Below, piece by piece: positions 1-64,000 of a stretch of 64,000 nt of DNA. How positions within the stretch are numbered: position 1 is the stretch's first letter; each line of letters opens with the position of its first letter. The notes below the pieces were generated by a model. It saw only the letters and a program-made list of their open reading frames with translations. It was not told the origin of the DNA and made no database searches. Source of the DNA: Sedimentisphaerales bacterium (GTDB lineage: Bacteria > Planctomycetota > Phycisphaerae > Sedimentisphaerales > SM23-30); NCBI GenBank assembly GCA_963663965.2, contig CAXXFK010000019.1, forward strand, positions 100,124 to 164,123. The letters run 5' to 3'. The position numbers and the translations under genes are program-made.

Positions 1-720
1 TTAAACCATTTGACCAGATGAAAATGGTCCAGCACCAGTTTGGCTTGCGGCAGTTCTTTCAGGACACTGGTCATAAAACCACTGGCCATATCGGTAGCCA
101 CCGCGGCAATCACCGCCCGGCTGCGTCGGACACGCCCCCAGAATCCCACCAGGGCCTCTTGGCCTTTGCCCTGGCCGATATGCAAAATTTGACCGCTTTC
201 CAGGTCGGTTACCAGCGAGATGTATTTGCTTTTCCTGCCCAGATACAATTCGTCAATCCCCAGATAACGAACCTTTTTCAGGGAAATCTTTCGGTACCGT
301 CGACCTAGCCAGGACTTATGAATCGATTTGATGGTATCCCAGCTTAAGCCGGTCCGTCGGGCCACCTCTTGCAGGGAAGCCGCCTGACATAAATCGATGA
401 CATACCGTTCCAACGCATGGGTGTAATGCTTCTTGGGGTCGGCAAATGGCAGATGAGGCTGACGAATGGCCCCGCACGCCTGACATTTCAATCGGGGAAT
501 AGTGACAAGCAACTCCATTTGACGCAGACCGGCAGGTACCATGGCAAACCTCCGGGCCTTGTGACCGAAGTAAATGAAATTACGGGAGTTACAACAAGGG
601 CAACGCAGACTATCCGCCGGCAAGATGCCGTGAATCACGCTCTTGCCCGCAAAAATATTCTGTCTTTTGGTATTGAACACCTCGAACACCAAAAGTATGA
701 TACAACATACTTGTGGACAT
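1..720 (-). pseudogene. ISL3 transposase, partial, with a +1 frameshift near codon 23
   Basis: ATG at 720 with an AGGAG RBS gives MSTSMLYHTFGVRGVQYQKTEYF. After the A5 run at 651-655 the reading continues in another frame: CPCC...CQAC zinc finger, SWDTIK helix, YLGIDE, ATDM and DHFHLVKWF. It is absent from the ORF track because it is truncated and shifted. Confidence 0.85.
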
Positions 721-817
721 GACTTTAGCTCCTAATATGAGGTTTTATTTTTTTCCTCAAACAGTAAAGTCATGTCTCTCTTTTTGCAACATTAACTACT
801 CATTTTTCGGAAGAACC
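1..817 (-). mobile_element. ISL3-family insertion sequence, left end (runs off the window start)
   Basis: The minus-strand terminus reads GGTTCTTCCGAAAAATG (ending at 817), matching the GG(C/T)TCT start typical of ISL3 terminal repeats. The flank is T-rich and the element contains an ISL3 transposase. Confidence 0.85.
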
Positions 818-853
818 GTTTTTTTCAGGTTGCCGGGATACTATCCGGGGTTA

Positions 854-2206
854 TCAAACTGTATCGGGCATGGTGTAGGGGGGGCGGTAGGTACGGGTGA
901 GGAGTTTGTCTGCTTCGGGGTCGTTGATGAACTTTTCGGCGACGGGGTTGAAGGTCAGTTTGCGGCCGGTGCGGTAGGAGATGAGGCCCAGATGGCCGAT
1001 GGAGGCGGAGAGGTGGCCTTCGGCGATGTCGCAATCGAGGTCTTCCACTTTGCGGCTCCGGACGCAGTCGATGAAGTTTTTCCAGTTGTCGCTTCTTTCG
1101 CCGGCGGGGAAGTCCGCCTCGGAGACGCTGGGGCCGGGTTCGTTTTTGGGGCCGAAATAGGTTTTGAAGCCGTTGTTGATGGACATCCATCCCTGGTCGC
1201 TGTAAATAAAACAGTCGCCGGAATCGGGCATGCCTTCGGGATTGGTGTAGAGACTACGCACTTCGTTCTGAATAATCATGCCGTTGTCATATTCATAGGT
1301 GGCCATCAACACGTTGGGGACCTCCTGGTCATCGTCGCGGCCGTATTTGCCGCCGGTGCAGTGGATTCTGACGGGGTGGGTGTCGAGATCGAGGGCCCAG
1401 CGGGCCATGTCCATGCGATAGATGCCATTGTTGCCGAATTCGGTGGTTCCGGTATCCCAGAACCAGTGCCATTGATAGATGTAGCGGTTCTCGTTAAAGG
1501 GGCGATAGGGGGCCGGTCCCAGGAAGGTGTCCCAATGGACGCCGGGGGGGATGGGGCTGTCTTCGACATGGCCGATCGTGACGCGATGGCGGTAGGTAAT
1601 GCCGCGGGCCATGTAGACCTTGCCCAGTTTGCCTTCCTGAATGAACTTGACGGCGGCTTTACTGCCCAGGCTGCTGCGCGGATTGATGCCGTTCTGGACA
1701 ATACGCTGGTATTTTCGGGCGGCGTCGATCATCTTGCGGCCTTCGGCGACGTTATGATGGGCGGGTTTTTCGACGTAAACATCCTTTTTGGCCTGACAGG
1801 CCCAGACGGTGTGCAGGGCGTGCCAATGGTCGGGGGTAGCCAGTGAAACGGCGTCGATATCCTTGTCATCGAGAATTTTGCGAAAATCGACTTCGGTTTG
1901 GGGGGCGGTTCCGAACTTCTTTTCAATGGTGGCAACCACGTTGGGGAACAGACGTTCATCCACATCGCAGATGGTTTTTATCCTGACGTTGGGGATTTCC
2001 GCGTACTTGTTGATATGGACCTGGCCGCGGCCGCTGATCATGCCGCGGACCGATTTGCGGGAACCGCTGATCCCGACCACGGCGACATTGATTCTTTCAT
2101 TGGGACTGTCCGATATCATGCTCTTAACATACGCCGGAGCGGCCATGGTGGCTCCTACGGCAGCGGCGGATTTCTTAATGAATTCTCTGCGTTGAATCGA
2201 TTTCAT
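854..2206 (-). CDS. Tat-exported Gfo/Idh/MocA family oxidoreductase
   Basis: RREFIKK twin-arginine signal; ICDVD; ATPDHWH; YVEKP motif. Confidence 0.93.
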   Translation of the reverse strand: MKSIQRREFIKKSAAAVGATMAAPAYVKSMISDSPNERINVAVVGISGSRKSVRGMISGRGQVHINKYAEIPNVRIKTICDVDERLFPNVVATIEKKFGTAPQTEVDFRKILDDKDIDAVSLATPDHWHALHTVWACQAKKDVYVEKPAHHNVAEGRKMIDAARKYQRIVQNGINPRSSLGSKAAVKFIQEGKLGKVYMARGITYRHRVTIGHVEDSPIPPGVHWDTFLGPAPYRPFNENRYIYQWHWFWDTGTTEFGNNGIYRMDMARWALDLDTHPVRIHCTGGKYGRDDDQEVPNVLMATYEYDNGMIIQNEVRSLYTNPEGMPDSGDCFIYSDQGWMSINNGFKTYFGPKNEPGPSVSEADFPAGERSDNWKNFIDCVRSRKVEDLDCDIAEGHLSASIGHLGLISYRTGRKLTFNPVAEKFINDPEADKLLTRTYRPPYTMPDTV

Positions 2207-2265
2207 GGTCTTGCCTTTCGATATTCAGAATGCTTACGAAAATCATTTGGTCAGGCACTTTTGTA

Positions 2266-3153
2266 TCAGACGTTAAATTTTTCCTTGATCTGTTTCCATT
2301 TGAGGGCATGGTCGATCAGCAATTGGGTGTTATCACCTTTCTTGATGATCTCGACGGAGAAAGCGCCTTCGAAACCATCATAAAGCAGCAGTTCGAACTG
2401 TCGCTCTACCGCCTGCATGGTTTCGGGTTCATCGGCAAAATTGAAGTGGACATGTACGACACGGCCCTTGATGTGACGATAGGCGGTGTCGGTATCTTCA
2501 TCGTGTTTGAGAGAGTGGGCCAGGTGCCAATTGACACGAAAGGCCGGAGGGAAACCGGCCAGGAACATCATTTCACCGGCATCGATACCAACGCTGTTGC
2601 CGTGGGTTTCGAGGGCCAGCAGGACGCCGGCCTGCCAGGCTTTTTCGGCGGCGCGGGCCTGATATTCAGCCTGGATCTTGTGGCTTTCGTGACGCTGATC
2701 CGGATCGGTGGGGAGGGTGTCGGCAAAGAAACGAATGCAGGGCGCGCCGAGGTCTGACGCGAGATCGATGTAGCGGAACATGGTTTCCAATTGCTGGTCC
2801 CGGTCGTTGTTGAGGAATTTGACGCCGGGTGACACGGCTGAGATGCTAATTCCCTGGTCCCTGAAGCGGGCACGCGCCTCCTTGCGCTGGGCGGGGGTCA
2901 TGGACAATTCGACACCGTGCGCCTGTTTCCATTCGGGTCGGAATTCGATGGCCTGATAGCCATGGATTCGAGCCAGCTCGATCAGTTCCGGCAGGGTTTT
3001 GTCCTGGGCCATGGAGGTCATGAATCCGAGTTTCATGTTGAATTTTTTGCCTGAGGGCAGGGGCTGGGCGTGCGTGGTATTGGGAACACCGGCCAATGCC
3101 GCCGCTGCTACTGAAGTTGTGGTAATAAATGAACGTCTCGATATCTGTTCCAT
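2266..3153 (-). CDS. Tat-exported sugar phosphate isomerase/epimerase (xylose isomerase-like TIM barrel)
   Basis: SRRSFI Tat motif; GYQAIE, LALETHG, VHVH and FSVE motifs. A GGAG RBS favours the ATG at 3153. Confidence 0.85.
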   Translation of the reverse strand: MEQISRRSFITTTSVAAAALAGVPNTTHAQPLPSGKKFNMKLGFMTSMAQDKTLPELIELARIHGYQAIEFRPEWKQAHGVELSMTPAQRKEARARFRDQGISISAVSPGVKFLNNDRDQQLETMFRYIDLASDLGAPCIRFFADTLPTDPDQRHESHKIQAEYQARAAEKAWQAGVLLALETHGNSVGIDAGEMMFLAGFPPAFRVNWHLAHSLKHDEDTDTAYRHIKGRVVHVHFNFADEPETMQAVERQFELLLYDGFEGAFSVEIIKKGDNTQLLIDHALKWKQIKEKFNV

Positions 3154-3653
3154 TTTCTGGATCTCCAAATACAATTAAGGCACCTCAAAAAAACCTTCAG
3201 TCAAAAAGTGATTCACCTATACAGCAAGTCGTTATGTCGATAACAATCGGACATCAGCCGATATTGCGGGAAAAATACAAAAACAGGGGATGGGGTTGTG
3301 ATTGGCAGGGGAGCATGGAGGTATGCAATTTTGCAGGGGATGGTGAAAAGTGTGGAAAGTTAAGTGCGAAATTAAAAAAATGAAATAAATCATGGATCGG
3401 ACTGGTTGTACAGTCTGGAAAACAGGGTAATGAGAGGCGTAAAATCAGGCGAATCGAATTCGATCGATTTCCGGCTTCAGGTCAATTATAGTAAATATGA
3501 TGACTTTCTGTTTATTGGGCCAGACTGGAGATATGATTTTTTTCCATCGAGACTATGACATTCTAAGCGCTGGAAAGCTGAAATGAATGACAAATTAAAT
3601 TGGCTGCGATACCGTTCTTGATCATTAACGGAACAAAATAAGGAGATATCCCA

Positions 3654-4655
3654 ATGATTGTTATTGAATCCTACTCGGTTGCCGTGGAGTTGTGTTTTAT
3701 CACGATGATCTGCTGGGGGTCGTGGGCCAATACGCAGAAGCTGGCCAGCCGGGACTGGAAATTTCAGTTGTTTTACTGGGATTATTCGATTGGGGTGTTA
3801 CTGCTGTCGCTGGTGTCGGCGTTTACGCTGGGTAGTATGGGCTCAGCCGGCCGGGGCTTTCTGGCGGATCTGGGTCAGGCGGACGGCGGGGCGATCGGCT
3901 CGGCGCTGCTGGGAGGGGTGATCTTTAATCTGTCGAATATCCTGCTGGTCGCGGCGATCGATATCGCCGGGATGGCGGTCGCGTTTCCGATCGGGGTGGG
4001 ACTGGCGCTGGTGCTGGGTGTGATTATCAATTATGTGGGGACGCCGGTGGGAAATCCGATCCTGCTGTTTGGGGGTGTTGGCGCGGTGACGCTGGCGATT
4101 ATCCTGGACGCGCTGGCGTATAAACGGCTGGGCGGCCAGAACAAGACGACGGCCAAGGGGATCATTATTTCGGTGGCGGCGGGTTTATTGATGAGTCTGT
4201 TTTATCGTTTTGTCGGGGATTCGATGGCGGACGACTTTGTTGAAATGGAGGCGGGCAAGCTGAGTCCTTATACGGCGGTGGTGATCTTCTCGTTGGGGCT
4301 GTTTCTGTCGAGTTTTATCTGGAACAGTCTGGTGATGGTAAAACCGTTTACGGGTGAGCCGGTTGCCTTTGGGGATTATTTTCGGAAAGGGAACGCACGT
4401 CTGCATCTGGTGGGGATTCTGGGTGGCGTGATCTGGAATGTGGGGATGTCGTTAAGCATTATCGCGTCCGGGACCGCGGGGGTGGCGATTTCTTATGGCC
4501 TGGGCCAGGGCGCGACCATGATCGCGGCGTTCTGGGGTGTATTTATCTGGAAAGAGTTTAAGCAGGCGCCGACAGGCACCAACCGGTTACTGGCGCTGAT
4601 GTTTGTGTTTTATCTGGTGGGTCTGACACTGGTGATTCTGGCCCGGGTTATTTGA
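3654..4655 (+). CDS. DMT-superfamily transporter (GRP sugar / ureide permease-like), probable ribose or nucleoside uptake
   Basis: About 10 hydrophobic helices; CWGSWANTQK, FYWDYSIG and SYGLGQGATMIAAFWGVFIWKEF motifs; adjacent to ribokinase. Confidence 0.85.
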   Translation: MIVIESYSVAVELCFITMICWGSWANTQKLASRDWKFQLFYWDYSIGVLLLSLVSAFTLGSMGSAGRGFLADLGQADGGAIGSALLGGVIFNLSNILLVAAIDIAGMAVAFPIGVGLALVLGVIINYVGTPVGNPILLFGGVGAVTLAIILDALAYKRLGGQNKTTAKGIIISVAAGLLMSLFYRFVGDSMADDFVEMEAGKLSPYTAVVIFSLGLFLSSFIWNSLVMVKPFTGEPVAFGDYFRKGNARLHLVGILGGVIWNVGMSLSIIASGTAGVAISYGLGQGATMIAAFWGVFIWKEFKQAPTGTNRLLALMFVFYLVGLTLVILARVI

Positions 4656-4698
4656 TAGGCGCTGATAAGAGCCGGTGAGGCTGGAAAGGATTATACCC

Positions 4699-5613
4699 AT
4701 GAAACAGAAGATCGTCTGTGTCGGGAGTTCCAATACCGACATGATTTTACGTACGCATCGTATTCCACAGCCGGGAGAGACGGTGTTGGGCGGGGCCTTT
4801 TCGACGGCGGCCGGCGGCAAGGGCGCCAATCAGGCGGTGGCGGCGGCCCGGGCCGGGGGTGAGGTGAGTTTTATCGCGCGGTTTGGGGATGATATGCTGG
4901 GCCGCAAGGCGCGTGAGGAACTGGCGCGGGATGGGATTGATCTGGATGGTTCGATTGTCGATTCAAGCGCTCCTTCGGGTGTGGCGTTTATTTTCGTTGA
5001 CGATCAGGGGCAGAACAGTATTGGGGTGGCGCCGGGCGCCAATGGCAATCTGTCAATTGAGGATGTGGAACAGCACCGGGGATTGATTGAAGGGGCGGGA
5101 ATTCTGCTGATGCAGTTGGAGATCCCACTGGCCACCATTGAACGGGCGGCGGCTATTGCCGCGGAGGCGGGTGTGAAAACGATTCTGGATCCGGCGCCGG
5201 CGGTTGCCTTGAGCGAGACGCTGCTGAGCCGGATTGATATTGTGACACCGAATGAATCGGAGGCGGAAATTTTAACGGGCCTGAGCGTGAAGACTGCCGG
5301 TGAGGCTGAAGCGGCAGGGCGTCGATTGCTGGAGATGGGGGCGAAGGTGGCGATTGTTACGCTGGGGGCGCAGGGAGCTTTGGTGGTGACGGGTGAGGGT
5401 GTTGAGCGGGTGGCAGGGTATCCGGTGCGGGCGGTTGATTCGACGGCCGCGGGGGATACTTTTGCCGGGGCGCTGGCGGTGGGATTGGCGGAAGGACTGG
5501 CATTGAGAGAGGCGGTGGCGTTTGCCAATCGGGCGGCGGCGTTGTCGGTGATGACGCTGGGGGCCCAGCCATCCATTCCAACGCGGGCCCAGATTGAGGC
5601 GTTTGGGGGGTGA
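4699..5613 (+). CDS. rbsK: Ribokinase (PfkB family)
   Basis: GSSNTD, GGKGANQAVAAAR, TPNESEA and DSTAAGDTF PfkB signatures. Confidence 0.95.
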   Translation: MKQKIVCVGSSNTDMILRTHRIPQPGETVLGGAFSTAAGGKGANQAVAAARAGGEVSFIARFGDDMLGRKAREELARDGIDLDGSIVDSSAPSGVAFIFVDDQGQNSIGVAPGANGNLSIEDVEQHRGLIEGAGILLMQLEIPLATIERAAAIAAEAGVKTILDPAPAVALSETLLSRIDIVTPNESEAEILTGLSVKTAGEAEAAGRRLLEMGAKVAIVTLGAQGALVVTGEGVERVAGYPVRAVDSTAAGDTFAGALAVGLAEGLALREAVAFANRAAALSVMTLGAQPSIPTRAQIEAFGG

Positions 5614-5701
5614 TGATGCGATTGTGTTGGATATTAGTGGTATCAGGCCGGACTCTGCGGATGAGTCGGCATATTTATATTACAGGGAAGGCGACTAGTC
5701 G

Positions 5702-6721
5702 ATGTACAAAGTGAAACAATTTATCTATTATGCAATGATTTTGTTTTTGGGATTCACGCTGGTATCCTGCCGGGGTTTGTCTTCGGGCGGCGAGGCGGAT
5801 GGCGGCGGGCCGATGCGGGTGATTTTCGATACCGATATCGGCGGGGATTATGATGATGTGGGGGCGCTGGGGATGCTGCACGCGTTGGCCGACCGGGGTG
5901 AGGTGAAGATTCTGGCGACGGTGGCTTCGAATAAGAGTCCGCTGGTGGTACCGAGTATTGAGGTGATCAATACCTATTTTGGGCGGGGTGATCTGCCGAT
6001 TGGCGCGCCCAAGACCGGTGGGGTATCACACGACAGCGGGGAGTTGCGCTGGCCGCATTATCTGGCGGAACATTATCCGCATACTTATCAAAGCACCAGT
6101 GAGGCGCCGGACGCGGTGGCGGTGTACCGGAAGATCCTGGCGCGGCAGCCGGATAGTTCGGTGACGATTATCACGGTGGGATTTCTGACGAATATGAAGA
6201 ACTTGTTGATGTCGGAGCCGGATGGTATCTCACCGATGGGTGGCGCTGAGCTGGTGGCCCGGAAGGTACAATACTGGGTGGCGATGGCGGGCGCGTTTCC
6301 GGAGGGGAAAGAGTATAATGTTCATGTCGATGCCGCGTCGTCAAGTTACGCGATCGAGCACTGGCCGACTCCGATTGTGTTCAGCGGGTTTGAGATTGGC
6401 GATGAGGTGTTAACCGGTTTGCGGTTGATAAAGGATGGGCCGGAGGACAGTCCGATCCGGATGACGTATGCCCTGAGTATTCCCCAGCGCGCTTATGACC
6501 GGAATGGTCGGCGGAGTTGGGATCAGACCGCGGTACTGGTAGCGATACGAGGATTGGATCCCTATTATTCGTGGCGGACCGGGTGGTTTGTTACGCGTCC
6601 GGATGGCAGTAATGGCTGGCGGGATGATCCTGACGGGAAGCATCGATACCTGGTGCGTAAGATGGATCCGAAAGAGGTGACTTATGAGATAGAGACTTTG
6701 ATGATGCACCAGAGGCAATAG
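5702..6721 (+). CDS. Nucleoside hydrolase (IUNH family), probable lipoprotein
   Basis: DTDIGGDYDD Ca-binding motif, EYNV and SWDQ; hydrophobic N-terminus ending in an LVSC lipobox. Confidence 0.9.
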   Translation: MYKVKQFIYYAMILFLGFTLVSCRGLSSGGEADGGGPMRVIFDTDIGGDYDDVGALGMLHALADRGEVKILATVASNKSPLVVPSIEVINTYFGRGDLPIGAPKTGGVSHDSGELRWPHYLAEHYPHTYQSTSEAPDAVAVYRKILARQPDSSVTIITVGFLTNMKNLLMSEPDGISPMGGAELVARKVQYWVAMAGAFPEGKEYNVHVDAASSSYAIEHWPTPIVFSGFEIGDEVLTGLRLIKDGPEDSPIRMTYALSIPQRAYDRNGRRSWDQTAVLVAIRGLDPYYSWRTGWFVTRPDGSNGWRDDPDGKHRYLVRKMDPKEVTYEIETLMMHQRQ

Positions 6722-6761
6722 AACGATCTGTCTACAGATGATTTTTGAAGTAAAAAATGTA

Positions 6762-6792
6762 GGGATCAGGTTTAATCATTAAACCTGATCCC
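6762..6792. terminator. Hairpin between convergent genes, probable terminator
   Basis: Perfect inverted repeat GGGATCAGGTTTAAT / ATTAAACCTGATCCC. Confidence 0.7.
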
Positions 6793-6823
6793 CATATCTA
6801 TATCAGAGCTGAGAGCGTGTCCT

Positions 6824-9628
6824 TCATGGACAGGAACTCAGCCACTGTTGCGACATGATCATCAGATCGGCGAGATCGACATAGCGGTCGCAGTTGAGGT
6901 CGGCGCATTCGTAGCAGCCGGTATCGGGAATGATGAGATAGTCTTCGGTTTCACCGTAATCGTATCCGTTGGAAGGACCGCAACCCGCGTCGCGCTGTGG
7001 CTGCGGACGCCAGGGCTGTTCCGCCAGGGTGATGCGCAGCCACATTTCTTCAGGGCGTTCGGGATCATGCCAGCAGAGGAACCCGGGTGTACGGATCTGG
7101 TTCATACCCAGTTGCAGGTTGACCAGAAGCTGGTTTTGAACGACCCATTCGGGCGCGGGGCCTTTGGGGCATTCCATGACGTCGTTCCAGTCACCGTCGC
7201 GGTTCCAGTCGCACCAGATATTAACGTACATGTCCATAGGAACGGCTAGGCCGGCGACGTTAATCAGATAGTCAAGCGCGGTCCAGCGGCAATGCGGCAT
7301 GTGGACGGGGAATAACAATCCATCGTCTGCAACGTCGTTGTCCGGCTGGTTAGCGGGTGGAACGATATTATTGATACCGTCCATATCGGGTCCGGAATCG
7401 GCTTCGAGTTCGAGGGAAACGGCCGGTCCCAGCCAGGCGACTGCCTGGGGATTGAAGTGGATGGGGCCGGGTGAGCCGCCGACACCGATCAATGCCTGAA
7501 AGACCGTTGGATAGTTGGCCTGGGTTCCGTCAGGATAGGCGGTCATGGCGACGCCGTGGTTATTGGTGCTATCGGGCGCGTCGCCCAGATCGGCCAGGTA
7601 GGGGACTTCTCCGATTTCGATGAGATAGTCTTCGACTTCGCCATTTTCGGCCGGACCGTCATAAGGCAGGCCGCCCATGGAGCTGAAACGGAAGCGGGCA
7701 TAGCATGGACTGAAATAACCCGCGACCGCCGGCGGGACATGGAATGTCAGGGTATTGTCGCCAGCTGAAAGCGGCTGGATGGCAAAGACCTGTTCATTGG
7801 CATCATCCCAGTCGCCATCGCCGTTGAAATCGAACCAGGCGTCCAGATAGCCATCGATAGAGGCCGTGACGATCACCGTAGCCGGGAATCCGGCATAGAG
7901 TGGAGATGGGAATACCACACCATCTTCGTCGTCAATACCGGTGGCGGGATTGATATCATCGCCATCGGCCGGGATGGTGGGTTGCCCATCGCGTTCGATA
8001 TCCACGGTGGCGCCCAGGAAGGTGATATTATCAACGGTGTGACGGGCGCCGTTACGGGCCAGAGTGGTTGGATAGCTGGTGTTGTCTTCGGGGGCATCGC
8101 CGAAGTCGAGTTTGGGGATATCGGCGGTGGTGAGGACAAAGGCCATGTCCATGGAATTGCCCTGGAGATCCACTAATGGTTCACCTTCTTCGAACATCCA
8201 TTCGATACCTGGAGTAGTGGGACGGTAGATGCGTACCGCATCATCGTTGAAGAAGTGCGGCCGGCATTTCCAGCCCCAGGGATATTCCGGCGGTATGATG
8301 TCGGGATAGAACGCGGCGATACTGATCCAGTAGATGCGTCCCTCCTGAGTGGGATCGGGATCCTGATAGAACCATAGTTCTTTGGGGATGATGAAATGGT
8401 ATTCGAAGCAAGTATCGACGATCGGTTCCTGATCCGGCGAGAGCGGATAGAAATCGCAGCCGACCCAGCGTTCCTGCAGTTCCATGCGGGGAACGTACCA
8501 TTCCCAGACGACCATACCGGGATGGCTCCAGGTCCGGTCTTCGCCGGCGGGAACGTCGGTCCAGATGGCAATGTGGAACATTTCGGGGCCCATGTTGGGT
8601 GGTTCCGGACTGTCATAGCCGATATAGGAGCCCCACCAGTGGATGTCCGTGATGGGCCGGTCATCGCGACAGGCCCAGTCATCAGCGAGGATCTGGAATT
8701 TGGCATTGGGGCCCTGGGGACAATCGTATGGCGGTGGTATGGGAGATTGAAAATATTCCATCATAATCATCTGATCCAGATCATTGACCATGAGATCATG
8801 GTTGAAATCGGCACAGGGATCATAAGGTGGGTAGGGATAGATACCTCCAAAAGCGTTAACCAGTGTGGCCATGTCGGCGAGGTTTACTATCCCATCACAA
8901 TTGGCATCCCCATGGCACTGGGTGAGGCAATTCCAGCAGTCAAACCAGAGTATGGATTCGCCGAAGGTGGAGCGAACATCCCACCCCCAGAAACAGTCGG
9001 GGTAGGGAGAGTCATTGACGGTAACGGGAGGTTGGGACCACTTGACCCGATAGCCCTTCATGAGGGCAGCCGCACCGAGAATGGCGACGTCGTCGCCGCC
9101 AAGCCGGCCGACGCCCTGATCGTTAACCTGTACCTGATGGCATTTAAAAGGCAGGTCTTTGACAATGATCAGGGCGGTTTGCGAGTTAGGCGAGGTGCCC
9201 ATATCCAGGCGGGCGACTTCGATATTATCGACCAGCACCTGAGCCAGACCGTCATTGATATCGCCAAGCAGGTGGATGGAGACGATTTGACTGGGAACCT
9301 GGGTTGTGGCCCAGGCGGAGTGTCCGGCATTGCGCATCCAGATTTCGTTGACGTTTCCATGAATGGCTCCCGGAGAGCTAACGGTCCAATCGTCGTACCA
9401 GCTGGGCGCCTGATAATCGGCATCCTGCCAGTCGATGATGTTGTATCCTTGAACGGTCTCGGTCCCGGCGAGAGGATTTTCGAATTCGAGCTGGCCGATA
9501 GAGAGTGTCAGGGTAATGTCGGTATTGGCACTCTGGGACAAAACCTGGATACCAGAAGCTTGATTGGTTAAAAAGAGACAAAGGAAACAAAGAATAAACG
9601 ACCATCCTAAGAGTTTATTATTAGCCAT
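6824..9628 (-). CDS. Large secreted multidomain protein with dockerin/EF-hand-like repeats and two GEVED-type domains
   Basis: Signal peptide; GDANCDGIVNLAD and ADFNHDLMVNDLD; DFGDAP...GEVEDY and DLGDAP...GETEDY; C-terminal ADLNCDRYVDLADL...WL. Confidence 0.8.
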   Translation of the reverse strand: MANNKLLGWSFILCFLCLFLTNQASGIQVLSQSANTDITLTLSIGQLEFENPLAGTETVQGYNIIDWQDADYQAPSWYDDWTVSSPGAIHGNVNEIWMRNAGHSAWATTQVPSQIVSIHLLGDINDGLAQVLVDNIEVARLDMGTSPNSQTALIIVKDLPFKCHQVQVNDQGVGRLGGDDVAILGAAALMKGYRVKWSQPPVTVNDSPYPDCFWGWDVRSTFGESILWFDCWNCLTQCHGDANCDGIVNLADMATLVNAFGGIYPYPPYDPCADFNHDLMVNDLDQMIMMEYFQSPIPPPYDCPQGPNAKFQILADDWACRDDRPITDIHWWGSYIGYDSPEPPNMGPEMFHIAIWTDVPAGEDRTWSHPGMVVWEWYVPRMELQERWVGCDFYPLSPDQEPIVDTCFEYHFIIPKELWFYQDPDPTQEGRIYWISIAAFYPDIIPPEYPWGWKCRPHFFNDDAVRIYRPTTPGIEWMFEEGEPLVDLQGNSMDMAFVLTTADIPKLDFGDAPEDNTSYPTTLARNGARHTVDNITFLGATVDIERDGQPTIPADGDDINPATGIDDEDGVVFPSPLYAGFPATVIVTASIDGYLDAWFDFNGDGDWDDANEQVFAIQPLSAGDNTLTFHVPPAVAGYFSPCYARFRFSSMGGLPYDGPAENGEVEDYLIEIGEVPYLADLGDAPDSTNNHGVAMTAYPDGTQANYPTVFQALIGVGGSPGPIHFNPQAVAWLGPAVSLELEADSGPDMDGINNIVPPANQPDNDVADDGLLFPVHMPHCRWTALDYLINVAGLAVPMDMYVNIWCDWNRDGDWNDVMECPKGPAPEWVVQNQLLVNLQLGMNQIRTPGFLCWHDPERPEEMWLRITLAEQPWRPQPQRDAGCGPSNGYDYGETEDYLIIPDTGCYECADLNCDRYVDLADLMIMSQQWLSSCP

Positions 9629-9822
9629 AATCAGACCTCCAACAAAGTAAAAGTGAGTTTATATTATCTGCATATATAGAAACTCTCTCACTCTTAACCG
9701 TTTTTGAGCGGTTACGACCAAACAGGTTACCTGATTAATGGATTAAAGTATCAGAGAGGAATGGTTTTCCACCTTAAATTTAATATTTTTCTGACAGGGT
9801 AATTGGTGAAACGACCAAGGAA

Positions 9823-11118
9823 TCAGCGGGTAGATTTGGTAAGTTCGCGGATCACGGCGGTGGCGTAGGAGCCGGGATCGAGGGTGAATTGGAGTTGGAG
9901 GAAATCGCCGTGGTGGTCACGGCCGGAGGATATTTCGGGTTGGTGAATCGGGATACGGAGTGGGCGGCGGCCGGTACGGGCGTCGAATTTATTGAGCAGG
10001 TCGAATTCTGGAGGTCCGATAACTGCTTGTTGCAGGATGGCGTTTTCGATTTCAGCGGCGGGTCCGGAGGGGCTGGACATTCTGGGTCCTGGCAGTGGGC
10101 CAGTCGGGCTGATTTCGAAGCGATCACAACGGGGTTGTTCCCGGGTGGCGTTTTTGACCAGGAATACGTCGGCCGTGTTGTGAATCCAGGCGAGGTCGCC
10201 GGTCAGAAGCTGGTCGATCTGAGGCATACGGGTGGCAAGAACACGATTGAAAATCAAGGATTGCCAGGCGGACACATAGAAATTTTTAAGTGAAGCGCTG
10301 ACGGCGTGGCAGGCTTTGCGTTTGCGTCCGCCATTGATCATGAGTTGGTGGAGGGCCTGGCGGTGATCGGCGAAGAGGTAGGGCCAGGCACGGTGAGCTT
10401 TGCGGTAATCGCCTTGATCATACAGGGCTCGCGCGCGCGCGACAGGCGGGGAATCAAGGGGACCGGGATGCCCCAGGAGCAGGTCCATAAAGTGGTCGAT
10501 CTGATTATGAATGAGGGCTTCGCCCAGGAGATGGTTGTCGAGGCGATTGCCGAACCGCTGGGGACCGAAGTAGTTGGGGACGCCCCGGTGAGTCAGCAGA
10601 GAGATCACGGATTCGGCGCGGGAAGCAGCGCGTTTGAGGCTGAAACGCAGACGGCGGAGCCGGATAGTGAAGCGGTTGCCGGCGAGATGGCCGAGTTTGA
10701 TTTTGTTGTCGTGGCGTTCGATCTGAATAATTTTGAGGCCTTTGCGCCGGAATCGGTGGAGGCTGTTGAAGTCGACGCGTTCAAAAGAGAGCCATTGACG
10801 GGCGATGGCATGGGCGTCTTTGAGGCCGGCAAAACCGATACGGTGACGGGGAATATTCAGATGCTGGGCGAGGGCGGCGATGGCTTCGCGGGTGCCGATA
10901 CCGCGTTTTTCGAGGAGGACGAAGAGGTGAGAGCCGCGTCCTGAAGGGGGATAGAGGGGGATTTCTTCAACGATAAAATCGCTGTCAACGGTGCGGATCT
11001 GGCCGCCCAGGCCGGGATGGTCGGTGGTCAGGTATGGAAGATCGAGTATGGATGATTCGGCTTCGATTGAGAAAGTATCCTGAAATGATTGACGTTGATA
11101 TCGGTCAGCATCATACAC
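9823..11118 (-). CDS. truD: tRNA pseudouridine(13) synthase TruD (start uncertain)
   Basis: DFIVEEI, FAGLKDAHAIARQW (catalytic Asp), GNRFTI, PNYFGPQRFG and GSYAT motifs. Confidence 0.95.
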   Translation of the reverse strand: MYDADRYQRQSFQDTFSIEAESSILDLPYLTTDHPGLGGQIRTVDSDFIVEEIPLYPPSGRGSHLFVLLEKRGIGTREAIAALAQHLNIPRHRIGFAGLKDAHAIARQWLSFERVDFNSLHRFRRKGLKIIQIERHDNKIKLGHLAGNRFTIRLRRLRFSLKRAASRAESVISLLTHRGVPNYFGPQRFGNRLDNHLLGEALIHNQIDHFMDLLLGHPGPLDSPPVARARALYDQGDYRKAHRAWPYLFADHRQALHQLMINGGRKRKACHAVSASLKNFYVSAWQSLIFNRVLATRMPQIDQLLTGDLAWIHNTADVFLVKNATREQPRCDRFEISPTGPLPGPRMSSPSGPAAEIENAILQQAVIGPPEFDLLNKFDARTGRRPLRIPIHQPEISSGRDHHGDFLQLQFTLDPGSYATAVIRELTKSTR

Positions 11119-11373
11119 GATTGTTGAGGGAAGTCAATGGGTGAATATTTTGGATTATGGATGAAAACCAGTTGGAGTGTATGTTGTAATATTCTGTTAA
11201 ATAAAGAATTATGTTATTAAAAGTTGGTGTCAACAAAATAAATAACACTGTGTCTATATGATTTGTTGTGTTAAAATGGTAAAATTGGGTAATATGGAAA
11301 ATATATTCTTATTGTTTTGACATTTGGCGGGTAATTTTTTATGATGGTTAATTAAAGGTAGCTGGAGAAATCA

Positions 11374-11859
11374 TTGAGCGAAGTAAGCGACAATCAGGGA
11401 GTTTTGTTGATCGGAATCGGTTGCGACCGGGAAGGAAGAGGCATTTTATCTGATTGGATATCCGGTCAGGGACATGGGCGGGTGGTTTATTGTGATCAGG
11501 TTTTTGATGCGGCAGCGACGATTGTTCGGGAGCCGTCCGGCGTCAGGCTGGCGGCGGTATTATGGGGCAGGTTGATTGGGACTTTTGAACGCGAGTTTAT
11601 TGCCTGGATGGGAAAGCAGGGGATGCCGCTGGGGGTCGTGGTTCCTAAAGAGGAAACGGGTCGAATCGACGGGCAAGACTGGCCGGATAATGTTAAAAAG
11701 ATCCTTCCTGATCAAATACCCGCATGGATCGAGACAAAGGGGCTCGTGCCGGAGCGTATGGAAATGAAAAGGTCTAATCATGACTCATTGGCAAATGCCG
11801 TACCGGCAGGGGAAGCCGTGGAACTAACTCAGGATGAACTTGATTCCCTGATGAGATAG
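11374..11859 (+). CDS. Hypothetical protein, possibly receiver-like fold, with a C-terminal ELTQDELDSLM motif
   Basis: TTG start with a GGAG RBS; ends 17 bp before the GGDEF gene. Confidence 0.65.
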   Translation: MSEVSDNQGVLLIGIGCDREGRGILSDWISGQGHGRVVYCDQVFDAAATIVREPSGVRLAAVLWGRLIGTFEREFIAWMGKQGMPLGVVVPKEETGRIDGQDWPDNVKKILPDQIPAWIETKGLVPERMEMKRSNHDSLANAVPAGEAVELTQDELDSLMR

Positions 11860-11876
11860 CATAAATCGCGTAACGA

Positions 11877-13250
11877 GTGAGATCGATGAAAGAAGCCAAC
11901 AAAGGAATCGCGCTGAATATCCGACATGTCCCAAAGGGCCGTGGCGGCGGACCGGTTTTGCTGCTGGGCGATCAGGGTGAGTTGGAAGCGGCATTGCGGC
12001 AATCTTCGGTGGGACTAGTTATAAGCGCCCGTAGCTATATTGACGGGATCGAGGAATTGCAACGTCAGGAATATTGTCTGGTTCTGATCCATATTGAACC
12101 AGTCATCCAGCGTATTGGTGAGTTGCTGGCAGCTCTGGCCAAGATCCGGCCGGCGAGCCGGTTGGTGTGTTACGGACCGGCCTGGTGTGAAGCGGAATTG
12201 ATTCGGGGAAATTGCGTCAGCTGTGATTTCTGGCCTGCGCCGGTATCCTCAAGTCAGGTGACGCGTCTGCTGGAAACCCCAGGCGCGAGGAAAAATAACT
12301 GGAGAAGCGATACCCGAAAGCGTCAATCCGCAGGCCCGATACCGGTTAACGCCGAAATGGTAGTTCAATATCTCAAGGAATTGTCGGCAGAGATTCCCAA
12401 TGGATTGGAATCGGTGGTGACCTACGCGACGGAACGGCTCAGGATTTTGCTGGGATTGGATTGGGTGGGTATCGATTTGCTTCATAGTGAATCGACGCAG
12501 GTTGACGGACCGGCGCGTCAGGTGGTTTCGTTGGCGTATGGCGGCGAAACGGTGGGGCGGCTATTACTGGGCAGGTCAGACCGAATGGATAAAATCAGCG
12601 GACAGGAAGACCAGATACGGTTACTGAGTGAATTAACGGCGACAACGATCGCGCTGTCCCGCCGGGAACAGGCATTGCGAGAGCTGGCAACCCGCGATGA
12701 TTTGACGGGGGCTCATAACCGCCGGTATCTGGAACATTTTGTGCAGGAGATCATCGAATCAAACAAGGAGGAGCCGACCCAGGCGACATTATTGATTTTT
12801 GATATCGATGATTTTAAACAGTATAACGACTGCTTTGGGCATTCGGCTGGTGATGAGATTTTGTGTGAAGTAACGCGCCTGATCCGGCATTGCTGCCGGG
12901 AACATGATGTTGTCGCGCGATTTGGAGGCGATGAGTTTATTGTGTTATTCTGGGATAACGAAGTACACCGTCAACCCAAAGGAGACCAGGGGTCCGGTCA
13001 GGAAGGACCGGACGCATCGCACGAAGAGAGTGTTTTGTTTATGTGTAATCGATTTCGGAGGATGATCGCGGGCAGCGAGTTTTCGTTTCTGGGGCCGCAA
13101 GCGCTGGGCCGGTTGTCGATCAGTGGCGGCGTCGCTCGTTTTCCGTATGATGGCGAGACGCTGGAAGCGCTGTTGGAGCAGGCGGATAAAGCGCTGCTGG
13201 AAGCCAAACGACAGGGCAAGAACCGCATCTATATTGCCGGGATAGAGTAG
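11877..13250 (+). CDS. Diguanylate cyclase (GGDEF) with degenerate N-terminal input domains
   Basis: DDLTGAHNRR, DIDDFKQYNDCFGHSAGD, REHD I-site (RxxD) and an intact GGDEF. Confidence 0.93.
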   Translation: MRSMKEANKGIALNIRHVPKGRGGGPVLLLGDQGELEAALRQSSVGLVISARSYIDGIEELQRQEYCLVLIHIEPVIQRIGELLAALAKIRPASRLVCYGPAWCEAELIRGNCVSCDFWPAPVSSSQVTRLLETPGARKNNWRSDTRKRQSAGPIPVNAEMVVQYLKELSAEIPNGLESVVTYATERLRILLGLDWVGIDLLHSESTQVDGPARQVVSLAYGGETVGRLLLGRSDRMDKISGQEDQIRLLSELTATTIALSRREQALRELATRDDLTGAHNRRYLEHFVQEIIESNKEEPTQATLLIFDIDDFKQYNDCFGHSAGDEILCEVTRLIRHCCREHDVVARFGGDEFIVLFWDNEVHRQPKGDQGSGQEGPDASHEESVLFMCNRFRRMIAGSEFSFLGPQALGRLSISGGVARFPYDGETLEALLEQADKALLEAKRQGKNRIYIAGIE

Positions 13251-13391
13251 TCACAGGCTGATAAATATGGTCGGGAGTTGGATTGCTTGTTAAAATAATA
13301 GAAAGTTTGACTTTTTTGTCGAAGCAGGCTATTATCCAGAAATAACAGAAAGGATTTAAATTTAGAAAACATTTCCATGAAAGGATGTGTC

Positions 13392-13883
13392 ATGAGAACC
13401 AATTTATACGTGTTCGCTGTTATTACGCTGATATGCGCCGTGATTGTTGGATGTAAAAAGGTTGCGCCTGATCAGGCTGCCGGCCAGATTGAAGGGGTAA
13501 CCTGGGTCAAGAACGGTCCGGTGACGATTGAACCGGGCAAGGTTTATGTCGTTGAGTTCTGGGCGACCTGGTGTCCGCCCTGCCGGGAGAGTATCCCCCA
13601 TTTAACTGAAGTTCAACACGCCATGGCTTCACAGGATGTCACGATTATCGGGATCTCGAATGAAGATCTGGATAAGGTGAAAGAATATGTTGAGAGCATG
13701 GGAGATAAAATGGATTATGCCGTTGCGGTGGATACTGAAGGCAAAATGACCAAAGCCTATATGGATGCCTTTAATGTGCGTGGAATTCCCCATGCTTTTG
13801 TGATAGACAAGGCCGGCATGATTGCCTGGCAGGGTCATCCGATGGGAGATCTGGAAAGAGAGTTGGAGAAAGTTTTGAAATGA
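13392..13883 (+). CDS. TlpA-family thiol-disulfide oxidoreductase, lipoprotein
   Basis: IVGC lipobox; FWATWCPPC; RGIP cis-Pro loop. Confidence 0.92.
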   Translation: MRTNLYVFAVITLICAVIVGCKKVAPDQAAGQIEGVTWVKNGPVTIEPGKVYVVEFWATWCPPCRESIPHLTEVQHAMASQDVTIIGISNEDLDKVKEYVESMGDKMDYAVAVDTEGKMTKAYMDAFNVRGIPHAFVIDKAGMIAWQGHPMGDLERELEKVLK

Positions 13884-13897
13884 TCATTGAAAAACCC

Positions 13898-14680
13898 CTA
13901 ACCCGATTGAGTGTTCCTATCGGTTAGCAGGTAGGGGGCGATATAATTGTGGTTAATACCAAAGAGGTGGATGGCGAAATGGCCGCCCCATCGTCTGTTT
14001 TTCAGGTCATCAAACGACCATGGGCTCTGTATGATCCGGGAGCGATCCTGGGGATTGGGGCAGGCTTTGTCGAGATTGAAGCCGATCATACCAGCGGAAG
14101 GGCCAAATTGGCGATCGATAGTACCAAAGACGCGGGTGCCTAATCCGACCATAAACCAATCCCAGCGGGAGTGGACATTAATCAGGTTGCCATGGGTATG
14201 ATGGAGGGCATCGGTCAGGTCATAATCCGGGCTGATTGCGGCATGGATCAGGATAATATGTCGCAAGGTGATATCATCGGGCAGTTCTTCGGCGGCAAGT
14301 ATGGCGATGCCGCCCCCACCGGAATATCCGACCAGATCGATCGGTCGATCCGGGTAGGTTTGGGCATATTGGGTGATATGATCCGCCAGCTTGTGGGCGG
14401 ACCTGGCGTTGGCTTCTGAATCCATGAGATTGGTGAAGGGCCACATGGAATGGTGCCAGCGATATTGTTCAATCGCCTGGCTGACGTTTGCCAGGCGGAA
14501 ACCCCGTTGGGCTTCGCTCATATTGAGCCAGCCCCCTTCGATACCAGCCAGCATGATAATCAGGCCTTCGTCCAGTTGTTCGGCATTTGGCCTGGGGCGC
14601 TGGCAGCCAGCCAGAGTAAACATGGTCAGCAGGCTGAATAACGCGGTTTGCCGAAAGGTGTATTTAATTTTGTTGAACAT
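13898..14680 (-). CDS. Alpha/beta-hydrolase fold lipoprotein
   Basis: LAGC lipobox; GYSGG nucleophile elbow; C-terminal GGH. Confidence 0.8.
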   Translation of the reverse strand: MFNKIKYTFRQTALFSLLTMFTLAGCQRPRPNAEQLDEGLIIMLAGIEGGWLNMSEAQRGFRLANVSQAIEQYRWHHSMWPFTNLMDSEANARSAHKLADHITQYAQTYPDRPIDLVGYSGGGGIAILAAEELPDDITLRHIILIHAAISPDYDLTDALHHTHGNLINVHSRWDWFMVGLGTRVFGTIDRQFGPSAGMIGFNLDKACPNPQDRSRIIQSPWSFDDLKNRRWGGHFAIHLFGINHNYIAPYLLTDRNTQSG

Positions 14681-14852
14681 AAGATGATTCCTGGCAGCGG
14701 GTTATCGCAAGATTATCGTTTATCGTTGTTAATTGTATCTATATATACAATATGCAGGCAAATTTAAATTAGTCAAGACGATTTCATCGAATGAGGTAAA
14801 AAAAACCACAATAATTATAAAAAAAAAGTGAAAAATACCGTATTTACCACGA

Positions 14853-14881
14853 TTGTTTTTGCGTTTTAGAAAGGTTATAAT
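14853..14881 (+). promoter_or_regulatory. Sigma70-type promoter
   Basis: TTGTTT (14853-14858), 17-bp spacer, TATAAT (14876-14881). Confidence 0.55.
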
Positions 14882-14887
14882 AAGGAA

Positions 14888-15193
14888 AATCGATGAAGGA
14901 ATTGAGGGAATGTCCCTGGATTGCCGTGGAAATAACTATTTTGTCAGGTAATTGCTACATGCGCAATAACAATTAATGTGAATGAAATGCACATAATCAT
15001 GTGAATGCCGGGCCATCGGAGTGAGATTTAAATCGCCGAACGTAAAAAATAATGAAAACAAGCCCGGGTAAGAGTTCCCCCTGACAAATCCAACTAAACC
15101 CATTTTGCTGAGTCACGGCGATTCTACGGTATTTCTCTTCAATTCCATTTTACTGAGCGGTTGCAGAGTCTGAACTCTGTAACCGTTATTTTT
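14888..15193 (+). ncRNA. Candidate structured ncRNA (possibly 6S-like, family unassigned)
   Basis: Bounded by a promoter and an intrinsic terminator. Three nested long-range stems: 14898-14905/15139-15146, 14918-14928/15114-15124 and 14940-14948/15080-15088. Confidence 0.55.
15157..15193 (+). terminator. Rho-independent terminator
   Basis: GCGGTTGCAGAGT-ctga-ACTCTGTAACCGT followed by TATTTTT. Confidence 0.75.
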
Positions 15194-15367
15194 GGGGATG
15201 AGGGAGTGGCGGGCGCTGAAAACAAGACATTTTGAACCTGACAAACCGGTCAAGCGTTATTATGATATGATGTGATGAGGAAAAGCAGGATATTTTTTTT
15301 TGTGAAGACCGGGCAAAGAGGGCTGCCCTGATAGTCAATCATGCCATAAAAAGTCAGAGGATCAGAT

Positions 15368-16747
15368 ATGCTGAGCAACCGAACGTTTTATATTTTATTT
15401 CTCATGCTGGCCGCCGTGATGACGGTTTTGAATTTAACGATCGCCCAGCGGGATCCGGCGCTGTTCGATCCGCTGGTCGATATCAATTATCTGGTTCGAA
15501 ACAAATATGTGGCTGATGTTGATGATAAAGAGCTGGTGCGGGGCGCGATTGAGGGTATGCTGGGTAAACTGGATCCGTTCAGCGAATATATTCCGGTGGA
15601 AGATCTGGATGAATTTAATCGCCGGACCAGTGGGGTTTATGAAGGAATCGGGATCGGGATCGATGTGAAGGATGGTTATATCACGGTGATCAGTCCGTTT
15701 GACGGTTCACCGGCCCAGAAAGCGGGGTTACGGGCCGGCGATATTATTATTGAAGTGGAAGGCAAAAGCACCAAGGGCTGGACGGCGAGCAAGGCTCAGA
15801 CGATCTTGACCGGTCATGCCGGATCGGCGGTGACGGTGAAGATCGCGCGTCACGATGGCACCATTGAAACGGTGAAGATAGTCCGGGATAAGATCCGGGT
15901 ACCGAGTATTCGTGGGTGGCGAATCGACCCAGAGAGCAGCAGGCCGGTGTATCTGCTGGATAAGGAAGCGGGAATCGGGTATATCCGGATTACGCAGTTT
16001 ATCGAAGAGACCGTCACGGATTTTGATACGGCGTTTGAAACTCTGCGTAAAGAAGATTTGAAAGCGTTGATCATCGATCTGCGGGATAATCCCGGCGGTC
16101 TGATGTCGGCGGCGGTGCAATTGGTGGACCGGTTTATCGACTCGGGGGTGATTTTGTCGACCAAGGGCGCGCATAGCCGGGAGCAGGTTCAGGAGGCCAA
16201 GGCACCGGGAACCTACCCGCGATATCCGCTGGTAATCCTGGTGAACCAGGGCAGCGCCAGCGCATCGGAGATTGTCAGCGGCTCGTTGCAGGATCATGGC
16301 CGGGCCATTCTGGTAGGGGAACGGACCTGGGGCAAAGGCTCGGTCCAGGAAATAATCCGGCTGCCTGATTCGGAGGCGCTGGTGAAGTTGACGACGAATT
16401 ATTATTACCTGCCCAAGGGCCGGTGTGTGCATCGACTGAATAACGAAAATGAAGATGAATGGGGTGTGAAGCCGGATATCGAAGAGCCGTTCAATTACGA
16501 AAAGGCGCCGGAGTTGCGAGAACTGTTGACGAAACTGAATAACGGCGTGAATGAAGCGGACAGCGAAAAGCCGGCCAATGACGCCCCGGAACCGGCCGCC
16601 GCTCCAGAGAAAGAGGTTGGTGATCTGGCGAAAGAGTTGCTGGCCCTTGATAATCAACTCGATCAGGCCGTGAAACAGTGCCTGGGTTTGTTGCATTCAC
16701 AGGGTGACCTGGCGCCGCTGGGCGAGGTGTTGCAGGAGGTGAATTAG
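15368..16747 (+). CDS. Carboxyl-terminal processing protease (S41A, PDZ domain)
   Basis: GIGI PDZ loop; DLRDNPGG; SASASEI catalytic Ser; TWGKGSVQ catalytic Lys. Confidence 0.95.
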   Translation: MLSNRTFYILFLMLAAVMTVLNLTIAQRDPALFDPLVDINYLVRNKYVADVDDKELVRGAIEGMLGKLDPFSEYIPVEDLDEFNRRTSGVYEGIGIGIDVKDGYITVISPFDGSPAQKAGLRAGDIIIEVEGKSTKGWTASKAQTILTGHAGSAVTVKIARHDGTIETVKIVRDKIRVPSIRGWRIDPESSRPVYLLDKEAGIGYIRITQFIEETVTDFDTAFETLRKEDLKALIIDLRDNPGGLMSAAVQLVDRFIDSGVILSTKGAHSREQVQEAKAPGTYPRYPLVILVNQGSASASEIVSGSLQDHGRAILVGERTWGKGSVQEIIRLPDSEALVKLTTNYYYLPKGRCVHRLNNENEDEWGVKPDIEEPFNYEKAPELRELLTKLNNGVNEADSEKPANDAPEPAAAPEKEVGDLAKELLALDNQLDQAVKQCLGLLHSQGDLAPLGEVLQEVN

Positions 16748-16834
16748 AATCATTAATGCAGATAAGATTCTGGTGTCCATTCAGGACATTTGATGGCATC
16801 AAACAAGGAATTATGAAATAATGGGAATTGAGTT

Positions 16835-18406
16835 ATGAAAAAACGAGTGACCTTATCGGGCAAGCGGTTTTTGATGATCTGGGTGGTGGCGGCGGTTGTC
16901 TGTTTGCTGATGAACGTTTATGCTCAGACGATGGAGACGGCGCCGGCGGTTGAAAAGGAACCCAGGGCCGCTTTTATCACCTGTAATGAGATGGTGGATG
17001 AGGGATTGTTTGAGTCAATCAAGCGGCGGACCGAACAGGCGATCGCCGAGGGTTGCGATTATCTGGTTTACGAAATCGACACCTTTGGGGGGCGAGTTGA
17101 CAGCGCGTATAATATCTGGAGTTATATTTTACAGGATATCAATAAACGGGAGGGATTGCATACGATTGCCTATGTGCGGACCAAGGCGATTTCGGCGGGG
17201 GCGCTGATCAGTGTGTCGTGTCAGAATATCGTGATGAAAGAGAACACCCAGATTGGGGATTGCGCGCCGATTTCGATGGGGGGCGAGTTGGAAGGCGTGG
17301 AACGGGAGAAGGTGGAGAGTCCGTTACGGAGTTTTTTCGCGACGGCGGCCCAGGCCAATGGGTATCCGGAAGGGCTATTGAAGGCGATGGTGACGATCGG
17401 GATCGAGGTCTGGCGTGTGAAGAATCTGGAGACGGGGGACTATGAATATTTTGAAAGCGATATGCTGCCGGATGACGGGACGAAATATGATCTGGAAGGC
17501 AAGAAGAGGATCGATTCTGATGAGCATCTATTGACTTTAAGCGCGGCGCAGGCGCTGGAATACGGGATCTCCCAGGCGACCGTTCAGGGCAGCGATGATG
17601 GGGCCCGTGAGGGTGTACTGGCATTTCTGGAAGCGAGGGATGGGGTGGCAATCGTGCGGCCACTGAGTTATTACCAGCCCAACTGGTCAGAGCAGATGGT
17701 GCGCTGGGTGACCAGTCCGGCGGTCAGCGGGATTTTAATGCTGATCGGTATGCTGGGGATTTATATCGAAATCAAGACACCCGGTATCGGGCTGCCGGCG
17801 GCGATTGCCGTGATCGCGTTTGGGATCTTATTCGGGAGCAAATTCCTGATCGGGATGGCCAACTGGTGGGAGATCGGGGTGTTTATCCTGGGTGTGCTAT
17901 TATTGCTGGTTGAGATTTTCGCGATACCGGGCTTTGGGGTGGCCGGTATTCTGGGAATCGTACTTATTTTCTTTGGTTTGATCGCGATGATGGTGAATAA
18001 TCCACCGGACCGGTTGCCGATTCCAGTGTCGCCAATGGACTGGGAGCAGTTGCAATCCTATATGATATCGATGTTCCTGGGATTGCTGGGATTTATTATC
18101 GTGGCGTTTTTCCTGGCGCGTTATCTGCCGGGGTTACCGGTGGCGCGGCGGTTGATCCTGGCGAGCGAGGATTCACCGATCGAGGTGCGATCGGGAGGTT
18201 TTGCCCGGCCATCGGAATCGGTGGGCGTGACCGTGGGTCAGGTTGGCATCACCACCTCCACATTGCGGCCGTGTGGTATCGCCGAGTTTGACGATACGCG
18301 TCTGGATGTCATTTCACAAGGTGAACTGATTGAACCGGGGCGCAAGGTGCAGGTGGTGGCGATTGAAGGGAATGAGGTTATTGTGCGGTCAGTCAATGAG
18401 GTGTAA
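16835..18406 (+). CDS. NfeD-family membrane-bound serine protease (ClpP-like domain, TM domain, OB-fold)
   Basis: IDTFGG, AISAGALI, EK, EIKTPG, EIFAIPGFGVAG and C-terminal LRPCG motifs. Confidence 0.9.
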   Translation: MKKRVTLSGKRFLMIWVVAAVVCLLMNVYAQTMETAPAVEKEPRAAFITCNEMVDEGLFESIKRRTEQAIAEGCDYLVYEIDTFGGRVDSAYNIWSYILQDINKREGLHTIAYVRTKAISAGALISVSCQNIVMKENTQIGDCAPISMGGELEGVEREKVESPLRSFFATAAQANGYPEGLLKAMVTIGIEVWRVKNLETGDYEYFESDMLPDDGTKYDLEGKKRIDSDEHLLTLSAAQALEYGISQATVQGSDDGAREGVLAFLEARDGVAIVRPLSYYQPNWSEQMVRWVTSPAVSGILMLIGMLGIYIEIKTPGIGLPAAIAVIAFGILFGSKFLIGMANWWEIGVFILGVLLLLVEIFAIPGFGVAGILGIVLIFFGLIAMMVNNPPDRLPIPVSPMDWEQLQSYMISMFLGLLGFIIVAFFLARYLPGLPVARRLILASEDSPIEVRSGGFARPSESVGVTVGQVGITTSTLRPCGIAEFDDTRLDVISQGELIEPGRKVQVVAIEGNEVIVRSVNEV

Positions 18407-19891
18407 GAGTGGCGTTTTTAGGCCCGGGCGGGTTTGGGAATCGCGCGGGGGGCGGGGGAGTACCCGCGAATAGTAAATGAGCTGGGTGAGGCAGAAGAGG
18501 ATCAGGCCCAGGGTCCAGGGCAGGGTTGGGATGGCGGCGCCTTGCAGGATCAATTGCTGATTGAACAGGAAACCAGCGGCAGCGCCGGTAATACCGGCCA
18601 GTAGTGACAGCCAGATGGGAGCCAGATCGATCAGCAAGCGGGATAAACGCCATTGAAGGGTGTGGGCGGTGAAGATCCAGATGGTAATCATACCCATGGC
18701 GGTACCTGCGACCATGGCCAGGCAACAGCCTTTGATGCCAAAGTGGCGATAGACTGGAATAATCAACAGGGCGGTTACCGCCAGTCGCAGGATGGCCATC
18801 CAGAGGCAGCCGCGCAGCCGTTTGAGGGCGTAGAGTTGGGTGGTCATCAGGGTGGAGGTGACGATAAAGAGGCCGGCCGGGGTCAAGACGCGCAGGGTGG
18901 GCGCGATCAAGGTGTATTTATCGGGTAAAAGCCGGACCAGCCAGGGCGCGAACAACACTAACAGAGTAAAAGCGACGATTGCCAGAGGGAGGACGGTGAG
19001 GATGGATTTGCGGGTTAGATTACGAAGTTGATCGAGATCGTTTTGCAGATGGGCATAGGTAGGGAAGCCGACCTGTACGGTTACCTGTTTGAAGAGGAGC
19101 ACCAGGGCCATGAGTAATGTCATAGCCAGGCAATAGAGACCCAGGTCTGAAGTGGGCGCGATTTTACCGAGTATGAGGATGTCGATGCGGAAGGTAAGCA
19201 TCATGATTAGTTCGGTCAGGTAGATCTGGATCCCGAAGCCCAGCAAGACGTGTGCGGCGGTTTTGTCGAGATGGAAACGAGGGCGCCAGGGAGAAACCAG
19301 ATAACTGGTCAGGCAGGTGATGGCCGCGATGGCTGCCTCACCGAGTATCAGCACGCTGGGTGATTGCCAGAACCAGGCCAGGCTGATGGTGAGGGCGATG
19401 CCGCCGATTTGCGCGATGATTTCGATCAGTTTGATCACTTTGAACTGGAGTTGTTTTCGCAGGATCATCAGGCCGGCGCTGGTCAACCCTTCGCAGAGCA
19501 GTGTCAGGCTACACAGCCGGATCAGCATGGTCAGATTGGTATTGGCATAGGCTGTGGCAACGATGGGCGCCAGAATAAAAAGCATGAGGGCCAGGAGCAG
19601 ATTGCGTAAAAGGCATATCGTCCAGAAGGTGTGCAGAAACGGTTTGTCAAGAGCGTTGGGGTGCTGAATAAAGGACTGGTTGAGACCGGTGTCGGATAGT
19701 TCTTTGGTGATGGCCAGAACGGTCCAGGCGATGGCCGCCAAGCCGAAATAGTCCGGGATGAGCAGCCAGGTGAGCACCCACATACGGCCGAGCCGTAAAA
19801 TCTGGATGGCCAGCGAACCGGCGGTCATCCAGCCGCCTGCGCGCAGATAGCGACCAAAATGATCATCAGGTAAACGGGCACACTTGAGCAT
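18389..19891 (-). CDS. Oligosaccharide flippase (Wzx/PST family)
   Basis: About 12-14 TM segments; LLIPDYFGL, DTGLNQSFIQ, IDILILGK and LGLY patterns. Confidence 0.85.
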   Translation of the reverse strand: MLKCARLPDDHFGRYLRAGGWMTAGSLAIQILRLGRMWVLTWLLIPDYFGLAAIAWTVLAITKELSDTGLNQSFIQHPNALDKPFLHTFWTICLLRNLLLALMLFILAPIVATAYANTNLTMLIRLCSLTLLCEGLTSAGLMILRKQLQFKVIKLIEIIAQIGGIALTISLAWFWQSPSVLILGEAAIAAITCLTSYLVSPWRPRFHLDKTAAHVLLGFGIQIYLTELIMMLTFRIDILILGKIAPTSDLGLYCLAMTLLMALVLLFKQVTVQVGFPTYAHLQNDLDQLRNLTRKSILTVLPLAIVAFTLLVLFAPWLVRLLPDKYTLIAPTLRVLTPAGLFIVTSTLMTTQLYALKRLRGCLWMAILRLAVTALLIIPVYRHFGIKGCCLAMVAGTAMGMITIWIFTAHTLQWRLSRLLIDLAPIWLSLLAGITGAAAGFLFNQQLILQGAAIPTLPWTLGLILFCLTQLIYYSRVLPRPPRDSQTRPGLKTPLLHLID

Positions 19892-20128
19892 ATGGTTACT
19901 ATCGGTTTAACCTGATCGGGAAATTATTGATTTATGAATGGAAAACGACCGATGGAGAATTTATACCCATCGGGTATAGAAATTCTGATTACTCGTAATC
20001 CAAGTACTTGATTTTAAATGAGTTATTTTACGGCCAGGGAGCGTTTTTTTATGTTTAATGGTTTGATCCATTCATATTTGGATAACAGAATGGTTGGTCT
20101 AATGACAGGAGTGAATGTTTGTTAGGTG

Positions 20129-21454
20129 TTATCGGGATTTGGTTTGCCAGACTTCCTGTAAGACTTCGTACATATCGGGATCGAACTGGCGGAGTTCGGC
20201 GCGGACGAAGGGGTAGAAGTCGTTGGTGCCGAAGAAGGCTTCGGTGGATTCGGCGAAATATTCCATGTCGTTGTTCATGGCGTAGGCCTTTTTGGACTGG
20301 CCGGCGATATGCAGGACGTTGTCGTATTTGCCGTTGTCGCGCGCTTTGAGAAAGGCGGCGCGGATTCTGGGGTGGTTGTTACCGAGGAACTGATGATGGT
20401 AGGCGTGGGCCATTTCGTGCAGGATCATGGCGGGTTGCTGACGGGACCAGTTGAGAAAATTGCGGGCGTTGCCGATTTCGATGGAATCCTCTTTTTCGGG
20501 ATTGTAGTTGTGTTCGATAAGCCACTGGCGGCTGGGATGATGGCAGGCGCCGGGGCATTCGGGATTGTTGTACTCGATCCAGATTTTAACCGTTTTTAAT
20601 TGGGTAACGATCTGTGCCGGTATGGCCTGGGTGATGTGAAAGAGCTGGGAATGCGCCAGGGTTATCACATCCTGAGCCAGTTCGGGATGGTCATGCAGTA
20701 GTTCGTTATTGATCAGGATCGGGAAACCTTCGAGGGTCATGGGGGTGTAGTCGCTGGTTGGTGTGTAAGGGGGTTGCAGGGCTTTGGTGATCTGTTCGGC
20801 GACCTGTTGGGCAAGGAAACGGTAGCCTTCCCTGGTAAAATGGACATCGCCGTTGGGGAGCTGGTATTCGGCGAGTTGGGGGAAAGCCCGGGCGTAAAGA
20901 TCGTTAATGGGAATATCGTTTTCACGCATGACCCGGGCGGCGACTTGATTGTATTTGACGGCATCACCTTTGAATCGGCCGGCTTCATTGTCTGGAACGG
21001 GAGTGGTCGTGGCCCAGATGAGGCTGGCCTGGGTGGCTTTGAGGATTTTGACCAGCTGGCGCAGGTTCTGCTCGTATTGTTCGGGGGTGTGAGTTAATGT
21101 GCCGTTGATCTTGTCACGCTGGCCGGGATTTTTGGAGTCGGGATGGCGGTAGCACAGGTCCCAGAGGCCCCAGTTGAAATGGATGACATCCCAGTGGGTA
21201 TCGCTGAGCCATTTTTCGAGATTATCAAGTCCCATGCCGGTATGGCCGGCGTTGCCGGGATTGTGCTGGACGACGGCTTTGTCTTGCAGGATTTCTTTTA
21301 CGAATGGGGTATAGCCGATGGAGATGGAATCGCCGATGATGAGGACGTTGGGCAGGTTTTCAGTTAACGGTTGTTGGGCAAACAATATAGATTTCAACAG
21401 GAAAACCAATATAACAACCAGTGTCAGGAACGAAGACTTGTTACATAAGTGCAT
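20129..21454 (-). CDS. Secreted SGNH/GDSL hydrolase fused to a zincin-like metallopeptidase domain
   Basis: IGDSIS, FNWGLWD and DVHF (SGNH blocks); C-terminal HEMAH...EYFAESTEAFF. Confidence 0.85.
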   Translation of the reverse strand: MHLCNKSSFLTLVVILVFLLKSILFAQQPLTENLPNVLIIGDSISIGYTPFVKEILQDKAVVQHNPGNAGHTGMGLDNLEKWLSDTHWDVIHFNWGLWDLCYRHPDSKNPGQRDKINGTLTHTPEQYEQNLRQLVKILKATQASLIWATTTPVPDNEAGRFKGDAVKYNQVAARVMRENDIPINDLYARAFPQLAEYQLPNGDVHFTREGYRFLAQQVAEQITKALQPPYTPTSDYTPMTLEGFPILINNELLHDHPELAQDVITLAHSQLFHITQAIPAQIVTQLKTVKIWIEYNNPECPGACHHPSRQWLIEHNYNPEKEDSIEIGNARNFLNWSRQQPAMILHEMAHAYHHQFLGNNHPRIRAAFLKARDNGKYDNVLHIAGQSKKAYAMNNDMEYFAESTEAFFGTNDFYPFVRAELRQFDPDMYEVLQEVWQTKSR

Positions 21455-21481
21455 AGATTATAGTTCTTTATAATAAAGGCG

Positions 21482-21781
21482 TTAAAATTGACTGATTCTG
21501 ATATCGCCGCCCGGCATATGCGCGATCAATTCAAGCCGGCCACCCAGAGCCTGGATTAAGCGCCTCAAAGTACTGACTTGGATATCATCCTGTGATTCCA
21601 GTTTTGACAGGCTGGGTTGCCTGATTCCGATGGCTTCGGCGATGTCCTGCTGAGTAAATCCAGCCTGTTGGCGTATTTCCGCCAGGAGCATTTCGGCCAT
21701 TGCCTCTTTTGCTTTGGCAGTGGCGTTTGCCAGGCGTTCGGGTTTCATCTGTTTTTCGAGTAATTCAAAATTTTTAGCCAT
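21482..21781 (-). CDS. XRE HTH antitoxin (HigA-like)
   Basis: LAEIRQQAGFTQQDIAEAIGIRQPSLSKLE helix-turn-helix; directly downstream of the toxin, overlapping its stop. Confidence 0.9.
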   Translation of the reverse strand: MAKNFELLEKQMKPERLANATAKAKEAMAEMLLAEIRQQAGFTQQDIAEAIGIRQPSLSKLESQDDIQVSTLRRLIQALGGRLELIAHMPGGDIRISQF

Positions 21782-22137
21782 TATACCAATCCTTCATTTT
21801 CTAATTCTTTTAAATGGTTATCGTATAACTGGTCTGCAAGAGGTATCATTTTTTCGTAAAATCGGTTGTCTCCGGTTTTGTCACCTCCTATCAGCAAGAT
21901 CGCACAACGTCTTGGATCAAATGCATATAAAGTTCTTAATGGCAGGCCACTACTTTGCGTTCGTAATTCTCTCATATTTTTATGTTTAGATCCTTTCAGA
22001 GTGTCAGCATGGGGCCGGGGTAATGAGGGCCCCAGATTTCGTAATAATTGAACACTCATCGCGATGTCTTCCTGCTGATCTTCTGATAAAGTATGCCACC
22101 ACACTCCAAATTCATCGGTATATTCCACTGTCCACAT
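21781..22137 (-). CDS. RelE/HigB-like toxin (phage Gp49-like)
   Basis: GPSLPRPHADTLKGSKHKNMRELR and AFDPRRCAILLIGGDKTG; toxin-first gene order. Confidence 0.9.
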   Translation of the reverse strand: MWTVEYTDEFGVWWHTLSEDQQEDIAMSVQLLRNLGPSLPRPHADTLKGSKHKNMRELRTQSSGLPLRTLYAFDPRRCAILLIGGDKTGDNRFYEKMIPLADQLYDNHLKELENEGLV

Positions 22138-22143
22138 GATGAA

Positions 22144-22172
22144 ATTATAGCTTATAGTCTATATTTGTGCAA
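22144..22172 (-). promoter_or_regulatory. HigBA promoter with an overlapping operator-like palindrome
   Basis: Minus-strand TTGCAC-N17-TATAAT; palindrome TATAG-N8-CTATA at 22146-22163. Confidence 0.7.
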
Positions 22173-22422
22173 GGTAAATCCTTAAACATACAATCAGGTC
22201 TCAACTTGTAAGTTTTTAAAAATTTGCTTTAAAGGTAAAATCAGTAATATGTTATATTTTAATGGTTTATGGTATCTTACGGCCGATGATAAGTACAGGC
22301 AGAATGATCGTATAGCCCATACTGAAAGAGTTGCATTAGGGAGTCTTTGGATTCGTTAGTATAATAATAATGCCCCAGTGTTATTCTGGTTATCCGAAGC
22401 TAAGTTTTGGAGAGGACCGGCA

Positions 22423-24012
22423 ATGGATAAATTATGTAAGACTTTAAATATCAGCTTGTTATGTTTTCTGATCGGGCTGTTGGGTTTGAATGTCCACCTG
22501 GATGGGGCGGAGAAGGACTGGTTTATCTATCTGGGCGATAAGAAGCCGCCGAAGGCGCCGCAGAAGAGTATGAGCAGTGCTGAGGCGCTGCCGCCGTTGC
22601 CGCTGCCGGCGGTGCCGTTGCGGCGGACGGAGCGGAAGAAGCCGCCGCAGCCGGATTATCTGATAGGCAAGGTGATCTGGGGTGAGGCGGGCACGTTTGT
22701 GGACAGCAATCAGCATACGATGGAGATTGCGGATTGGAATTTGTGTCCGACGGATGTGCAGAAATTGCTGGAGCAGACCCGGCAGATCGAGCTGTTTTAT
22801 CACTGGAGTAATATCAACCTGAGCGGATTTCATTACGATCCGAAACAGTTACCGGCGCTGCTGTTCAGCGGGGTGCGGACGTTGCGGCTGGATGATCAAA
22901 CGATCGGATCGCTAAGGAATTATGTATTGGATGGGGGGATGATCGTGTGCGATTCGATTGCCGGGTCGCCGTGGTTTTATGAATCGTGCCGGGAGGTATT
23001 CAATAAGATGTTTCCGGAGAGCCGGGTGCGGATTTTGCCGCTGGATCATCCATTGTATCATATTATCGCGGATATCGGGCAGGTGACCTATCCGCGCGGG
23101 CGGGAGATTGCCGATAGGGAGGGGAACGGGCGTTTTACGGGTGTGAAAGAGGTGGGAGCGCCGTTACTGGAGGGGGTATACGTGGGATCGCGGGTAGGGG
23201 TGTTGATCAGCAAGTATGGGCTGGGCTGCGGGTGGAACCAGAATATGGAGAATGTGCAGACATTGAAGCAGGCGGTGTATTTCGATATTGACAGCGCAAC
23301 CCGGCTGGGATTGAATCTGGCGGCTTATATGGTGGGTTACGCGGAGGCCGGGGTGTTGGAAGGACGGGCGGAGGTGTTTGGCCTGGCGGATCAACGTCCG
23401 CCGACGGATGAGTTTGTATTCGCGCAGATCAAGCATGGCGGGGGGTGGAATGTGCATCCGAACAGCGCCGGGGCGTTACTGATGAAGCTGCGGCGGTTGA
23501 CGTCGGTGCGGGTGAATCTGAAGCGGACGGCGATTACGCTGGGAAAGGATGATCTGGCGGATTACCCGTTTTTGTACCTGACGGGGCTGGATGATTTTGT
23601 TTTGAGTCAGGCTGAGGTGGAGGCGTTACAGCGATTTTTAGGGCAAGGCGGATTTCTATTAATCAATAACGGGCTGGGATTATCGACCTTCGATCAGGCG
23701 GTTCGGCGCGAGATGGCGCGGGTAATGGGCGGGGCGCAGTTTGAGCCGTTGCCGGAACGGCATGAACTGTACGGCAGTCTGTTTGAGATCAAAGAGGTGC
23801 AGTACAGTCCGGTCTTGCGCAAGGCGATGCCGGATATGAAGACGCCGAAACTGCTGGGGGCGACGCTGGGCGGGGAGTTGAAGGTGTTGTACAGTCCTTA
23901 CGATCTGGAGGCGGGCTGGCTGGAGGTGTATTATCCGATGCTGCGCGGTTATGAGCCGTTGAGCGCGCAGCAACTGGGAATGAATATTGTGACTTATATT
24001 TTGACGCATTAA
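22423..24012 (+). CDS. Secreted tandem DUF4159-domain protein
   Basis: Signal peptide; two related halves (LRNYVLDGGMIV / LQRFLGQGGFLL; DHPLY / HELY; LGLNL / LGMNI). Confidence 0.75.
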   Translation: MDKLCKTLNISLLCFLIGLLGLNVHLDGAEKDWFIYLGDKKPPKAPQKSMSSAEALPPLPLPAVPLRRTERKKPPQPDYLIGKVIWGEAGTFVDSNQHTMEIADWNLCPTDVQKLLEQTRQIELFYHWSNINLSGFHYDPKQLPALLFSGVRTLRLDDQTIGSLRNYVLDGGMIVCDSIAGSPWFYESCREVFNKMFPESRVRILPLDHPLYHIIADIGQVTYPRGREIADREGNGRFTGVKEVGAPLLEGVYVGSRVGVLISKYGLGCGWNQNMENVQTLKQAVYFDIDSATRLGLNLAAYMVGYAEAGVLEGRAEVFGLADQRPPTDEFVFAQIKHGGGWNVHPNSAGALLMKLRRLTSVRVNLKRTAITLGKDDLADYPFLYLTGLDDFVLSQAEVEALQRFLGQGGFLLINNGLGLSTFDQAVRREMARVMGGAQFEPLPERHELYGSLFEIKEVQYSPVLRKAMPDMKTPKLLGATLGGELKVLYSPYDLEAGWLEVYYPMLRGYEPLSAQQLGMNIVTYILTH

Positions 24013-24071
24013 TCTGGTTTTGATTGATCTGTATCCATTGGGTACAGAAACATCTACTCGCTCGCAGGAAA

Positions 24072-24097
24072 AGAGACGCGAGGCTTCGCGTCTCTAC
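24072..24097 (-). repeat. GTAG-type REP-like palindrome
   Basis: The minus strand reads GTAGAGACGCGAAGCCTCGCGTCTCT: a GTAG foot and a 10-bp stem. Confidence 0.65.
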
Positions 24098-24176
24098 CCG
24101 TGTGACCAGTGGGCATTTAATTGTTAATGGTAATATTAAAGCCGAAACGAAAGAACGATTCAGTTTTGAGGTGTTT

Positions 24177-25424
24177 ATGCAGCAGTCTGTGACGATACGG
24201 TGTCCGCAGTGTTTGAAGACGTATGAATTGCCGAAGGTGTTTGAAGGGCAACCGGTGCGTTGTCAGTGCAGTCATGAGTTTCAGATATCGAATGAGACGG
24301 TGATTGCGGGTATGGCCAGTCCGCCGGTGATGATGGTGGGGAATCAGCCGGGAGCGGCAGCGGGAACACCAGCCCAAGGCCAGACGCCAGGGAGCGGGCA
24401 GGGGCCAGCGGGAGGGGCCAGTGCGGCCGGAGGAGTGACGGCCAATACAGCAGCGGCGGTGGAGACGCTGGGACGGGCGCGCGGGATGATACTGGAGGAA
24501 GTAGGGAAGGTGATCGTGGGTCAGAAGCAGGTGCTGGATGAGGTATTAACAGCGTTTTTCGCGCGGGGGCATTGTCTGCTGATGGGCGTGCCGGGCCTGG
24601 CCAAGACGCTGATGGTGCAATGTCTGGCACGGACGATGATGCTGGATTTCAAAAGGATTCAGTTTACCCCGGATCTGATGCCGACGGATATTACCGGGAC
24701 GAATATTCTGGAAGAAGATCCCCAGACCCGGCAACGTCATTTTGTCTTTCACAAGGGGCCGATTTTCACCAATGTACTGCTGGCGGATGAGATTAACCGA
24801 ACGCCGCCCAAGACGCAGGCGGCGCTGCTGGAGGCGATGCAGGAACAGAAAGTAACCGCGTCCGGGACGACCTATTCGCTGCCGAATCCATTTCTGGCGC
24901 TGGCGACCCAGAACCCGCTGGAACAGGAGGGGACTTATCCGCTGCCGGAGGCGCAACTGGACCGGTTTTTGTTTCTGGTTAAAGTTGATTATCCGGATGA
25001 ACGGGATGAACAGCAGATCTTATTGACGACGACGGGTACGGCGATGCAGGAGTTGCGGGCAGTGCTGGATGGCCCGTCCATTTTACGGTATCAGAACCTG
25101 GTACGTCAGGTGCCGGTGAGTGAGCATGTGGCGGGTTACGCGGCGCGGCTGACCCGGGCGACCCGGCCGAAATCGGCCGACGCGCCGGATTTTATCAATA
25201 AGTGGGTACGATACGGGTGCGGGCCGCGCGCCGGTCAGGCGCTGATTCTGGCGGCAAAGGCGCATGTGATTTTGAATGGGCGGTTTAATGTGTCGTGTGA
25301 AGATATCCGGCGGTACGCGTTGCCGGTGATGCGGCATCGGATGATTTTGAACTTCGCGGCGGTGAGTGAAGGGGTGGATACTGACGAGGTGATCCGGCGG
25401 TTGTTGGATCATGTGGGGGAGTAG
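24177..25424 (+). CDS. MoxR-family AAA+ ATPase with an N-terminal zinc-ribbon extension
   Basis: GVPGLAKT Walker A; RIQFTPDLMPTDITG; LADEINRTPPKTQAALLEAMQE; EGTYPLPEAQLDRF; N-terminal CPQC...CQC. Confidence 0.95.
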   Translation: MQQSVTIRCPQCLKTYELPKVFEGQPVRCQCSHEFQISNETVIAGMASPPVMMVGNQPGAAAGTPAQGQTPGSGQGPAGGASAAGGVTANTAAAVETLGRARGMILEEVGKVIVGQKQVLDEVLTAFFARGHCLLMGVPGLAKTLMVQCLARTMMLDFKRIQFTPDLMPTDITGTNILEEDPQTRQRHFVFHKGPIFTNVLLADEINRTPPKTQAALLEAMQEQKVTASGTTYSLPNPFLALATQNPLEQEGTYPLPEAQLDRFLFLVKVDYPDERDEQQILLTTTGTAMQELRAVLDGPSILRYQNLVRQVPVSEHVAGYAARLTRATRPKSADAPDFINKWVRYGCGPRAGQALILAAKAHVILNGRFNVSCEDIRRYALPVMRHRMILNFAAVSEGVDTDEVIRRLLDHVGE

Positions 25425-25442
25425 GGGAGTAAAAAAGTTTCA

Positions 25443-25466
25443 CACGAAGCCACGAAGCCACGAAGG
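25443..25466 (+). repeat. 8-bp tandem repeat (CACGAAGC x2 + CACGAAGG)
   Basis: Read directly from the sequence, 18 bp after the moxR stop. Confidence 0.75.
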
Positions 25467-25578
25467 GAAGAAAGGTTAAAAGTGGATATAGAGATCATAG
25501 GTAAAGAGATAGTCGATTCAGCAATGAAGATAGATCCCAAAAAAGGAAAATTCGTGTATTTGGAGGTTTAGTGTTGAT

Positions 25579-26031
25579 ATGGCCTGTTCTTATGTTAGTT
25601 GCTATATACATTATATTTTCAGTACAAAATACCATCGTTGCAGTATCACTCAAGATATTAAATCGAGGCTCTGGCAATATTTTGGTGGTATTGCCAAAGA
25701 GAATAAGATGACATTATTAGAAGCTAATGGCACTAATGATCATGTTCATTTATTGGTGATTTTACCAGCGACCCTTTCGATTGCCAAGGCGATTCAATAT
25801 CTAAAGGGTGGATCATCCAAATGGATACACGATCAATTTCCGCATTCGATGCAATTTTCGTGGCAGGAAGGTTATGGCGCTTTTTCTGTGAGTCGTTCCG
25901 GCGTTGATAGAACAATAGAATATATTCGAAATCAGGAAACTCATCATCGAACCATGACTTTTGAAGAGGAGTATGTCCGATTTCTTGATAAATATGGAGT
26001 TACCTATGAGATGCAGTATGTATTCGATTAA
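25579..26031 (+). mobile_element. tnpA: IS200/IS605-family Y1 (HUH) transposase TnpA, no TnpB; RAYT-like context
   Basis: HYIFSTK, DHVH (HUH), WQEGYGAFSVS and YIRNQ (catalytic Tyr); AT-rich relative to its neighbours. Confidence 0.92.
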
Positions 26032-26032
26032 T

Positions 26033-26289
26033 ACTTTCGTCCCTACGGGACTTACTCGTTCCAGGGGGGGCCATAAACCCGCAGTTAAAACTGCGGGCTA
26101 TTAACTTATGTCCCTAGCGGGACATTTTTGGGAATGTTCGGATTACCGAATACCCGCCGTTAAAACGGCGGGCTACGCACTTTCGTCCCTACGGGACTTA
26201 CTCGTTTCAAGGGGGGCCACCCGCAGTTAAAACTGCGGGCTATTAACTTATGTCCCTGACGGGACATTTTTTGGTCCGCCTGCGGCGGA
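26033..26289. repeat. Array of alternating palindromes (REP/BIME-like) downstream of tnpA
   Basis: Type A, GTCCC-N3/4-GGGAC, at 26039, 26110, 26185 and 26252. Type B, CCCGC(A/C)GTTAAAAC(T/G)GCGGG, at 26078, 26153 and 26220. A ~95-bp block is duplicated at 26033 and 26179. Confidence 0.9.
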
Positions 26290-26329
26290 GATCGATGATA
26301 TATGAATGTATTATAATTATGGAATCTGA

Positions 26330-27244
26330 ATGTTAACAAGTGATGGTTATAAATATTTGCGGGCGGAGGTGGCTGAGCGGCTGCGGGGGATGGAAGTCAA
26401 TGTGCGGCGGCCGATGGATGGGAGTTTGCAGGGTCTGCATCGTTCGCCGGTGTTTGGATCGTCGGTGGAGTTCGCGGAATATCGGGAATATCTGCCGGGC
26501 GATCCGATCAGCCGGATCGACTGGCCGGTGTACGCGCGGAGCGACCGGTATGTGATCCGGCAATATCATGAGGATATCAGTATCCGGTGTTATATTTTAC
26601 TGGATGTGTCGGAGAGTATGACGTATCGAGACAAGGGCGTGGGGGGGCTGTCGAAGCTGGAATATGCCTGTCATCTGGCGGCGGGAATGGCGTATCTGAT
26701 GGTGCATCAGGGTGACACAGTGGCGATGGTGACATTCGATAACCGGATCCGTGATTTTTATGAGCCGGCCGGGACGTTGATGGGATTGAAGCCGATGTTG
26801 ACGGGGTTGGAGGCGATCGAGGCGCGGCGTGAGGGCTCGATAGAGGCGGCTCTGCACGGCGCGGCGGATTTGATCACGGGCCGGGCGATGGTGGTACTGA
26901 TCTCGGACCTGCTGGAGGAGCCGGGCAGGATTATGCAGGGGATCGCGCATCTGTATCATGACGGCAAGGACATCACCGTATTTCATGTGCTGGATCCGGG
27001 CGAATTGCGGCTGCCGCAGGTGGATGAGCTGGGCAGTACGACGCTGGTGGATGTGCATGGAATGGAGCAGGAGGGGCGGTTGACGGTGGATCTGGCGCAG
27101 ATCCGGGAGAGCTATCTGGAGCAGGTGCATGGTTATCTGAACGAAATCCGGGCGGCCTGTTCGAATACGCATACGGAGTATGTTCTGGCGGAGACGGACC
27201 GGGAGGTGTATGAGGCGTTGCTGACGCGGAGCCGGATGGTGTGA
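26330..27244 (+). CDS. DUF58 (vWA-type) protein, MoxR partner
   Basis: GLHRSP.FGSSVEFAEYREY.PGD...IDW; DVSESM MIDAS; LISD. Confidence 0.93.
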   Translation: MLTSDGYKYLRAEVAERLRGMEVNVRRPMDGSLQGLHRSPVFGSSVEFAEYREYLPGDPISRIDWPVYARSDRYVIRQYHEDISIRCYILLDVSESMTYRDKGVGGLSKLEYACHLAAGMAYLMVHQGDTVAMVTFDNRIRDFYEPAGTLMGLKPMLTGLEAIEARREGSIEAALHGAADLITGRAMVVLISDLLEEPGRIMQGIAHLYHDGKDITVFHVLDPGELRLPQVDELGSTTLVDVHGMEQEGRLTVDLAQIRESYLEQVHGYLNEIRAACSNTHTEYVLAETDREVYEALLTRSRMV

Positions 27245-27247
27245 AAG

Positions 27248-27284
27248 AAAAAGTCAAAAAGTCAAAAAGGCTAGAAGGCAAAAA
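27248..27284 (+). repeat. Degenerate 8-bp tandem repeat (AAAAAGTC / AAAAAGGC)
   Basis: AAAAAGTC AAAAAGTC AAAAAGGC TAGAAGGC AAAAA immediately after the DUF58 stop. Confidence 0.65.
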
Positions 27285-27302
27285 TTTTTAAGGAAAGTTA
27301 TT

Positions 27303-27752
27303 ATGAAACAGTATGTTGAAAAAGCGGTGGAAAAATTTAAAAGCGGTTATAATTGCGCGCAGTCGGCGTTTTATCCATTTTGTGAGGCGGCAGGATTGGA
27401 TCTTGAGCCGGGGATGAAGCTGTCGTGCGGACTGGGCGGCGGTATGGGACGGACGCAGCAGGTATGCGGCGCGGTGACGGGCGGAATTCTGGCGCTGGGT
27501 CTTAAATATGGCCGGGGTATGAACGATACGCGGGCGGCAACGGAGGCGACTTATGAAAAGGTGCGGGAGTTGATCAGCCGGTTTGAGGCGAAACATGGCA
27601 CGTGTGTCTGTCGTGAGCTGCTGAAAGGCTGCGATATGCTAAGCGAAGAAGGTATGGCGCGTATCAAAGCGGAGGATATGCACAGTACGATCTGTGAGCC
27701 GTGTGTGGCAAGCGTAGTGGAGATTGTCGCGGATATGCTGGCAAGGACATAA
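27303..27752 (+). CDS. C_GCAxxG_C_C family putative redox protein
   Basis: YNCAQS, GGGMG...VCGAVTGG, CVCRELL and C-terminal C..CV. Confidence 0.9.
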   Translation: MKQYVEKAVEKFKSGYNCAQSAFYPFCEAAGLDLEPGMKLSCGLGGGMGRTQQVCGAVTGGILALGLKYGRGMNDTRAATEATYEKVRELISRFEAKHGTCVCRELLKGCDMLSEEGMARIKAEDMHSTICEPCVASVVEIVADMLART

Positions 27753-27783
27753 ACATCTTATTTTGGCAATCAACTAACGACTT

Positions 27784-29985
27784 ATGATTTTTGGATCGAC
27801 CCTATTTTTGTATTTATTACCACTGGCAGTACTGCCAGTGGTGTTTCATTTTCTGTTGAAGCAGAAGAAGCGTAAGCTGTTTTTTTCGACGTTGATGTTT
27901 TTTCACCGGACCGATCCGCGTTTGCATTCGCGGCGCCGGATTCGAGAATGGTTGATTTTAATGCTGCGGATGCTGTTGATTGCGCTGGTGTTGCTGGCGC
28001 TGGGCCGGCCGGTTTGGCGGCTGGGCAGCGCGGGTGGCGGTTCGGATCAGGTGATTGTGATTGACAATTCGGCATCGATGGCCGGCTTGAGTGTGGATGG
28101 GCAGAGCCGGTTGGCGCTGGCGTTGGATGGGGCGCGTAAATTGCTGACCGCGGGGAGCGCCGAGCGTACGATTCTGGCTACGACAGTGCCGGATGCGTTA
28201 TTGGCGTTTCCGGAGACATTTTCTTCGGACAGGGCTGACCTGATCGATCGACTGGAACGGATCCAGCCGACACATGGTGTGGGCGAACCGGGCCGGGCAG
28301 TGGAAAAGGCGATACAATGGCTGACGGATGGCCCGGCGGGAGGCGGGACAGTACATGTCTTTACGGATTTGCAGGAAAATGACTGGTCTGGATTTGAGCA
28401 ACTGAGCGGGCGGCTGCGGCCGGGGAACTGTGCCGTGGCGATCCATCGGATCGAGCCGATGATCCGGGACCAGGCCAACGGGGCGATTCGTGCGGTACAG
28501 GCGCCGCCGGGACGGTTACTGCCCAGGCATACCTATTCGGTAGGGTTCACGATTCAGAATACCAGCGGGTATCCGCTCAAGGCGGATTTGAATCTGCTGG
28601 ACAGTGAGGGTGTGAGCCGGCGGGAGAGTGTGACGATCCAGGCGCATCTGGCCCGGACGGTTTATGCCGATATGGAGTTGCGTGAGCCGGCGGTTGCGGT
28701 GGGCGCTGAAGACAGCGCGGAAGGATTCTACTGGATGCGGGCCTGGCTGGAGGGGGACAGCTTTGCCGGGGATAATGAAGCGAGCGCGGTGCTGTATTGT
28801 TCACCCCGGGCAAAGGTTTTGCTGGTGGGCAAGCCGGGAGATTTCGGGGTGTTGCCGATGGCGTTATCGCCGGGTGGAGCGGGTAATTTTACCGGGTTGG
28901 TAACGGTGAATTGTGAGTTGGATGCGTTGGCCGGCCGGATCGAAAATGAGCGGCCGGTGATGGTGGTGATAAGCTGGGAATCAGCAAAGGCATTGAAAGA
29001 TCAGGCGGAGAGCACGTTTTTACTGGATACGATCCGTAGCGGCGTGAATCTGTTGATTACACCCGCTGCCGATGAAAAGGAAGTCGTTGGCGGTGACCTG
29101 CTGACCGGTTGGCTGGGAGCGGAACTGTATGGGGGCAAGGAAAACGAGAATGGAATCCGGATCAGCACTCTGGAGCGGCGGGCGCGCTTCTGGCAGGATG
29201 CCACAATGCAGCAACGCAGCGGTGCGACCCTGGCGGACGCGTTTAATCAGGAGAGTATCCGGGCACTGCGCTGGTATCCGTTGCGATTGACGGCGCGTTA
29301 CGATCCATTACTGGGCAGCGGGTATGACAATGTGGTGCTGGCTGAACGGCGAATGGATCAGGGGATGATTTATCTTTCGGGTCTGGGTTTTGACCGGGCC
29401 TGGAGCAACCTGCCGGCGTCGGGGTTGATGGTGATCCTGGCACAGCGGATGGCCCTGTCGAGCCTGGCCCGGACCGAACTGGCGCCGCGTGTTTATGCCA
29501 TGGCGGCCGGGTCGACAGCCGCGACAGCGGAGATGGCTGGTGAGGGGCAGGTGGTTTCGCTGGCGGGCGATTCGCTGGAATGGCATGGTCCGCTCGATGG
29601 ACTGGCGGGAATCGCGCGCAGTGGAGTTTATCTAGTGGCGGCTGGCGATGAGAAATATTGTCTGGCGGTGCAGGCGGACAGTCAGGAGGGGGTGGATAAT
29701 TATTACGATGTGACGGGCGGGAATGAATTGAAGGTGGATCATACCTACTGCCTGGTGCGGCCTTACAGTATTGAGGCGCTGGGGCGACCGGATCTGCTGG
29801 CCCAGATCGGGGCGGTTGATTTGTTTGTGCCGATGTTGATCCTGGCGGCGCTGGCATTGATTGGAGAAGGATTACTGGCCAATCCCAGGATTCGTCGTCA
29901 GTCGGAAACGGCGCCGGCGGGGGTATGGCATCGGATGGATGTGGAGACCGTCCAACCGGCGGAACCAGCAGGGGAGGTGGTGTGA
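27784..29985 (+). CDS. BatA-type N-terminal membrane anchor plus vWA domain protein
   Basis: LPVVFHF...FSTLMF...LRML...LALGRP; DNSASM MIDAS; VFTDLQ; C-terminal TM. Confidence 0.88.
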   Translation: MIFGSTLFLYLLPLAVLPVVFHFLLKQKKRKLFFSTLMFFHRTDPRLHSRRRIREWLILMLRMLLIALVLLALGRPVWRLGSAGGGSDQVIVIDNSASMAGLSVDGQSRLALALDGARKLLTAGSAERTILATTVPDALLAFPETFSSDRADLIDRLERIQPTHGVGEPGRAVEKAIQWLTDGPAGGGTVHVFTDLQENDWSGFEQLSGRLRPGNCAVAIHRIEPMIRDQANGAIRAVQAPPGRLLPRHTYSVGFTIQNTSGYPLKADLNLLDSEGVSRRESVTIQAHLARTVYADMELREPAVAVGAEDSAEGFYWMRAWLEGDSFAGDNEASAVLYCSPRAKVLLVGKPGDFGVLPMALSPGGAGNFTGLVTVNCELDALAGRIENERPVMVVISWESAKALKDQAESTFLLDTIRSGVNLLITPAADEKEVVGGDLLTGWLGAELYGGKENENGIRISTLERRARFWQDATMQQRSGATLADAFNQESIRALRWYPLRLTARYDPLLGSGYDNVVLAERRMDQGMIYLSGLGFDRAWSNLPASGLMVILAQRMALSSLARTELAPRVYAMAAGSTAATAEMAGEGQVVSLAGDSLEWHGPLDGLAGIARSGVYLVAAGDEKYCLAVQADSQEGVDNYYDVTGGNELKVDHTYCLVRPYSIEALGRPDLLAQIGAVDLFVPMLILAALALIGEGLLANPRIRRQSETAPAGVWHRMDVETVQPAEPAGEVV

Positions 29986-32315
29986 TGGGATTGTTGCGCT
30001 GGCGAGGTCAGATCGATCCATTAATCCTGACGATTATCGTTCTGGTATTAATTGGACTGGTGGTATTGATTTATCGCCGTCAGGTCGGGTTGCGGCCTTT
30101 GCGGAATACCTTGTTATTGACGATACCCAAAGCATTGATTGCGGTCTGTCTGATCATGGCCTGCCTGGATCCGGTCTGGAGTATTTTGAAACCGCCGGAG
30201 ACCAATAAGAAAATTCTGATTGTGACCGATACCTCCTCATCAATGGCGGTGCAGGATCGCTATCAACTGAGTCGGCAGAGCCGGGCAGGTGATCTGGAAA
30301 AGCGGCTGATGGACCGGCTAAACAATTATATCCAGTTTGAGACGCTGGAATTTGATACAAGTTTGCATGAACCGGATAAGCAAAGGCAGAACCCTGAGCA
30401 ATTACGCAATACCGACCTGGGCAAGTGTCTGGTGGATCTGGCGGAACGGAAGGATATCGGTTCGTATAAAGCGGTCCTGCTGGTGACCGATGGCGGCGAT
30501 GAACGAATTCAGAATCCACGGTTGCCACAGGCGGCGGTTTATGTGGCCGGGATCGGAACGGATGTGGAACATTGTAACGATTTGTCACTGACGGGACTGG
30601 AGCATCCGGCCTCGGTGGAGGAGCAGAGCGATTTCGATGTGACGGTGGATCTGGCAGCCTGGTGCGCGGCGGATTTTCCAGATCGGAACCAGCAGCTAAG
30701 CGGGCAGGATACCGATTTTGCCAATCGGGCCCGAGAGGTGATGGTGCGACTGGAGGAGCAGGTGGAGAGCCGCTGGGTTGACCGGGGCCAGAGTAAGGCG
30801 GCCATGGATGGCAGCGGCCCGCGCCGGGGCCGGATTTCGTTTCGGGTGAAGAGTCCGCGCCGGGACGATCAAAAAGAGGATACGCAGGCTGCGTCGGTGG
30901 TCCGGTCATTTCGGGTGCGGATACCGGAATCGGAAGGTGAATTTTCGAGCCTGAATAACGAGCGGACATTTACCGTGGAACAGACCGCACGCACACTGCA
31001 TGTGTTGTTTTATGCCCATGAAATCGGTTGGGATTTTAATACGATCCGTAAGGAACTGGCCCAGGATCCGGCGATCGCGCTGACGGCGCTGTTTCGTTTG
31101 AGCGGCGGGCGGGTGGAGCGGTATGTGGTGCAGGGTGACCGGCAGGAAGGGGATGAGAGTTTGAACCAGGGATTTCCGGCCAGGGTTGAGGTTTTGAACC
31201 AGTATAAATGTATTATTCTGGGTTCGTTTCCGGCGCAGGGCTGGACGGAGGATCAGATGGGTGCGCTGACGGAGTATGTCAAAGAGGGTGGGGCGGTAGT
31301 ATTTCTGGGTGGTGATTATTCGTTTGGACGGGGTGGGTATGGCACGACGGCGCTGGCAGGTTTGATGCCCTGGCAGATCCGCGCGGATGAACCAGCCTTG
31401 AAGGCGGGCCGGTTTCCGGTGAGTGTGGCGGTGGAGGCGCTGGACCATAGTCTGATCGCAGAGGCGGGCAGCCGGATCCAGGATGCCGGGTCGGAGGCCG
31501 TGTTGGAGAGCGTCAATCAGCCGGGCCCGTTGCGAACCGGCGCGATGGCATTGCTGGAGACGACGGTGGGTAATGAACCGGTGGCCGTGGTGGCGTTACA
31601 GCAGTATGGCCAGGGACGGACGCTGGGAATCGCGACCAATACCTTCTGGCGCTGGACCCGGTCAGGCCCGGCGCTGGCGGAGGCGTACGGTCATTTCTGG
31701 CGTCAGGCAGTCCGGTATCTGACAGGCGAGGAAGAAGGCGGCCGGATGATATCGGTACGCTGGGATCAGCCCTATTACAGTCCGGGCGAGCAGGCCGAGC
31801 CGACGATCCGGCTGGCCGGGGGACAGGATGCCGGGCAGGTGCATTTGCGGGCGGCGCTGACGTATAAAGGAGAAAAGCAAGCATTGACCTTGCAGTCGGT
31901 CGTGGGGAATACGCGGCAGTTTACTGTGAAAGTGCCGTTTGGTGAGAAAGGGGATTACCTGTTTCGGCTGGAGGCGCTGGCCGGACAGGATATTGTGAGT
32001 GGCGGTGGGGAGGCTGAGCCGCTGGAATATTATGAAAAAACCCTGACGGTGGGTGGAAGGCTGAATGAGGGGGCGAATCTGGAGATTACGCCGGCAACCC
32101 ACGCGTTTCTGGAGAACCTGGCAACCCAGGGCGGGGGGCGTTATTTCCGGGAGGATCATCAGGATCTGCTGTTTGATGAACTGGAGTCGCTGGTGCTGGC
32201 GGATGCAGTGACGATGGAGATTCCGCTGGTTGAGCATCGGTTTGTGTACCTGGGGATCGTAATGACGATTTTGATGGTGGAATGGTTTGTACGGCGCAGG
32301 ATGAATTTGATATAA
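29985..32315 (+). CDS. Membrane protein with vWA and glutamine-amidotransferase-like domains
   Basis: Two N-terminal TMs; DTSSSM, LVTDGG, YVKEGGAVVFLGG, QYGQGR...WRW; C-terminal EWFVRRR. Its ATG overlaps the upstream stop. Confidence 0.82.
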   Translation: MGLLRWRGQIDPLILTIIVLVLIGLVVLIYRRQVGLRPLRNTLLLTIPKALIAVCLIMACLDPVWSILKPPETNKKILIVTDTSSSMAVQDRYQLSRQSRAGDLEKRLMDRLNNYIQFETLEFDTSLHEPDKQRQNPEQLRNTDLGKCLVDLAERKDIGSYKAVLLVTDGGDERIQNPRLPQAAVYVAGIGTDVEHCNDLSLTGLEHPASVEEQSDFDVTVDLAAWCAADFPDRNQQLSGQDTDFANRAREVMVRLEEQVESRWVDRGQSKAAMDGSGPRRGRISFRVKSPRRDDQKEDTQAASVVRSFRVRIPESEGEFSSLNNERTFTVEQTARTLHVLFYAHEIGWDFNTIRKELAQDPAIALTALFRLSGGRVERYVVQGDRQEGDESLNQGFPARVEVLNQYKCIILGSFPAQGWTEDQMGALTEYVKEGGAVVFLGGDYSFGRGGYGTTALAGLMPWQIRADEPALKAGRFPVSVAVEALDHSLIAEAGSRIQDAGSEAVLESVNQPGPLRTGAMALLETTVGNEPVAVVALQQYGQGRTLGIATNTFWRWTRSGPALAEAYGHFWRQAVRYLTGEEEGGRMISVRWDQPYYSPGEQAEPTIRLAGGQDAGQVHLRAALTYKGEKQALTLQSVVGNTRQFTVKVPFGEKGDYLFRLEALAGQDIVSGGGEAEPLEYYEKTLTVGGRLNEGANLEITPATHAFLENLATQGGGRYFREDHQDLLFDELESLVLADAVTMEIPLVEHRFVYLGIVMTILMVEWFVRRRMNLI

Positions 32316-32438
32316 TGGATGTTGGATCTAATAGGTATGAACGTTCCTGATCGTTCACAAGATAAGCATTTACTTGTGGAGAACTGATATCACGGCCCAA
32401 CAGGCATTTTCATTTTAAAATGGTATCATGAGGCAATA

Positions 32439-33254
32439 ATGGATTCTAAAAGACATATCATTTTGAACCTGATTCGAGAAGGGGAAAGTATTTCCCTGGA
32501 ATTTAAAGAATGTCGTACCCGACTTAGCCGCGATGTCTATGAGACCGTATGTGCGTTTCTTAATCGACATGGCGGGACATTATTGTTGGGTGTGAATGAC
32601 CGCGGAGAGGTTATTGGCATTGATCCGGAACTAGTTGAGGGCGATATATTCAGGATTGTCATTCCGGTCACTCAGGACGGGGTGACAACAAGTGAAGAAA
32701 TAAACAAGTCGGGGCCAGAGTCGAGGCTAGAGTCAGAGCCAGAGTTGAGGCCCGAGTCACTGGAACGGCGTGTATTAGAGGTATTGATTGGCCATCGCTT
32801 GTCAAAAATTGAACTTGCCCGTGCTTTAGGTCATACCAGTGTATCGGGAGCGCTTAATCAGGTTGTTCGTAACCTGTTGTTAAAGAATGAGATCGAGTTT
32901 ACGATGCCTGAAAAGCCCCGCAGCCGGATGCAAAAATATCGATTAACTGAAAAAGGGCGGCAAGTTATGCGGACGATGCAAAAAACCAACCTGCAAACCC
33001 CTCCTCAAGTAACCCCACAAGTAAAAAGTATGTTAAAGATAATAACCAGAGACATGAGCCGAAAAGAAATACAAGATAAACTCGGTTTAAAAGACAGGTC
33101 TTCACTGTTTGAGAATTACTTAAATCCAGGACTGGAAGCAGGCTTGATTGAGAAGACACAACCCAATTCACCCAATAGTCCAACACAAAAATACCGCCTG
33201 ACTGCAAAGGGGCACCAGTTTATTTCCAGGATAGAAGAAAATGATAATTTATAA
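32439..33254 (+). pseudogene. Internally deleted Schlafen/AlbA_2 protein with two tandem winged-helix C-terminal tails
   Basis: GESISLEFKE...VCAFLNRHGGTLLLGVND is cut after about 63 aa; the tail motif P..P.S..QKYRLT.KG occurs twice; AT-rich. The frame is open, so it may still be translated. Confidence 0.6.
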
Positions 33255-34569
33255 GAACGCTAATATGTTTTGTGCTGGAATCAAGCGGAATAGACATATT
33301 ATTATCAGCTTGATTGTTTTAAGTTCCGTCATGGGTGCCAGTGGCGCTGAGCGTGTTAAGCGGATGGCGGCGGTTTATTATTCGGATGGGGCAGTGGAGA
33401 TGGGGAAGGTATCGTTACCGGCGGGGATCCGGTTTAAGTTGACGATACCGGAAGGGGGTTCGATCAGTACGACGGATATGATTACCGGGGAGGAAGTCAA
33501 ATATGGCAAGGCGCGGCTGTTCGACCTGTCAGGATTGCGTGAGTTGCAGTTTTACCCGGTGCGTGAGGAGATGCGTCGCGACTGGAAATTTGTGGGGAAA
33601 ACCCAATACAATGAAGAGACCGCGGAGGCCGATTACAGTCCGGCGCCGAAGGAATACAGCGGGGATCCTTATCCGTTGCGGTATCTGGAAACGGCGGTGG
33701 AGTTTGGCAGTGGAGAGACCATCAGCGGGCATCTGTATTCGGTGACGCTTTATCTGGAAATGGAGCCCGGGGCGGGAAGTGGAGAGGATGATTTTCTGGC
33801 GATGCGGCAGCGGCGGGTGGTGAAAAAGTTGCTGTTGACCAGTAAACAGCGGGGCGAGAAGAAGACCGGCTTAAAGGATCTGGTTTATATTGAGCGGATC
33901 CGTTTTCTGGATGCGGGACGAGACTTCGGCGCGGAAGTGAGGATTATGGCGCAGGGAGAGGCTGTGACTAAAGAGAATATGCTTCAGGCAGTCACCCGCG
34001 AAACACTGACACCGGCGCCGACCATCTGGGATGATCAAACCGGAGGGTTTGTCGTACGGGCGAGTCTGGGCGAGCCGTTTTATCTGGCGATGAAGGCTGA
34101 CGATTGTTATGTCGTTGGCTGGCCGGAGAAAAGCGATCCGGAACTGATGAAACTGGCGAAAGACCACCTGGAACGTCAGCGCGATTTTTACAACGATAAA
34201 AAACTGTTGGGGGCGATCTGGCTGGAAGAGGGTAAAGAAGTCCTGACGCTGGTGAATTTACGGCGACGGCACGCCGAAACGAATTTTGGCGAGATTGGCG
34301 GTGAGTGGGACAAGGAGGTGGGGGGTATTGTGGAACCATGGCGATTGAGTTTGTGGCGCTGGAAATATGACAGTCGGAATAAGGAGATGATTTTGACTGG
34401 ACGGGGGACATTTTATCGCAAGATCCTGCTGCCAGAGGAGCCGACGCCTGAGGTCGTGACAACACCGGCTTTATGGGCGCTGCCATATGATGAGCAGAAC
34501 CATACGGTTCGATTCGATAGTGAGGCTTTATTTAAAAGCATTCAGGTTAAGATGAAGGGCGATCGATAA
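33241..34569 (+). CDS. Secreted hypothetical protein of the MoxR cluster (start may be 33265)
   Basis: Long ORF with operon-like codon usage; signal-peptide-like IIISLIVLSSVMGASGA. Confidence 0.75.
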   Translation: MIIYKNANMFCAGIKRNRHIIISLIVLSSVMGASGAERVKRMAAVYYSDGAVEMGKVSLPAGIRFKLTIPEGGSISTTDMITGEEVKYGKARLFDLSGLRELQFYPVREEMRRDWKFVGKTQYNEETAEADYSPAPKEYSGDPYPLRYLETAVEFGSGETISGHLYSVTLYLEMEPGAGSGEDDFLAMRQRRVVKKLLLTSKQRGEKKTGLKDLVYIERIRFLDAGRDFGAEVRIMAQGEAVTKENMLQAVTRETLTPAPTIWDDQTGGFVVRASLGEPFYLAMKADDCYVVGWPEKSDPELMKLAKDHLERQRDFYNDKKLLGAIWLEEGKEVLTLVNLRRRHAETNFGEIGGEWDKEVGGIVEPWRLSLWRWKYDSRNKEMILTGRGTFYRKILLPEEPTPEVVTTPALWALPYDEQNHTVRFDSEALFKSIQVKMKGDR

Positions 34570-34571
34570 TC

Positions 34572-37500
34572 ATGGCGACGATATCAGTGAATCAACGTGA
34601 GATTTATCCCATTGTCAACCAGGCCAGGCAAACGCTTTGGCGGGCGCGGGTTTTGCTGGGGCTGCTGGCCTGGCTGGGAATGTGCCTGTCGGTCTGGCTG
34701 GTGTTATTCTGGCTGGATAATGTTCTGCACCTGCCGGCGGGGATGCGGCTGGCATTGTCGCTGGCAGGATTAGGAATGACTATCACCCTGTTGTGGCGTG
34801 ATTTGTTGCTGCCGATGGGTCAGAAGGAAGATCCGGCACGGGTGGCGCTGCTGCTGGAGCGGCATTACGGCATCCCGCAGAATCTGCTGATTAATTCATT
34901 GCAATTTGAAGGCCGGCAACAGCCCGGGAGTGCAATGAGTTTGCAGGCGGTTGAACGGCCGTTTGCCGCGCGTACGATCCTGTCAGCGGTGAAGTTAACG
35001 GCTGAAATGAATTTTCGGGATTTGTGGCAATTTCGCCGGGTCAGTGTCTGGCTGCTGGGGGTGCTGGCGCTGGGGACGTTGTGGGTGGGATATGTCATGG
35101 CGCAGGGACATCTGGCGGGAAATGCCTGGCAGCGTTTTTCGCGGCCGCTGGCGGATATTCCTCCGGTGGGTTCAGTACGGTTGGAGGTCAGTCCGGGCGA
35201 GGCTATTCAGATTCCCCAGGGGGATGACCTGGAGATTGTCGCGCGGCTGTCGGATTATCGTCCGGACGCGTTGCGACGCAAAGGGCTGCGGACGCATCCG
35301 CAGATTGTGTGGCTGGAAGATGGGGATTATGTTTCGCCGGATAGCGAACGGGATGGAGCTATTGCCATGCGGGCGGATGATAGCGAGTCGGGGGTGTATC
35401 GTTACCGGTTCAACCGGGTGCGGCGCCCGTTTGCGTTTCGGGTGTTTGCGGCGGATACTTACAGCCGCAGTATTCAGGTTGGAGTGAATACCGCCGCAAC
35501 GATGGCAGGTTCGCAGGTCTGGGTGACGCCACCGGCCTATACAGCCAGGGATGAGGCGCAGGCGGGTTCGCTGGCTGATACGATCGCGGTATTGCCGGGC
35601 AGTACGATTCGGGTGCGGGCGCGGTTAAGTAAAGCGGCGGAGGGTTTATGGTGGATCACTACGGCCGGAGAGCAGCCATTTAACCAGAAGGATGAAAAGG
35701 ACTGGTGGGAGTGTGGTTATGAAGTGGCTGGGAATGATACCTGGCAACTAATGGTAAAGGGGGTTGGCATTGACCGGCGGATTCAGATTGGTGAAGGAGC
35801 GATTAACCTGGTTCAGGACCGGGCGCCCCAGGTGGCCTTTGGGGGGAGTGGTAATTATCATGCTGATCCGGGTGAGCGCCTCAAGCTGGATTTGACGGCG
35901 CTGGATGATTATGGCCTGGCGTGGCTGCGCGTGACAATCCGGCCGGCCCGTACCGAGGAGACACCCACCGTGTTGAAAGAATGGGCCTGGTCTGATCTGC
36001 CGGGGCGACGGGAAGCGCTGAAGGAGCCGGTGGTGTTTTCGCTGGATAGCGACCGGTACGCGCCGGGAGAGAGCTATCTGGTGGAGGCTGTAGGCGCCGA
36101 TCACTGCCCGGAGGAGAACCGGGGAGAGGCGCGGCCGGTGTTGATTCAGATTCGCGCGATCAATGAGATGGAGAGCCCGGAATCCATGCGGGATGATGCT
36201 GCCTGGCGCGAGCTGGATGCGGCGATCGAGGCACAGCAATCGGCGTTGGGTACGAATCGGAATATCCAGTCGAACCTGGGGGAAATCGTTGCGGATAAAA
36301 AGGCGAACGAAGTACCCGGGCTGATTGGACAGCATGTTAACGAACTGGCTCGCCGGCAGGATAGTGTGGGTGGGCATTTGCGAGGGGCCTGGTCGATGAC
36401 ACGCGATCCGCGGCCGCAATTTGTGCAGAAAATGAAGGAACTGGAAGAAGTGGAGCATCAAAAGGTGTTGGATCTGATTCGGGATACCCGGTTTGATCCA
36501 CAGACAGGCGCGGGGGCGGTCGTGGATGATCTGCGGGCGGCAGAACGGTTGCAGAATTATATTTTGAGTCGTCTGGTGGCGTTGAAGGGGGATACGATCC
36601 AGGCGTATGAGGAGCGTCAGGCGCAGGCGCTGGGGGAGGCGGGTGCGGATCTGGCCGAAGAGACGCTGACTGAGACGATGAGTGAGAAGGCTGAGATTTT
36701 TATGGCGGAGCTGGAGAATTTTGTAGCGGGACAAAAAACGATCATGCACGAACGGGAGATGCTGCAGGAACGGGATGGGCAGGATTTCAGTCAGGCGGAT
36801 GAGGACCGATTTGAAGAGCTGGCGATCGATCAGTCGCGGCTGGCGGAGATTCTGGCCAGCGCGGTGAACGATTTTACCAATCTGGATATGCAGGATTTCG
36901 GCGATGACGCGATGGTGCATGACATGAAAACGATATTCGCTCACGCCGATGACCTGGCTGACGCGGCGGAGCAGGCGGCGGATGACCGTCAGGCGCGGGT
37001 GGACGCTTACCGGCTGGAAACGCAGGCGGTGGAGATGGCCGAAGAATTAATTATCAATTGTGAGGCGACTTTTGGGGGCAGTGACGATATTCAGTTTATC
37101 GCGGAAGTGGCTGAGGATGAGCAACTGGTCGCGCCGCTGGCGGAACTGCCGACGGAATTGGAGGATATGGTGGGCGATCTGGCGACGACGGCGGAGGATA
37201 TGCGGCCGGAGGTGGAAGACATCGGTTTTTATATGAATTCACTGGATCATACGGCCGGGCCGATCAGTGACGGGACTATTGCCAGTATGAGCGCCAAGGG
37301 GATGACGGGTAACCAGAAGCCGGAAGATAACATTATCCAGGGACGCAGCGGGGCCGGCCGAAGCGGCATGGCGGATGGACAGATGGTGGAGTCGGTGGCC
37401 AAGGATCTGACCGATAATGAATACGCCCTACGTGAACGAATGAGCGGAACGCCACTGGAATCGGGTCAGGTAAAAGATGAAGATGTGGGGGCACAGACGG

Positions 37501-37952
37501 GCGGTACGGGACTGGGTAAAACGTCGGATCAGGCCAGTCTATTCGGGCCGGGCGGGAAGTTGCCGCCGCAGATGCTGGAGCGGATGAAGGCGGTGCGTCA
37601 ACAGCAGCAAGCCATGTTGCAATCCGCCAATCAGGCGATCCCCCAGTTACAACGGCATAATCTTTCGGTGAAGGAATTGAAAGAAGCGATCGACGCGTTG
37701 AATCGATTTGATGAGGCACTGGAGCGCCGTGACGGAGTGGGGATCCGGTCGCATTACAGCGAGGCGGTTGATTCGCTGCAACGTTCGCGCGCACGAGTGG
37801 GGGAACAGATCGCGATTCAGTATCGACGCGATACCAGCCGGCCGAATCAGCTGGATAATCTGCTCTCGCAGCAGCAGGGCGGGCGTTATAAAGGGTATGA
37901 ACAGATGATTGGCGCCTATTTTGAGGCGATTTCTAAAGGCGGAGAGAAATGA
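34572..37952 (+). CDS. Large membrane-anchored protein (DUF4175-like): TMs, Ig-like domains and a long acidic helical region
   Basis: Three N-terminal TMs; VTPPAYT, DRAPQV and ALDDYGL motifs; C-terminal YEQMIGAYFEAI. Confidence 0.75.
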   Translation: MATISVNQREIYPIVNQARQTLWRARVLLGLLAWLGMCLSVWLVLFWLDNVLHLPAGMRLALSLAGLGMTITLLWRDLLLPMGQKEDPARVALLLERHYGIPQNLLINSLQFEGRQQPGSAMSLQAVERPFAARTILSAVKLTAEMNFRDLWQFRRVSVWLLGVLALGTLWVGYVMAQGHLAGNAWQRFSRPLADIPPVGSVRLEVSPGEAIQIPQGDDLEIVARLSDYRPDALRRKGLRTHPQIVWLEDGDYVSPDSERDGAIAMRADDSESGVYRYRFNRVRRPFAFRVFAADTYSRSIQVGVNTAATMAGSQVWVTPPAYTARDEAQAGSLADTIAVLPGSTIRVRARLSKAAEGLWWITTAGEQPFNQKDEKDWWECGYEVAGNDTWQLMVKGVGIDRRIQIGEGAINLVQDRAPQVAFGGSGNYHADPGERLKLDLTALDDYGLAWLRVTIRPARTEETPTVLKEWAWSDLPGRREALKEPVVFSLDSDRYAPGESYLVEAVGADHCPEENRGEARPVLIQIRAINEMESPESMRDDAAWRELDAAIEAQQSALGTNRNIQSNLGEIVADKKANEVPGLIGQHVNELARRQDSVGGHLRGAWSMTRDPRPQFVQKMKELEEVEHQKVLDLIRDTRFDPQTGAGAVVDDLRAAERLQNYILSRLVALKGDTIQAYEERQAQALGEAGADLAEETLTETMSEKAEIFMAELENFVAGQKTIMHEREMLQERDGQDFSQADEDRFEELAIDQSRLAEILASAVNDFTNLDMQDFGDDAMVHDMKTIFAHADDLADAAEQAADDRQARVDAYRLETQAVEMAEELIINCEATFGGSDDIQFIAEVAEDEQLVAPLAELPTELEDMVGDLATTAEDMRPEVEDIGFYMNSLDHTAGPISDGTIASMSAKGMTGNQKPEDNIIQGRSGAGRSGMADGQMVESVAKDLTDNEYALRERMSGTPLESGQVKDEDVGAQTGGTGLGKTSDQASLFGPGGKLPPQMLERMKAVRQQQQAMLQSANQAIPQLQRHNLSVKELKEAIDALNRFDEALERRDGVGIRSHYSEAVDSLQRSRARVGEQIAIQYRRDTSRPNQLDNLLSQQQGGRYKGYEQMIGAYFEAISKGGEK

Positions 37953-38022
37953 TGCGGTTGGCATGAATAGTCATTTTGTTATTCATTCACGCAGAGCTAC
38001 CGGCAATGACAAACCAAGCCCC

Positions 38023-38051
38023 TTGAAACAGATAATAAATCTTGTTATAAT
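38023..38051 (+). promoter_or_regulatory. Sigma70 promoter of the TA cassette (extended -10)
   Basis: TTGAAA-N17-TATAAT, with TG one base upstream of the -10. Confidence 0.7.
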
Positions 38052-38092
38052 TTGATTATTACACCAAATACCAGCTTAAGAAGGATAAATAT

Positions 38093-38305
38093 ATGCAGAT
38101 TGATAATGCCCTTATAGATCAGGCGTTAAAACTAAAACCTCAGGAAAAGCTCCTGATGGTAGAGCTATTAATGCAAAGTTTAGACAAACCCGATGAGCAG
38201 ATCGCTGAAATCTGGCTACAGGAAGCTGAGCGACGGTTGCACGCTTATCAATCGGGACATTGTAAAGGGATTCCAGTAGAAGAAGTATTTGGGGAACCTT
38301 TATGA
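38093..38305 (+). CDS. Addiction-module antitoxin (unstable antitoxin family)
   Basis: ALKLKPQEK...SLD...W.QEAERRL.AY..G...GIP.EEVF pattern; upstream of a RelE/ParE gene. Confidence 0.88.
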   Translation: MQIDNALIDQALKLKPQEKLLMVELLMQSLDKPDEQIAEIWLQEAERRLHAYQSGHCKGIPVEEVFGEPL

Positions 38306-38598
38306 ATATCCTGTTTGATGCCCTGGCTGAAAAAGAATTCAATGAAGCAATTGAGTATTATGATATTCAGATGGAGGGTTTAGGCAAACAGCTCAAAGAT
38401 GAAATCAGACAGGCATTGCGAATATTACAGCGTTTTCCAGAATCAGGGCCGGTAGAGCGAGGCGTTATTCGTCGAATAAAAGTGCAGAAATTCCCCTATA
38501 AGATTTTATATACCTTGCTGGATGATATTATTCTGGTTATTGCTATTGCTCATTTACATCGTGAACCCTATTATTGGGTCGAGCGTTACTTAACATGA
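38302..38598 (+). CDS. RelE/ParE-family toxin
   Basis: AEKEFNEAIEYY...GLG, FPESG, KFPYKILY and IAIAHLHREPYYW. Confidence 0.9.
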   Translation: MNILFDALAEKEFNEAIEYYDIQMEGLGKQLKDEIRQALRILQRFPESGPVERGVIRRIKVQKFPYKILYTLLDDIILVIAIAHLHREPYYWVERYLT

Positions 38599-41138
38599 AA
38601 CGGTGGTCTGGAAAATTTCTGATATCCTCTCTGCTATTTTTTTGCCAGATAGCAATGGCTGACTGGCATGTGTCGCAGAGTATGGTGCGGTATCGGATCG
38701 AGCCGGACGGGGCGCGGGCGGTGGTGCCGGATGTGTTTACGATCGATCTGGAACCGGTGGGGACCAATCCGGCGCGGATGCGAATTCAATCGGCCCAGCC
38801 GGAACATAACTATCTTTGGACGGGGCGGCGGATTTATTCGAAGGGCGAGCCGATGGTCTGGCCCGGTACGGTGACGTTTGAATTAAGTTCGGCGTATGAC
38901 CGTTTTGTCGCGGAAGCGGGGGTGGATGACCGGGCGGATGGCGGGGCGGCCGCAGTGTTTAAAGTGTGGATTGATGACAAGTTGCTTTATGAGTCGCCCG
39001 GAAAACAACGGGGCGATGAACCGGCTCAGGTGAATGTGCGAATACCCTCGGGCAGCAAACAATTGCGTTTGCAGGTGGACGGGCCGGGCCGTGGTGGACG
39101 GAAAATTGCCGGGTGGGGTAACGCGGGATTCACCTTGCGGGGGCGCTCACCCCAGATTTCGCAGGTGTCATTGTGCCCGGCGGGATTCGATTATCAGCAA
39201 TTTGAACCGATCGTTACGACTACCGCCGGTCAGGTGGTGGGTAGTGAACTGATCCATAACGGGCCGGGTGAGCCGATGTCGATTTTGTTCGACAGCTCGC
39301 GCGGGGCCGGACTGTATTATGTTTACCTGGTGCGTAAAGGGAGCGCCCCGGCGGATGGCTGGAAGCCCAGGGCGGGCCTGATCCTGACGACGCGCCGTTC
39401 ACCCGCGATCGATGGGAAATGTCATGAGATGAAAGGGCTGGGTGAACTCTGGACCCAAGGCAGCATGGCCGTTGGGAAATCGGTTGTCGGCCATCTCCAT
39501 CATGGCTCGCCAGTGCATGGCGTGTTGTCGGCCCATTACGAAAAAGAACCGCAATCGGCATTGGGGATCTATTATTACGAGGGCTATTTTAGAACGGACA
39601 AACCGGGGGCGTACACGTTTGCTTCGGCATCGAACTGGGGCTCGTATCTGTCGGTGGATGGCACACTGGTGGTGGACTGGCCGGGGGGCCATGGCTGGCA
39701 GGGCGGCCATCGGGGCGAGAAACAGGGCACGGTTATCCTGACTCCGGGTGTACATCGACTGGAGTATCTGAATTGCAGTCCCTGGACGGTGATGTTTACA
39801 TTGGCTGCCTGGCAGCGAGAAGAGGATCAGGACTCCAAACCCAACCTGCGGATTATGACGGACGCGGATTTCCTGCCGGTGGGTTATTACCGGGCTACGG
39901 CGGTGGGGTATGCCAGAAGTTACGGGAGTATGACCTGGCGGTCCATGCGTGATATTCGGGCCGAACAGAACGGGCCACCAGTGGTGACCATGGCGTTTGA
40001 TTATTTACCGGCGGAGGGCCGGGCGGAGGCGGATTGCCGCTGGCGCTTCGATGATGGGACCCGTGATAGTGGCAACGAGGTCTTTCATACTTATTTTCAG
40101 CCGGGATTGCGGCAGGTGACATTGGAAATCATCGATAAGGAGAGCAAGGTTCTGGCCACGATTGAACAGCAGGTGGCGGTGTATCCACGCTGGGACCGGG
40201 TGTGGCAGGGGCCGGATGGGCTGGATGAATTTGAAACGGAAACACTGGGCCGGGATCTCTCGGGAGTCGTACTGAGTGATCTGGTGGCGCTCTACCGGTT
40301 CGCAGATGATCTGGCGATAGACAAAGTCAAAACCCAGGCCGCGCGGGCACTGGCCGGTCAGGCTGAAGCGCTTAGTCAAGACTCTAGTTATTTATTATTC
40401 GCGCTGGAACTGGCGGATTATCTGAAAGGCTGGACGTTACGGGATTATGATGCGGCGCTGACGATATACACGGCGTTAACCGGGCCATCCATTACACCGG
40501 AAACGATTCGTCAGCGTGGCTTGTTGGGCCGGGCAGAGATTCTGATTCGTATTCAAGGCCACACTGAGGAAGGGCTTAAAGCGCTTAATCTGGTAGGATC
40601 GACCCGGGCATTGGGCGACCCATGGGGGACGCTATCTGAGATATTGCGCGCGGAAGCGCGGATGATGTCGGATGAGCCAGAGTTGGCGGCGATGACTTTG
40701 CAGCGGGCGGCCGGCGCACCGCTTGCCAGCGGTGTTCTGGTACGTCATCAGGGCTGGTTGCGCAACGCGCGTAACCAGATTTCCAGAGAGCCGGCGGCTG
40801 AACTGGATCAGGCCGCGGATCAATTGATGACTATTTTGACGGAAGATCCCATCCAATTAAGCCGTTGTGATTTTTTACTGGCGTTGATTGATTTGTATCT
40901 GAAGCGGGATGAAAATCAACTGGCCTGGCATTATTGCGAACTGGCCGGTCGTTTTGACGCGGGAGAAATCCATCGGCCGGATCTGCTGTTGCGTCAAATC
41001 CGGGCCCTGACAGCGCTGGGGCGGAATCGTGAGGCGCTGGACTGTTATCGGGATTTAAAAAACAATTATCCTTACAGCCCGGTGATACCCCAGGCCAGGG
41101 ATTTGGCGGCCCGGTATTTGACTGAGGGAAAGCAGTGA
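38595..41138 (+). CDS. Secreted NPCBM/NEW2 + PA14-like + PKD + TPR protein
   Basis: Signal peptide; FVAEAGVDD...VFKVWIDDKLLYES (NPCBM); GAYTFASAS...LSVDG.LVVDWPG (PA14-like); WRFDDG...HTY.QPG (PKD); helical C-terminus ending YPYS. Confidence 0.75.
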   Translation: MKRWSGKFLISSLLFFCQIAMADWHVSQSMVRYRIEPDGARAVVPDVFTIDLEPVGTNPARMRIQSAQPEHNYLWTGRRIYSKGEPMVWPGTVTFELSSAYDRFVAEAGVDDRADGGAAAVFKVWIDDKLLYESPGKQRGDEPAQVNVRIPSGSKQLRLQVDGPGRGGRKIAGWGNAGFTLRGRSPQISQVSLCPAGFDYQQFEPIVTTTAGQVVGSELIHNGPGEPMSILFDSSRGAGLYYVYLVRKGSAPADGWKPRAGLILTTRRSPAIDGKCHEMKGLGELWTQGSMAVGKSVVGHLHHGSPVHGVLSAHYEKEPQSALGIYYYEGYFRTDKPGAYTFASASNWGSYLSVDGTLVVDWPGGHGWQGGHRGEKQGTVILTPGVHRLEYLNCSPWTVMFTLAAWQREEDQDSKPNLRIMTDADFLPVGYYRATAVGYARSYGSMTWRSMRDIRAEQNGPPVVTMAFDYLPAEGRAEADCRWRFDDGTRDSGNEVFHTYFQPGLRQVTLEIIDKESKVLATIEQQVAVYPRWDRVWQGPDGLDEFETETLGRDLSGVVLSDLVALYRFADDLAIDKVKTQAARALAGQAEALSQDSSYLLFALELADYLKGWTLRDYDAALTIYTALTGPSITPETIRQRGLLGRAEILIRIQGHTEEGLKALNLVGSTRALGDPWGTLSEILRAEARMMSDEPELAAMTLQRAAGAPLASGVLVRHQGWLRNARNQISREPAAELDQAADQLMTILTEDPIQLSRCDFLLALIDLYLKRDENQLAWHYCELAGRFDAGEIHRPDLLLRQIRALTALGRNREALDCYRDLKNNYPYSPVIPQARDLAARYLTEGKQ

Positions 41139-41564
41139 TTTTTTACCCGGATTACCCGGAGTAAAGATTAGAATTTATTTTGCCGGGAAATGGTAGCGAA
41201 CAGGGTTATCGGTCATCATTATCAGGTATATCATAAAAATTGTGAGATTGACCGATAAAAACGTTGATATTTATCGGTTAAGATTTATAGGAAATAAATG
41301 TCAATGAAATTCATTAAAGGTCGAGATTTCTATAGAAAGGTGAGTGATGAGTCACACGATATTAGTATTGAGCAAACGAGAACAGGATTGACAACTATCA
41401 TAGAGCAAATGGGAATCGAACCGGAATTTCACAGGTTAAATAGATAAGAGTCTGAAGAGAGAAGAATATTGTCAATCCATTAAAGTCACGATTCTGGAAC
41501 TTTTCCATTCAAGTCGCAGGGTTCTTCTTCTTTCAGAACAACTTCTTTTTTAAGGAGATTTGCC

Positions 41565-42071
41565 ATGTCGCAAAATGTGCTGGAAAAGAAACCAGAACGA
41601 CAGGTAGCGGGTAAGTATCTGACATTTACCCTGGGGCGGGAGGAATATGGCCTTGAGATCCTCAAGGTGCGCGAGATTATCGGGTATATGGAAATTACCA
41701 GTGTGCCACAGGCGGCCAGTCATGTTCGCGGCGTAATCAATTTGCGCGGGCAGGTGATCCCGGTGATCGATTTGCGCACCCGTTTCGGGATGGCGTCGGT
41801 CGATCCGACCGATCAAACCTGTATTATTGTGGTGGAGATCCAGTTAGGGGATAATCCAGTCAATACCGGTATCATAGTCGACAAGGTATCGGAAGTGATG
41901 GATGTCAGCGCCGAGCAGATCGAACCGGCGCCGACAATGGGTCAGGATTTCGAGACCGATTTTATCCTGGGTATGGGAAAAATCGGCGATTCGGTCAAGA
42001 TTCTGCTGGATATCGATAAAGTTTTACTGGACAGGGAACTGGAAACGGTTTTAGAGAACACAGACGAGTAA
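41565..42071 (+). CDS. cheW: Chemotaxis coupling protein CheW
   Basis: YLTFTLGREEYG, VREII, GVINLRGQVIPVIDLR and GIIVDKVSEV. Confidence 0.96.
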   Translation: MSQNVLEKKPERQVAGKYLTFTLGREEYGLEILKVREIIGYMEITSVPQAASHVRGVINLRGQVIPVIDLRTRFGMASVDPTDQTCIIVVEIQLGDNPVNTGIIVDKVSEVMDVSAEQIEPAPTMGQDFETDFILGMGKIGDSVKILLDIDKVLLDRELETVLENTDE

Positions 42072-42092
42072 TAAGAGAAAGGGAATACGGCT

Positions 42093-44441
42093 ATGTTTAA
42101 AAACATGAAACTATCGGTTAAAATTGGAGTGGGATTCGGGTTATTGATCGTGATCGCAGGGATCTTAGGCGGCGTCGCGGTTTATAACATGAAAAATGTG
42201 GAAACGAACTCGAATATGCTGGCCCAGGAATATGTGCCGGAGGTGGAACTGGCCAACAATGTCGAGCGGTATTCGCTGTTGACGATGTATAATATTCGCG
42301 GGTATGGCTTTACGGAAGAAGAGCAGTATCTGAAACTGGGTAACGAGAATCTGGCCGAGGTCAATAAATGGCTGGATGAATGCGACAAACTGGCGCAACA
42401 AGCGCCGCATCTGGCGAAATTAAAAGATGAAGTCAAGACCAGTCGTGATAACGTCAAGAGTTATGAAAATCTGGTTGCACAGACAGTTAAATACAATCAG
42501 GCGATTGCCGAGAATCGCAAGACACTGGAAAGTACGGCCCAGACGTATATGACCAATTGCGCGGATTTTCTGGAATCTCAGAATGAGGCGTTTAAAACGG
42601 ACCTTGAACACCGGCAGGAACTGATCCATCTGGTCACCCAGATCGTGGATCTGGGGACGGTTGTCCGGGTGACCAATTTCAAGAGTCAGGCGACCAATAA
42701 TCCGGAATTGCTGTCGAAGGCTATTACCGAACTGGATCAGTTAAAAGCTTATACTAACCAATTACGAACCCAGATCAAGGAACCGGTCGATCTGCAGCGA
42801 GTCGAGGACACGGAAAAGGCGGCAGCCATTTATCAAACGGCCATGAAGGCGTTTCACGAGGAGTTCAAAAAAGGCCAGAATGCCGATAGTGCTAAGCTGG
42901 CGAGCTATCGTAGCGAGATGGATCAGGCGGCCGGAACTTATGTCAAAAATTGCGATGAATTCCTTGATGACCAACAAGCCAAACTGACCCAGGATCTGAC
43001 CGAACGCAATGCCAAAATAACCATTGTCAATGACATCATCGATGTGGGTAACTTAACCCGGATTGCCTGTTTCAAGTCACAGGCGTATCGCGATCCGAAA
43101 GTGATACAAGATGCCATGGCGAATTTTGAAGTCATGACGCAGAAGTTTGATGAACTCAAGAAGGTTACCCGCAATCAGGTGAACTTGGATCAGATCGTTG
43201 CGACCCGTACGGCGGCGAACAACTATAAAACCGCCATGAACGACCTGCTGCAAAACTGGCTGGCGCTTCAGGACGTGGGCAAGCAGCGGACGTCCGTCGG
43301 TGAAATGGTGCTTCAGAGCGCCCAGTCTACGGCATCCGCCGGAATGGACAACACCAATCGTATCGCCCAGGACGCCTCCCAGGCCCTGGCGCTCTCATCA
43401 ACGACCATGGTGGTGGGTTTAATTGCGGCAGTGATCATCGGTGTCATCGTGGCGCTGGTCATCACGCGTAGTATTGTCGGGCCGATCAATCGGATCATCG
43501 CCAATCTGACTGCCGGGGCGGAGCAGGTCGCTTCGGCCTCGTCGCAGGTCTCGTCTGCCTCTCAATCACTGGCGGAAGGTTCCACGGAACAGGCCGCCGG
43601 GTTGGAAGAAGCCGGCAGTTCGCTGGAAGAAATGGCTTCGATGACCAAAAAGAATGCCGAAAATGCCCAGCAGGCCAATCTATTGGCTGGTGAAGCCAAT
43701 AAATCGGCCCATTCGGGCAGTGAGGCGATGCAACGCATGAACAGCGCCATCAATGAGATTCAGAAGTCGTCGGAAGAGACGGCCAAGATTGTCAAGGTGA
43801 TCGATGAGATCGCGTTCCAGACCAATCTGCTGGCCTTGAACGCGGCCGTGGAAGCGGCCCGGGCGGGTGAAGCGGGCAAAGGGTTTGCCGTGGTGGCCGA
43901 AGAGGTTCGTAATCTGGCGATGCGCAGCGCTGAAGCCGCCAAGAACACCGCGACCATGATCGAAGAGTCGGTGAAAAATTCCCAAAACGGCGTGACCATC
44001 AGTGTTGAAGTAGGCAAGGCCCTGGATGATATCGTATCCGGAGTAACCAAAACGGCCGAACTGGTCGGTGAAATTGCCACCGCCAGTCAGGAACAGTCGC
44101 AAGGTATTGAACAGGTGAACCAGGCCGTGGCCCAGATGGATAAAGTGACTCAGCAGAATGCCGCCAACGCCGAAGAATCGGCCAGCGCCTCGGAAGAACT
44201 CAACGCCCAGGCCGAGCAGATGAACCAGGTTGTCGGGGAACTGGTCGCACTGGTAGGCGGGAACGTTTCCCAGTCAGGCCGGCAGACAAGTTCCCAATCA
44301 CGCCGGTCATCCACAGGTTTAAGTCAAGCCGATGCCGCCTATCACAAAATCGCGACCGGCGGCAGCGGCAATCGTAGCTTAAATGCCAATTCCAGAAACG
44401 GCGTTTTGATGGGTACTGGACATTTTGACGAATTTAATTAA
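42093..44441 (+). CDS. Methyl-accepting chemotaxis protein with a large repeated helical periplasmic domain
   Basis: Two TMs; [37 protein letters not shown] hairpin tip. Confidence 0.96.
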
Positions 44442-44462
44442 GCGTTCAATGAATTAGTATAT

Positions 44463-44501
44463 AGCCCGGACAAGATTATCAAACTTGTCCGGGCTTTTTT
44501 T
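44463..44501 (+). terminator. Rho-independent terminator
   Basis: GCCCGGACAAG...CTTGTCCGGGC followed by a T-run. Confidence 0.88.
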
Positions 44502-44976
44502 GTCTGTCAACCGGAATAGTCGTTCCATATTATCGGGTCAGTCTGGCGTGATTGAGATTTATTCAGGGAATCAAGCCCGATAAGAATGGTGTTTTCTGGG
44601 CGGCTATCCCGGCCGGAGGAATCACATGAGGGGATTATCTGATAAAAGACGAATCGCAGTCAAGGGTCGATTGATAACGTGCGATAAGATCATTGAACAG
44701 GAGTATGCCGATTTGATAGGCGATTTCAGGTACGGAGTCAAATAGATCCATGTCTGAATCCGAACGCAAAGAGAAGAGAGCTATCGGCCCGGCAATAGAA
44801 TTATAACCTAATTCCAGACAAGCCGCAGGGTTTCTCTTCTGCTTATAATAATGCTAATTCTGAGTTCCAGATGGCACTGGAAGGATTTGCCCTTATTTTG
44901 TTAATCATCGACAGGGTTTACTGCCCTGTTATCAGAGAAAAAGAATTATTTTGAGGTATGAACAGGAGAATATAGC

Positions 44977-47400
44977 ATGTTCAGGAATATGACGATCGGT
45001 AAGAGGCTGGCATTGGGTTTTTCGGTAGTTTTGCTGGTATTAGGCGGCGTGGTCATTTTGTCATTCAGCGGCGTGGGCGGGATTGTCGAGAATGCCAAGG
45101 AAGTCATTTATGGTAATGAACTTGACGCGACCATGACACAAAAAGAGGTGGATCATCTGAACTGGGTGAATCAACTGAATGCATTGTTGACGGATGAAAA
45201 TATCAAGTCATTTACAGGGCAGACAGATGATCATAAATGTGCTTTTGGCGAATGGTTATATGGCAAAGAGCGTGAAGAGGCAGAAGCACGGATTCCGGAA
45301 CTGGCGTCTTTGTTAAAGGAAATCGAGACCTGTCATCATGACTTGCATCAATCCGCGGAAGAAATCAATCATGAATTTATCCAGGCGGATGCGCAATTAC
45401 CCGGTCTGCTGGCGGATCGGATTTCGGATCATTTGAAATGGGCCATTCAGGTCCGCAAGGCGTTGAATGAGCGTCAGGATAGCCTGAGAGTGCAACTGGA
45501 TCCGACTTTGTGCGCGCTGGGAAAATGGCTAAGCAGCGCGCAGGCGCGTCATGCCTATGAGCATGGCGACGCGGCGTTTAAGTCGGCCTGGGATCAGATG
45601 CTGCAAACCCATCGACAGTTGCATGAATCGGCGGCGAAAATCGAGAAATACATGGTATTTTCCCGGATTGACGCGGCCCAGAAAAAACAGGCGGTGGCTA
45701 TCGGGACGATGAAAGAGCAGATGCAGGCATTATTCGGGTCGCTGAATACCGCGATGAATACGATTGTCGATCCAGCCAGAAACCAGGCCATTCAATCCAA
45801 TGACGCCAGGTTGCTGAATCAATGGGGCCGCATCGACATGGTCATGAATGAAGATGTGATTCAGCCATTTCTGGTGGCTCATAATACCTGTACGGAATTA
45901 TTATTAAAGGCAACCGATGAAAATATCGCCGAGTTAGACCGGAACATGAAAGGGGTTGAATCGGGAGTAGCCACCTGGCTGGCAAGCCTGGCGGGTACGA
46001 CGATGGAGGACACCGGCCGGACTATTCACCGGGAATATGAGCAGTGGCATGCGGCGGTTGACGCATTTAAGTCGGCGACCCGGGACGCTCATGACGTGAA
46101 CCAGGATTTAATAGTGGTTGAGAATTCATTCAAAGAGGAGACAGTGCCCTTGTTAAATAAAACCGTGGCGAGCCTGACGGCATTGAAGGATAAAGCCGCA
46201 CAGGATCTGAGCGGGATGCAGCGCGCCAATCTGATTTATGCTCAAAAGTCGGTCCCGAATCTAAAGAAGACCCAAGAGATTCTTAACAAAATACGAAATA
46301 AGGTGAAAGAAAATGTTATGACCCAGGAAGCCATGCTGTCGGCCGCCCAGAGTACCAGGCGTAATGTCGGCTTGACAGGCATGACAGGCATCCTGGCCGG
46401 GGTCGTGTTGGCATTTGTAATCGCTCATGGGATAACTTCCGTCCTGAAAACGATCATAAATAATATTAAGACCGGCGCAGAACAGGTGGCTACGGCATCG
46501 TCACAGGTATCGTCGGCGTCGCAATCGCTGGCGGAAGGTTCAACCGAGCAGGCCGCCGGATTGGAAGAAACCGGCAGTTCGCTGGAAGAAATGGCATCCA
46601 TGACCAAGAAGAACGCCGAAAACGCTTTACAGGCGAATACCCTGGCCCGTGAAGCGAACCAGGCCGCGCATAGCGGTAGTGAGTCGATGCAGCGGATGAG
46701 CGGCGCGATCAATGAGATCCGGAAATCGTCGGAAGAGACCGCGAAGATTGTCAAGGTCATCGATGAAATCGCGTTTCAGACCAATCTGCTGGCCCTGAAC
46801 GCGGCAGTGGAAGCAGCGCGAGCTGGTGAAGCGGGCAAAGGATTTGCCGTGGTGGCTGAAGAAGTGCGAAATCTGGCGATGCGCAGCGCGGAGGCGGCGA
46901 AAAATACCGCGACGATGATTGAGGAATCAGTGAAAAACGCACAAAATGGCGTGACGATTACCTCGGAAGTCGGCAAGGCGCTGGATGAAATCGTGACAGG
47001 GGTCACCAAAACAGCCGAGTTGATCGGGGAAATTACCACCGCCAGCCAGGAACAATCCCGCGGCATAGAACAAATCAGCATGGCCATCGCTCAAATGGAC
47101 AAGGTGATCCAGCAGAATGCCTCGAACGCGGAGGAATCGGCCAGTGCTTCTGAGGAATTAAACGCCCAGGCTGAGCAGATGAACGATGTTGTTTCTGAAC
47201 TGGTTGCTTTGATTGGCGGTAATGTGACCAATACCCAGGCAGCAAGAAAAAATTCATCCCGGCCTCAGCAGTCACGACCTGGCTCTGCGGGCCGGAGCGA
47301 TCGACTTTATCATAAAATAGCTGATTCTCATCCGAATCGTTCAATGGATCCAGAGGCAATTATACCGATGAAAGATAGCGGTTTTGATGAATTTAACTGA
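44977..47400 (+). CDS. Methyl-accepting chemotaxis protein with two CZB zinc-binding domains
   Basis: H..W / C..G.W / H...H motifs occur twice; MCP hairpin tip; two TMs. Confidence 0.93.
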   Translation: MFRNMTIGKRLALGFSVVLLVLGGVVILSFSGVGGIVENAKEVIYGNELDATMTQKEVDHLNWVNQLNALLTDENIKSFTGQTDDHKCAFGEWLYGKEREEAEARIPELASLLKEIETCHHDLHQSAEEINHEFIQADAQLPGLLADRISDHLKWAIQVRKALNERQDSLRVQLDPTLCALGKWLSSAQARHAYEHGDAAFKSAWDQMLQTHRQLHESAAKIEKYMVFSRIDAAQKKQAVAIGTMKEQMQALFGSLNTAMNTIVDPARNQAIQSNDARLLNQWGRIDMVMNEDVIQPFLVAHNTCTELLLKATDENIAELDRNMKGVESGVATWLASLAGTTMEDTGRTIHREYEQWHAAVDAFKSATRDAHDVNQDLIVVENSFKEETVPLLNKTVASLTALKDKAAQDLSGMQRANLIYAQKSVPNLKKTQEILNKIRNKVKENVMTQEAMLSAAQSTRRNVGLTGMTGILAGVVLAFVIAHGITSVLKTIINNIKTGAEQVATASSQVSSASQSLAEGSTEQAAGLEETGSSLEEMASMTKKNAENALQANTLAREANQAAHSGSESMQRMSGAINEIRKSSEETAKIVKVIDEIAFQTNLLALNAAVEAARAGEAGKGFAVVAEEVRNLAMRSAEAAKNTATMIEESVKNAQNGVTITSEVGKALDEIVTGVTKTAELIGEITTASQEQSRGIEQISMAIAQMDKVIQQNASNAEESASASEELNAQAEQMNDVVSELVALIGGNVTNTQAARKNSSRPQQSRPGSAGRSDRLYHKIADSHPNRSMDPEAIIPMKDSGFDEFN

Positions 47401-47910
47401 CCAATAACCAGATGAATTGAAAAAAAGACGCAATCCGGTTGTCAAATGCTTTCAGTGTCATAGCGAAGCATGGTAATGGGAGCGTGCATTTGAGTCATCT
47501 GAATGTTCTCAAATATCAGAGGAATGATATGTTATGACTGAAATTATTGGGAATTTTTCAGTTGTATCGATTTAAAACGCTATCTGGTCAAGGGTATTAT
47601 TGAATTTCGGGAAACTTCAAATCGTTAACTGTTAATATATCGGAACAATACCTGCCCCCGTTTTCGTATGTAAGTCAATTATAAATAGTGTTTTAAAGTA
47701 ATTATCTGTATATTAGAACCGATCAGGCCGATAAGAATACAGGGTACTCGAAAAACCTGAATTGTCAGGATTGGTGCCCGGCTCCAACTTTTTCGATTGA
47801 GATTATGGCGCTGTTGAATAACAGACGATTTGTATGCGTATCAAATTTTGGTTTGATTTAAGGGCCGAAATTAAACTAGAATAAGCGGAGTACAGGTCAA
47901 AGCATAGCAA

Positions 47911-50900
47911 ATGGATATTTCCGAGCAAATAACCGATAAAATTCTCGCGCAGCAAACTATTCGAACCAATCAGATATTAACGGCGATAAAATCTGTCCAT
48001 AGTCTGATGCTGCACGAACAGAATACCGGTAAGATGCTCGAGCGTGTCTGCCAGTTGTTAGTAGAGCATCAAGGATATTATTATGCCCTGATTGTATTAT
48101 TCGATTTGGATGGGCAGGTGAGCAAGGTCTATCAGGCCGGTTCGGATGGCAATGTATCGTATCGACAGGAAAAGCTGTTGGAAGGGTATTTACCCGATTG
48201 TATTGTCCGGGCCAGTCAATCGGGCAAAGTCCAGATGATCAAAAACCCCGTTCGAGACTGTCAAAGTTGCCCAATAGCGATTCCGGAATGCGAACGCACA
48301 AGTTTAAGTGTTGCATTGAGTCACCGTGATCAATTGCTGGGGGTCATAAAGGTAACGGCGCCAAGCGAATATGCCGAAACTACTTTAGAGCATGATTTAT
48401 TGAACGATATCGCCGCGGATCTGGCCTTTGCTATTTTTGCTCGCCAGACCGAATCGGATAAACTTCAGTTGCAAAGCAAATATGCCGCCGTTATCGCAAC
48501 GACTAACGATGCCGTTATTACAACCGACCTGATGGGGCGGATTACGGTCTGGAATCCCGGAGCTGAGAAACTATTTGGATTTTCGGCGCAAGACATCATG
48601 GGTGAATCCATTCACAAACTAATCGCACCTGATTACCTTTCGCAATATATGAAGTTTTTTGGTTCGGCGCTCAATGGTCAGACCATCACGGGACTGGAAA
48701 TGGTTGGTGTTACGAAAGGCCAGAGTCGAATCCCGATAGAAATGACTTTGAGTCTAAAAAATGATCGTATGGGCAATCCGGGCGGGATCAGCGCGTTAAT
48801 CCGGGATATCACGGAACGCAAGGAGGCTGAGCAGGCGTTGCGGGACAGTGAAGCGAATTATCAGGCGCTTTTTCATCAGATGCTGGATGGTTTCGCGTTG
48901 CATGAAATGATCTACGACGAACAGGGACACTCCGTTGATTACCGGTTTCTGGCGATCAATCCTGCCTTCGAGCGTTTGACCGGTTTGAGAGCGGACAATT
49001 TAATAGGGAAAACCGTACTGGAAGTTATGCCCGATACCGAGGCTTACTGGATTGAATCTTACGGGCAAGTTGTTGCGACCGGTGAGCCGGTTTATTTTGA
49101 GAATTATTCTCGAGAATTAGATAAATATTATACCGTGACTGCGTACCGGGCCGCTCCGAGTCAGTTTGCGTGTATTTTTGAAGATATCACCGATCGCAAA
49201 AAGGCTGAGGAGGCTCGCTTCGCCAGCGAAGCCCGGTTTCGCGCCCTGTTCGAAAGCGCTCCCGTTGGAATTTATGAGACCGATGCTATTGGAAACTGCC
49301 TGCTGGTGAATAAAAAATGGTGTGAAATGGCGGGTATTACTGAGCAAGACGCACACGGCGACGGCTGGCAGCAAGGGTTACATCCCGATGACCGCGAGCG
49401 TATATTCACACTTTGGAATCAATATGCGCAGAGCAAACAACCCTGGGATTTTGAGTATCGATTTTGTTCACCAGACAACCAAGTATCCTGGGTATGGGGA
49501 ACCGCGGTCGCGCTTACCAACGAGCGGGGCGATATTACCGGGTATATCGGGGTCAATACCGATATTACCGAACGCAAGTTGGCCGAAGAAGCATTACGGG
49601 CAAACGAAAACAGGCAACGTGATCTGTTTAATTCTGTACATGCCGGTATCATCTTGCAGAGAGCTGATGGTGTGATCAGTTATATTAATCAAGTGGCGGC
49701 CGAAGCATTCCAGATGGCGCAAGATGACGCGCTCGGACGCACGTCCAATGATCCGGAATGGCAAATGATCGATGAAAGTGGTCGATCAGTACCCGGCGGT
49801 GAACATCCATCCATGATGACGTTTCGTACCGGACAGCCGGTTCGGGGAGCGGTACGCGGTTTGTTTGCCGGCAATCCTGAGCGGATGCGCTGGTTGATGA
49901 TTAATACCCAGCCCATTTTAGATGATTCAGGCGGCGTGGCAGAGGTATTAATTACGTTTCTGGATATAACCGATCTCAAACAAACCGAAAAGGCCCTGGA
50001 GGAATCTCAACTGCGTCAGCAAGAGGCGGTTAGAGCCGGTAATGTGGGGCTTTGGGACTGGGATCTGACAACGAACAAGGTTCAATATTCCTCTGAGTGG
50101 AAAAAAATTGTCGGCTACGAAGGCGATGAGATTAGTGACAGTCTGGATGAGTGGCGAAACCGCGTGCATCCGGATGACCAGGAAATATTAAAGAAACATA
50201 TCGATACTCTGATTGGGGAATGCCGCCAGAACTATCGGGTAGAATTCCGGTTTCAACACAAGGACGGATCCTATTTATGGATATTGGCCCAGGGATCCGT
50301 ACTGGTCGATCAGGATAACCGCCCGGTTCGTGTGATAGGATCTCAAATAGATATAACTGATCGCAAGCGGGCTGAAGAAACGATCCGGGAACATGAGCGC
50401 ATGCTGGCGACGCTGCTGGGCAATCTGCCGGGCATGGTTTATCGGTGCCGGAACGATGAGAAATGGACCATGGAATATCTCAGCTCAGGTGTAACACCAC
50501 TGACCGGTTATGCTATCGATGATTTATGCCATAACCAGAAAATAAGTTTTAATAGTTTGATATATCCAGAGGATCGAGACAAGGTGCGACAAGCAATCAA
50601 TCAGGCTCTGGAAGCGAAACAGTCATATCAACTTGAATACCGAATCCAAACGGCGGATCATAAGATTAAATGGGTCTGGGAACAGGGGTGTGGCGTGTAT
50701 GAGGGAGACCGACTTTTACATCTGGAAGGATTTGTTAATGATATATCCGATCGGAAACAGGCGGAACGAGCGCTTATTGAAAGCGAAGAGCGGTTTCAAC
50801 TGTTGTTTGAAGAGGCCCCATTGGGATATCAATCTCTGGATATTAATGGCCATATCAAGGTCATTAATCGCAAATGGCTGGAACTGCTGGGGTATGAGCT

Positions 50901-51861
50901 GGATGAAGTTATAGGTAAATGGTTTGGCGATTTTCTGGCGCCGGAATCGCTGGATACCTTTAAAAAGAACTTTTCAGCTTTCAAGGAGCGCGGTCATGTG
51001 CGAGGCGTGGAGTTTCAAATGATTGCCAGGGATGGTTCCCGTAAAATGGTGACATTCGATGGCAATATCGGCTATGATAAGGAGGGTGGATTCAAACAAA
51101 CACATTGTATTGTTCAGGATATCAGCGCCCGGCGGAAAGCGGAGATGGAACGGGAAAAGACTATCGGTGAACTTCAGGCTAAAAACGCCGAGTTGGAACA
51201 ATTTACCTATACGGTGTCTCATGATTTGAAAGGCCCGCTGGTATCGGTCAACGGGATGCTGGGATTGATCGAAGACGATTTAAAAGATGGCAATCAACCG
51301 GAAGCGATGCGGCATTTTGACATATTGAGGTCGGCCACCACAACGATGTCAACCCGGATTCAGGATGTATTGAATTATATCCGCATGGGATATAACCAAC
51401 CAGTAATGAAAAGCGTTCCATTGAATCGGATCATTACGAATGTGTTGAATGTGTTATCCGGTTTGATTCTGGAAAAAGGGGTGACCGTCGAAATGGCCGA
51501 TCCGATGCCTGAGATTGTCTGTGATGAACCCCAGATGATGGTGGTCTTCGAGAATCTTATAGAAAACGCCATTAAATTTATGGGCGATCAGCCGGAACCC
51601 AGGATTGAAGTATCGGCTGAGCCGGTTGGCGATATGATCCTTTGTGTCGTTCGGGATAATGGCATTGGGATTCAATCGCAATATCATGAAAAAATATTCC
51701 GGCTGTTCGATAAACTGGATCCGGCCAGCAGCGGGACCGGGGTAGGTTTGACAATTGTCAAACGAATCGTTGAGCGCCATCAGGGTTCGATTCGGGTCGA
51801 ACCTGGAGCAGATTCGATTGGCAGCCGGTTTATTGTCAGTTTGCCAACCAAAGTAAAATAA
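47911..51861 (+). CDS. GAF + multi-PAS sensor histidine kinase
   Basis: About seven PAS/PAC units ending DITERK/DITDRK; SHDLKGPL H-box; NLIENAIKF, DNGIG and GTGVGL boxes. Confidence 0.95.
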   Translation: MDISEQITDKILAQQTIRTNQILTAIKSVHSLMLHEQNTGKMLERVCQLLVEHQGYYYALIVLFDLDGQVSKVYQAGSDGNVSYRQEKLLEGYLPDCIVRASQSGKVQMIKNPVRDCQSCPIAIPECERTSLSVALSHRDQLLGVIKVTAPSEYAETTLEHDLLNDIAADLAFAIFARQTESDKLQLQSKYAAVIATTNDAVITTDLMGRITVWNPGAEKLFGFSAQDIMGESIHKLIAPDYLSQYMKFFGSALNGQTITGLEMVGVTKGQSRIPIEMTLSLKNDRMGNPGGISALIRDITERKEAEQALRDSEANYQALFHQMLDGFALHEMIYDEQGHSVDYRFLAINPAFERLTGLRADNLIGKTVLEVMPDTEAYWIESYGQVVATGEPVYFENYSRELDKYYTVTAYRAAPSQFACIFEDITDRKKAEEARFASEARFRALFESAPVGIYETDAIGNCLLVNKKWCEMAGITEQDAHGDGWQQGLHPDDRERIFTLWNQYAQSKQPWDFEYRFCSPDNQVSWVWGTAVALTNERGDITGYIGVNTDITERKLAEEALRANENRQRDLFNSVHAGIILQRADGVISYINQVAAEAFQMAQDDALGRTSNDPEWQMIDESGRSVPGGEHPSMMTFRTGQPVRGAVRGLFAGNPERMRWLMINTQPILDDSGGVAEVLITFLDITDLKQTEKALEESQLRQQEAVRAGNVGLWDWDLTTNKVQYSSEWKKIVGYEGDEISDSLDEWRNRVHPDDQEILKKHIDTLIGECRQNYRVEFRFQHKDGSYLWILAQGSVLVDQDNRPVRVIGSQIDITDRKRAEETIREHERMLATLLGNLPGMVYRCRNDEKWTMEYLSSGVTPLTGYAIDDLCHNQKISFNSLIYPEDRDKVRQAINQALEAKQSYQLEYRIQTADHKIKWVWEQGCGVYEGDRLLHLEGFVNDISDRKQAERALIESEERFQLLFEEAPLGYQSLDINGHIKVINRKWLELLGYELDEVIGKWFGDFLAPESLDTFKKNFSAFKERGHVRGVEFQMIARDGSRKMVTFDGNIGYDKEGGFKQTHCIVQDISARRKAEMEREKTIGELQAKNAELEQFTYTVSHDLKGPLVSVNGMLGLIEDDLKDGNQPEAMRHFDILRSATTTMSTRIQDVLNYIRMGYNQPVMKSVPLNRIITNVLNVLSGLILEKGVTVEMADPMPEIVCDEPQMMVVFENLIENAIKFMGDQPEPRIEVSAEPVGDMILCVVRDNGIGIQSQYHEKIFRLFDKLDPASSGTGVGLTIVKRIVERHQGSIRVEPGADSIGSRFIVSLPTKVK

Positions 51862-51898
51862 TCATATTAAGGTCGGGTTTAATGCCCTGGTCTTTACA

Positions 51899-52315
51899 CT
51901 ATATTTCAACTTCGCCGGGCATCAGGTTGATCTGGCTGAGTTTGACGCCTTTCAGGCTGGCGATGGCGTTGGCGAGTTTTTCGATCTGGCCGACCTGACC
52001 TTTGAGAATAATCACTTCGAGGCAGTTGTGGTGGTCCAGATGGATGTGCGTGGTCACAATAACATGAACAAAGTGATTGTGCTGTAAATCGACGAGTTGT
52101 TGTGACAGACGGGTGATGTGATGGTCGTAAACGATAAAGACGCCGGCGATAGCATGGGCATCGGGGTCGCTGATTTGCTGGCTGGCCAGGCGATCACGAA
52201 TCAGATCGCGGATGGCTTCGGAGCGGTTGGTGTAACCCAGGCCTTCGATTAAGGTGTCAAATTGCTGGAGGAGATTTTTGTCGAGAGAGACGCCGACTCT
52301 TTCCAGATCGCTCAT
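51899..52315 (-). CDS. nikR: Nickel-responsive regulator NikR
   Basis: RVGVSL...GYTNRSEAIRDLIR ribbon-helix-helix; YDHH, QH and HIHLDHHNCLEV nickel site. Confidence 0.95.
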   Translation of the reverse strand: MSDLERVGVSLDKNLLQQFDTLIEGLGYTNRSEAIRDLIRDRLASQQISDPDAHAIAGVFIVYDHHITRLSQQLVDLQHNHFVHVIVTTHIHLDHHNCLEVIILKGQVGQIEKLANAIASLKGVKLSQINLMPGEVEI

Positions 52316-52318
52316 GGT

Positions 52319-52657
52319 TTAACCTTCTTTAGGAATGGGCGCGACGCAATAGATGTAGATTAGAGGATCGCTGCCGGTGTTAATGATATTGTGATGAGTT
52401 TGCGGGGGGATATAAACGATTTGATTGGCGGTAATATCGAGAGATTCTTCGCCGTTCGGGCCGATCTGGGACTGGCCCCGGCCGGCCAGGACCACCAGTT
52501 GTTCTTCATGGTCGCCGGTGGTATGTTGGCCGCATTCTTCGCCCGGTTTTAGATAGACACGGCCGGAACGCATGGCCACGGTTTGAGGTGAGCCGGTTAA
52601 CAGGGGCTGGTATTCTGGTTGGTCGGTCAGGGTGATGGTAAATGGCATTTCGGGCAT
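52319..52657 (-). CDS. Cupin-domain protein
   Basis: LKPGEECGQHTTGDHEE and YIPPQTHHNIINTG cupin motifs. Confidence 0.88.
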   Translation of the reverse strand: MPEMPFTITLTDQPEYQPLLTGSPQTVAMRSGRVYLKPGEECGQHTTGDHEEQLVVLAGRGQSQIGPNGEESLDITANQIVYIPPQTHHNIINTGSDPLIYIYCVAPIPKEG

Positions 52658-52730
52658 GATGAATTCAACCTCAATGATTATAAGTGGTTACGATTATAAT
52701 AATTATTATTAATAAAATAACGGTATTTGC

Positions 52731-52787
52731 TTGACCAGGCAAGGTAAATATTTTAAATTGTGTGTCAGTAGCACGAAAAAGTAATAC
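52731..52787 (+). promoter_or_regulatory. Sigma70 promoter with a possible NikR operator just downstream
   Basis: TTGACC-N17-TAAATT (52731-52759). GTAGCAC (52768) and GTAATAC (52781) heptamers lie near the inferred start site; the operator call is speculative. Confidence 0.4.
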
Positions 52788-52826
52788 TTATGCGCAACTT
52801 TGTTCAAACATGTTAAGGAGAAAACG

Positions 52827-53867
52827 ATGAAGTATGGTGTAATGATAATGGCGGCAATGATTGGAGTTGTCATTACTTCGAGCCAGGCCCAGCCGGTTAA
52901 GGTGACTCATCGTGAGGTTCAGGCGGTGCATGAAGATGGGAGCAGTTCTTTTGATGATAATGGTCCGTGGCAGATTGTTCTGGAAGGGCTTTTATTGAAT
53001 AATCCGGAAGACTGGCTGGATCCTACGCCGGATCCGACGGTGGCGCCGTGGTATATGGGGGGCGAATGGGAGATTTTTGTGCAGGGTGAAGGTGAGGACC
53101 GGGCTGGAACCGCCTGTTGGATGGGTCAGAATTACGCCAATGGGCTGCTCGGCCAGGTGAGCTATAGCAATTCTGAGTGGCTGGAAGAGATTTGTCGTTT
53201 AAATCGGGATCCGAACACGGGATACGTATTTCGTGCCGGAGACCGGATACGGGTTACGGGAACTTATTTGTTTTACGCGGGTAAGTTAAATGTTAATGAG
53301 AACCATCAGACCGCACCTGAGTTTGATTTCACGGTGGAATTGGTGACTCCGGCAGTCGGGCTGCCTCAGCCGGTTGAGATAACGCTGGCAGAGATTAAAA
53401 CCGCACAAAATCAGGATATTTTTGACGCAACGCGTCATTCCGGAGGGGAACTATATCAGGCCCGCCGGGTACGTATCAAAGATGTCACTGTAATTGATCC
53501 GGAAAATTATCTACCGGGCGGGCAAATCACGTTGTCTGATGGCGCCGGTCGAACGCTGCCGGTACGATTGGGAGTGGGCGCCGGCTTATCACGCTATAGC
53601 TGCCCGGCAGGGGTAATCGATGTGATCGGGATTGTGGATCAGGCTTCCAGCGGGTATCCTGTGGATCCGAAAAAGGGGTACCGTTTATTGGTATTTGATC
53701 ATGACGGCAATGATCTGGTTCTGGGCGCATCCAGTAAAAAACGGGGTAATTTACCGGGTGATACCAATGGGGATGCCCGGGTGGATCTCTATGATCTGGC
53801 CGATCTGGCCGCCGATTGGATGATGGGGCGTGCCGGATTATGCGATTGCGCGAAAATCTCAAATTAA
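52827..53867 (+). CDS. Secreted protein (OB-fold-like domains?) with a C-terminal dockerin-like motif
   Basis: AAGGAG RBS; signal peptide; GDRIRVTG; C-terminal GDTNGDARVDLYDLADLAADW. Confidence 0.75.
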   Translation: MKYGVMIMAAMIGVVITSSQAQPVKVTHREVQAVHEDGSSSFDDNGPWQIVLEGLLLNNPEDWLDPTPDPTVAPWYMGGEWEIFVQGEGEDRAGTACWMGQNYANGLLGQVSYSNSEWLEEICRLNRDPNTGYVFRAGDRIRVTGTYLFYAGKLNVNENHQTAPEFDFTVELVTPAVGLPQPVEITLAEIKTAQNQDIFDATRHSGGELYQARRVRIKDVTVIDPENYLPGGQITLSDGAGRTLPVRLGVGAGLSRYSCPAGVIDVIGIVDQASSGYPVDPKKGYRLLVFDHDGNDLVLGASSKKRGNLPGDTNGDARVDLYDLADLAADWMMGRAGLCDCAKISN

Positions 53868-53877
53868 GGTAACCAAC

Positions 53878-54570
53878 ATGCGAAAACGGAGCAACCTGTA
53901 TCCTGGTAAGGATCATGCCGGTGGCACGATCAGGGGATTTACCCTGATCGAGCTGCTGGTGGTAGTTTCCATAATCGCGCTGTTACTGGCGGTTCTGTTG
54001 CCAGGTTTGGGCCGGGCAAGGCAGCAGGCGAAGATTGTGGCTGTACACGCCGAACTGGCGCAGATTGGTTTGGCATTGGAAATGTATATGGATGATCAGC
54101 AGGGCAAGAGCCCGCCGACCCGCCAGGATTGTGCCCTGGGCTGGGAAGATCATCAATTGCCTCCAGAACTAGTGGCCGGGAAATATCTGCCTGATGCTCC
54201 GGGTCACTCAGGAATGTCGGCGGGTATGGAAGACCGCTTTAAAGCGGGTGTGACTTATAAATACTGGTCAGTAGGTGAATTGTATCAGAATGGGCGGTAT
54301 ATGCCTTTTATCAAAGCCGGGTTAAGTGTTCCCAGGGGTTTTCCTGAACTGAATGGAGCGGTTGAGGAAGACATTTATTATACTGAGCGATCCGAATCGC
54401 CGGTAAGCTGGATCATTTATAGCTCGGGTCTCAACTATGATGAATGGGAAACATTGAAAGTGCTGAATGGGCCGGTGGCGCGGCGTTGCTGGTATGATGT
54501 GAGTCGCCAGAAAGGGATACTGACCCGAGTCCGGTTGAAAAAAGGCCGTCATGTGGGGACTTTTGAATGA
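53878..54570 (+). CDS. Prepilin-type N-terminal cleavage/methylation domain protein (planctomycete type)
   Basis: G/FTLIELLVVVSIIALLLAVLLPGLGRARQQAK...QIGLALEMY. Confidence 0.9.
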   Translation: MRKRSNLYPGKDHAGGTIRGFTLIELLVVVSIIALLLAVLLPGLGRARQQAKIVAVHAELAQIGLALEMYMDDQQGKSPPTRQDCALGWEDHQLPPELVAGKYLPDAPGHSGMSAGMEDRFKAGVTYKYWSVGELYQNGRYMPFIKAGLSVPRGFPELNGAVEEDIYYTERSESPVSWIIYSSGLNYDEWETLKVLNGPVARRCWYDVSRQKGILTRVRLKKGRHVGTFE

Positions 54571-55403
54571 GACGTTACCGATGTGTTATTGGAATTCTGA
54601 TTGCTTTGAGTTTAACTGGTGGTTGTCGGCGTCAGAATGAAATTGAAGTTACCTGTGATATTGCCGTAGCGAATGCCTATCTGGAAAGTATTGTACGGGA
54701 TTTGTGCGGTCCGGATGAGGCGGTTTTTACGCTGGCGCCACCGGGAATGTGTCCGGCCCATTTCGATATCAGCCCTTCGCAGGTCCGGCAGTTGGCAACG
54801 TGTCAGTTGATGCTGGTATTCGATTTTCAAAAGAATATTGAAACCGGATTAGCCGGTTTTGGCAACGGAGATTTAGCTGTTGCCTCGGTAGCCGCGCCCG
54901 AAGGGCTATGTATTCCGGAGCGTTATCTGGCTGCGGCTCAGGTGGTTGAGGGGATATTATGCGAGCATTTTCCGGAACGTAAAGCGGAATTTGATGAGCG
55001 GTTGGAAAACCTTACCGTCCGTATGAAAGAGTTGGAAGCCGCATTGGCCGGTTCGATACAGGAAGCCGGGTTGGTGGGAGCAGGGATAGTGACGTCGGGG
55101 CATCAGGCGGAATTTGTGAACTGGTTAGGGATGAATGTGATATCGCGGTTTAATGGCCGGGATATTGAAACGGCGGCCGGATTGAATGCCAGTTTACAAA
55201 AAGCGGCTTCAGAGCCGGTACGAGTGGTCATTGCCAATCGGCCGGAGGGGACGGATCTGGCCCAGGCGGTGGCGGATCGGTTTGGGGTGGCGATGGTGGT
55301 GTTCGACAATTTTCCGAATGATCGAGTTGGTTCAGCCGGATCGTTTTTTGAGGCGATGGTGCGAGGAAATGTGGATCGGTTAGTAAAGGCGAACGAACGA
55401 TGA
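54567..55403 (+). CDS. Metal ABC transporter substrate-binding lipoprotein (ZnuA/TroA-like, atypical ligands)
   Basis: TGGC lipobox; PPGMCPAHFDISP in the position of the usual DPH loop; operon context. Confidence 0.8.
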   Translation: MRRYRCVIGILIALSLTGGCRRQNEIEVTCDIAVANAYLESIVRDLCGPDEAVFTLAPPGMCPAHFDISPSQVRQLATCQLMLVFDFQKNIETGLAGFGNGDLAVASVAAPEGLCIPERYLAAAQVVEGILCEHFPERKAEFDERLENLTVRMKELEAALAGSIQEAGLVGAGIVTSGHQAEFVNWLGMNVISRFNGRDIETAAGLNASLQKAASEPVRVVIANRPEGTDLAQAVADRFGVAMVVFDNFPNDRVGSAGSFFEAMVRGNVDRLVKANER

Positions 55404-56185
55404 GGGGATGCTCGTTTGCGGTTGAAAAGGTAGAGGTGGTGCGATCCGGCAGGATTATTCTGGATATTGATACGTTAAAGATTAAAGCGGGTGAATTTAT
55501 TAATCTGATTGGACCCAATGGGGCGGGCAAGACCACCCTGATGCAGGTTCTGTGTGGACTGATCCGGCCGGAGCGTGGTCAGGTATGGATGAATGATGTT
55601 GAACTGACCAGGCGAGGTGGCTGGGGCCGGAGTGAATTAAGGCGACAGATCGGATATATTCCCCAGGCCGCGGAATACAATGCCCAGTTGCCTTTTACGG
55701 TGTTGGAAGTCGCGGTGATGGGCCGGATCGGGGCGCGGGGATTGTTTCGTCGATTGAATCGAGATGATTACGATCTGGCGGAAGGGTGGCTGGAGCGGCT
55801 GGGACTGGCTGATCGAAGACGCCAGACCTTTCGCAGTTTATCGGGAGGTGAGCGGCAGAAGGTGCTGATCGCGCGGGCCATGGCCCAGGATCCAGCGGTT
55901 CTGATGCTGGATGAGCCGACCAGTAATCTGGACTGGAACTGGAAACAGCAGATTGTGGATACGATCTGTGATTTGCACGCACGCTGGCAGTTAACGATTG
56001 TCTTGATTTCACATGAAATGACCGGTCTGCCCTTCGAGGCAGGACGGACAATCCTTTTGCATGAGGGCCGGATAGCGGTTGAAGGTGGTAGTGATGTTGT
56101 GCTGGAATCGACTGAAATGGCCCGTATTTATGGATGGGACCAAACCACGTTATCGGTTGTACAAAAACAGGAGAAAGGATTGTGA
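55400..56185 (+). CDS. Metal ABC transporter ATP-binding protein
   Basis: GPNGAGKT, IGYIPQ, LSGGERQ, LDEPT and ISH motifs. Confidence 0.95.
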   Translation: MRGCSFAVEKVEVVRSGRIILDIDTLKIKAGEFINLIGPNGAGKTTLMQVLCGLIRPERGQVWMNDVELTRRGGWGRSELRRQIGYIPQAAEYNAQLPFTVLEVAVMGRIGARGLFRRLNRDDYDLAEGWLERLGLADRRRQTFRSLSGGERQKVLIARAMAQDPAVLMLDEPTSNLDWNWKQQIVDTICDLHARWQLTIVLISHEMTGLPFEAGRTILLHEGRIAVEGGSDVVLESTEMARIYGWDQTTLSVVQKQEKGL

Positions 56186-56985
56186 TCGATCCATTTTTTT
56201 TCAATGTGTTAATTGCCGGTACGGTTGCCGGGGCCAGTACCGGATTTCTGGGGGCGTATATTGTGGGCATGCGGATGCCGTTTATCGGGATCTGTATATC
56301 ACACGCGGCCATGGCCGGTACGGTGCTGGCTTGTGTATTGGGAATCGCGCCCATGACCGGGGCTGTGATTTTGTCGGCAATGACATCCATGTCGATGGCT
56401 GTCATTGCACCGGGCAGGGCGCGGCTGGATACCAATGTCGGACTGGCCATTTTGTTTTCGTTGATGCTGGGATTGACGTTTCTGGCGGTTGGACTGGTAG
56501 AAGACAGCCGGTCAGAAGTACTGGGCATGTTATGGGGCAGTATCTTGTTTGTGCGTCAGGATACGTTACCGTTGGTGATTGGATCGGGAGTGGCATTGGG
56601 ACTATTCGCATGGCTGTTTCATAAGGAGATGAAGGCCATTCTGTTCAGCCGGACAATCGCTCATGCTACCGGAATTCATGAACGGCTGGTTTATGCGTTG
56701 TTTCTGTTGTTATGTGGGACGATTCTGTCAGTCAATCTGAAGATGATTGGGGGGCTGATGATATTCAGCCTGATTACCAATCCTGCGGCCGCCGCCTATC
56801 AAATCTGCCGGGGCTTGCGTTCGGCGGTGCTGGTCGCCACCTTGTTTGGCATGTTATCCACAATTATCGGATTTTGTGTGTCGTTCTGGCTGGATTTGCC
56901 TACCGGCGCCTGTATTGTGCTGACCAGCACGGCCATATTCGCATTGGCAGTGGCAGTCCGCCGGATTTTGAAACGGATGGATTAA
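56182..56985 (+). CDS. Metal ABC transporter permease (ABC-3 / ZnuB-MntB type)
   Basis: ISHAAMAG, LWGSIL, PAAAA and DLPTGACIV; GTG start overlaps the upstream stop. Confidence 0.92.
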   Translation: MIDPFFFNVLIAGTVAGASTGFLGAYIVGMRMPFIGICISHAAMAGTVLACVLGIAPMTGAVILSAMTSMSMAVIAPGRARLDTNVGLAILFSLMLGLTFLAVGLVEDSRSEVLGMLWGSILFVRQDTLPLVIGSGVALGLFAWLFHKEMKAILFSRTIAHATGIHERLVYALFLLLCGTILSVNLKMIGGLMIFSLITNPAAAAYQICRGLRSAVLVATLFGMLSTIIGFCVSFWLDLPTGACIVLTSTAIFALAVAVRRILKRMD

Positions 56986-57022
56986 GACAAAAGGACTTCC
57001 GATTCACGAAAGTCCTTTTGTC
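56986..57022. terminator. Bidirectional intrinsic terminator
   Basis: GACAAAAGGACTT / AAGTCCTTTTGTC 13-bp inverted repeat between convergent genes. Confidence 0.85.
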
Positions 57023-57062
57023 ATAAGTTATGATTCGGGTAAATTAACTTATAGGAGAAGCA

Positions 57063-60000
57063 TTAGATCCATTCTTCGCCTTCCTGGACCGGGGCGAAGC
57101 CGCAACGCATGGTGTTTTCGGTGACGGTGCGCGGATCCATGAATTGAAGCAGGTAATCCGGGCCGCCGGCTTTGGAGCCGACGCCGGACATTTTGAATCC
57201 GCCAAAGGGCTGGCGTTCGACGAGGGCTCCGGTGCTGCCGCGGTTGAAATAAAGATTACCCACCCGGAACTGTTTCTGGGCTTTTTGCAGGTGTTGCGGA
57301 CTGCGGCTGAAGACCGCTCCGGTCAGCGCGAAACGGGTCGAGTTGGCCCATTCGATGGCCTGATCGAAAGAACTTGCCCGCATGATGGCCAGAACCGGAC
57401 CGAAAACTTCTTCCTGGGCGATGCGGTGTTCGGGTGTGATATTTTCGACAATGGTCATGGGGACATAGTAGCCATTGGAATCCGGAACAATGCTTTGCCA
57501 GGCGAGTTTGCCTTCGGAACAGGCGATATCGATGTATTGCATGATTGATTTCTGGGCGGCCGCGTCTATTACCGGGCCCATACGGTTGGAGGGGTCTTCA
57601 GCCGGGCCGATTTTGACGGATTGGGCCGCGTCAATCAAGCGGGGCATGAACCGGTCGTAAATGCTATCCAGTACAATCACGCGGGAGCAGGCGGAGCATT
57701 TCTGGCCCTGGAAGGTAAAGGCGGAATCGATAATAGCGGGAACCGCTTCATCGAGATCCGCGTCGTCATCGACGATAATACCGTTTTTCCCGCCCATTTC
57801 ACAGATCACGCGTTTGACCATCAGTTGATCGGTGGGCGTTTTGGCGGCACGTTGGATGATGCGGAGACCAACTTCCATGGAGCCGGTAAAGGCGATGGAG
57901 GCGATTTTGGGATGATCGATCAGGTAATCGCCCATGACCGAGCCACGGCCGGGAATGTAGTTGAAGACACCGGCCGGCAGACCGGCTTCTTCGAAGGCCT
58001 GTACCAGAATGTGTCCCATGACCGGGGATTGATTGGAAGGCTTGAACAGAACGCAATTGCCGGTGACGATGGCGGCTGAGACCATACCGCAGGCGATTGC
58101 CAGTGGGAAGTTCCAGGGCGCGATTACGGCGGCAAGTCCTTTGGGTTGATAGAAATACATATTGAGTTCGCCGGGGACATGGCCCATGCGTTTGGGACGG
58201 GCGAGTCGCAGCATTTCGTGTGAATAGTATTCGAGGAAATCAATGGCTTCGCAAACATCGTTGTAAGCCTGACGCCATTGTTTGCCTTCTTCAAGGATTT
58301 GCCAGGCCGAGATTTCATAGACGCGGCGACGAAGAATATCCGCGGCTTTTTGCATGTATTTGACGCGCTCTTCGGCAGGGGTGTCACGCCAGGTCTGGAA
58401 GGCCTGATCGGCGGCCGTGATGGCCTGGTCCACTTCACTGATACCGGCTTGAGCAATGACGCCAATGATTTCATCGGGATTGGCCGGATTGACTGAGTTG
58501 ATGGTTTCGGGGGTATCAAGGTGCCGGCCATCGATATAGAGTGGATATTTTTTATTCAATTGGGTGCGAACATAAGCGATCTGGTCGATAAAGGCCTGGC
58601 GAACGGTTGGATCGGCACAGTCGGCCATGGGTTCGTTTTCGAAACGGCCGGTAGTGGCTTCGGTATGTTGACGGGCGCGTTCTTCGGCGATGGGTTTTTC
58701 GCGTTCGAGCGCTTTGGCCGGATCTTCGAGCAAGCGTTCCATGCCGGCTTCTTCAACGAATGTCTGGCGGAGGAAGGATTCATTTGAAGTGTTTTCCAGC
58801 AGGCGGCGGATCAGGTATGACATACCGGGCAGGAGGTCGCCCTGGGGGCAGTAGAGCCGGACCTGGGGGGTCATTTTGAGCAGGGCCTTGCGGAAGGGTT
58901 CGGCCATCCCATAGAGGGCCTGGAACTCATAGCGACCGGCGGGGACATGATGGGCTTTGACCAGTTCCATTACCTTGCTGACGGAACGGACATTATGAGA
59001 AGCGCAGGCCAGGTGGCAATATTCGTGATTGGTGAGGAATTTTTCGGCGATTTTTTCAAAGGCCAGGTCGCTTTCGGCTTTGATGGTCCAGACGGGGATG
59101 TCAAAACCGCATTGGCGGGCGTGTACCACTTCGTAATCCCAGTAGGCGCCTTTGACCAGACGGATAGAAATAGGTAATTTGTTGGATTTGGCCCAATCGA
59201 GCATATGGTCGGCATCGTTATAGGCGGAGGTCAGGTAGACCTGCATGGCCAGGCCCAGGTGGGGGTAATCCTTGAATTCCGGATTGCTGCGCAGGCGTTT
59301 GTAGATTTCCATGATGATCTGTTTATATTCGCGCATTTCGGTATCGATACAGAGGAATCCACCCATGGCGACGACTTTGCGATAGATAGGGGTAAGCCGT
59401 TCGAGGATCGCGCCGACAGTGCCTTCGAAATTGGCGGAGTCGGCCTGGGAGAACATGGCCGATGGTTTGATAGACAGATTGACTTTGGGCGCGGAACCCC
59501 AGTCCAGGTCGTTACTTGTGTCGCCGAGTGGTTTCCAGGCGGATTGGGCCGCGGCCAGGCCATTGATGAGATCCATGTAATTATTGACGTAGAGTTCGGC
59601 TTCGGCTTCGTTGGTGGTTTTTTCGCCGAGGATATCGAGGGTGAAGGCGAAATGGTTCTTTTCGCGGAGTTTTTTGAGGTTTTTGACGGTTTCGGAAACG
59701 GTGCCACCAATGATGAATTGTAAGGCCATAGTTTCCAGGTTCTTACGAATGGTGGCGCCGAGGATTTTCATGGCGAGTTTACCGCCGAGGCCGGAGGTTT
59801 TGGCCCCGATTCTCAGGACGGCGGGGACATTTTCATCCTGGGCGAAATATTCCTGGATGTGGCGGCCTAGGGAGTCTTCGGTAGTCAGGTAGGGCAGGAC
59901 ATCGATAAAGCGGAACATCTGGACCTTGAATTCATCATTTTTCATACACCAGTCCATAACCTTGCCGGTCCAGAAATCCATGGCGAAAAGGGAGGGTTTT

Positions 60001-60071
60001 TCGCGGCCGATATTGGTAAAGAATTCTTTGCCGGTCTGGAGGATGCTTTTTTCTAATATACTGTAATCCAT
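57063..60071 (-). CDS. putA: Bifunctional proline dehydrogenase / L-glutamate semialdehyde dehydrogenase PutA
   Basis: FRFIDVLP, RLVKGAYWDYE, ASHN, YLIRRLLENTSN; ALDH motifs PWNFP, EMGGKN, QGQKCSAC and EEVFGP. A GAGG RBS supports the start at 60071. Confidence 0.96.
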   Translation of the reverse strand: MDYSILEKSILQTGKEFFTNIGREKPSLFAMDFWTGKVMDWCMKNDEFKVQMFRFIDVLPYLTTEDSLGRHIQEYFAQDENVPAVLRIGAKTSGLGGKLAMKILGATIRKNLETMALQFIIGGTVSETVKNLKKLREKNHFAFTLDILGEKTTNEAEAELYVNNYMDLINGLAAAQSAWKPLGDTSNDLDWGSAPKVNLSIKPSAMFSQADSANFEGTVGAILERLTPIYRKVVAMGGFLCIDTEMREYKQIIMEIYKRLRSNPEFKDYPHLGLAMQVYLTSAYNDADHMLDWAKSNKLPISIRLVKGAYWDYEVVHARQCGFDIPVWTIKAESDLAFEKIAEKFLTNHEYCHLACASHNVRSVSKVMELVKAHHVPAGRYEFQALYGMAEPFRKALLKMTPQVRLYCPQGDLLPGMSYLIRRLLENTSNESFLRQTFVEEAGMERLLEDPAKALEREKPIAEERARQHTEATTGRFENEPMADCADPTVRQAFIDQIAYVRTQLNKKYPLYIDGRHLDTPETINSVNPANPDEIIGVIAQAGISEVDQAITAADQAFQTWRDTPAEERVKYMQKAADILRRRVYEISAWQILEEGKQWRQAYNDVCEAIDFLEYYSHEMLRLARPKRMGHVPGELNMYFYQPKGLAAVIAPWNFPLAIACGMVSAAIVTGNCVLFKPSNQSPVMGHILVQAFEEAGLPAGVFNYIPGRGSVMGDYLIDHPKIASIAFTGSMEVGLRIIQRAAKTPTDQLMVKRVICEMGGKNGIIVDDDADLDEAVPAIIDSAFTFQGQKCSACSRVIVLDSIYDRFMPRLIDAAQSVKIGPAEDPSNRMGPVIDAAAQKSIMQYIDIACSEGKLAWQSIVPDSNGYYVPMTIVENITPEHRIAQEEVFGPVLAIMRASSFDQAIEWANSTRFALTGAVFSRSPQHLQKAQKQFRVGNLYFNRGSTGALVERQPFGGFKMSGVGSKAGGPDYLLQFMDPRTVTENTMRCGFAPVQEGEEWI

Positions 60072-60641
60072 GATGTTACCTCGTTTATGTATTTTTAATT
60101 GTTCCTTAAGACATTGTGATACTGAATGGTGATTGGGTGGCTCATTATTCATTGATTTGGGTAGATCAGACCAGAAAGCAATCGTCTGTGGGTTCGAAAT
60201 GTGCGCACTAATACACCGATAGAAAATACGGGAAATGGCCGGGGAGAATGATAGCGGATTGGGGGGAGGCTGTCAAATGAATTGATGAGGATTGGTAAGC
60301 GCCAGTGATAATGGGTTCGTTTAATAAATATTTTAATTATATTATTAGAAATGAGTTATATTAATCTATGGTCCAATTGGGTTTGTTTGGATTCAGCTAT
60401 CAGTTCATCGGATAAATATGGACGGCCCATATCGTGGATATACAAGGATGCTGCTATTAATAAGAATTAGAGGTTTTTTGAGGTGGGTAAGAAGAATGTC
60501 CGATAATAATTGGTAAGAAAAAGATATCGGACTTAACTAGTTGGGGGCTGGTGTGATTAGCCGGTCGCTGACGGAAACGGAGTTTGCGCAGAAAATGAGA
60601 GGGATGTTCATATTAGCAATGCAATCTGACCGGAGTTTTAA

Positions 60642-61742
60642 ATGAGAATTGTTTTTGTGGGGACTGCGAAGAAATCAACGACCTGTGATCAGCGGTATCG
60701 CGCGATGCTGGATTTAGGGTATGAGGTGGAGCGGGTGGATATGAAGCCGGCGGATGTGGTGCGGCGGGAAGGGGCGTTCTGGTACCGGGCGTATCGGAAA
60801 CTGGCCGGTCCGATCGATCTGGCGGGAGCGAACCGGGCGATTCTGGCGGCGTTGGCCAGGGGGCCGGTGGATGTTTTATGGCTGGAAAAGGCGTTGACGA
60901 TCGAGAAAAAGACGCTGGAAACAGTCAGGCAAGTGTGTCCGGACTGTGTGATTATCGGGTATTCGCCCGATGACATGACAGGTAATCCGGCGAACCGGTC
61001 GCCGCAGTTTCTGGGGCATTTGCCATGTTATGACATTTATTTTACCACCAAGACCTTTTGTGTGGATGAACTGTTGGCGTTGGGGTGTCCGAGAGTGGAA
61101 TTTAATCCAAACGCTTATGACCGGTCGACGCACCGGCCTTATGAACCGACTGATGAGGATAGAGACAGACTGGGCGGGAAGGTTGGTTTTATTGGCGCGT
61201 GGGAACCGGAGCGTGACGAGGTGTTGTTGTTTCTTGCGGAAAATGGGATCAATGTGCGGATCTGGGGCGGCGGCTGGCAGCGCAGCCGTTTGGCACATGA
61301 GAATCTTAAGATTGAGCGGCGTGAGTTATGGGGAGAGGATTATGCCCGGGCAATGAGTTGTTTTGATATTAACCTGAATTTTCTGCGGCGATGCAATCGT
61401 GATCTGCAAACGCAGCGGAGCGTGGAGATCCCGGCGTGTGGCGGATTTATGCTGACGGAACGGACGGAAGAACACCGGGCGTTGTTTGAAGAGGATCGGG
61501 AGGCGGTTTATTTTGGCGACAATCAGGAGATGCTGGACAAGATCCGATATTATCTGGTCCGGCCGGAAGCGTGCAAGCGGATTGCGGCGGCGGGTCGGCA
61601 ACGTTGTTTAACCAGTGGTTATAGTTATCATGAGCGGATTACCACTATGCTGGAACGAGCTTTGGCACTGAAGGTCAGGCGAAATTCTAATATTGTTATG
61701 GAACCGACAAACGGAACTAAGAGGTCTTTGGCCCTGTCATGA
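60642..61742 (+). CDS. CgeB-like glycosyltransferase (GT-B)
   Basis: VGFIGAWEPER, INLNFLR...RSVEIPACGGFMLTERT and IAAAGRQR. Confidence 0.85.
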   Translation: MRIVFVGTAKKSTTCDQRYRAMLDLGYEVERVDMKPADVVRREGAFWYRAYRKLAGPIDLAGANRAILAALARGPVDVLWLEKALTIEKKTLETVRQVCPDCVIIGYSPDDMTGNPANRSPQFLGHLPCYDIYFTTKTFCVDELLALGCPRVEFNPNAYDRSTHRPYEPTDEDRDRLGGKVGFIGAWEPERDEVLLFLAENGINVRIWGGGWQRSRLAHENLKIERRELWGEDYARAMSCFDINLNFLRRCNRDLQTQRSVEIPACGGFMLTERTEEHRALFEEDREAVYFGDNQEMLDKIRYYLVRPEACKRIAAAGRQRCLTSGYSYHERITTMLERALALKVRRNSNIVMEPTNGTKRSLALS

Positions 61743-63157
61743 CCGATTACGCAGTAGAGCTGGAACTGACCCTGGCGGCGCTTATTTTTGCCCTGGGGGT
61801 ATTGAATGCCGGATGGATCTGGCGGCGTTATGCCAGAGTCAGGATCTATGAACTGGCGATTCTGGCCAATGGTTTGTTCTGGGGATTGGGACCGTGGATA
61901 GCGTGGCTATCGGGCGGCATGACATTGCCGGCGTCGGATACCGGATTATTATGGTGGACGTATGGCGGTGTCTTTTTCTTTATGGCGGGGATCTGGCTGG
62001 CGGGTTATGGAGGTTTGTACCAGGCCCAGCGTCGTTATATGGGTAATGAAAGTCTGGCCAGCGCGATCCTGTCACCGTTCAGCCGGTTGCAAGAGGTTGT
62101 GCCGTTCGCCATTGTCATTTGTCTGGTTCTGGTCTGGGGTGTGCGATTGATCGTTGGCTGGCGTTACGGCTTGTGGTATTCGGGTTCATCGCTGGGTCGT
62201 AGCGGCGCTTATCTGCCGTATGTATTTGTGGTGTTACAGCAGTTGTCTGAAGCGTTAGCCTGGGGTTTGCTGGCGTGGGGTTGTGGCGCGATCTGGCAAC
62301 CCAAAATGCCTTGGCAATTGAGACTTTTATCGCTGATTGTGATCGGATCGGAGCTGTTTCGCAATTTTATCCATGGCCGGCGCTGGATGGTAATCTGGCT
62401 GGCGTTTATCGTTTTGGGGTATCTGGCGTCGCATCGGCGATTGCGATTCAAGCCCATCGCAATGATGGTGGGGGCAGTTGTCATGCTGTATCTGCTGGCG
62501 TTCCCGTTTTTTCTGGCGGTGCGAGACCGGAACGATTTTGGGGGGGTGGGTCAGGATACCGCGATCGAGAGTTTTATACGAGGCGTTCAGCAGGCGGCTA
62601 CGGTCGATATGACAGAGCAGCGGGAACGGGCCCAGGCGAGTATGAGCCGGCGGCCCTTGCTGTTGCGGAATTTTGTCAATGATATTTATCGCCGGCAGGA
62701 TGATTATGAGCCGATGTATGGCGGGGCGCTGGTGAGCACATTTTATAACGCGATTCCGGCAGCGTTGCTGCCGGAGAGTTATCAAAAGGAAGATGTGGAA
62801 CAGGCGATCCAGGGACATTACCGGTTTGCCAAGGGTGACGCGTCGATGACCTGGGTGGCGATGGGGGTGGCTGACGGTGGATTACTGGGGGCCTGGCTGA
62901 CGGGTTTGTTCCTGGGCGGTTGGCTGTGGCTGATGGAACGCTGGGGGCGGATTTTAATGACGGGGAATCCACTGGCTGGGTGTGTGCTCGCCGGCGGGGT
63001 GGTTTATTGTATGCTGCAGGTGGAGATTTCGCCGGTTGCGTGCTGGGTTTTGTGTCGTAATATTCTGGTGCTGCAGGTGCTGTTTATGCTGATCGCGGCG
63101 GCAGTGCGGCGGCCGGAGTTGGGGTGGCAGGGCCGGCGGGAGATTGGGTTTGGATAA
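61739..63157 (+). CDS. Polytopic membrane protein, probable polysaccharide polymerase (Wzy-like)
   Basis: About 10-11 TMs, a GRR motif and a large periplasmic loop; lies between glycosyltransferases. Confidence 0.65.
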   Translation: MTDYAVELELTLAALIFALGVLNAGWIWRRYARVRIYELAILANGLFWGLGPWIAWLSGGMTLPASDTGLLWWTYGGVFFFMAGIWLAGYGGLYQAQRRYMGNESLASAILSPFSRLQEVVPFAIVICLVLVWGVRLIVGWRYGLWYSGSSLGRSGAYLPYVFVVLQQLSEALAWGLLAWGCGAIWQPKMPWQLRLLSLIVIGSELFRNFIHGRRWMVIWLAFIVLGYLASHRRLRFKPIAMMVGAVVMLYLLAFPFFLAVRDRNDFGGVGQDTAIESFIRGVQQAATVDMTEQRERAQASMSRRPLLLRNFVNDIYRRQDDYEPMYGGALVSTFYNAIPAALLPESYQKEDVEQAIQGHYRFAKGDASMTWVAMGVADGGLLGAWLTGLFLGGWLWLMERWGRILMTGNPLAGCVLAGGVVYCMLQVEISPVACWVLCRNILVLQVLFMLIAAAVRRPELGWQGRREIGFG

Positions 63158-63328
63158 ATGTTGACGGTTTAATTAATGGGTTGAGAACATTCGTTTATTT
63201 GTAGAAATGAGATTTTTTGTTGATGGATCGAATGATAGTTGGTTGGAAACGAGCACCCACAAGCTTCGCTGCGCTACGCTTGAAGATGATACCCGGGATG
63301 GTACCTGAGATGGGAGGGGATAATTAGT

Positions 63329-64000
63329 ATGGAACGGTATCGGCTGGCGGTGGTGGCTCAACAGGTGGTGCAGTATCACAGTCCTTTGTATCGGGAACTG
63401 GCGAAAAGCGAACAGATCCGGCCGACGGTTTTGTTTCTGGACCGGGCGGGCGTGGAGCCGGTTTTTTCGAAGATTATCAACCAGACCGTGAGCTGGGATG
63501 TGCCGTTGCTGGAAGGGTTTGAGTATGAATTTGTCCGGAACTGGTCGCCGGCTCGGCAGCGGTTTATGGTATCCCGAATCAATCCGGAATTGGTTAGGTG
63601 TCTAACCCGGAGGCGGTTTGATGGTGTGTTGATCCAGGGGTATGATACGGTGTCAGCGTGGCTGGCGTACTGGTTGGCGAAGGCGTGGGGGCTGGATGTC
63701 CTGTTCCGGGGTGAGACGGTCTTGAAGCCTGAGGGTGACAAAGGATTCAGTGGCTGGCTGAAAAGGCGGATGGTGAGGACAATTTTGCAGGGGAGTGATG
63801 TGGTGTTGTATAGCTGTTCGGGTAACCGGCGGGCTTTTTTGCACTATGGCTGCGATGAAGGAAAACTGTTCGCGATACCGTGCGCAGTGGATAATGAGCT
63901 GTTTCGCGGGCAGCGGCGAGAATTTACCGGGCAACGGGAGCAATTACGGGGTGAATTGGGGATTGGGGCCCGGGAGTGTGTGTTTATTTTTACCGGGCGG
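63329..64000 (+). CDS. GT4-family glycosyltransferase, partial (runs off the window end)
   Basis: My translation: MERYRLAVVAQQVVQYHSPLYRELA...WDVPLLEGFEYEF...IPCAVDNELF...FIFTGR; GGAGG RBS upstream. Confidence 0.85.
   Translation, partial: MERYRLAVVAQQVVQYHSPLYRELAKSEQIRPTVLFLDRAGVEPVFSKIINQTVSWDVPLLEGFEYEFVRNWSPARQRFMVSRINPELVRCLTRRRFDGVLIQGYDTVSAWLAYWLAKAWGLDVLFRGETVLKPEGDKGFSGWLKRRMVRTILQGSDVVLYSCSGNRRAFLHYGCDEGKLFAIPCAVDNELFRGQRREFTGQREQLRGELGIGARECVFIFTGR

Follow-up and report, generated by a model that had tools for sequence, protein, structure and literature searches.

Unrelated inserts accumulate at the gene junctions of one ancestrally tight operon in a Sedimentisphaerales bacterium

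The window analysed here, a 64,000-nucleotide stretch of a Sedimentisphaerales genome, contains a plus-strand operon of eight core genes (c1 to c8). The first encodes a DUF4159 protein (c1, 22423–24012; PF13709) whose orthologues are 56–66% identical, and it is followed by genes for a MoxR AAA ATPase (c2, 24177–25424; Pfam AAA_3 and AAA_lid_2), a DUF58 protein (c3, 26330–27244) and a BatA/vWA protein (c4, 27784–29985), the latter two also assigned with Pfam. An ancestral 1-bp overlap joins c4 to c5 (29985–32315), c6 (33241–34569) and c7 (34572–37952) have no Pfam or NCBIfam match, and c8 (38595–41138) displays NPCBM, PA14 and PKD domains in Pfam. The gaps at the seven junctions (J1 to J7) measure 164, 905, 539, -1, 925, 2 and 642 bp. 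As an earlier note on this DNA had reported, five of the seven junctions hold inserts, with genes at four and a repeat at the fifth, while J4 and J6 are tight (1-bp overlap and 2-bp gap); all inserted genes lie on the operon strand and no core gene is interrupted. The C terminus of c3 reads SRMV-stop, as in several orthologues. The HigBA pair that had been placed just upstream, a HigB-like (Gp49) gene with an HTH partner (21482–22137), does adjoin the operon, but it is transcribed divergently from the minus strand and lies outside the operon's junctions.

J1, J3, J5 and J7 are spanned by contigs of one public sample, in which the J2 repeats are the sole place where contigs break and none of the joints listed skips an insert; since this sample may be the source sample, its contigs serve as an assembly check only. 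A search of sequencing runs for polymorphic strains listed two runs of one sample that contain the sequence and one run with almost none of its words; no RNA run was listed among those containing it. The genome is 94.6% complete and assembled in 42 contigs, so that origin and terminus are not placed.

The operon is ancestrally tight, with a fixed core and lineage-specific junction content, which is what the earlier note had expected an orthologue comparison to reveal. One relative (G013) has all eight genes with gaps of 27, 110, -4, -4, 9, -4 and -4 bp, and none of 445 distinct orthologous junctions is longer than 367 bp. The c3/c4 junction is -4 in 49 of 49 orthologous cases and the c4/c5 junction is -1 or -4 in 59 of 60. 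The distant orthologues have junctions that are empty or hold repeats only (tandem-word arrays occur in 17 of 47 c2/c3 spacers, many of them mirrored), and none of the inserts described here was found in any sampled orthologous operon; the genomes searched included no congeneric second genome. The minimal mobile elements (MMEs) of Neisseria are defined by strain-variable cassettes and spread via homologous recombination (PMC3082526). As with them, whole genes are lodged in the operon between two conserved neighbours and bring along neither an integrase nor an att site; here, however, the filled-versus-empty comparison is across genera only, and a single operon is hit at five junctions.

The J1 insert is a degenerate ERIC-like repeat of about 102 bp (24032–24132, plus strand; rank 159 of 199 with an own-genome HMM, and alignment), in which a GTAG-type REP-like palindrome (about 24073–24097; fold z -2.88) takes the place of the central hairpin. 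The REP palindrome previously noticed at this junction thus exists, but it sits within a larger repeat, of which J5 holds a second, degenerate copy (32328–32425, plus strand; HMM rank 102 of 199, and alignment). ERIC/IRU miniature repeats are about 100 bp long, have TATAC...GTATA ends and a central hairpin, and are intergenic and present in many copies. The repeat of the operon resembles them in those traits, while its sequence family is different. Some REP families nest a GTAG-tagged palindrome in a larger repeat, as at J1 (PMC6006769, PMC3733652), and 7 of 28 GTAG-type palindrome sites lie inside the ERIC-like repeat. The HMM gives 199 hits in this genome, and among 100 genomes of the order only 5 match the repeat. 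Its copies are mildly biased towards the G-rich strand (116/172), show no bias to the strand of the flanking genes (63 versus 51, p 0.30) and are not in excess at co-oriented junctions. This repeat is the sole element common to different inserts.

The tnpA gene and palindrome array described earlier at J2 are present, but the junction comprises two different elements. The first is a hairpin (J2a, 25442–25574, plus strand; fold z -2.16, with 4 of 200 shuffles equally good) in which three CACGAAGC words make up the 5' arm and the mirror arm is degenerate; its family has 46 hits in the genome. To judge from its sequence, J2a is possibly a collapsed GxxExxY-type cassette; its inner peptide is the best of 79 peptides against the GxxExxY N-terminus at a non-significant E of 0.86. 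The second element contains an IS200-like Y1 transposase gene (J2b, 25579–26031, plus strand; PF01797; NF033573 at 80 bits, cut-off 55), which has two copies in the genome. Its Y---Q--HH signature, short core and low copy number place it in TnpA-Y1 subclass 1.2 as defined in PMC6006769, an assignment made from the translated motif and not from a tree with that paper's sequences. Membership of RAYT/REPtron class 2 (Y---NP) is ruled out by the same motif, and NF047646 scores 21 bits against a cut-off of 80. Behind the gene lies a double-hairpin palindrome array with direct repeats, of Acido-Lenti-1 type (J2c, 26033–26274, plus strand; Rfam RF01687), which reaches 46.2 bits at 26153–26198 (gathering score 37) and whose palindromes fold with z of -5.6 and -4.1; the genome has 11 hits of this type. 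At the gathering score, Acido-Lenti-1 palindromes flank tnpA homologues in 9 of 20 loci. Subclass 1.2 is described as generally without typical IS200 ends (PMC6006769), whereas these palindromes flank the present gene and homologues of it. A 2026 preprint still lists Acido-Lenti-1 as being of unknown function, and a search of the supplement of PMC2864571 turned up tables, an alignment and a diagram, with no comment on function.

At J3, AAAAAGTC tandem words (27248–27271, plus strand) directly follow the stop of c3; they lack an identifiable mirror arm, and the fold z is -0.52. The two 8-bp tandem repeats of the earlier description are both in the sequence, and J2 and J3 account for two of just five tandem-word arrays placed immediately behind a stop at 2419 co-oriented junctions. 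The J3 gene (27303–27752, plus strand; PF09719, TIGR01909) belongs to the C_GCAxxG_C_C family and is the genome's only copy. It is intact and host-like (GC 0.54, GC3 0.59, third-position skew 0.50) and is probably an old insertion. The stop/start overlap is duplicated at this junction (GTGA...ATGA).

The J5 gene (32439–33254, plus strand; Pfam AlbA_2 and two Fic-like_C) is of AlbA_2/RecG-C type. Its full-length relatives are about 480–510 aa long, and the named relatives are mostly deltaproteobacterial. Alignment with five of the full-length proteins shows that about 310 internal residues have been deleted cleanly and in frame; the catalytic middle is lost and there is an extra Fic-like C-terminal winged helix. 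J7 carries an addiction-module antitoxin and a ParE toxin (38093–38598, plus strand; PF09720 (Unstab_antitox), PF05016; TIGR02574) in the layout of a predicted type II TA pair, the antitoxin overlapping the downstream ParE behind a promoter-like site. This predicted sigma-70-like promoter (TTGAAA-17-TATAAT, 38023–38051, plus strand) is the region's best site, matching at 11 of 12; since the region's 16 sites equal the shuffled mean of 16.1, only its quality and place are notable. Terminator counts in the inserts were uninformative (21 sites, 18.0 expected by shuffling). The ParE stop overlaps the c8 start at the ATGA already remarked upon (38595–38598), and here too the stop/start overlap is duplicated (ATGA...ATGA; the next 16 bases match at 9, p about 0.01), with a fold z of 0.60. 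The inserts had been called mostly AT-rich, and this applies to the GC3 of tnpA (0.33), ParE (0.35) and the AlbA gene (0.43) against 0.60–0.72 in the core genes, but not to the C_GCAxxG_C_C gene. The inserts of the operon differ in class and in apparent age, and some are nested or decayed. Recruitment into the MoxR-vWA operon, as working components or to regulate it, would suit the intact, host-like C_GCAxxG_C_C gene and the promoter-like site of the TA pair, which could drive c8; the inserts are, however, absent from all orthologous operons and the AlbA gene is without its catalytic middle, and we regard recruitment as highly improbable.

The operon holds one of the genome's two ParE genes, its only C_GCAxxG_C_C gene and one of its two Fic-like_C genes, and the only Gp49/HigB adjoins it. 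This concentration, together with the deltaproteobacterial relatives of the AlbA gene, could point to wholesale import of the operon from a donor lineage rich in junction passengers. Against such an import, the repeats at J1, J2 and J5 come from families native to the genome (199, 46 and 11 hits), the composition and skew of the operon are common to the neighbouring genes, and no sampled orthologue has gene inserts. A class-wide search found c6 in this genome alone among 201, and in a quick tree its branch is long and deep, and no donor lies close to it. Block import therefore appears very unlikely to us. A foreign origin of the core operon had also been considered from skew or GC and was rejected, the neighbours having the same values.

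Among conserved tight junctions, those of the operon are filled with genes more often (4/7) than those in the rest of the genome (13/166; Fisher p 0.002), a clustering beyond chance that fits the earlier suggestion of selection tolerating cassettes. The 13 filled junctions contain 20 genes, of which 15 were scanned and comprise 12 housekeeping-type families and three without family, with no TA, transposase or GxxExxY gene among them. Repeats of four families occur at 3 of 7 junctions in the operon and at 0 of 166 elsewhere (p 4e-5), so that filling of this kind is local and does not extend across the genome. Co-orientation fares no better as a sign of targeting: 3059 of 3519 comparable genes (87%) and 52 of 57 AT-rich short genes are co-oriented anyway, which makes the orientation of the inserts weak evidence, and the chance of all four gene inserts being co-oriented under this background is 0.57. 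Co-orientation with an operon alone is no evidence for targeting. Homologues elsewhere do not keep to same-strand junctions either, lying between two same-strand neighbours in just 10 of 23 resolved loci for tnpA and 6 of 20 for ParE. The single boundary-targeting mechanism once envisaged finds no support in the inserts themselves, which fall into at least five unrelated classes and among which repeat searches and folds revealed no common boundary motif. We identified no mobilising enzyme for the word arrays, the C_GCAxxG_C_C gene, the AlbA gene or the TA pair.

Integron cassettes are characterised by IntI, attC sites and small, co-oriented passenger genes. The passengers of the operon are likewise small and co-oriented and include a TA pair. 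In line with the earlier reading, none of 13 tyrosine-recombinase matches genome-wide exceeds the TIGR02249 cut-off for integron integrases, and a crude attC pattern scan gave nine hits genome-wide and none on this contig. The J3 3' spacer does not fold, and at J5 and J7 the inserts end overlapping the next core gene, which leaves no room for a 3' attC. The locus gives the impression of familiar mobile pieces gathered in one place, not of a novel integron-like machinery, and it offers a well-controlled case of how small selfish genes can accumulate between coupled genes where no integrase is involved.

A dedicated junction-targeting system of the kind the earlier note likened to an integron without an integrase, for instance one of repeat-armed IVS-like cassettes that later lost their arms to decay and took on other cargo, could account for the rare post-stop word arrays at J2 and J3, the arrays in orthologous c2/c3 spacers and the duplicated overlaps at J3 and J7. 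It would also agree with the rml operon of this genome, which holds intact armed GxxExxY and four-helix-bundle genes. The likeness to ORF-bearing 23S rRNA intervening sequences (PMC4990558) lies in the post-stop word arms, the long J2a hairpin and the empty armed hairpins of relatives at the same junction. In contrast to those sequences, the operon has no intact IVS-family gene (the five GxxExxY and three TIGR02436 matches of the genome all lie elsewhere), its cargo is unrelated, and the arms in this genome are mostly unpaired and strand-polarised. By the fold scores given above, mirrored word arms around an insert are weak at J2a and not seen at J3 or J7. Moreover, J1, J5 and J7 have no arm, the GxxExxY remnant is not significant, the 166 other conserved junctions hold no repeat and, among the inserted genes scanned, none of mobile type, and homologues of the cargo are mostly found away from same-strand junctions. 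Such a system is, in our estimation, quite unlikely.

In this genome the word arrays and the Acido-Lenti-1-type palindromes track the G-rich strand, not transcription. CACGAAG arrays (46 hits, 39 separate sites) are on the G-rich strand in 43 of 43 cases, three more being in flat regions, and they remain there when flanked by C-rich-strand genes (4/4) and at convergent (14/14) and divergent (4/4) junctions. Acido-Lenti-type repeats behave in the same way (11/11, at eight sites; 3/3 where the flanking genes lie on the C-rich strand). Genes overall are on the G-rich strand in 2414 of 4153 cases, and a control of seven multi-copy transposase families (DDE or integrase-core domain in six, no more than a weak DUF772 match in the seventh) gave 20 G-rich versus 22 C-rich copies (20/42). 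Reverse transcriptase copies are G-rich in five cases and C-rich in none. With a second Y1-like family (one G-rich, three C-rich, one flat), Y1 genes total 10 versus 3, a ratio that does not differ from that of the DDE control (p 0.11). The C-rich strand carries the HigBA pair and one GxxExxY gene.

These orientations bear on plain relaxed selection, by which insertion would be replication-blind, a weakly expressed operon would tolerate it between its genes, and co-orientation would solely reflect the removal of antisense or polar insertions by selection. The background co-orientation, the unbiased DDE elements and the decayed inserts all agree with it, as do other genomes, in which the strand rule is not reproduced at 3-kb loci: tnpA homologues (n=29) gave 6 G-rich, 9 C-rich, 11 flat and 3 short-flanked loci, ParE homologues (n=29) 8, 6, 10 and 5, and GxxExxY homologues (n=28) 13 G-rich, 6 C-rich, 6 flat and 3 unscored. 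It does not, however, predict arrays and palindromes that keep to the G-rich strand against their flanking genes and at convergent and divergent junctions, and we consider it unlikely.

We moderately favour a lineage-specific hotspot, in which several unrelated mobile systems, some of them strand-polarised, inserted serially and selection filtered their insertions into gene gaps. Insertions into core genes would have been purged, and those between genes would have survived where they were not polar, by virtue of their own promoter, in-frame decay or a duplicated stop/start overlap. IS200/IS605 elements insert into the lagging-strand template (PMC6006769). If the G-rich strand carries the leading-strand sequence and so serves as the template for the lagging strand, word arrays and Acido-Lenti-1 elements may have entered in a similar way, as single-stranded DNA at replication forks, and their co-orientation with the operon would follow from its own place on the G-rich strand. 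The least certain step is that the stretch may be a hotspot owing to unusually strong strand asymmetry combined with weak selection on tight coupling. It is also conceivable, if doubtful, that the tandem-word arms of the IVS-like cassettes and Acido-Lenti-1 mark the ends of elements that move in single-stranded form into the template of the lagging strand (Acido-Lenti-1 with subclass 1.2 Y1 transposases), duplicate stop/start overlaps on entry and seed highly skewed leading-strand operons. Were this so, the seeded repeats would be landing sites for further passengers, and junction filling would be replication-coupled and readable from GC skew. A strand rule that held in closed genomes would provide the first testable handle on the movement of repeat-armed junction cassettes and would reassign Acido-Lenti-1 as the ends of a transposase subclass, and this side result carries more weight than the operon case itself. 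The GC skew of the operon is 0.25, at the 99th percentile or above (top 1%), and repeat density increases with skew (rho 0.19, p 2e-4); against this, three further sites with junction-wedged accessory genes (ileS-ParE, proS-AlbA and the rml operon) stand at ordinary skew (7th, 42nd and 20th percentile).

The operon (22423-41138, plus strand) comprises eight genes, assigned by Pfam/NCBIfam to DUF4159, MoxR, DUF58, BatA/vWA, a vWA-like gene, two family-less genes and NPCBM/PA14/PKD (c1 to c8), and the junctions between them (J1 to J7) measure 164, 905, 539, -1, 925, 2 and 642 bp. Every gene named in the earlier note was confirmed by Pfam; the HigBA pair upstream lies on the minus strand. The family-less c6 (33241-34569) and c7 (34572-37952) match no Pfam or NCBIfam family, though they are fixed members of the MoxR-vWA operon; c6 is highly conserved, with 280 homologues, and those carrying names belong to Phycisphaerae and Sedimentisphaerales. 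Four of the five filled junctions are bridged by contigs of one public sample, from which the assembly itself may derive, and breaks occur only at the J2 repeats. Upstream, a GDSL lipase (20129-21454, minus strand) is fused to a C-terminal HExxH-motif domain with a weak, sub-cut-off PF07737 match (E 0.0034).

The earlier note asked whether junction content varies while the core stays fixed, and comparison with orthologous operons indicates that it does. A c6 alignment served to fetch 52 loci from genomes and 80 of 98 from metagenomes, giving 445 distinct junctions with both neighbours placeable (42, 47, 49, 60, 95, 91 and 61 for J1 to J7), among which the longest spacer is 367 bp. The c3/c4 junction is a 4-bp overlap in 49/49 orthologues, and in G013, which belongs to a different genus of this family, the eight genes are all present, separated by 27, 110, -4, -4, 9, -4 and -4 bp. 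A few orthologous spacers hold ORFs of 45-82 codons, mostly reading through repeats, and tandem words of 7-9 bases, many mirrored, occur in 17 of 47 c2/c3 spacers, so non-coding passengers do recur. The junction inserts are lineage-specific. Broken operons were left out of these counts: c6 homologues without core neighbours (L093, L094, L099), and c1 alone in G004, G019, G023 and G024 (loci L011, L013, L015, L018), the operon being dispersed in one genus of the family.

Our gene calls (5501 genes) were set against roughly 2.4 Mb from G004, G013 and G017, along with small pieces of G019 and G023. This gave 205 conserved same-strand neighbours, 172 of them tight in the relative and 166 of these outside the operon. 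Genes are held by 13 of the 166 junctions, against 4/7 here (p 0.002, all 13 counted), and members of the four repeat families occur in 3/7 junctions here against 0/166 elsewhere (p 4e-5). Of the 20 genes in those 13 junctions, 15 were scanned: 12 are housekeeping-type genes or pieces of them, three are family-less, and there was no TA, transposase or GxxExxY gene among them. Junction filling is local to this operon, the repeats and scanned genes showing no such filling at the 166 other junctions. Judged by position in this genome alone, accessory genes are wedged elsewhere at low density: an antitoxin and ParE between ileS and a GAF gene, a full-length AlbA between proS and DUF4416, a HepT/nucleotidyltransferase pair flanked by two epimerase genes, and, in the rml operon, GxxExxY plus four-helix-bundle genes. 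At the epimerase site (L315:1099-1928) the HepT-like gene comes first and its nucleotidyltransferase partner second, which inverts the usual order.

The inserts do not form one system. J1 and J5 contain degenerate copies of a repeat of about 102 bp, which we take to be ERIC-like (199 genome matches; in the window at 19962-20044, 24032-24132 and 32328-32425), with a GTAG-type palindrome nested inside the J1 copy; related ends were found only in G009, G012, G015, G023 and G422 among 100 genomes of the order. J2 carries a word-armed hairpin, a Y1 transposase and Acido-Lenti-1 palindromes, in that order; the transposase bears the subclass 1.2 signature, as given in PMC6006769, and is not a RAYT. 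At J3 an unpaired word array accompanies a C_GCAxxG_C_C gene. The AlbA/RecG-C-type gene, also at J5, has an extra winged helix, and an in-frame deletion bounded by two Asp-Pro sites has removed about 310 of its residues. At J7 a TA pair lies 3' of the region's best promoter-like site. Third-position GC of the inserts spans 0.33 to 0.59, which suggests that they differ in age. The ancestral stop/start overlap is found on both sides of the insert at J3 and J7, and 9/16 following bases also match at J7 (p about 0.01, in one of several tests), together pointing to a putative short duplication on entry; the c3 end and c4 start are unchanged relative to orthologues.

Co-orientation is the genome's background: where both neighbours of a gene are on one strand, the gene is co-oriented with them in 3059 of 3519 cases, and four co-oriented inserts have a probability of 0.57. 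In other planctomycetes, tnpA homologues lie between two same-strand neighbours in 10/23 resolved loci (6/29 unresolved) and ParE homologues in 6/20 (9/29 unresolved). Third-position skew is regional (correlation 0.63 for neighbouring genes on opposite strands); by established knowledge the G-rich strand would correspond to the leading strand. In skewed regions CACGAAG arrays are on the G-rich strand in 43/43 cases and Acido-Lenti-type units in 11/11, including 4/4 and 3/3 where flanking genes are on the C-rich strand; 58% of genes are on the G-rich strand. The hits of the two kinds correspond to 39 and 8 separate sites. Seven multi-copy DDE-type transposase families, taken as control, divide 20 G-rich to 22 C-rich, and all five reverse-transcriptase copies lie on the G-rich strand. 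The skew of the stretch that carries the operon ranks at the 99th percentile or higher, and the operon's own strand is the G-rich one. Repeats become denser as skew increases (rho 0.19).

Several results run against a strand reading. The rule was not reproduced in short loci of other genomes (G-rich to C-rich, tnpA 6:9, ParE 8:6, GxxExxY 13:6), many of which are flat. A second Y1-like family in this genome shows 1 to 3, and therefore Y1 genes overall 10 to 3 (p 0.11 against the DDE-type control). The C-rich strand carries HigBA and one GxxExxY gene, the ileS-ParE, proS-AlbA and rml sites have ordinary skew, and for most inserts no mobilising enzyme was identified. On balance we lean, with modest confidence, towards serial insertion: several systems would insert one after another, some entering single-stranded DNA at the replication fork, and selection would remove intragenic and polar insertions. 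Among the rival readings, plain relaxed selection is unlikely, a dedicated armed-cassette system, later reloaded, is improbable, import of the operon as a block is quite improbable, and functional recruitment of the inserts is very improbable. The lagging-strand template is described as the insertion target of IS200/IS605 elements (PMC6006769).

The operon resembles clustered minimal mobile elements as defined in PMC3082526 (see also PMC1538595), filled and empty states being seen here across genera only. The earlier note likened it to an integron without an integrase; the genome has no integron integrase over cut-off and the contig lacks attC-like sites, and the operon is not an integron. Overlap with IVS-like armed cassettes (PMC4990558) is limited to the arms, their usual cargo being absent here. 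Our incomplete literature search found no account covering junction cassettes of this kind or the bias in strand. The filling is real and unusual for this genome, yet it is an accumulation of already known kinds of element; two points merit attention, the link to Acido-Lenti-1 and the polarity of the arms with respect to strand.

Of the 20 loci of subclass 1.2 tnpA homologues (L330-L349), 9 have an Acido-Lenti-1 (Rfam) match at gathering score, and 10 of 11 matches lie within a few hundred bases of tnpA (window site 26033-26274); Acido-Lenti-1 may be an end structure of these elements and not a free RNA. Palindromes beside these subclass 1.2 genes start with CGTC; PMC3733652 describes CGTC-tagged repeats as being without a dedicated transposase. 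Direct, unmirrored purine-rich word modules starting with an AACAGCC motif flank three GxxExxY genes (own-genome contigs C28 607912-608301, C30 near 139900-140262, C36 13835-14233) and also occur as gene-less chains. In skewed regions the G-rich strand carries 37 of the 38 copies of the motif. The opposite bias is seen in a family of 279-aa ORFs that match nothing in Pfam (26 copies, e.g. L389), with 18 C-rich, 3 G-rich and 5 flat. Finally, the attC scan surfaced a near-perfect 134-bp palindrome (C28 96451-96584, -105 to -109 kcal/mol).
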